Part shown: positions 1-31,552 of the stretch, in pieces
How the letters are laid out: each line of letters opens with the position of its first letter
Position numbering within the stretch: position 1 is the stretch's first letter
Virus record (IMG/VR): IMGVR_UViG_3300035522_000061
Location: 64,001-95,552 of that record
DNA length: 31,552 nucleotides
Direction: 5' to 3' (one strand)
DNA from: a virus
Lineage: Duplodnaviria > Heunggongvirae > Uroviricota > Caudoviricetes
Program-made: the position numbers and the translations under genes
Notes under the pieces: model-generated
The model's input: only the letters and a program-made list of their open reading frames with translations
The model's database searches: none
Told to the model about the DNA's origin: nothing

Positions 1-1
1 T

Positions 2-3000
2 CATTAGTTTTATATTCTAAGAATATATAGGAGGATTTGTATTTTCTCCCAAATATTCAAATACATTATAAATACCTCTAAATCCATCATAAGATCTAGA
101 AGATCCTCCGTATAAAATTTCAACAGCGGCATTTACTAAAGCATTATTTTTTGGCATCTGTTCTTTCTTAAAATTACTATATGCTGGATTCAATACCTAA
201 CTGTATAGAGTTCCAAAGAATAACCAAGCTAATCCATCTGTAAGTAATTTCATTAAATTTTTTCTTTGCATAGGATCTAACCAAATATCTTCTTTAAAAG
301 TTCCCTATGGAACAGCTTTAAAAACATCATATAAAGTATACATTATACCCTAAACTATTGTTGGGACTTTCTTTAATACTGGCTAAATATGAGTTATATT
401 TTCTGTAGCTTCTATTTCTGTTCCGTCATAATAATATTTAGTACTTCCATTATCCTGTACTGCATATATTAATCTGCCAGAGTTATCAAAAAATAAAGGA
501 CGCCCAGAATCATCTAAATCCTATTCTAGTTTAAATTCGGTATTAGAATATTGTCCTGGTTTTAACATATAATTAGCATAGATGCCGTTCATCCAGGTAG
601 AGAACATTCCAAAGAAAGTTCCCAAAGCCATGTGTTCATATGCCGCTCTAGTACTTTTATCATAAGAACCATATATAGTATCAGCTGCATGTCTAATTAC
701 ATTAACTTCTTGAAAATTATAAGGCATTGGAAGGTCGTCGCTCATTTGAAGAGCCTATTCAGGATGATCTTGATTATATGCTCGTATGGCATTAAAATAT
801 GCTCCCATCTATTCATAATATTTTGGATTACTTTTATTACCTGATGCAAATATTTTAAAACGCTCATCTTTTTTCCAATCATAAACTAATTTCCCATCTT
901 TAATATCAAAAGCATCATAAACTCCATCTTCGTAGCATTTAGCAACAAATAAAGTCATTCTATTAAGAAAATCAGGGGCGCGTAATGTTGAATACATCCA
1001 GTTCTAATAATTAGTTATTCCTCTTTCAGACTTTAATCCTTCTGAAATTCTAGATATATCCATATTTGAAAGTCTATATATCTAGCATAATTGATTTACT
1101 ATGTTAATAGATCGACTATCAGAAAAAGAATTTTTTATTACTGTGCCGTAAGCCTTTGTTAAAGATTTTGGAGATATATTAGTTTGATAATGATTTAAAG
1201 ATCTCATAGTATTTTGCCAAGCGCCTTCAAAAGTGTCTCGCACTGCTCCTTTTATATTTCCAGCAATTAAAGTATTAGATACTAGTCTTCTAAGAGGTGT
1301 AGTTAATCCAACTATTCTTTGAGATGCTTCATCCATAATAGAAGTTCTGAAAACATTTACTTTTACGAAGTCATCAATCATTGAAATAGTCTACTTAACT
1401 ACCTTTTCCATATTTGGATTTTCTCCTAAAATGTCTAACTAAAATAAAACTCCTTTAATAACGATTAAAGCTTTATTTAATTCTCTAGTTTCAATATCGC
1501 GTTCTATAAAATCTGCTAATAAACTTTCTAGATTAGTTTCAAAATATCCTTCTCCATATTCAGAAATATATCCTTCACGAGTTAATCCTTCCATATAGTT
1601 ATTTCTTTTAACTCGTTCCCCTATTAAAAATTTATTCTATAATTTCATAGCTTTAATGCTAACATCTCGTAATTCCTATTCTTCTTTATTATCTATATCA
1701 TTAATATATTCTTCTACTCCTTTTTTTGGATTTTTTAATAATTCCATGGCTAAATTTTTAGCGTAGGATAATTTTTCTTTTATAGAATATTTCTACAGGC
1801 GAGTAGATTTAGAAGCTCTTTCTAGAGGAATATTAAAATAAGTATCAGAATGATTTTTAATAAAAGCTTGTAAATTTGGATCTTCCACACTTGTAAAATT
1901 AAAAGATATTCCCATCATTGGATACCTTACTTTTGCAAATTCAAATAAAATTCTTTTTAAGAATTCCTATTTAACACTTTTATGGCTGGTTATCTAAGCC
2001 ATATCATTAACATCGTAAGGATTTAACAATCTTAATAAATTATGCCCTTGATTATCTTTTCTATATAAATCTTCAAACTACGAAGCCTAATTACCAATAG
2101 TAGCATTCTATAATTTAGTGTATCCAATATCATCGTAATATTTATATAATAATTTACGAATTGGCACCCATTTATTTTCAGCCTACTCGGCTATAGAGTT
2201 AATAGTTTTAGTATATAAATCAACAATTATACGAAAATTTCTATTTGGAACACTACCACTTACAAAACCATATCTATCCATACCACTAAGTACTTTTTCT
2301 GTAGGACTAATTTCTCCAACAGTATAGTAGGTAATAGCATTAACAACCTACTAGTATAAAAGAGCTATTTTTTTAAAGGAAGGATCTTTTAAAAGAACCT
2401 AAAAATCAGTAGTGTCAAGTTGCGGAAATCCGTCTTTTAAAGCTTTTTCAACTTCTCTTAATGCTGTTATTTTAGCCTCGACTGTTTCAGCAGATGCTAA
2501 TGCCCCAAATCCTGTTTCAATTAATTGCTACTTTTCGGATTCTGAAGCCTTGTTATCTTGTATAATCGATTCATATTCCTACAGCAAAGTCTAAAATCTG
2601 CTTATATAATAATATTGTCCAAAGTTATTTTTAATAGTAGTATTTGGTAATTTAGTATTTACATATTGAATAATAGGGGTAAAGCACTCTTTTGATAGTG
2701 TTTCTATGCTAAATGGAATTCCCTGACCTCCATTCCTAAGTGATAGTACTTGTAATTTACCCAATATTAAATCACCTTTTATTTTCGGCAGAACTTGGTT
2801 TAAAAGAACCATTGTTCTAACCGCTTCAATATTACCGTAGTTTGCACGATAATTAAATAAACTTCCAGATTTATTATCGGGTAAATAATATCCCAATACA
2901 GTATTGCCTCTTTTACCTATATTTATTTCAGTTCCTAAATTAAAGGTACTTAAAGTAATTACATCTAATTGATGGGTTATTTTATTTTTAATAAGAATAA

Positions 3001-4498
3001 TTCCAGCGCTATTAAGAGTATCGTTTTCTAATAATTCCCAATCAGAACCCTCTTCCTTAGATTTCTGAACAAAATATTTACTTAATATTTTATGTAAATA
3101 AGCTCCATTTGTAGCATACGCAGAATCAGTTAAAAATGAAGTAATGCCAGTATTAATACCAGCTTTAATATCTTTTAAAAGACGGTGTAATACAACATCA
3201 TTATTAGTATCAAATAACTCTTTTCCATTTCTAATTACATGCTCTAAAATTTCGGTATTTTTTTCTGGTTTTGCATTAGATTTTATGGGAATAATTTTAT
3301 CCTGCCCTAATTCTAACTAATAAGCATATTCAGGATTATTACTATCTAAAATATGAGATTTATTCTTTTTAACCCATTCTAATGCAGTTAATCTAACTCC
3401 ATCGGCTTGAATATCTCTAGCTGGAAATATAAGTTTCAGTTGCTCATTTACTATATCAACATCTTCATCGTTTATAGAATCTAATACTACAGAAGATTTT
3501 ATAAAATTACGGGCAACTTTATCATATTTGCCAAATACATATTTTCCATTAAATACAGTCAATTCAATAGGAGTGTCTCGCATTATTGCAGATTTTACTA
3601 CAGATAAATCATCATTATATTTTATTTTAACAGGAACAATATTTAAAGTAGCGTGACGTACACTAATACCCTAACTTGCCAACATTTGTTTCAGTAAAGC
3701 CATTTGATATTTATACTTTTCCAGCTTTACAGATTGTGGCTATATAGTACTAGTGGTTGTTTTAAAATTAAATAAATGTACATCTCCAGAAGCATCTACT
3801 ACAACCATATCTATATGTCCAAATAAATCTTTGTCTATATTTTCTATTTTATTTTTTATATTTAAATTATATATTATTCTGGAATGCTGTCCCCCATTCT
3901 TTCTGAGTATTCCACCAAGAGTTTTTTCTTTAAAAGTAATATAACTATCCCAAAGCTCTCCTGCTACGGCTTCAAATTTAGTTCCTTTAGCATCACTCTC
4001 AAAATCTTGCCGATCGTAATCTTTAGAACTCATTTTAGATAGTAGAATATGTAAATCTGTACCGTCATCTGCAATTATTTGCCATTTATCTACTTCTTTT
4101 TGAGCAATTTCTTTAGCTTCTTCTTCACTTAATCCTTCTGATACTAATGCTGTTGCGGTCTCAGAAATATAATCAGAATCATGTAATTTATAAATTAGAG
4201 GTTTTCCATTTAGAGTAAATTGATTGGAATCAATAAATTCCTGACCACTTATAGAATCATTGTCTGAAATTATAGGTTCTCCATCAAAGAATGATGTATT
4301 GCTTTTTGAAAATCCTTCTTTCCTAAGTTCTACTAATTTAGACACAATATCTTCCTAAGTTATTAATGCTGCATCTCTGCTAAGTACTAAATCATTGGCA
4401 GTTTTTGCATTTCTCTTTTTTCTGTATTCTTCAATAAGATCTAAGTAACTATGTTTTTTGTTATTTGGATCAGCTTTAAAAGTATATGTACATCCCAT
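2..4498 (-). CDS. Gene F: large virion cargo/ejection protein (>1499 aa, runs off the left edge) with an N-terminal PD-(D/E)xK-like domain
   Basis: ATG at 4498 (MGCTYTFKADPN...), 1 nt after the TAA of gene E. ORF fragments 3740, 3317, 2591, 1082, 809 and 521 share this frame and are joined by TAG. The frame is still open at the window edge (...GENTNPPIYSQNIKLM). Confidence 0.85.
3665..4070 (-). other. PD-(D/E)xK nuclease-like domain within gene F (possibly inactive); boundaries approximate
   Basis: Motif order GTDLH ... FGHIDMVVVDASGDVHLFNFKT ... YKYQMALL matches the PDDEXK_1/Cas4-like pattern (GTxxH, GxID, (D/E)xK, YxxQ). The acidic residue of (D/E)xK is Asn (3767-3769). Confidence 0.7.
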
Positions 4499-4499
4499 A

Positions 4500-6866
4500 T
4501 TAACATTTTTCAATTATATTCTTTTCCTTTATCTCTTTAGCTATCCAATTAGATGCCTCTCTGAATACTTTTCCTGTTTCAAAATCTAAACCTGTGGCAG
4601 ATTTTCCAATATCTTTATTAAATTGTAAAAAAACATTATTTAATTTTCCTTTATATATAGAATCTATATCATCCTCTTTTGCCAATGTAAAAATTCTTGG
4701 AAGAAGTTTATCAACTTCTTCTTTAGTTTCTTCTAAAGCTTCGTCACTAGTTTCCTATCTATTAGTATCAAATATTTCAGAGGAGTTTTTACCAGATATA
4801 AATTCAGAAAATAGTTTTACAAAAGCTTCTTCTGCTACGTCAATATCTGCTAAATTTGGATAAACTTTAGCTTTTAAAAACTATTTTAAATTACGACCTT
4901 TTTCTGTTGCAATTACTTTTCCAAGTAATTTTTCATATGCTTGATAATTGGAAGCCTTTAAAGCACCTAGAATTAAATGTGTGTATTCATGAATTGCGTC
5001 TGCAGAAGTAGCAACACTTCCATTTATATATATTTTACCCTTCCGAATAAAAGCTTTAGTACCAGCAGGTACTTCTGGGAACTAAGTAGTTACTTCATCC
5101 TATGTGAGCACTTTGGCGTTTACATTAAATCTTTCCGTTAAATGTTCTACGACTTCATCAATTAATCCTATGATCGGCTAAGGTCTTTTATATTTACTGT
5201 TTACAGTAATTTTATCGTCAGATAAAGGAATTACATTTAAAATATAACTAGATTGTTTATAACTATTTTCTGCCTATTCAACTTTATGGGAATTCTAAAC
5301 ATAATATCTTAAATAATTATTATTGTCTATAGCGTTTTTAATAGTTATTAAAATACTATTAAATTTATCAGCATTTTCTTTTGTTAATTTTCTATCTTCT
5401 ATAGAATCTCCAGTTTCTTGATTTATTAAATAGGTAAATATTCCAGCAGATTCTATACTATTAACAATATTCTTTAAACTCAAAAACTAAGACTCTGTTA
5501 ATTGTTCTTTAAAGTGTTCATAAAAGTCTTCTAAGGTCTAATCAGATCTTAGCATTGTATATTCATCGTAGTTTAAATGTGTATTTTTATCTAAATCAAT
5601 ATTTAGTAATTGAATACCACTTCCACTTATATGAAAAATATTATTATTTACTTCTAAAGTTCTATTATAACTTCCTGGAAACCGTAATCCTATATCAAAT
5701 AGTTTCTTAAAGGATCCTCTTTTAGAATCCGTATATAAAATATCTATAGCTTTTTTTGCTTGAGCCATATTAGTAAACTCATTAGGCTAATCTGTTGGAG
5801 CAAGTAATCCTCTACTATAAATATAAGATGTTTTATCATCTTTAATATATTTATAAATAGTAAATCCTCTATAATTTTCTACTTTCGTAGTATATTCGTT
5901 AATAGAATCATAAGTAAGATTTAATTTACTATCTAATGTTTGAAAAGCTATTTTTAAAACTATAGCATCCTCATTTATACTCTATACTTTACAAGATAAT
6001 TCGGTTAAATTTTTTTGTATTTCTGTAAATAAATCCTTTACGAATTGTTCATCCTTTTTCCAACCTTTTTTTAATTTAATATTGGGAAAAAACTATTTAA
6101 GTATAAGTTCAAGCTAATCATAAGTAAGAATACTACTATTAGAATCTTTTACTTTATCAGTTCTAGCGTTTAATTCCATATCTAAAGGTTGGCTATATCC
6201 TATATATGAGTTACTAGTTAAAGTCCTAATAGTTTCAGTAAGTAATCCATAAGTTCCGCGTCCAACGGGGGAAGTTCTATATGGAGCATTATTAGTTAAA
6301 AAATCTATTAACAAGTCCTGAGAACTTTTAAATTTCTTTTTTAAAGCTTTTTCTACTATTGGTTTTATTGCCGAAATTCTATCATCTTCTTTGTAACTGG
6401 TTAATACACTATTTTTTGCTCTTAAATGCGCATATAATTTTTTAATACTTCCTGGACTATTCTATACTACGTACACTAAACCCCCTGTACTACTTTTCTT
6501 ATATATAACATCTCTAATATTAATACCATTAAAATCAAAAACGTCTATAAGAAGTATATCAGGATCTTCAGATATATTAGGAAACCCATCAGGATTTGCA
6601 TATTGTAATGTATGAAATTTACAATTACCTACTATACCATCTTTTAAATCCTTTAATTCTACAGCTCGTTTATCATACTTTTTTAAATTTTCAATAATAT
6701 CTATTAAGTTTTCTTTTATTTCTGTATTTGAATTTAAAACCTTAGCTATATTTGTTAAATTTACTGTTTTCGGAATAAGGTTACTGTTTTCTATAACAAT
6801 CTTAGGGAGAGCTTCATCGCCCTCCCTAAGAATACCATTTATATTGAATACTATATCACATCCCAT
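4500..6866 (-). CDS. Gene E: zincin-like metallopeptidase-domain virion protein (788 aa)
   Basis: ATG at 6866 (MGCDIVF), TAA at 4500-4502 (...NIIEKC*). Fragments 6462, 6114, 5538, 5295 and 4500 share a frame. GKIYINGSVATSADAIHEYTHLILGAL gives HExxH at 4977-4991, followed by VAEEAFV (third-ligand Glu, MPTase-like). Confidence 0.85.
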
Positions 6867-6867
6867 C

Positions 6868-9800
6868 TTAACAATTTTCTGTATTAATAATTATTAAACC
6901 TCTCTTTATTAAATTATTTAAAATTCCTACAATCTATGCCACATCATTAGATCTTAAACCTGCAATTGCATTAATTTTTAAATTTGCAAAAGGAGTTTTT
7001 ATGCAACCATAATCATTATAATTCTAAATTCTATTATACTTTATGGCATCATTTTCTTTCTAATCTGCATAATAATCAACATCTGGAACTAAATCTTTAG
7101 GACTTCTATATTGTCCTTTATATTTACGTTTATACATAATTCTGCCATTTATGTATTCTCTGACTATATCCTCATTATGACTACCTTCCTAAGTTTCAGA
7201 AATTACAGGAGCAATTTTATAACGCGCATCATCCATATTAAATCCCCATTCTTCTAACTCAGCTATAGATTCTGGCATTTTAGCATCCACAAAATCTAAA
7301 TCTCCTACATATTTCATAAATGATTTAATAATAGAATCATTTTTTATTATGCCTAAGAAGTTTCCAAATAAAGTAGTCAATCTATCAGAACCAAATTTAT
7401 TTTTATTAACTACTAAATTATATAACATAAACCAATCCGATAAAGGTCTCCCGCCTAATTCATAATTTTGTAATTTAATAAAATCACTTAAACATTCTTG
7501 ATATTTACCTTCATTTTCAGCTGTAGAAACAACATTCTACATATCGAGATTTAATCTTAAAAATCTTTGATTCTCATTATTTAAGTCAAATACTAAATTC
7601 CTTATAAATTTATTGTCCATAGGAAATTCTTTCTTCACTACCTTACCATCTACAACGTCGGAATAATAACCTTGTTTTAATTCTGAAAATAACTTTTCTT
7701 CTATTAATCTTTTAAAAGACCCTCTACTATATTCAGAATCTACTACTATATGATCAAATTCACTTGTAACTGTTTGATCCTCCCAGTTAAAGTCTATTAT
7801 TTTATCATCCTTAAATATAGGATATTTAAATTGCTGCTCATTTAAGAACTTTAATATTAAAACATCATCAACATAATCAATTAATTTTTTTATTTTAAGA
7901 TCGTCAATAACATCATAGTCATCAAATAATTTTGCAGTTAAATTTTCAACAAGGGCAGTCTTTTTTATACAAGTCTATTCAAAAGTGTAGACAGCTTTAA
8001 GAATATCAAATATAGATTTAAAATGAGGTAATTTATCAATTATGTCAAATACATTCCAAGTTCCTTTTATTAAATTATAATAATCGGAAGTAGCTTTACG
8101 ATATCCGTTTTGATTATTTAACCATTTCTAAAAACTAAAAGTATTTACAATTCCTAAATCTTTAGCAGTAGTCAAAATTGTTCTAATTTCTTCTTCTGAA
8201 TATTTAGAATTTCTATCTTTTAATGTTTGTACTAAATTATTAAAATAATCTTCATTTTCAAACTATTTAGCACTTATTGCAAACATCATTTCTTTATTAT
8301 GTACTATTTTATTAATTCTAATATTTAAAGCTATTAATTCTTCAATAGAAGTTGGAATACCCTAATTAAATCCTAATAAAGTAGATCCCAATTCACTTGT
8401 TTCAGTAGCTAAATTATAAACATGCTCAAACTCTTCTAAGTCTGCAATATAATCAGATTCAGTTAATCCAGAATCCTTAACCTTATCAACTAAATTTTCA
8501 ATAAAATCAGATAATGCCATTATTCCATTATTTAATTTAGACTTAGTTGCTTGCTGCGAAGTATCTAAGAAATCAAATAATTCCTAGTCTATTTCTCCAG
8601 ATATTTTAGCAAAGAAGAAATCTTTTAATAATTCATCAAAGTTATATTCTTTTGGAACTAATTTAGATTCTGAAATTTCAGTTTCTGCACCCTCTTCATT
8701 TTTCATTTTCTTGGTAATAGTCTAAGTTTCCATTCCATACCCAGCATCATGTAATGCTTTAGAAACTTTAGCATTAAGAGCTGCAAAAGCTTGATTATAT
8801 AAGGCTTGTGATACATAATTTCCATATTCTTCATCAAGAACTTTAGAAGTACCACTTAAAAACTATTTATATGGAATGTGCCCTCGCATCCATCTTATAA
8901 CCTTATTCATATTTGTTTTGTACAAATATTCATCAAACATATTTACGTTATTAAGATCATTTGCTATAGATACAACAGGACTAGTCATGAAACTAACTAT
9001 ATCATTAATACTGAACCCCATCATAATAAGATGTAAATAACATTTGGCTAAATTAGTTCCAGCATTAATCTTCGCAAGAATAAGCTCCTTAGCATTATCT
9101 GTTGCCGCAGATAATAATTGACTAATTAAATCGTCTGCATAAATACCATTTTCCTAAATATTTCTAACAGCCTCAATTAATTCCTTATTATAAGCTTGCC
9201 ATGTTTCAGTTTTATTTTCAATATCTGCATCTGTGATATTATATTTGGCTCTTAACTCAGCATCAATATCAGAAGCTGCATTAAAATATAATCTTAATTG
9301 TTCGTTATTTTCGAAATTTATATTTGCGATAGTATTCTTAGTGAGGGACTACATATTACCAGTAGATCTTCCTTGTATTCTATTAAAAGTCTAATTAAAA
9401 TACATATTTCTAAGTCTTATCGGATCTCCAGTTATTAATCCTTCATTCCAATAGTGGCTAGTATTAAAGAATACTTTTTCTCCAACGGCTGTAATACCAA
9501 TAACTCCTTTACCTACCATATTTTGTTCTTGCATTAAGAATTTAGTAAGAGGATTCATTAAAGTCATTCTTTCAGATTTACTACCTTTAGGACTTTGTTC
9601 TGATGCCTTACGTATAGAAGACATTGCAATTGGAGAATATGCCTAGTCCATATTTCTTAAATTCTAAATAATATTAGAAATTGAAGAAGAAACAGAATTT
9701 TTTAAGCATCTCTAAATCATATTAGGAGTTATTTCTGTATCCTGATGGCTTTGTAAATCATTAACTATATCTTGAGCTATATTATCGTCTACAGTCCATG

Positions 9801-12800
9801 TTATATATTGATATTGTTTACCCTTAGAATAAGTAATAGGTTTATCTTGTAAAACTCTAAGCAAATCAGCTTCTGCTCTAATCTTTTCTACTTTAGTTGT
9901 TTTAGAAGCAATTTTACTAATATAATCTGAAATATCAAAGCCAGTATCGCTTTTTACATATTTAACACCTTCTGGTATAGGTAAATATTCAGAAGCTCTA
10001 AGAGTATCTATAGAGGAATAATCAAATAAATTACTCCATCCTAAATATTTTCCATTATCATCAAATTCATATCCCATTATATATGCTTTATCAATATCCA
10101 GTATACCCTATGTCTTTCAACATAAGCTCGACTATATCATCACTTGTTATCAAGTGTCTCGCGCTTCGAAACAGCACTATGCTGTGCAATGAATTCTTTC
10201 TTAGTAGAACTTTCTCGTATTTTATATAAAAGAGATGGAACTTGTTCAATATATGGTTTTACTATTTTAATAAATTTATCAGAATCATTGTTAGTACGTA
10301 CTGAAATAGAATATAATTTAGATTTTTCTATAAAAGGTCTAAATTCTATATCCCAGACATCTTTAAAGTACTCTATTATCATCTTACATGTTTCTTCATT
10401 GACACATGTGGATATTTTAATACTTCTTTGAATTGATCCATTTCTTTGTTCTGATTCATTTATATTAATAAAACCATCATCCATAAACCATATGGCAAGA
10501 CCTTGAGCATCCAGCCAATTCAATAGGTTTCTTGTAAAGGTTTTCTTTGGAGTATACACCGAGCGTCTTAAAGCTTTAATAGTGGAATGTAAAGATATTT
10601 GAGAGTATAAAACACCTTTACCTTTATTATATCCGCATGTAGATATATACTCCTTAATTCCATTATTTTTTATACCGAGTTTATTAAGTAATCCAACTTT
10701 CCATTCTAAATATTCTCGTTGCTCTACAGAATGAGAAAGTTTAAAAACATAATTACTAGAGATTGTGCCATCTCCCAGTAATAATGCTATTAATAATCTT
10801 TTTTGTTCTTTACTAAGTGATTTTTGAATTTTTCTTGCCATTTATTCAATAATTTAAATTAAACATTGAATAAAAGTTCTACTCCCTTTCGGGATAGTCT
10901 GTGAACTTTCATCCTTGCAAATATAGTAAATATTTTATCAATTGACTAATCAATTTATATAAATTTTACCTAGGATGCTTAGCTGCGGATTGTCTAATTT
11001 TATATACTTTTTACTATACCAATAGTAATTAATTATTGCCATTAGATGTATTTCTACTCTAATTTAGTATATATAAACTTAAAGAGTTTCCCGCAATTCA
11101 CGAGATTTTATGACTACAATATTTTATCTAGTTTAACTAGAAGGGGTTATGTCATACTACTCTGGTATGGTAGTATCAATAGTCAGAACCCTAAAGCCAG
11201 GTCTGCCAATGGCTTACATAGCATATATTCTTGCTACTCTACGTAAAAGCTACTGCTTTCATCTACATAAAAGACTGTAAAGTCTAAGCAGGGATACGAG
11301 CAGCTGTAAAATATAAAGATTTCAAGAAAGAAGAATAGACTTCCTCTGCAAATTGTGAATAATAATTTACTAAAGCTGCATTATATTTCTTTGTATCTAT
11401 ATTAATATGATCATTTTTTATTTTAGCTGGTTTTAAATATTCTTCTAGAGTTTCATTTAAAAATTCTCCAGCTTTTCCAGTAATGTTTATATGAGGAATA
11501 ATACTCTTAATATGGTCAGCTGATGATGTATACATAGAATCATTAAGTCTTATGCCATTATAATTATTCTCATAATACATTTTAGTCATAATACTTCCAA
11601 TCTATTTATATACATCATTCATAAGTTTATCTCTGAGAGCTTTTACTTTCTAGTCTTTATCTAATTTCTAATATTCTTCTGAATCTGTAAATCCAGTATC
11701 CTTTCCAAAGGCTGATAACATATTCTAAATATTAAAATGTCTTAGATTATAGGTTATAGGATGATTTCCTTTAACTTCAACTATCTAATAGTTAGAAACA
11801 TATTCTTTATATCTATATACAGCGCCTTTATAGTATCTAAGTTCTGGATCTACAATCTCAGTATTATCTTTAGCACTATAAAATTTACCTTTTTGATAAA
11901 CTATATCTTTTGTCTTTATATTCTTACCTACTTTAAATAAAATCTAATTATCTTTTGTGGTAGCATATACTTCATTATTTTTTTCTAAAGTATATTTCCA
12001 ACCAATATTTCTAGGTTTAAATACATTTTCTGGATCTACTTTAGGAGTTTTAAAAGTAATGTAAGTATGTTTACCGCTACCGGTAGTAAATGCCATATCA
12101 TAATGTTTGGAAATAATAGGAGTAATTCTTCTAGGTTTAAAATAATTAGCACCGAAAGATTTTAATTCGGCTAAAGATCTTCCAGAAGTATTGTACTTAG
12201 AAGCATACATATTAGAAATTACTAATTCTGCAGCTTCGTTTTTTAAATTATATATTTTTCTACCTTTGTAAAATCCTTTTTCTAGTTCATCAAACATTTT
12301 CTAAATTTCACGTCTATTCTAAGTAGCATTAAAATTAGAATCTTCTCTATTTAAAAATGACTACACTACTGGTTCTGTTAAGAATACATTAGTAGAGACT
12401 CTATGTGTAGTAGCCTTAGCTAAAGTCTTCAATCCTCTTTCTTCTTCGTAGTAAGTATTTTTACCTCTTTCTACGATAGGATTAACAGTATTTATTACGA
12501 CTGCATAAATTCCTGGAACTTTGCCATCCTCTAATTTTTTCTTAAATATTTCCCGATTTCTTTCAACCCAAGTATTGAAAGTATCCTTACCATATTCTAT
12601 ACCAAATATATCTTTAAAGAATTCTTCATCAGTTTTGTCCTAGTAACCATATCTGGCTTTTCTTTCTTTTAATGTTTTTCCATGACCATTCTTTAAATCC
12701 AGTTCTCCTTTTTTATTTGGAATTTCTTGCCTAACATTCTTTTCGTCAATAGTAAGATCTTTCCAATCATTATTCTATCGACGCCCATTAGACATAATTT

Positions 12801-15800
12801 CTTTTAATTCCCAATAAAGTTTATTCCAGTGGGCAAAACCTTCCACATCCTAACCAGTTCTATTCTAACCATCTACATACTAAATTATAGAATATGGCTA
12901 TTTGGCTACATAAAACTCATCCCCAACTTCAGGTGCCCCAGATCCTTTAGTTTTAACAGCACTGTCGAAACCTCTAGAATAATCAGAATTAGAACCGTGC
13001 CAATATATATCTTTTTCAACACTATTGGGATAAATACTGCGAATGTACTGAGCATAATCTTCATTTGTTGCATTTATTTCCTATAGAGTAGTTGCTAATT
13101 CCGGGTTTTGCTACATTACTACTCGTACCTAATCTAGCGTATTCTAACTTATAGATTCTAAATTAGGAGTTTCAGACTATTGCTAAAGTGCAAACCAATT
13201 TTTAAATTGCTCAATATCCTATGTGGTTCCTAAGAAATGCACATTCTCTTTCTTATTATTTAAAATAACTGCTACATCAGATCCAAATTCATTATCAGTT
13301 TGTTTCCCTAAAATAGCATCATTTGGAGCTTTATCTTCGTCATATTCAAAAGATATTCTAGCAGGAGCTAAGTCTCTAGCCTATGTAACATTTACTGCAT
13401 AAGATATGTCATCTTCAGGATTAAGTTGTCTACCAATTAATTTCTAGATAAAATTTCTAGTAGTTTCTTTTCTATAAACTCCTGTTATATCATTATTAGT
13501 ACGCCCCTCAAAGGCATAATAATTATATGGATCATCAAGTCTTAAAGTAGTTGCATATTCACCATTTATTAAAATATCTACTATATCAGTAGGCTAAAAT
13601 TTAGTATTATCAAATGTTGCCTTCTTCCATTCTTTTTCCTAAAAAGTATGTAAATAAGCAGCCACTAAATTTTTATTATAAATAGCAATACTTTCCTTAG
13701 AAGGGTCAAAATCTCTAAAAAAAGATTCTTTACGTTGTAACTATCTAGCTTTTTTTAATACATCATCAAACTATTCCTCATTTCCATTATACTTAAAAAT
13801 CTAAATAATTCCATATCCCGGTACCATTACACACCCAGATCCTGGAAATTTACGTTTAACGGATTTTTTATTTAAATTAGAAATAAATGTAGGAATGATC
13901 TAAGTAAATAAATTACTATCACTAAGAGGTAACTTAAGATTATCTAATGTATGATCACTTGTTAAATTAAATCTTTTCTTAATTTCCTATACTATAGGTG
14001 TCGCTAAATCTACTTGATCTACACGCTATTTATAATTATTTAATAACGTTTTACCTATAATATCATACATTTCAGATTTAATAGCAATAGTAGGTAAATC
14101 ATTACTTTTCGCTCTAATATATTTAACAGCAGCATTAATTTCTTCTTCAGATGCTTTGGTGCATAAATATCCTAATGTTCTATATACTTGCTTAGATATT
14201 CCATGTAATCGACCCCCAGCTTCCAAAGCTGATATTACCTGAGTAAACTCAGTCATTTGAGCATCGTCAATATCGTGGTCTGCATCCATTTGAATTCCTA
14301 ATCCATTAGAATTTAAAGTCATATACCTTAATTTAGTCTAACCTTTCCAAGCCTCTACACCATTTATATTTGCAGTTCCATTTTTAACAGCAGACTAATT
14401 TGCGGCATAAGAAATCATCATATCCTTTAAAGGTTGATAATAAGTGCTCTAACTCATAATATCACTATCGGCATTTTCTTGTCGTATAGTTACATTATTC
14501 ATGAATCCTACAACTGCATATGAAGAAACATCTGAATATTTAAGAACATTAGTATCATTATCATCTAGTACTCGTTCCATAGAGTAAATACCTCCAAGAA
14601 CATTAAATAATTCAAATAAAGAATTTATATTATGAGTTCCTTTAACTTTCGGAGAAATTCCTCTAAATTTAAGATGATTACTATCAGCATCAAATCTATG
14701 ATATACTTTAACAGGATCTCCAGAACTTACTCTATCACCACTTATATTTACAGCAAATTCTTTAGTATAATAACCAAATTCATCTAATCCAAAATCAACG
14801 ATTCTATAATAGCTGCCATTTTCCTCATAGAATAATTCTCTACCTGCTAATATATCCTAATAGAAATCAATTTTAGTAAAGCCATTCTTTTTATATCCTT
14901 TAGAATTAACTAGATCAAAAGGAACTCCCTTATCATTATTCCAGGTTACCTGCCCATCCTCTCCAACTGTTGTCCATTGTAAATTAGTCATTTGCTTAAA
15001 CAAATCATACAATTTAATATCCGAGTTAAGAGATGTTCGCATTCTTTCATTTGTTATAGTAAATGTTGCAAATTTAAGAAGAGTTGCGGACATTGTTCTA
15101 GTATCGTAACTATGCCAAATTGGTTTCTTATCGACTCCAACTTCCTAATCTTGTAAACCTCTATTTTCAAGAATTGATACAAAAGGATTAATGTACGCAG
15201 AACCATCATGAGCATCTTCAGTATCCGAGTCACCTCTAAAATTAAATATCTTAGCTTGGGTATCTTTAATAACAGCTACCTTCATTTTAGCTGGAACTCC
15301 ATTTAATACATTCTATTGTATATACTACAGAGTAGCAGGAATAATTACATTACGTTTTAATTGAGTACCTTGTGCTACAGCTTCAATTTTAGTAATAACT
15401 TTATCATATAATGGTTTTAAATCTGAATGCTATTTTACCCAAATTAAATCCTTAAAATTATCCTTAGCTTCATATTTTTGATAAATATTTCCATCAAGAG
15501 CATATAAATTCTTATTAAATTCCTGAATAATATTCTATTTAATATTGTCAGAATAACTAAGTTTTGCTCCCATAGGTAATACATTAATAATATTTTTTAT
15601 AAGAACTCCATTTAAATTAGTTCCATCTAATGTATAATTACCTATACCATCAGTTGTCAATACTGCATTTCCTTCATCAGTACTTAACTATATTTCAGTA
15701 TCACTAATTTTTGTTGTTTTAATGTCATTAGTATTAACTTTATTAAATTCAAAATTAGTTCCAGTAGTAAAAAATTTAAAATACTGAGGACTATTCTAAG

Positions 15801-18800
15801 GATTAATACCTAATTTTAATAACTCTGAAGTATAATTAATTTTAGCCTTATCTGGATGAGCAATTTCGGAACCTGTTAATTCAAATCGTAAATTATTAGC
15901 CAGAAGAGTATCAGTAAAGAAATATTTTTCTAATAAAGGATTTAATTCTATAGTATCATTTTCATTATATTCAATTTCGGAACCTTGATAAATATTCGCA
16001 CCATTTACTTTAGCTAATATTAATTTATTATGATATATCCAATTATTCCTATAATGTTCATTTTTAGTTACTGTTGTCGAACCTTCGATCATTTCTTTTT
16101 TAGAAAATACTTCATCAATAATACGAGAAATAGGATTACTAGTTATTCCTTTTCTAATATTGGGATCGTTATCATCAAAATAAGATACATAGAAATTAAC
16201 TCCTGAAGAAAGTAAATCATTTAAAAAATTAAACTGTTCTCGTTTAAAACGATTTACCAAAGAATTTCTATCCGCATATAAATTAGTTGCATAATGATAT
16301 AAAAGTTCATTAAATTTACAATGTTCCCCATTTTTTCTATAATGAGTATCTAAAATTAATGATATTCCTTTTGAATCAGCTAAACTTAATAATTGCTCTT
16401 CTGAAACAGTATTTAACCAAGAATTAACTTCCTCCAAAGAAGCATCTGGTTTACCCATTACATTTTTTAAATCGTTTAGTATATTATTATAAGAATTTAT
16501 ATAAGCCTAACCTACCGTGTCCTAGTATAAATCAATTAAGTTATCACTAGACATTTCCCATATTGATTTATTATCATAAGACTTATTAGGAGCTTTAATT
16601 TTCTTATTAGCCTTAATAGCATAAGTAATAAAAGAAGTTTTATCAGAATAAGTTGTAGGCTATATCAATATAGTTTCATGTAATTTATTTTTAGTGTTAC
16701 CAAATTTATCAGAATTTAATTTAGACTATAAATAATTTCCATAAAAATTCTAGATAATGGAGGAATAAAACAACTCAGATGCCTTCATATCTTTAACACT
16801 CTTTTTTATACCTGTTCTAGATTGTGCATCCTAATTAAGTACAGTTTGTGCAATTAATCCATTGTTTTCTGTAAATAATAATGGCGTAGTAGCCTATCCA
16901 TTCTATTCTTGTTCTGCTTTCTAATACTAAGATAAATAGTATTTTATATTTCCACCTAAAAACGATACTCTACTATTAGCAATTTTATTATTGTTAATAT
17001 CATTAGTAGTAGATTTAGAAATGTCCCCGTTTATTTGAGACTCTATATCGGCTAAATTATCTATCCAAGAATCACTTGTTCTAACAGAAATTAATTTTGG
17101 GATTCCTAAAGTGTTACTTAAAAAGTTTTTATATTTTTCATACGAATTAAAATTCAAATTTCTAAAAGGCAAATACCCATCACTACTTTTTAGAAATTCA
17201 GTAAAATACATTTTATTAGGATATTTTCCTTCTTTCAATTTTACATTAAATCTGTGGTACAAATCATTTACTACAGCAGTTCTAAATACACTTCCTAAGA
17301 TTTCTTCAATGTATAGATTTTTATTAGCGTCATATCCTTTATAGAATAACAATTTAGTTAATCCATCTTTTGATAAAAAATCAGTTCCTAAATAATCGTC
17401 TATTAATTGTATAGTATCCCTAAACAATTTCTCATCAGAAGACAATGCAGAAGGATTATTTCCTAATTGTAGTATTCTATTTATAGAGGATTCGGAAATT
17501 AAATCTATAGTAGAATCTTTTTGATCAAATATTGTATTTAATCTAGGATTTGAAAAAGTTATTTTAATAGGTTTGGAGGATAAAATACCCATATCATTCT
17601 TAGTAGTTCCTGTAATGTAAAAATCCCCAACTTTAATAGAATATGTATGACAATCGTGTCTTCCTAATCGTTTGGACTCTTCGATTGACATATCTTCATC
17701 TATAAGTTGATATTTATCACATAAAGCTTTTCTAAGAGCGTCATTTTTAGTTATAGAATCGTATTCACTATTAATTCTATTTATTACATTATACTAACCT
17801 TTTCTAGCTGCCCCCTTCTTTTTGGTAGTTACTTCTACCATATTAGATTCTTTAGAATACACAGCTTGAGTATAAGTAGAATCCATGGTTCTGTCCATTA
17901 CTCCTGTAATGGCATCTACTACAGAATAACCATTAATTGTAAAACTATTCTTAAGAGCTTCTATTTCAATTCTTCTAATTGAATTTTCATTATTAAGATC
18001 AAAAACATATTTAGCAACTGAAGTAAGTATATTAAGATTAAAATCATTAATTCCGGCAGCTTTTAATTTATAAGCCATTTCAGGTTTTAAAATTTCCTAA
18101 AATATTATTTTACTATATACCTACGGATCATTATGAAAATTTTTAATTGCTTTCTACAGAGTAATAGCATTAGACAATCGATCGGCATTAACGAATAAAT
18201 CTTCTTTAGCACGAGTAAAACTTCCTATAGAACAATATCTATTTAAAAATTTATTTTCGGTTGTTGAATATATTGGAATAGTACTGATTGCTAATTTTGA
18301 AAATTTGCCGATATGATCTAAAGCATTGTTTTTATCGTCGGAAGTTTCCCAACCTTTTACTTTATGTTCATCATCTTTAGCAAATCTGTATTTTAAAAAA
18401 GAAGAATCCATTTCAACATTATTTAATCCGGAATCACTTAATTCTATACTTCTTCCTACAGCATCTTTTAACATGTCGTCAAAATAGATTAAATTAACAT
18501 AAGAATTTAAAGCATCATAGAAGCTATCAGAATATCCATTTAGACGTTTTCTCCAACCTTCTGTAACTAAATCTTCAAGAGTTCTGTTTTCCTAATCTAT
18601 TTTTAAACCTTCGTCTTTAACTTTTTTTAATTCATTGTAGAATTGATTTAAAACTTGTAAATATCCTTTCTATAGTTCACCGTCTTCATTATATAATTCT
18701 TCTCCAAAATTATAATTCGGATTGATAGACTTTAAATAATTTACAATATTTTTAAAATACCTATTTTTAATGTCACATATAGCATCATTTAAATCCGCTC

Positions 18801-19350
18801 GTGTTCTAATAAGCTGCCTATTGTCTACGTCTACAACAGTAACTTTAGAAATATCTCTTCCAAATTGTTCTACTCTATAATCATTTGCTTTAATTACCGT
18901 ACCATAATAATCCTCTACTATATCTCTTAGTTTCTAACTTAATCGATCCTTTTCATTAGGAAAATCTTCAAGATTTTCAATTTCAGGTTCTTCCGGATCT
19001 GTTTCAGTTTTTATATCCTCTGCATTTAATCCAGAATCAGTAATAAAGTTTTCATTTATAGTTTTTAAAAGAGAATCTACATCTACACTTTTCTACAATA
19101 CATCTCTCCATTTTTCAATTAATCCTGTTAAAGTTTGCTATAATAAAGGAATAGACTTTAAGTATTTCTAAGTTTTATTTGTTTTATCTCCAAATTCGAA
19201 AGCGACGGCATCACTTTTAAGAGCATTAATTATTGCTCCATATACTACATCAACTCCTTTACCCTTGTTTTTCCTCGTTGCCGAGCTTAGTATAGATACC
19301 AAGCTCGGACTATGAGTATTATTAAATGTTTCTTTTATACAGTACCCCAT
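6868..19350 (-). CDS. Gene D: giant single-chain virion DNA-dependent RNA polymerase (two-barrel, crAss type); join of exon 1 (19350-11179) and exon 2 (10098-6868), ~3800 aa
   Basis: ATG at 19350 (MGYCIKE), TAA at 6868-6870 (...INTENC*). Splicing restores RIPAQTLQSFMQMK...WQTWLQGSDY|DIDKAYIMG, the DxDxD metal-binding motif. Other motifs typical of this RNAP family: KRNVIIPAT, DAHDG (15202-15216), SAVKNG, GIQMDADH, RKFPGSG and SAATDNAKE (9085-9111). All ORF-track fragments from 19168 to 7189 share one frame. Confidence 0.92.
10140..10841 (-). CDS. Intron-encoded LAGLIDADG homing endonuclease (two-motif, LAGLIDADG_2-like), 233 aa
   Basis: Motifs LLIALLLGDGTI and GLAIWFMDDG. Lys-rich and intact from ATG to TGA. 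It lies between intron elements R and S, and its 3' end overlaps intron hairpins. Confidence 0.93.
   Translation of the reverse strand: MARKIQKSLSKEQKRLLIALLLGDGTISSNYVFKLSHSVEQREYLEWKVGLLNKLGIKNNGIKEYISTCGYNKGKGVLYSQISLHSTIKALRRSVYTPKKTFTRNLLNWLDAQGLAIWFMDDGFININESEQRNGSIQRSIKISTCVNEETCKMIIEYFKDVWDIEFRPFIEKSKLYSISVRTNNDSDKFIKIVKPYIEQVPSLLYKIRESSTKKEFIAQHSAVSKRETLDNK
10841..10874 (-). promoter_or_regulatory. 10-bp RNA hairpin occluding the homing endonuclease start codon
   Basis: mRNA UUUAUUCAAU-(14 nt)-AUUGAAUAAA forms a perfect stem (10874-10865 / 10850-10841). Its last base is the A of the AUG. Confidence 0.55.
10918..10925 (-). promoter_or_regulatory. Candidate Bacteroidota sigma-A -7 promoter element upstream of the homing endonuclease
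   Basis: TATATTTG(C) matches TAnnTTTG, about 75 nt upstream of the HEG ATG, inside the P6 extension of the intron. Upstream TTG elements sit at non-canonical spacing (13 and 25 nt). Confidence 0.4.
12412..13326 (-). other. In-frame 305-codon insertion in the RNAP: ADP-ribosyltransferase-like (ART-PolyVal-like) module with permuted motif order
   Basis: Translation: PNDAILG...GSDVAVIL...NVHFLGTTQDIEQFKNW, then QNPELA...YAQYIRSIYPNSVEKDIYWHGS (H at 12997-12999)...GSGAPEVGDEFYVA...GIYAVVINTVNP...GLKTLAKA. Confidence 0.6.
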
Positions 19351-19367
19351 AAATAATTTTTATTTTA

Positions 19368-22300
19368 TTAACAATTTGTCTTGGAGGTAAGTCCTGCATA
19401 TAATTCATCAACTGCGTCTTCTCCAGCAAGCATTACCTATTCTTCCACAAATGATATTAATTTATTAATACTATCTGAATAATCTTTAGATGTTTTAGAT
19501 TCATTACCATAACTATTGTAGCCGCCTTCTAAGAAATCTACAAATTCTATTAAACTAGGATCCATTTTAAAAGTATCAATAAGCTCCTAATTACTGTTTA
19601 TCCATTCTGTTATATAGGATTTTAGATATTCTAATTTAGCTTGTTGTATTTTTATTAGTTCTTCTTCACTTACTTCTGAATTATTTTTAGCTTTTTCAGC
19701 GGCTTCTTCAATTTCTGTACTTATAGCTTTATTAACAATTTTTTCGACTTTTAAACCATTTTTATTACCTCTTATTACTTTTAATATTGTACCATTTGGT
19801 AAAGTTAATATTAATGTACTATCTTCCCAAGAAATATCTTCAGGATTAATACTTTTAATAGGTTCTTTTAAATTAGCCTTTTCAGAAATTTGTTCAAGAA
19901 TAGTTACTCTAGTAATTCCCGATTCTCCTTTTGACATATGATATATTTCATTACCGGTAACTAACTATTGGCTAAATAATCTTTCGCTATTCTTAGATAA
20001 TTCTTTATTTATAAGTGGGATAAGAGCTTCCTAGATAGCATCGTCATTTTCAGCTTTCTTCTTAATTTTATTTATTTGATCGTCTGAAATACCTAGTTGC
20101 TAACTTTCTGCTATTAAATCTAAAGTCTCTTGAGAATGAGTTTCTGTGGGTTCTATTGGGGGTTCTTCTGTTTCTTCTACCTAAGTCGATTCCACAGCTT
20201 TCTGTAATTCATTTAAAGTAACTACAAATATAGGCATGTCAATATCAGCATTAACCGTTAATAATTTTTCGTTAGTAATACATTTTCTAAACATTGCCTA
20301 ATTATTAATTTCTCCAACAACTTCAGCACCCATTGGATCAATATAAATACCATTTGGAAAATATGCATCAGTTGCGTGCCAATTAGTTCTAGTAGGATTT
20401 GCAGTTGTACCATGGAATGCTAGAGAAATTAAATCATAAAAAGAATTATCATGAAAATCTTCCCCGAGATCTCTAGGTATGTAAATATCACTTTTAGAAT
20501 TTACAAATTCTCCATAATAAAACTTTATATCTTTAGTTTTATCATTAGCGTCTTTTAAAACAATAGGAGCAATATTATAATCCTCATTATACTAATATCT
20601 ATAAAGATTTTTATAAATATACTAAAGTACATTAGGAATATGTTTTAATGCTTCTTTCTTTGGAAACTATATTTCATAATTAACTCCATCTTCTGTAAAA
20701 GATAATGCAGATCCAGTAATTAAAGAAGAAGTTAATCCAGATATTGAATTTCTAAATCCCTCTTTAGTGGTAATTTGTCTATCTTTAGGCCACTCCTTTC
20801 CATCATTTGTTTTAAGTTTGACAGTATCTTTAAGTACAGTTGATATTAGATAATCTAACATTTTATACTATTTTTGAGCTGTAAAAGGAGTTATATATAT
20901 TCCTACCGGAGTTTTATTAAGTCCTTTATAAAATCCATTATCAGCACTAATATTAGTTAGTTCTCTTAAATAGGTTCCCGAACCAAGTCTGCTACCACCT
21001 ACTCGAAATTGTCGTACTCTAGATGCTAAACTATCATTAAAATCTGAAAGTAACTTAAGTTCTTCCTAAGTTGCAGTAGTTTCTGATAAAATTTTGTCTA
21101 CTTCTTCATCTACTTCCTCTGCATTATTTTCTTTATACCATTTAGCATCAGCATATTTAGCAATTCTAACTAGATCTTTATACTCTAAATTATTCTATTT
21201 ACAGAAAGAATCTACAGCATTTATAAAACTATATAAATTAGCTCGATAATTCCAAAGAGCCGCCAGCATTCTAGCTCCCATATAATCTTCCTCAAATGGA
21301 AAAATTTTAATAATCTAGGTTCCGTCTGGTAATTTCTGAGTAGTATTATAAACACTGTGATAGTTCTATTGTATAAGAGTACTAAATGGAATTCCAGCAT
21401 TATCCAAAGGCAATAATCTAACACTATTTCCAGATTCAAGAGGGCTATTTGCATTAATAGCTGTTTTTTGATCTAAATAAATTTGCATTAGATCATTTGG
21501 ATTTAAAGTAGTGTCATTAGATACAAATACCACAGCTTTTCCTCTAATAGCATCACTATTTACTCCGTTAAAGTTACTTCCAATATAAATGTAAGGATCA
21601 GAAATAACAGTATAGGGATGTGTTTTTCTAAATGTTTCTAGATTTACAGTTGGGACTGGTTTTTTATATTCTCCAACTCCAGTAAATTTTCTAATACTTG
21701 TAAGGCTAGAAAATATTGGAGTTACATCTTTATAAAATACATTCCCATTATCTTTATATTGCTAGGTCATTGCATCAAAAAGTGCCCTATACTATCTAAT
21801 TTTAGCTTTTACTGCTGGTTTATCGCTTTCTTTTACTTGATCGGAAACATAGAAACTATCGGGATTAGCTAGTAATCCTAAAGTTATTTTGCAAGTTTCT
21901 TCTTTATTATTTTTGAATTCTCCTACTAAAGTATAAACTAGACCATTTATTTCTATTTTATTGTTTCCAGGCCCGTCTGTTTTTAATCCTGTGAAACCTA
22001 CAAAACTATCAGAATCTTTTCTAGGACGAATTTCTATTTTATATTTTATTTGTTCAAGATGTTTAGCATTAACTACAGAAGCTACAGAACTAGGCAAGTC
22101 ATCTAAACTTTTACTATAAAGGATTACCGATTTTAATCCTAATAAAGTAGTGACTAACCCATTTAATTCAGCACCGCTTGTTATTGTGTCTTTATCTGTA
22201 AATATCTACAAGTCAGATTTTATAGCTTTTCTAGGATTTACATAAGATACAATTTCTTTACCCTAGGCATCTTTAGTTACAACACGATTTAAACCAGCAA

Positions 22301-25300
22301 GATGGGCAGATCCATAAATTCTTATAGGAGAGCTTTCCAAAGATATTAAGTTATCTACTTTTATATCAAGCTCTTCAAGATCTTTATCTTCAAGAATATC
22401 GTGCATATCCTCTCTTAATTTAGATTGTTCTTCATCTGTTATTACTGGAGGTACATCATCTATAATAATAGTATCAGTAACAGGTTTAACTGAGTCATCT
22501 TCAACTTGAGACACTGAAGTCTCAGAAGTAGAAGTAGGTGACGCTGGAGCAGAAGTAGGAGATACTGCAGTTCCTTCAGTAGTAGCTATAATTGGAGTCT
22601 CCGGCTATTCTTCTGTAGATTCAGACTATCCTTCTGAAGGTTCCTAACTGGGTGTTTCAGTAGTTGGAGTTTCTTCTTTAGGTGTTTTTTCTTCTGTATT
22701 GGGTTTTCCCTCCTACTTTTCTTCTTTAGGCTAATTTTCTTCTTCGGATTTTTCTTCTGTGGTTGGCTATACAACAGTTTCCCCACCGTATAATTTTTCA
22801 AATTCTTCATTAGGAATTAATTCTAAAGAATTTAATACTTCTAATTTAGCTTTAATAAAAGGTTCTATAGCATCCTTTAAGTTTGGAGCTAATTTCTTTT
22901 GTAAATTTTCTTTATTTGCTCCAATTATTTGAGATAGTCCATTATCAATAAAAATAGATCCAGACTTACCTCGACTCATAAGAGTATATAAATTAGTTAA
23001 GAAATTAAAAACAGCTACATCAGAAGCATTATCTGATAATGCCCATTTTTGGTCTACTATAATATAATCAAACTCCTAACCTTGTATTTCATCGGGTTTT
23101 AATACATGTATTTTTTTAGAGTCATAATTTTCAACTAACTATTGATAAGCTGTACCATTAGTATCTCCAACAAATGCAATATCTCCCTTTAGTTTAGTTA
23201 TATCGGATTTAGATATAGAAGAAGTAATTAGATCTCCATTTAATTCATCTTGATTATATACTCTAAAATCTAAAAATTGAATTTGAGCTTTTAAATTATC
23301 AAATTTTTGTTGGTAATTAGAATCATCTTCTTCTAACTTAGACATTTCATTAATAATTTTCTAAGTAGTTAAAAGATTCTCGGATTTCTATACATTTACA
23401 TCTCTTAGAGAAATAGATAATTTAGGAGAACGTAATACCATAATTTTTTCACGGTCTATATTTCTACATATTTTAGTATAACCGTTCTAATTAGTATCTC
23501 CTAAAGCAATAATTTTTATATTATTTTCTTTTGCCCAAAGATTTAAAATCTATAGTTCAATTCCACTAAAATGAGTAATTTCATCAATTATTACAGCTTT
23601 TGGAGCATCCTTAACTTTATTTATTTTAATTTTAGATGGAACTAGTATTTCTAAAGTCGTGGAATATCCAGGAATATTATTATAAGTATAATAATCAGAT
23701 TTTTTAGAATTACTATCTAAATCTGACATTATTTTTTTATAATCCTCCACGCCAATAATCTATTCCATTAAATCTTTTCTAGTATAGGAAGTACCATCTG
23801 GAGCAATTGTCTTTAAAGTCTATATTTGAGTATCCTTAGGAGCACTTAGCCAAATATTTTTAGAACCAATAAATTTTATAGCATTTCTTGCAATTACTTG
23901 TGTTTTACCTACCCCAGCACTTCCGTCTATAAATACAAAACGATCAAGTACAGGTTTTACAATTGAGGAAGTTTCTCCTAATCGTTCACTTACGTAATCC
24001 CAAGCCTGAGAAATTATTTCAGGACTTTTTATTGTTGCCATAGCGATTCTAGAAGCATGTTCCTAAATAGTTAATGGAGCTTTTTTCTTAGAAACATCTT
24101 CTTCTTTTTGGGACTCTTCGACAGTCTATTTTATGAAATTATTGTATTCATTTGAGCTAATTCCGGCAATAGTTAGAAGATAGGTAAATTTATCGAAGTC
24201 AGTAAATTTACTATAATCAATAGTTTCATTTAATTCTGATGTAACCTAATTTGATAAGGCTTTAAAAGAAACATCTACTAACTAAGTTTCTAAAATCTAA
24301 GATTTTTCAAGAATTTCTTTGAAAGAAATTCCATCATTTAAAATCTTATGTAAATTAATAAAGAATAAATTTTCTAATTTATGTACTAAAACTGCAGGCT
24401 TATCTCCAGGAATTTTATCTTTTCCTTCTAATAAATCATATTCCTTACCATTTATAGTAAATTTAGGAAGATTAAATAAAACTCTAAAGAAATCTATTTT
24501 AGCCATAGTAAATCTCTCGTCTGCAGTTATTAACTTCTATCTTTTATTAATTTTATTATTATCAGATAAAGAAATCCAAGAAAATGGATTATCCCCATCC
24601 AATTCATTTAAATATTTCTATATTTCAAAAGCATATATTTCAGTTGTATTCTAATCTAAAGTTGGCAACTAATTATAATTTTTAAAAATATCTTTATGTT
24701 TTTCTGCATATTCATTGATTGCTCGATTATGCCCAACGGGCAATATATAATTAGCATCAAATCCAGCTGCATATAGATACGCTTTTAAAGATTTTAAAAT
24801 TAAAGTAGCTTCATTAAGTACAATTTCTTCATCTTCTATTTTAAAATCTTCTCTATTCTTTTCTCCTAGAAATTTTTGATGTATTTGCTATAAAATTTCT
24901 TCAATACTTTTATTTTCAGGATCTAAAGCTACACGTACTTTATTTAATAAAGCTATAACAGGACTATTTTTAGAAACTTTATCTTGAAGTTTGTCAAACA
25001 TTTTAATTAAAGTATCCTATCTTATAGTATCGTCTATAGCTGTAAGTTGCTATAAATTAGCTCCTAAATCCTAATCTTTATCAAAGATATTTTTAAAATA
25101 GTTTGGAAAATCTTCCTTATTTGCAAGATAATTAGAACTATTAACGTAATTATGAAAATCCTCATACTCTGGATCTAAGTAATACGTTAAAATATAGTCT
25201 TCACTAGGATCAAATGTTAATATAGAATCTATAGCATCTTCATCACTCATTCCTTTTATTGCTTCCAACTAAGATTCTACATTATCCTTAAGTCCTTCAT

Positions 25301-28300
25301 TTCCTTCCTTATTTAAAATTTCTTGTATTTTAGGATCCTTATTTTTAACTCTCTATACTAACTCTTTTGCAAAATTATATACATCGGTAAGGTTAGTAAG
25401 GGGATGGTCATATCCAAAATCAGAAAACATCTCTTCTAATCCTTCTCTAATAGGTTCTATTGGAGCTACTAAATACATATTATTAAGATAATCTTCCAAA
25501 TTTTGTTTAACTTCTTCTGCATTACTAAAATCACTTTTTAATTTAGCAAATATCTATTTAATATTAGAATCAGAAATATTCTAATCTATATAATTAGATA
25601 TTAACCAATTAGCAATATCAGAACGTCTAGTGACAAGAAGTCTGTGAATATAACGTTGAGTTGTTGGATCTATATATTCACCAGCATCGTCAATCATTTT
25701 AGAAATTGTTTTAGCAAATTCTTCTGATTTTTCGTCTTGTAATTTTTGAATCTTTTCAATTCTATCATCATGACGCTTTATAAATTGTTCATCAGTTTCA
25801 TCTTCTTTTTTAACATTTCTAAATTCAAAATCCTCATCGGATTCATCCTCTAATTTAATATCGGGAGACAAAGGCTACATAACCTCTTCAATAGCATCAT
25901 CTAAATGTGAAAAAGCTTCCTAAGATTGTTTTACTTTGTCAACATTCTTTGAGAGTTCATCTAATATAGGATTAATTTTTTCTCCCATTTGCTTATAAAT
26001 ATCAAAAGCCTAATCTAAATCTAGAGACTATCCACTTCTTTTATAAGCTAAATATTCTTTTTTATAAGTTTCTTTTTCTGCTTCCGATAATTGATCAATA
26101 GTTTTATGCTTATTATTTTGTAACCAAGTATCATAAGTAGCAGACATAAAAGGAGCATTAAGATTCTTATCTATAAAGAATAACATTTTTTCAGTATAAG
26201 GCAAAGACTATTCTCCCTTTAAGAAAGAATCTCTCTATTTACGTAAATCGTCTAATTTCTTCTAAGCTTCCTCAATATTATGCAATCTATTAGGATCATT
26301 TAACACCTAAGTTCCAGGACTGTCTGGAAGTAATTCACCATTAGGAGTTCCGTCCGCTGTTCTATTAGCCTTACTTAAATCCGTTTCAGCATCAATTAAT
26401 TTTCTAGTAATTTCTCTAAATTGTTCCTAATATCTTGTAACATAAGACTAATCTTGTAGAAATTCTTTTAAATCTAAGAATCTCTTTTCAGATAAAACCA
26501 TTTGATCAAATAGTTCTGACTCACTAAGATTAGTTTTAGTTGTATTTAAGATATTATCTAATTGGAGAACACCCTCTCTTAAACGATTATAAACATATTC
26601 GTTCTAAGAATCAGCTTTGTCCTCAGTTGATAAATATACTGGATTGCCATCTTTGTCATATTCATATTTAGATGCAGACAAATTAGTACTTCCAAATTTA
26701 CCAGAATCTCTCCATTTTTCAAGTTCAGAAAGCACATCTTTGGTTTTCTTATTGGCTACTAAATAAATTAATTCATCTTTAGTAGTGTCTCTCATAAAAT
26801 GTCCATTCTTAAAAGCATCTACCCCATAGAATAAACCACCACCAAGCGCACCACCAAAGAATGACATACCATAACGTGCCCCCATATTTTCCCAAGCACC
26901 TACATCAGTAAGTCTTGAAGTATTGAATATATTTGGAGATAATTCTCCTGCCCATTCATATAATTGTTTAGAAAGATCAGTTACTAATTCTTCTGCAACC
27001 TCTTCAGTACCTTCACCTATAGCTTTACCAACAAATCCTAAAGAATGATCTTTTAAATTCTATATAAACTCAGAAGTAGAATTCTTTCCTAAATCAATAC
27101 CTTTCTATATAAGCTTTTTAACTGCATTACTAGATTTATTACTAATAGGATTACTTATAGCTCCTTCCTAGAACATACTTTTTGCAACGCTATTAGCATC
27201 CTTTTTAATAGCATTTCTTAATGCTATTCTAGTATCATTCTAAAGTTCGTCAAAAAATACTTCTCCAAGACCTAAATATTTATCAACAGAAAACATACCA
27301 AGAGTACTACCAAAAGCTACTAATGCAGCATCTCTTTTATTAGCACCGTGCTCTAGCATTGATTGATATACATCCGTATTGGATATAATAGCCATGTAAA
27401 CAAGAGAAGCATCCGCTCCTAAACGTGCTTTTTTCTATAAAGCATCCTAAACAGGCATTACAAATTTCTAAATAGCCGCCTTACCAATAGGACTTTCTGC
27501 CCATTTTTTTGTATTCCCAATATAAGACATTGCATTAGGAACACCTGACTGTAACATTGCCTAACTTTGATTGGCATAACTTGCAGTAGCTTTTTGATAA
27601 GCTAATTCCAATTCAGAAGTTCCTCCTCTTAATTTACTTATAGAATTAGCAATTAATTTTTGTTGTCCCCATTGATTAGCAACATCTGCTACAAGAGAAC
27701 CTATATTTTCAAGTGTAAAAACGTGTTCTTTAGAATACTATGATGTTCCAGTTGTAAGTTTATCCCCAAAGGCAGCTATAGCATTTAATGTTTGAGAGTC
27801 TTTTTCATTTCCCCAAATTGAAGAAACCATACCATATAACATAGGTAATGATTTGCCCATTTCTCTGGCTATTAAAGCTCCACTATAAATAGCTGCAGAA
27901 GGCCCCCAGAACATAGGAAGTACAGCTAAGGCAGTCTAAGCTATAACACCTGCTGGAGATTTATCTAAACCATCTGCATCAAAACAATCATATTTGTTAA
28001 GACCTTCTCCATCTACTGTTAAAGTGTCAAAAGAAGATAATACTTCTTTACCAACTAAAGATCGATCACCTAATGTTTCATAATAATAATCCCCAAATTC
28101 ATTTATCTTAGCCTATCCCTTCTAATGCTCTTCTCCAGTTTTTGGATCAATTCCATCTGAATCCCAAGTAGCAAGCACTAATGGTTCATCAAATAAATTT
28201 TTAATCCAACCTATCGGACTATTAACTAAGGCTCTATCATTAGGAGAATAATCTAGCCATTTTTGATTTTTAGAATCCCATACTTTAGATTGCTAAGCTA

Positions 28301-28715
28301 ATTCACTCTAAGATAAAGTGTTTCTTTCAACCTAGTTTATACCTGCTATACCAATAGTATTTCTATCGGGATTAGCTACAGTAGTAAATTTAAAATTTGG
28401 GTCTTTTACTCTAGAATTTTTTCTTCTGGAAGTATCAAATAAACTATATTCAAAATTATCTGTTGCTGGATTACTTTCACTAAAAGACTAAAATTTAGTA
28501 AGATTATCTTTATAGAAATCTTTAAATTTAGCTTCGCTAAAGTTTCCATTATTATCTTTAAATAAATCATTCTATGTTACAAAAGTACTGTTAACATACT
28601 ATGAGTATGGAAGAATTTGGGTATTCTCCACACTCATATCAAATACATCTTTAAAGTCCTAATTATTAAATGTAGGATTATTTATGTTCGCTACTATCCA
28701 ATCATTTTCTTTCAT
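19368..28715 (-). CDS. Gene C: giant virion cargo/ejection protein (~3115 aa) with hydrophobic Gly-rich segments and a superfamily 1 helicase domain
   Basis: ATG at 28715 overlaps the TGA of gene B (ATGA; MKENDWIVAN). TAA at 19368-19370 (...TSKTNC*). Fragments 26604, 25581, 25071, 24297, 23820, 23550, 23139, 22767, 22263, 21792, 20667 and 19587 share this frame. Confidence 0.85.
22500..22770 (-). repeat. Low-complexity Glu/Thr/Pro/Ser linker in gene C
   Basis: ...TTEEKSEEEK...EEKTPKEETPTTETPSQEPSEGQSESTEEQPETP...SPTSAPASPTSTSETS, directly C-terminal of the helicase domain. Confidence 0.7.
22950..23950 (-). other. Superfamily 1 helicase/NTPase domain within gene C; boundaries approximate
   Basis: Walker A FIDGSAGVGKT (23901-23924), Walker B VIIDE (23580-23594), motif III ALGDTNQ, motif V IQGQEFD (~23067-23090) and motif VI YTLMSRG (~22968-22990), in canonical order. 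Confidence 0.85.
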
Positions 28716-30661
28716 AATACAACGTCAGATTTTACAGATTTAGCATTAAATTGTTTATTCCACATCTGGAATTCAAGTTCTTTTTGCTGCATTGCAGGTT
28801 CTTTATAATGTTGTCCTTCAGCAGTAATAGCCTAAACCTAATTATTTGTTATAGGAATGTAAATACATCCTTTATATACATCATCATGTCCATTAAAATC
28901 ATACAGTTCATTTCTATCTATTTTATAGTTATCTTTCTTATCATTGGTAGAAAGAGTAGTTTCAATTCTATCCATAGCATCATCATCTGAAACTCTAACT
29001 ACAAACTTACTGTCTCCAAATTTAGTATCTCTTTGAGTTTTATCTACACTATATCCTTCTACAACTAAGAATTGACCTAAGCAAGACCAATCTACACCAC
29101 CACTTTGACGATTTATAATACGATCAAGATTATTCTTATGTAGTAACTATGCTATTTCTTGAGCTTTATTGGGATCTCCCATAGTGATATTTTTAGCTCG
29201 TAAGTCTTTCTAGAAATTCTCCCATCTATTAATAGCATCTAAATCTACTATTTTAGTACCATTTGAAGATGTAGTAGTTGGTAAGTAAGTCATTACACCT
29301 CCCATACCATTATACATTGTATTGTTAAAGTCTTCTTCACTAAGAACTCTATCTCCAAATGTAACAGCATGTTGATTAACTGTAATTCCTGCTAATCCAG
29401 AATCCATTAAAGTTCTTAAGCTAGTAGCACCAACTGGAGCTCCATTCTTATCAGGAATTGAAGAATACGAAACACCATCTACTTGCATTTGTCCTTTAGA
29501 CCCTCTATTTATAGTTACAGTAGTAGGAGTACCTCCTATCTATCTTGACATATTATAATATGGGCCAGTTTTAATATCATCATCAAATGAAGCATCGCCA
29601 CTGCTAATATTAGAAGAACTTGAAGAACTAGAAGAAGATTTAGTACCACTTTTAAGTACTTTTTCTAAGGTTCCTTCATAATCTACCGTGAAGTCGTTAA
29701 TACTAGTAAGTTTAGAAGAAATTAAGTATGTTAACATACTTTGAATTCCTTTTTCTCTATTCGGATTTCCAGATTTAACCGCTAATAGAGTTTTTGCCTC
29801 TTCTGGCAGAGTCGTATATATGTAGGCTAAAGCTGCCTGTGCTTGATTTTTCTAGTCTTTAGTAATAACCTTGGTGCTATATAAGCCATCTAAAGACATT
29901 CCTTTTTCTTGAATCAAACGAGCTGCATCTTCCTATTGAAGAGCTTGAATTCCTTGATATAAGTCATTCTCCTTTTTAACCAAGTATCCCGATTGTGTAG
30001 ATTCCGAAGTTCCTAAAGAAGATATAATGTCTTTTATATAAGAGTTTACATCCTAAATTGAAATACCTTTAGATGCAATTCTAAGTATCTCTGTATTTCC
30101 GGCATATTTAGGATCCCAAGCTCTTAAATATAAAATATTAGAATATGTTAATGGATTATATTTGTCTCTATTTTTTAAGTATTCAGAAGCAGTTACTTGT
30201 CTAATATTATTGTGTTTATCTTGTACAATTACATTGCCACCATCAACTACAATCTCAGTTAGAGCATTATTTTTATCTAATTTAGAATAAATTTTATCAT
30301 ACTGATCTTTTATAAAAGCACTCTATTGAATATCATAAGCACACTGCCTATAAATATGTCCCATTTCAGCGGGGTCTCCATCTGCCATAGTAAGAAGTTG
30401 CTCAGTTTTAGCTTGAATTCTATTTCTATCTCCAGGAAGAGCATCTATTTTAGCAACTAATTCACTTATTTTTTCTTCTGAAATTCCAGATTTACTAGTT
30501 GATTCTTTATCAGAAGATTTACTAGTTGATTCATTGGTGCTTTCTCTTCTTCTACTATTTCCTGCAACAGCCTACTATGCTTGGTAGGCCATTACAGGAT
30601 TAGTAAAAGTAGTAAAAAGAGAAGCTAATCCACCATCTTGAAATTTAGGAATTATTTTCAT
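28712..30661 (-). CDS. Gene B: putative virion cargo/structural protein (649 aa), function unknown
   Basis: ATG at 30661 (MKIIPKFQDGGLASLF), TGA at 28712-28714. Translated manually from 29210 to the stop with no TAA/TGA. Fragments 29540 and 29210 are in frame. Contains a 9-Ser run at 29612-29638. Confidence 0.82.
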
Positions 30662-31550
30662 TGTCTCTTATTACTTTAGTAATTAACTTATTTAATTTAC
30701 CTCCATTCTTTTCTCTAAGTATATACTACCAAGACTGCGGAAGATAAGTACTAGATCCATATAAATCTAAATATGGATAACCTTTAATTTTACCATAGAA
30801 CATATTATTATCGTTAGCCATTCTACTAGATATTTCTTTAGCTCTAGCAAGCATTTGTGGATACCAAGTTGTAGTATAAATACTTTCATTAGGATGAGCT
30901 AATTGCCAAGATTTTTTCATCTAAGTCATTTCATCTAATTCATTCTAGTACTTACGCTATGTAAATGCTTGTGCTTGTTGTAATTTATATGCTTCCTCTT
31001 CTGCTTTCTTAGTTGCCCAATCTTGAGATTTACTAGTTGCCCAAGTACCAACTCCCTTCATTAAAGCATCAAATGATTTATAATCCGAATTTCTTTTAGC
31101 AGCTTTTAACTATGCTAAAGCCTAATTATTAGAAATAATAGCATCCGTATTATAATTAGCAATATCAGAACGTCTTTGAGCCCATTCCCTAGATAATTGT
31201 TGTGCAACCTAAGCAGTTCTTTTAATTTCGGCATCATCTATTTGATTGCCTTGTTGCTACGCTTGATTATTAGCAAGTTGTCCCTAGAGCATTCTATTAG
31301 CAGCTAAATAAGCATCTGAAGTAAATGGTTGATAACTTGCGCGCATTACATCTGCACCCTAACTATTATACAGCTATTTAGTAGAAAAGGCTCCGGTTAC
31401 AGGAGCATATGCTCCCCATGTGTTATGTAATTTAGGAACTTGCGCAGCTGCAAGATCTTTATAGTTAGCTTTATTAGTCGCTAAGGATTTTGTGTAACTA
31501 GCTAAATCAGTAGCTAATGGAATATATTCATAAGGATTGAAATGCTTTGA
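30645..31550 (-). CDS. Gene A: 5'-truncated Ala/Gln-rich helical protein, putative cargo/ejection protein
   Basis: Open frame from the right edge (SKHFNPYEYIPLATDLA...) through fragment 30726..30920 to TAA at 30645-30647 (...EKNGGKLNKLITKVIRDNENNS*). Overlaps the start of gene B by 17 nt. Confidence 0.8.
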
Positions 31551-31552
31551 TT

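Follow-up and report, generated by a model that had tools for sequence, protein, structure and literature searches.

Facing cysteines at gene breaks suggest an end-to-end link between giant cargo proteins of crassviruses

Among phages of the human gut, crassviruses are the most abundant. Internal proteins of podoviruses such as T7 (gp14/15/16), P22 (gp7/16/20) and N4 (vRNAP) are pushed out in unfolded form by way of the tail, before the DNA or together with it, and the structure of crAss001 raised the question of how several megadaltons of cargo pass in order through a narrow tail. The stretch of viral DNA analysed here (31,552 nucleotides, hereafter the window), from a crAss-like gut phage, encodes four consecutive giant proteins, C, D, E and F, that carry cysteines where the end of one faces the start of the next. 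This arrangement suggests that the facing termini of the cargo proteins are linked end to end by pairs of cysteines.

Terminal cysteines and gene models in the window

Reading the minus-strand genes of the window with TAG as glutamine gave the coordinates in Table 1. The original prediction held that C, D and E each end in a cysteine directly before the stop codon, and that D, E and F begin with a cysteine-bearing peptide (MGYC in D, MGC in E and F); the gene models bore this out. They likewise confirmed that the D/E and E/F junctions (6879-6858 and 4511-4490) are identical at 20 of 22 nt, and that the A/B and B/C junctions are without the pattern. Cysteine is as rare in the window's giant proteins as had been claimed (32 of 10,151 residues, 0.32%), and six of these 32 are the six facing ends. 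Because cysteine makes up only 0.32% of residues, the terminal pattern is far beyond chance: three ends with a cysteine before the stop have a chance probability of about 1e-7, and three starts with a cysteine at position 3 or 4 have the same probability of about 1e-7. Among the 171 ORFs of 100-699 aa in the same loci, a cysteine lay near the N-terminus of 7 and near the C-terminus of 6, as against 26 and 27, respectively, of the 48 ORFs of at least 700 aa.

Table 1. Genes, intron and junctions in the window, with the protein ends and the codons of their cysteines
Feature	Position	Strand	Product or sequence	Protein start	Protein end
Gene C	19368..28715	-	3,115 aa giant protein; SF1-helicase-like P-loop region	MKEND, no Cys	KTNC-stop, Cys codon 19371-19373
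Gene D exon 1	11179..19350	-	2,724 aa; virion-type RNA polymerase	MGYC, Cys4 codon 19339-19341	
Gene D exon 2	6868..10098	-	1,076 aa		TENC-stop, Cys codon 6871-6873
Group I intron in gene D	10099..11178	-	LAGLIDADG homing-endonuclease gene at 10140-10841		
Gene E	4500..6866	-	788 aa; HExxH (zincin-like) motif invariant	MGCDIVF, Cys3 codon 6858-6860	IEKC-stop, Cys codon 4503-4505
Gene F	1..4498	-	1,536 aa in total, 37 codons beyond the window edge; last link of the proposed chain	MGCT, Cys3 codon 4490-4492	KAEKKK-stop, no Cys
C/D junction	19339..19373	-	TGT TAA, 17-nt spacer, ATG GGG TAC TGT		
D/E junction	6858..6879	-	GAA AAT TGT TAA, G, ATG GGA TGT		
E/F junction	4490..4511	-	GAA AAA TGT TAA, T, ATG GGA TGT		

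Gene D as one open frame was rejected, as a 1,080-nt group I intron interrupts it inside the catalytic DYDID motif (GSDY/DID, the slash marking the intron site). The intron ORF matched PHROG family phrog_11023 (E=7.5e-19) and was flanked on both sides by sub-threshold matches to Rfam Intron_gpI. Splicing restores ...WLQGSDY/DIDKAY..., the same junction sequence as in uninterrupted homologues, in a product of 3,800 aa. This giant single chain contains the catalytic D[FY]DxD motif of the RNA polymerase (RNAP), which lies at position 1361 in phi14:2 g066 and at 1483 in crAss001 gp50. BLASTP of the window against RNAPs of named crassviruses matched a single pair, D exon 2 and crAss001 gp50, with marginal similarity (E=1.5e-4 over 236 aa). 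For gene C, the Pfam matches AAA_30 and AAA_19 both fell under their cut-offs. Together, C, the RNA polymerase D, the zincin-like E and F are best explained as the form that the Crassvirales transcription/cargo block takes in the window; elsewhere in crassviruses the block comprises two or three proteins or is partly one giant fused chain. By homology, all four are most likely packed and injected as virion cargo.

Conservation of the terminal cysteines

The near-identical D/E and E/F junctions, each with a 1-nt spacer, could reflect a stop-start cassette in DNA or RNA that serves translational coupling or frameshifting and encodes the cysteines incidentally. The two window junctions are alike because each writes E-x-C, stop, M-G-C in AT-rich codons, and the operons of relatives, four full ones (L004-L007, 27-36% identity) plus L001 and L002, refuted the cassette. 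Their D/E and E/F junctions agree at just 12-17 of 22 nt, and the cysteines are kept as cysteine codons (TGT/TGC), stop codons (TAA/TGA) and spacing (from a 4-nt overlap, -4, to +21 nt) diverge. The cysteine is also preceded or followed by varying numbers of residues, and one partner gene lies on the other strand in crAss001 and DAC15. We therefore give the cassette, which the original prediction had listed as an alternative, practically no weight. As judged from this divergence, the comparison shows that the six terminal cysteines are under selection at the level of the protein and not as part of a DNA cassette. Fusion by frameshifting or readthrough was rejected as well, the frames differing at the junctions (the C/D spacer is 17 nt), as was a lipoprotein or myristoylation signal, for want of a signal peptide and of a conserved Gly2.

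Terminal cysteines were kept in homologues down to 27% identity, and their placement followed gene adjacency as predicted: they occur at facing ends only, and the outer ends of the chain, the start of C and the end of F, never carry one in the window or in the relatives' operons. In these operons, C has a cysteine within its last one to four residues (ends NCKV, PCR, YCKLS and NCKI), and D and E have one among their last three. The N-terminal cysteine of D, E and F stands at position 3-5, with F beginning MEC, MKNC, MGGC, MGNC or MSC. Among D homologues, 32 of 32 begin M-x(1-4)-C, and the cysteine is the last or second-last residue in 13 of the 13 that are full-length (12 end in NC and one in NICE).

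A profile search for the E family returned 661 hits. Cysteines were present in both the first eight and the last four residues of 121 of the 124 full-length cluster representatives, the N-terminal one lying as far in as position 8 in some members, and interior cysteine amounts to 0.20%. Across 60 diverse homologues the sole invariant residues (numbered as in the relative P0006) were M1, C3, N628, E640, H643, Y657, E694 and C790, with H639 kept in at least 90%. The six terminal cysteines are about as conserved as the putative catalytic residues of E. The HExxH motif and a downstream Glu ligand are conserved as in zincins, and on this motif we regard E as a putative zincin-like protein. Neither Pfam nor PHROG gave a hit to assign the fold or family of E, and Foldseek against the PDB found nothing significant, its best rows being anthrax lethal factor at an E-value of only 0.05; an AF2 model of E had a pLDDT of 82. 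No close relatives of E were found in a scan of viral contigs, and tblastn against a phage collection gave one weak hit. Because the E-family HMM has no match in crAss001, a separate E family is not shared by all members of the order. A search for longer proteins, itself weak evidence, returned no fused forms of E. P0175, a polyvalent-type protein of 4,544 aa, was considered as such a form and rejected: it is an unrelated polyvalent protein with only the zincin stretch in common with E.

The same facing-end rule was found in the window, six relatives and seven other phages (phi14:2, crAss001, DAC15, crAss002, cr4_1, cr118_1 and the cyanophage Lbo-JY46). Phi14:2 has only four cysteines in 5,398 aa, every one at a facing end: one in g067 (the last residue), two in g066 (positions 3 and 2179 of 2180) and one in g065 (position 3). 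In crAss001, gp47 has a single cysteine, third from its end, gp50 begins MSKRC, and gp49 has a single cysteine at position 5; the C-terminal cysteine of gp50 is the ninth residue from the end, so that "terminal" is loose there. DAC15 obeys the same rule, and both it and crAss001 keep it with the first cargo gene on the opposite strand. A single break with a single cysteine pair is present in each of cr4_1, cr118_1 and Lbo-JY46; a third protein of Lbo-JY46 has a lone cysteine at position 5 without an evident partner.

Fused forms of the block (cr4_1 gp26, 4,491 aa; cr118_1 gp14, 4,946 aa; crAss002 gp33, 4,245 aa) contain the window's modules in the same order, and their remaining break still has a cysteine pair. 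Where the window has a cysteine pair they have a peptide bond, and release would presumably be by a protease and not by reduction. No cysteine pair was found near the fusion point of cr118_1 gp14 or cr4_1 gp26, with boundaries in cr4_1, cr118_1 and crAss002 estimated from motif offsets and not from alignments; cr4_1 retains a single cysteine (2180) near its estimated boundary. BLAST placed the boundary in crAss002 gp33 only imprecisely, and Cys2140 of that protein (...KYSC) is at most a possible remnant of the former RNAP end. A "single huge polyprotein" form of the cargo block was noted by Drobysheva et al. The original prediction had offered a split ancestral polyprotein as an alternative to linkage. 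It belongs to the linkage reading instead of competing with it: fused forms exist and are without the cysteine pair.

Predicted pairing of facing termini and the nature of the link

At each break in the block, a short strand and a cysteine close the upstream protein, and M-x(1-4)-Cys with a strand opens the downstream one. The tail of D is a helix, then a glycine, then a short strand (IIINTENC). We co-folded the C-terminal 300 aa of D with the N-terminal 260 aa of E from relatives, using self-made alignments (the D part is 50% and the E part 39% identical to that of the window); in this part of D, Cys300 and Asn299 are nearly invariant among 10 homologues. The adjacent termini passed their controls, with ipSAE of 0.61, 0.55 and 0.63 against 0.00 for the best of three controls; for comparison, 58 of 80 solved complexes and 2 of 110 mismatched pairs attain the mark applied. 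The partner had a pLDDT of 70 or more, and the runs agreed in no less than 39% of their contacts. No sequence-similar solved structure was found for the co-folded parts. Contacts joined D 291-300 to E 2-11 in an antiparallel register (294:8, 296:6, 298:4, 299:3), and besides the strands a helix packed on the helices of E, giving a large interface. The terminal strands of D and E are thus predicted to run antiparallel with the two terminal cysteines side by side; the lowest-error pairs listed included 297, 298 and 299 with 3 but not the direct Cys300-Cys3 pair.

Comparative sequence and this predicted model together support reading the terminal cysteine pairs as a chain that would link adjacent proteins, and the link between paired cysteines would most likely be a disulfide. 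Our best reading, to which we give slightly better than even confidence, is that a split polyprotein is joined again head to tail, its staples most likely disulfides. The helix and strand at the C-terminus of D would dock to E at its N-terminal domain, and the paired terminal strands would resemble a beta-hairpin with a cut turn. The cysteine pair would then act as a covalent staple, most likely a disulfide formed in the virion, making C-D-E-F one head-to-tail thread that runs N-to-C throughout, a pseudo-polyprotein. This thread could be packaged, and could leave through the tail, as a single unit, and would come apart once the host cytoplasm reduces the bond. Its fullest form, in which hairpin complementation and a single disulfide per break turn more than 9,000 residues of separate cargo into one linear N-to-C thread, a redox-cleavable substitute for a polyprotein that sets the order of extrusion and permits protease-free disassembly, we advance tentatively, leaning slightly against it. 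Reducing conditions in the host cytoplasm and the anaerobic state of the gut are a counterpoint to a disulfide.

In a metal bridge, which the original prediction also allowed, the facing termini would pair as predicted and the cysteines with nearby acidic residues (such as E-x-C and C-D) would bind zinc or iron; such a site can form in a reducing cytoplasm. There is a conserved Glu two residues before the C-terminal cysteine of D and E, and an Asp after Cys3 of E. However, each junction offers just two thiols, acidic residues are missing beside some of the cysteines (NTIC at the end of phi14:2 g067, MSCK at the start of g065), and the near-total purge of other cysteines is better explained by avoidance of wrong disulfides; we consider the metal bridge unlikely. 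The large co-fold interface might by itself suffice to hold the termini together, leaving the cysteines never bonded and free for another use, such as a redox or packaging signal or protease recognition. This purely non-covalent complementation of split domains would leave unexplained why one cysteine stands on each side of every break, in divergent families and with variable flanks, and why fused forms lack the pair, and it seems to us quite improbable.

Pairing with partners other than the neighbour is very unlikely. The even number of cysteines in three- and four-protein systems permits rings (D and E closed, C joined to F) or homodimers of the same protein, and crAss001 gp57 provides a symmetric 47-47 disulfide. 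Rings are impossible in the two-protein systems (cr4_1, cr118_1, Lbo-JY46 and crAss002), where each protein has one facing-end cysteine; homodimers would not require both ends to co-occur; and the co-fold joins the C-terminus of D to the N-terminus of E.

Joining without oxidation, by intein-like trans-splicing or by a peptide bond formed as in native chemical ligation after removal of a leader, would account for cysteines that flank the junction and for "...NC" ends that resemble intein junction residues. The 0-3 residues after the C-terminal cysteine and the 1-7 before the N-terminal one leave no room for intein blocks, and the Asn before the cysteine is missing in E (EKC, ERC, EEC). The suggestion that Met removal exposes Gly-Cys as a ligation nucleophile failed too: Gly2 is not conserved, and 1-6 variable residues separate Met1 from the cysteine. 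Such joining appears to us highly improbable. Split inteins are also two separately encoded halves rejoined with a cysteine at the junction; unlike them, the window's junctions have no intein domains or conserved His-Asn, and the product is predicted to be disulfide- or metal-linked instead of peptide-linked.

Relation to known cargo systems

We know of no head-to-tail cysteine rule among podovirus ejection proteins. Our search found no published description of the terminal-cysteine rule or of an end-to-end link in crassvirus cargo, and the cysteines of the cargo ends are not mentioned in PMC10172136 or bioRxiv 10.1101/2020.03.07.982082. The former reports many inter-subunit disulfides in crAss001 virions and identifies gp47, gp49 and gp50 as virion cargo; in the latter, phi14:2 gp66 is the crystallised virion RNAP, its termini disordered in the crystal. 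Disulfides between separately encoded proteins occur in the tail barrel, the fibre hubs and the portal-vertex protein gp57 of crAss001 (Bayfield et al. 2023). Those are lateral bonds between structural subunits and seen in density, whereas the ones proposed here would run end to end between cargo proteins that the density does not resolve.

The blocks of phi14:2 (g067-g066-g065) and crAss001 (gp47-gp50-gp49) are, like the window's, made of giant cysteine-poor proteins arranged around a central RNAP. Each has three links, whereas the window has four, with the separate 788-aa zincin-like E between RNAP and F; unlike them, the window uses TAG as Gln and has a group I intron in its RNAP gene. A head-to-tail link at every gene break offers a concrete hypothesis for the ordered packing and extrusion of cargo, and would, if true, be a natural design for reversible protein concatenation. 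As an aid to annotation, the M-x(1-4)-C rule points to true start codons, for example in crAss002 gp33, and helps to assign giant ORFs to one chain in metagenomic genomes with recoding and many introns.

Cysteines at the facing ends of successive cargo proteins

Translated with the standard code, the region falls apart into short frames; once TAG is read as Gln, giant genes appear, all running in the same direction on the minus strand of the window. With this reading we confirmed the originally noted Cys-stop ends of C, D and E and MG(Y)C starts of D, E and F (Table). F continues for 37 codons beyond the window edge and its C-terminus, read in the window's own record, lacks Cys. The accompanying observations also held: the two 22-nt junctions (D/E and E/F) are identical at 20 of 22 positions, the A/B and B/C junctions of the window lack the terminal-Cys pattern, and Cys is rare in the giant proteins (32 of 10,151 residues, 0.32%), with 6 of the 32 at facing ends. 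ORFs of at least 700 aa in the same loci contain 0.27% Cys and carry Cys near an end in 54-56% of cases, against a background in the other ORFs of 1.41% Cys and Cys near either end in about 4%.

Table. Genes and intron of the window, and Cys placement in cargo proteins of other phages
Feature	Coordinates	Strand	Description
Gene C	19368-28715	-	3,115 aa; start MKEND, end KTNC*
Gene D	19350 to 6868	-	3,800 aa spliced; start MGYC, end TENC*
Group I intron with LAGLIDADG gene	10099-11178	-	1,080 nt; interrupts RNAP gene D within catalytic DYDID motif
Gene E	4500-6866	-	788 aa; start MGCD, end IEKC*
Gene F	from 4498	-	1,536 aa; start MGCT, end KAEKKK*
phi14:2 g067			1 Cys, last residue
phi14:2 g066 (crystallised RNAP)			2 Cys, positions 3 and 2179 of 2180
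phi14:2 g065			1 Cys, position 3
crAss001 gp47			1 Cys in 2,341 aa, third from end
crAss001 gp50			start MSKRC; further Cys ninth from end
crAss001 gp49			1 Cys, position 5
DAC15			same terminal-Cys rule
crAss002 gp32			only Cys is second-last residue
crAss002 gp33 (fused)			internal M-S-C at 33-35, probably true start
cr4_1, cr118_1			first two modules fused; fusion product, Cys fourth from end; next protein, only Cys is residue 3
Leptolyngbya phage Lbo-JY46			protein with only Cys as last residue, then protein with only Cys at residue 4

A profile search with E over 1.84 billion cluster representatives returned 661 matches, of which 124 full-length representatives were scored. Cys lies within the first 8 residues in 121 of the 124 (position 3 in 84, position 4 in 26) and within the last 4 in the same 121 (last in 36, second-last in 75), while interior Cys amounts to only 0.20%; homologues at about 40% identity all begin MGCDIVF and all finish ERC. 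Across 60 diverse aligned members only M1, C3, N628, E640, H643, Y657, E694 and C790 are invariant, and at least 90% retain H639, part of the HExxH motif. Besides the Cys at each terminus, the invariant set makes up an apparent zincin-type site. D homologues have an M-x(1-4)-C start in 32 of 32 and, in all 13 that are full-length, Cys as last or second-last residue (12 NC, one NICE). Six related operons (D at 27-48% identity) repeat the arrangement: C lacks an N-terminal Cys but carries one among its last 1-4 residues; in D, E and F a Cys occupies position 3-5; D and E have another among their last three residues; and F has none at its C-terminus. In the most distant relative (L006) the distance of Cys from the C-terminal end is 2-4 residues (YCKLS, NICE, NCNG), so the rule tolerates a short tail beyond it. 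The C/D and D/E junctions of this locus are ATGA stop-start overlaps (10001-10004 and 19561-19564), and E/F is an 8-nt overlap (21905-21912).

A reused translational-coupling cassette had been offered as an alternative, and the 20/22 junction identity would favor it. Terminal Cys is retained, however, while its codons alternate between TGT and TGC at every terminal position in relatives, stops are TAA or TGA, stop-start distance ranges from a 4-nt overlap to 21 nt, and two junctions within one relative's genome match at only 12-17 of 22 positions. We therefore rejected a DNA cassette: the window's 20/22 reflects E-x-C stop M-G-C written in AT-rich codons. One Cys at each facing end is under protein-level selection.

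Predicted docking of the ends and a putative chain

The C-termini of D and E look alike: an amphipathic helix and a Gly precede a short alternating strand, which is capped by the Cys. At their N-termini, E and F have Cys followed by a hydrophobic strand and Gly. We co-folded a 300-aa C-terminal piece of D (8-row alignment) with a 260-aa N-terminal piece of E (25-row alignment), both taken from relatives' database proteins. Three runs gave ipSAE values of 0.61, 0.55 and 0.63, and none of three controls exceeded 0.00. That mark was attained by 58 of the 80 solved complexes and by 2 of the 110 mismatched pairs, counts that are only approximate because our own alignments were supplied. The partners had pLDDT values of 70 or more, and the runs agreed in 39% or more of their contacts. 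No solved structure is similar in sequence to the co-folded parts, which makes it unlikely that the predictor merely reproduced a known complex. Confident contacts join E 2-11 with D 291-300 in antiparallel register (294:8, 296:6, 298:4, 299:3), and the last helix of D also packs against E helices 53-63 and 74-82. The predicted register places D's last residue, Cys, beside E Cys3, and the modeled joint resembles a beta-hairpin with a cut turn. When E is modeled by itself with AF2 (pLDDT 82), the N-terminal strand forms and the C-terminal tail stays coil, consistent with a tail that requires a partner.

The best-supported reading is that C-D-E-F form a chain: facing ends would dock, a covalent staple, most likely a disulfide, would join the facing Cys, and the stapled proteins would make a head-to-tail thread of continuous polarity. 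Purging the other Cys would avoid wrong pairings, and the reducing host cytoplasm would release the parts. The ordered chain originally proposed is supported by conserved Cys at facing ends and by the predicted docking; its suggestion of Gly-Cys as a ligation nucleophile was rejected on conservation and junction data, as was intein-like splicing. Other crassviruses carry the same modules in one chain, a "single huge polyprotein" (bioRxiv 10.1101/2020.03.07.982082). crAss001 virions contain many inter-subunit disulfides, cargo proteins gp47, gp49 and gp50 must traverse the tail unfolded, and N-to-C ejection is proposed for gp45 (PMC10172136). One-chain blocks, crAss001 disulfides and cargo passage, and the Cys purge fit a thread. 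A metal bridge between facing Cys is possible, as is a purely non-covalent joint; the Cys may also pair otherwise, in rings or homodimers, although two-protein systems argue against rings.

Reach of the rule across phages

The terminal-Cys pattern is genuine and is maintained throughout the order Crassvirales. The phi14:2 block has four Cys in 5,398 residues, every one at a facing end. The rule does not require the genes to be adjacent: the first gene of crAss001 and of DAC15 is encoded on the opposite strand from the other two. In crAss002 gp33 (L010:7270-7374) the true start is probably 32 codons downstream of the annotated one, at the M-S-C of residues 33-35; such a start agrees with the M-x-C pattern and would put its Cys opposite the only Cys of gp32. 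Around the fusion points, placed approximately by motif offsets, there is no Cys pair (one Cys in cr4_1, none in cr118_1). In short, terminal Cys number twice the breaks in the block. Three genes upstream of its two Cys-paired proteins, Lbo-JY46 also encodes XAI97385 (L013:626-2650; 674 aa), whose lone Cys is residue 5 (MKKKC) and has no evident partner; the two intervening genes are Cys-free.

The Cys of these proteins go unmentioned in the crAss001 structure paper (PMC10172136), the phi14:2 RNAP preprint (bioRxiv 10.1101/2020.03.07.982082), a survey of crAss-like genomes from 2021 and the Zeta-group paper, and full-text literature searches did not find the rule elsewhere. The window adds a four-link version with E separate. 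It further contributes an E family whose only invariants are catalytic residues and two Cys, a controlled co-fold with Cys predicted side by side, and a demonstration, from aligned junctions, that DNA similarity there is secondary.

The interrupted D gene and its surroundings

The ends noted for D stood, but its reading frame is not continuous: the intron interrupts it. Across the splice junction D reads WLQGSDY|DIDKAYIMGYEF, exactly as uninterrupted homologues do, and the MGY at 10077 is therefore an internal stretch rather than a start. This in-frame ATG (MGYEFDD; 10075-10077, minus) lies seven codons into exon 2 and is internal in those homologues; it looks like the MGYC start of D itself and leads ORF callers to list exon 2 as its own gene. 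The homing-endonuclease ORF (10140-10841, minus) has zero in-frame TAG and is readable under either code; the RNAP exons around it are rich in TAG=Gln (67 in exon 1). In one relative (L001:5261-6678) the insert holds an unrelated 371-aa HTH-type ORF in place of LAGLIDADG, and exon 1 (P0019) terminates six codons earlier than the window's, after SHWQTW. Many database D homologues terminate after SHWQTW or after LQGSDY, pointing to at least two neighboring insertion points, a hot spot.

C residues about 1589-1891 (23400-24000, minus) form a P-loop, SF1-helicase-like region, for which Pfam AAA_30, AAA_19 and Viral_helicase1 all scored below cut-offs. The whole record (G000; 95,552 bases, the window being 64001-95552) has an estimated completeness of 53%, and relatives carry the same operon on contigs of 160-180 kb; the phage is therefore crAss-like and large, recodes TAG and has several introns.

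Follow-up and report, generated by a model that had tools for sequence, protein, structure and literature searches.

The closest described relatives of the domain reported here are the ADP-ribosyltransferases (ARTs) of phage and conjugative-element polyvalent proteins, collected in the ART-PolyVal family (PF18760; Tox-ART-HYD2-like, Iyer et al. 2017, PMC5512222). The active site of this family is H-Y-D, with the His on strand 1, the Tyr on strand 2 and the Asp on strand 5 (PMC5512222). That ARTs are injected, and that some are fused to N4-type virion polymerases, was predicted in 2017 (PMC5512222); the injected, virion-packaged N4-like RNA polymerase of Roseovarius Plymouth podovirus 1 (CBX87992.1; PMC5512222) bears a member of this ART family, for which an Alt-like role at the start of viral transcription was predicted. 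Alt of phage T4, our working model, is a head-packaged ART that is injected with the DNA and modifies the host RNA polymerase and other proteins. On the polymerase side, the comparable protein is gp66 of phi14:2 (Drobysheva et al. 2021, as cited in PMC7886860), a giant transcription-block protein with a beta-prime-like RxPxxxxxS...DxDxD barrel, whose type is, according to that citation, a reported virion component that transcribes early genes.

In the window, the 31,552-nucleotide stretch of Caudoviricetes DNA analysed here, a complete ART domain is inserted in frame in the first exon of a crAss-like polymerase gene, and it is circularly permuted, with its last ~45 residues placed first (Table 1). 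It shares with ART-PolyVal the NPEL helices, the motifs HG[ST], G.FY, LN..NP and D(G/A)I, the acidic residue followed by VxV, the xHxLG[ST] and DIExFK motifs, the H-Y-D active site and the residence in giant proteins presumed to be injected. It differs from that family in the permutation, in a ~120-aa helical sub-insertion after strand 2, in the blindness of the Pfam HMM to it, and in being nested in a hairpin of another enzyme, whereas ART-PolyVal domains are strung end to end. The Roseovarius polymerase is a single-subunit T7-like enzyme and its ART is, as the paper describes, one of several domains in a polyvalent polypeptide; here the polymerase is of the two-double-psi-barrel crAss type and the ART is internal and permuted. 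T4 Alt is a separate, unpermuted protein of the R-S-E (Alt/VIP2) clade. Compared with gp66 as it is presented in the citing paper, the lineage of the window is TAG-recoded, intron-split at DxDxD and ART-bearing, with no detectable sequence similarity. Full-text literature searches found no paper describing an ART in a crAss-type polymerase, and a search with one phrase found nothing on circular permutation of the ADP-ribosyltransferase fold.

Table 1. Features of the permuted ART insert and of the polymerase gene that carries it (window coordinates)
Feature	Position	Strand	Remark
In-frame insert, circularly permuted ART-PolyVal-type domain	12412-13332	-	307 aa, P0001 residues 2007-2313
Host hairpin, strand 1 and first half of turn (PARISFEY-DED)	13333-13365	-	
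Host hairpin, end of turn and strand 2 (TT-HRVSTNVF)	12382-12411	-	
Ex-C-terminal ART segment, now first: strands NDAILG, SDVAVIL, VHFLGT, then helix DIEQFKNWF	13192-13326	-	
Linker from old C-terminus to old N-terminus, ~26 residues	13114-13191	-	pLDDT lower (74)
Ex-N-terminal part: NPEL helices, strand 1 (YWHGS), strand 2 with Y-x10-Y pair (EFYVAKQ...QY)	12874-13113	-	
Mostly helical sub-insertion, about 120 aa	12517-12873	-	marks the long ART subfamily
Strands IYAVVINTVNPIVE, then GKNTYYEEERGLKTLAKA, the new C-terminus	12412-12516	-	
His2118, H of HG[ST], strand 1	12997-12999	-	
Tyr2147, G.FY, strand 2	12910-12912	-	
Tyr2158, partner of Tyr2147	12877-12879	-	
Asp2025, D of SDVAV, strand 5	13276-13278	-	predicted catalytic acid
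Glu2021 of NEF	13288-13290	-	invariant
Exon 1, crAss-like virion RNA polymerase gene	11176-19350	-	2724 aa with TAG=Gln
Group I intron splitting GSDY/DIDKAY	10099-11178	-	
Polymerase exon 2	6868-10098	-	starts DIDKAY, ends ...TENC like unsplit relatives

The permutation is apparent from the order of the motifs. As a first-pass annotation had noticed, the C-terminal motifs stand ahead of the N-terminal ones: NDAILG, NEFGSDVAVIL, VHFLGT and DIEQFKNWF (about 13326-13192) precede NPEL..., YWHGS, EFYVAKQ...QY and IYAVVINTVNP (13113-12412). Its premise that the order is canonical elsewhere in the family is also correct, since the residues that come first in the window close the domain in more than 100 relatives; in the alignments with about 115 relatives found by BLAST, query residues 41-307 align first and residues 4-47 directly after them. 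A profile of canonical small ART-PolyVal proteins (A3, built from weak phmmer matches) matches the window in two halves, the C-half (model 148-209, E 7.7e-8) at 13341-13153 and the N-half (model 21-107, E 7.8e-16) downstream of it at 13143-12862. On these alignments, the swapped order is far beyond chance. Because the three C-terminal strands and their helix lie ahead of the rest, the insert is a permuted variant and not a standard ART-PolyVal member. Joining its two ends yields the natural ART order that had been proposed for them, GLKTLAKAPNDAILG in the window against GLKTLAAKNNNDSILG in the sister clade, and the cut that makes the new C-terminus falls in the helix-loop ahead of NDAILG in the canonical order (..GLKTLAK / xxNDAILG..).

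Among the ARTs of polyvalent proteins (PF18760 kin, H-Y-D type), the insert falls in a long subfamily. The ART hit for which the first-pass annotation had suggested a profile search was obtained with hhalign, which places the long-subfamily profile (A2) against the canonical PF18760-positive proteins with a probability of 99.8% (E 2.8e-28). In a Pfam scan of 10 weak phmmer matches, 8 were assigned to PF18760 at E <= 0.01, with 6 above the cut-off. Pfam's own PF18760 HMM gives no match at E <= 1 in the insert or the genome, and it is through their downstream second ART domain that the canonical relatives match it; the sub-insertion of the long subfamily is missing from the canonical small ART-PolyVal proteins. 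H2118, Y2147, Y2158 and D2025 are all present in the insert, at positions invariant in 27/27 relatives. The earlier concern that an Asp at the catalytic acidic position makes activity uncertain needs correction: an Asp at strand 5 is what the family normally has (PMC5512222), with the same invariance among the relatives, and is thus no sign of inactivity. The window copy keeps 37/39 family-invariant and 46/49 near-invariant columns (83/88 conserved columns in total), with two invariant residues altered (G to N, F to L), while its two orthologues, P0006 and P0007, keep 39/39 invariant columns. As a separate observation, the module-bearing gene of abundant crAss-like relatives adjoins a 4907-aa protein with a NADAR domain, a family tied to the reversal of guanine ADP-ribosylation.

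The AF2 model of the permuted insert (pLDDT 88.7, pTM 0.88) and that of a canonical relative (pLDDT 89.8) have identical secondary-structure elements under rotation. Nearly all of the top 50 structural matches of the canonical relative are ARTs (Z up to 6.3, 123-139 aa, 3.9-4.9 Å), the best being tankyrase (Z 6.3, 123 aa, 4.5 Å), followed by PARP2, exotoxin A, cholix toxin and diphtheria toxin. The permuted model itself reaches a Z of only about 2.2-2.4 against ARTs (Foldseek, VIA), because these aligners depend on sequence order. The window copy would therefore have an ART fold as judged through its canonical relative rather than by direct confirmation on its own model.

The polymerase around the insert is interrupted a second time, by the intron. 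Exon 1 ends at its C-terminus with ...ARIPAQ...LQGSDY and the remainder of the DxDxD motif comes directly after the break, so that a beta-prime-like barrel with this motif (ARIPAQTLQS...LQGSDY / DIDKAY) is present across the intron. Removal of the intron, in which a LAGLIDADG endonuclease ORF lies at 10140-10841 in a frame without TAG codons, restores ARIPAQ...GSDY/DIDKAY, and unsplit relatives of 3352-3354 aa have an uninterrupted GSDYDID. Neither the single sequence nor a 16-sequence profile of the polymerase matched any PDB entry, the solved phi14:2 polymerase included, and the polymerase matched no PHROGs family. As there is no such sequence link, its identity as a crAss-like, TAG=Gln-recoded two-barrel enzyme rests on motifs, gene context and the literature, where extreme divergence of the crAss-like polymerase family and a virion role of these polymerases have been described (PMC7886860).

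The site of insertion is the 7-residue turn of a beta-hairpin of the polymerase. The minus strand of 12412-13332 is open under TAG=Gln and in frame with the 2724-aa ORF; the junction common to three orthologues lies one codon inward at either end (12415-13329). The prediction that removal of the insert leaves a plausible polymerase segment is supported by 119 of the 122 polymerase homologues, which are collinear across the junction and show an empty site consisting of Y, 7 residues and H with a gap of about 0. The site has the same length in these homologues as in the window after removal of the insert; close insert-free polymerases read ...PARIRWKY-TDANGVT-HTVNIF..., equal in length to FEY-DEDKATT-HRV. 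The K-A near-repeat reported to bound the insert is indeed present (TAAAGCT at 13333-13327, TAAGGCT at 12418-12412), but neither orthologous insert has kept it, only a Lys being common at each junction, and alone it carries little weight.

The three permuted copies, those of the window, P0006 and P0007, group together as a single clade inside the canonical family (support 99/97), and the permutation is an old, single event from a canonical-order ancestor. Their polymerase backbones have a different history: the AU test, with groups named after a first tree had been seen, rejects monophyly of the permuted carriers (p-AU 1e-4; 0.002 for P0006+P0007). P0006 and P0007 are 47-77% identical overall and 89-97% identical around the insert, whereas P0007 and the insert-free P0262 are 83-93% identical overall and 71-77% identical around the insert site. 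The monophyly of the inserts, set against its rejection for the backbones, shows that the insert later moved from one diverged polymerase allele to another through homologous recombination in the polymerase sequence on either side.

Where could the permuted unit have come from? Natural circular permutants that arose by tandem duplication are known among some DNA methyltransferases and in swaposins. Like them, the insert has the form of a single unit cut out of register from a repeated domain, with the old termini joined by a native-like linker; unlike them, its permutation is coupled to nesting, and the canonical relatives, arrays and empty sites can still be observed. ART arrays of up to 12 copies have been reported (PMC5512222). 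In the tandem-array protein P0163 one copy ends and the next begins as ...QIHILGS..DINMFKNYV - 17 aa - NPEL..IGT.., and this protein aligns in one stretch with insert residues 16-163, spanning the joint between the old C- and N-termini (E 3e-7). The resemblance of this internal joint to the joint between array copies suggests, at the sequence level, that a head-to-tail ART array is the likely source. Among about 150 relatives no tandem array of long ARTs was found; these proteins have a single long ART followed by a canonical one. A one-unit piece would have been taken out of register from such an array, either in the form of a circle of unit length that integrated through one crossover at a microhomology of 1-2 codons, or through duplication followed by trimming. 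The new termini would fit the tight turn without linkers because they were once adjacent residues, which would explain why the permuted form is tolerated at the hairpin.

An outside array would be dispensable if a canonical ART had been inserted in the polymerase, duplicated there in tandem and then trimmed of the N-part of the first copy and the C-part of the last. This route, the classic one of permutation by duplication, needs no circle either, and its intermediates would hold a complete domain at every step. The sister clade of P0009 and P0010 (support 86/79), which shares the GLKTLA motif with the permuted inserts and is embedded in canonical order in distant crAss-like polymerases, fits such a history. 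In P0009 and P0010, however, about 60-250 residues separate the ART from an apparently empty hairpin downstream of it (by a weak motif-level alignment), no canonical or duplicated ART occupies the hairpin among the 122 polymerase homologues, and the length of the insert equals that of one unit to within a residue. We regard permutation in place as unlikely, and prefer the excerpt from an array.

A similarly low probability is given to the view that the domain is folded but non-enzymatic, acting in the polymerase as a structural spacer, an NAD+/ADP-ribose sensor or a decoy. The long branches of the permuted clade (0.48 for the window), the two altered invariant residues of the window copy and the absence of the second, canonical ART, which follows the module in most relatives, are compatible with this view. 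Against it, H2118, Y2147, Y2158, E2021, D2025 and most of the conserved columns are kept in lineages only about 65% identical, the orthologues have lost none of the invariant columns, and selection able to carry the insert into new backbones suggests a benefit. A selfish origin of the stretch, as an intein or intron, or its being a chimera of assembly, either of which would keep it out of the mature polymerase, is highly improbable. A group I intron does interrupt this gene, and introns and inteins are abundant in the phage group (PMC7886860), but the stretch is in frame, open in the phage code and homologous over its full length to a protein domain. Intein boundary residues are absent (K-A-P at the N-end, L-A-K-A/T at the C-end, no His-Asn) and the Pfam scan shows no Hint or intein family; a chimera is contradicted by the 11 member sequences of the identical-protein cluster and by the same insert junctions in two further, independently assembled clusters.

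We hold it quite probable, taken as a whole, that a permuted ART occupies the polymerase hairpin, that it came from a tandem array and that it ADP-ribosylates a host target. From the literature on cultured relatives, the polymerase would be a virion component that is ejected into the host, where the embedded ART may use host NAD+ to modify its target, which could be a protein or a nucleic acid, at the start of infection. Such a function would parallel those of T4 Alt and of the ART fused to the N4-like virion polymerase. The permutation may itself be adaptive, with the nested ART acting on nucleic acid or the transcription complex at the site of early transcription and marking host DNA, RNA or polymerase in cis, unlike a free Alt-like protein modifier; this proposition is an unlikely one. 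A cut in a surface loop leaves the ART with neighbouring ends, which lets a complete effector sit within a tight turn of the injected polymerase.

With the insert, a widespread but uncultured group of recoded phages of the human gut has a candidate enzyme for modifying the host; tools that depend on sequence order (the Pfam HMM, Foldseek) miss domains of this kind. As an instance of natural protein engineering the case is unusually complete: public data show the canonical relatives, the tandem arrays and the unoccupied sites as well as the one permuted clade and its later spread by recombination, which makes this traceable natural case of domain shuffling a worked example of the movement of effector domains into injected proteins.

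Removal of the insert leaves a collinear polymerase, as the first-pass annotation had proposed. A homologue search with the 411 residues that follow the insert gave 122 polymerase homologues with an anchor to either side of the site, and in 119 of them the gap at the site is close to zero; the additional ~305-307 residues occur only in the window's cluster, P0006 and P0007. In close relatives with an empty site the sequence is ...NLAPARIRWKY-TDANGVT-HTVNIFDTAPVR..., with seven residues between Tyr and His, and the same spacing is found in the window once the insert is taken out (FEY-DEDKATT-HRV). The more distant GenBank relatives MT835470 and MT835492 are likewise collinear, which places the insert at a hairpin turn. 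With the junction marked by a slash, P0006 and P0007 read QY-EAPK/EENDAILG... and ...TLAK/SKT-H; the reading common to all three polymerases is turn residues 1-4, an insert ending in ...TLAK, and turn residues 5-7. The near-repeat reported at the insert borders (K-A, TAAAGCT) is present in the window but reduced to a single Lys in P0006 and P0007. An intein, an intron and an assembly chimera were rejected as identities of the insert.

The insert has a GC content of 32.5%, against 27.7% in the rest of the gene, and its Gln codons are TAG in 68% of cases, against 57%. It is fully adapted to the recoded code, and composition is uninformative on the donor. No other copy was found in the 95.5-kb record (~53% complete by CheckV). 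The sequencing runs listed comprise two DNA runs with a small share of words (0.05-0.06) and no RNA runs.

Translation table 11 leaves almost no long frames in the window, and reading TAG as Gln reveals giant genes in a row on the minus strand. The insert-bearing frame ends in ...ARIPAQTLQSFM...LQGSDY, and the next large frame starts with DIDKAY; the interval separating the two holds a LAGLIDADG frame with no TAG codons and, below the threshold, matches to RF00028, the model for group I introns (31.6 and 20.5 bits). Unsplit relatives of 3352-3354 residues have a contiguous GSDYDID motif and the same C-terminus, ...TENC, as exon 2 of the window. The polymerase motifs match RxPxxxxxS...DxDxD, the beta-prime-like barrel pattern of crAss-like virion polymerases (PMC7886860). 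The assignment of the protein as a probable crAss-like polymerase rests on motif, gene context and literature, because no sequence tool ties it to the phi14:2 enzyme or a PHROG family. PHROGs scans were at chance level for the insert and the whole protein and gave no match for polymerase pieces; the PDB, including the solved phi14:2 enzyme, gave no sequence match for protein, insert or polymerase profile; tblastn against GenBank phages returned two polymerase relatives, both unannotated, and no insert relatives; and one polymerase piece had no usable match in the ESM Atlas.

In P0003, P0006, P0007, P0261, P0264, P0273, P0274 and P0282 the first frame stops either at ...LQGSDY or at ...SHWQTW, the latter six residues earlier, so introns use two sites separated by six codons; unsplit forms occur beside intron-split ones. 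The close homologues P0263, P0274, P0276-P0278 and P0280, which have a precomputed HD-domain match (PF01966), an empty ART hairpin and 200-400 additional residues, seem to have gained another enzymatic domain elsewhere in the polymerase. The spliced window polymerase without its ART is still ~140 residues longer than unsplit 3352-residue relatives (compared with the insert-free P0262), and part of this excess seems to lie around residues 1185-1290 of P0001, the window's own protein.

Coordinates of the features discussed (window positions unless a locus is named; the slash marks the split)
Feature	Position	Strand	Remarks
Insert-bearing ORF	11176-19350	-	2724 aa, 67 TAG codons
Insert	12412-13332	-	307 aa, residues 2007-2313 of the 2724-aa protein
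Sub-insertion	12517-12873	-	columns ~130-260 of A2, the long-subfamily alignment
Canonical profile match, model 148-209	13341-13153	coding strand	upstream of the second match
Canonical profile match, model 21-107	13143-12862	coding strand	
Group I intron with LAGLIDADG endonuclease ORF	10099-11178	-	splits polymerase within DxDxD, GSDY/DID
P0009 loci	L004:4211-12910; L005:2899-11598		long ART, canonical order, residues 1528-1838

What kind of domain is the insert? Its reading as an ADP-ribosyltransferase (ART) is upheld by profile comparison, though Pfam's PF18760 model itself has no match to it and Pfam scans of the insert and the whole protein are at chance level only (e.g. TINF2_N, XPC-binding). 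A region search with the insert recovered 451 large proteins at E <= 0.001, many on ~100-kb contigs and many annotated PF18760. The PF18760 match falls just downstream of the insert-homologous module, giving a layout of long ART followed by canonical ART. Phmmer, alignments and hhalign all indicate that the long module is a relative of ART-PolyVal: of its weak phmmer matches among 1.8 billion proteins (E 1e-9 to 1e-3) ten were tested, eight of which proved to be small proteins with PF18760, and the long and canonical alignments share the NPEL helices, (Y/W)HG(S/T), G.FY, (I/L)N..NP, ND(A/G)I, an acidic residue before the VxV strand, xH(I/F)LG(S/T) and DIExFK. Hhalign aligns both halves (probability 99.8%, E 2.8e-28), skipping the ~120-residue sub-insertion of the long form. 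This mostly helical segment follows a Y-x10-Y pair, is rich in invariant residues (W..KLWWELKE, R..IPNK.G.F, GK.L...K..YGY, TF..W) and may be a target-recognition subdomain. Outside polymerases the long ART almost always stands directly before a second, canonical PF18760 ART (P0008, P0012, P0016, P0055 and others), with a joint reading ...FK.WL..N..SKVVDENGEP.VVYHG[ST], and a KAPNG..S.L...FK.WFGDW head often stands in front of it; both the second ART and the head are absent from the polymerase insert.

The permuted motif order described in the first-pass annotation is seen in two independent ways. Among ~115 relatives, residues 41-307 of the insert form the first aligned block and residues 4-47 follow two to nine residues beyond it, and the window's order is otherwise found only in P0006 and P0007. 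Moreover, a profile built from canonical small ARTs only, searched against the window's genome, matches it twice, with its C-terminal half upstream of its N-terminal half. The rejoined ends of the insert likewise give a natural ART order: they read GLKTLAKAPNDAILG, against GLKTLAAKNNNDSILG in the sister clade and GLFT.A...NDAILG in other relatives. The cut therefore fell within a helix-loop and nothing was lost. One-piece alignment of the whole insert to four relatives is a BLAST artefact rather than a duplicated C-segment; it comes from the KAPNG...FKxWFGDW head of these relatives, whose resemblance to the first 47 residues of the insert is limited to the end motifs KAPN and FKxWF.

AlphaFold2 models of the insert (pLDDT 88.7, pTM 0.88) and a canonical relative (P0016 residues 119-425; pLDDT 89.8, pTM 0.86) contain the same list of secondary-structure elements, rotated. 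The canonical model, compared with the PDB by VIA-align, matches almost exclusively ARTs, with moderate Z values: tankyrase 1 is best (Z 6.3, 123 aa, 4.5 Å), and PARP2, exotoxin A, cholix toxin, PARP1, NatT, diphtheria toxin, MbcT and ParT are also matched. The permuted model reaches ARTs at Z 2.2-2.4 only, as expected of aligners that depend on sequence order; VIA gave no clear fold for it, and Foldseek against the PDB at E <= 0.001 gave no match for either model. We infer the ART fold of the window's own copy from homology. The family active site is described as a strand-1 His, a strand-2 Tyr and a strand-5 Asp (Iyer et al., PMC5512222). The corresponding window residues, H2118, Y2147 (with Y2158 eleven residues on) and D2025, are invariant in 27 of 27 relatives. 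The Asp at the acidic position, for which the first-pass annotation had called activity uncertain, is thus normal for this H-Y-D family (PMC5512222) and no sign of inactivity. Among the family columns, the window retains 37 of the 39 that are invariant and 46 of the 49 that are nearly so, and P0006 and P0007 retain all 39 of the former.

What could have generated the permutation? The joint between the old C- and N-termini of the insert (...HFLGT..DIEQFKNWF, ~26 aa, NPEL...) has the same layout as the joint in P0163, a true tandem array of canonical ARTs (...HILGS..DINMFKNYV, 17 aa, NPEL...), and P0163 aligns in one stretch with insert residues 16-163 (E 3e-7). Arrays with as many as 12 ART copies have been described (PMC5512222). 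If the insert derives from a unit-length, out-of-register piece of such an array, its order, its native-like linker and its exact unit length are all accounted for. The piece may have been a circle, excised by recombination between neighbouring ART copies and then integrated at a microhomology of one or two codons, or it may have arisen by duplication followed by trimming. Two points count against the array account: no tandem array of the long subfamily itself was found, and the flanking microhomology is too short to serve as evidence. Less probably, the module was inserted in canonical order and permuted in place, a course that the data do not distinguish from circle integration.

In the ML tree, for which the three permuted copies were re-permuted for alignment only, they form one clade (support 99/97); it branches within the canonical-order modules, with P0009 and P0010 as its neighbours (86/79). 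Canonical order is therefore the ancestral state, from which the permuted form arose a single time. In the polymerase-backbone tree the three genes with an insert do not group together. An AU test on the backbone, from which 100-120 residues to either side of the site were excluded and for which the groups were named after the first tree was seen, rejects the union of all three (p 1e-4) and of P0006 with P0007 (p 0.002). Sliding identity between P0006 and P0007 is 47-77% along the gene and 89-97% around the insert, and that between P0007 and the insert-free P0262 is 83-93% along the gene and 71-77% around the site. The insert and short stretches beside it were therefore transferred between polymerase alleles by homologous recombination.

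The sister proteins P0009 and P0010 are distant crAss-type polymerases, with a GGDFDID motif and TAG read as Gln; a LAGLIDADG ORF follows directly downstream. Their canonical-order ART precedes what seems to be an empty copy of the hairpin, as placed by motif-level alignment only. This position makes it a second, independent insertion, and ARTs have thus entered these polymerases at least twice. In L006:1-15088, from an abundant standard-code crAss-like lineage, the 1695-residue protein P0097 begins with a long ART module and directly follows a 4907-residue protein with NADAR (PF08719) and SF1-helicase matches. NADAR is linked to ADP-ribose removal from guanine, and this neighbour is a lead on the kind of ART substrate.

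Neither the ART family nor its fusion to virion polymerases is new, nor is the idea that ARTs are injected. The permutation, the nesting in a two-barrel polymerase hairpin and the documented spread between alleles appear to be new; full-text literature searches found no description of any of them. Polymerases of the crAss type are reported to be packaged and then ejected to transcribe early genes (PMC7886860), and ARTs of the ART-PolyVal family are predicted injected effectors, their fusions to N4-type virion polymerases having been read as Alt-like (PMC5512222). The intact H-Y-D site, the purifying conservation and the spread by recombination argue that the nested ART domain is probably active and useful.
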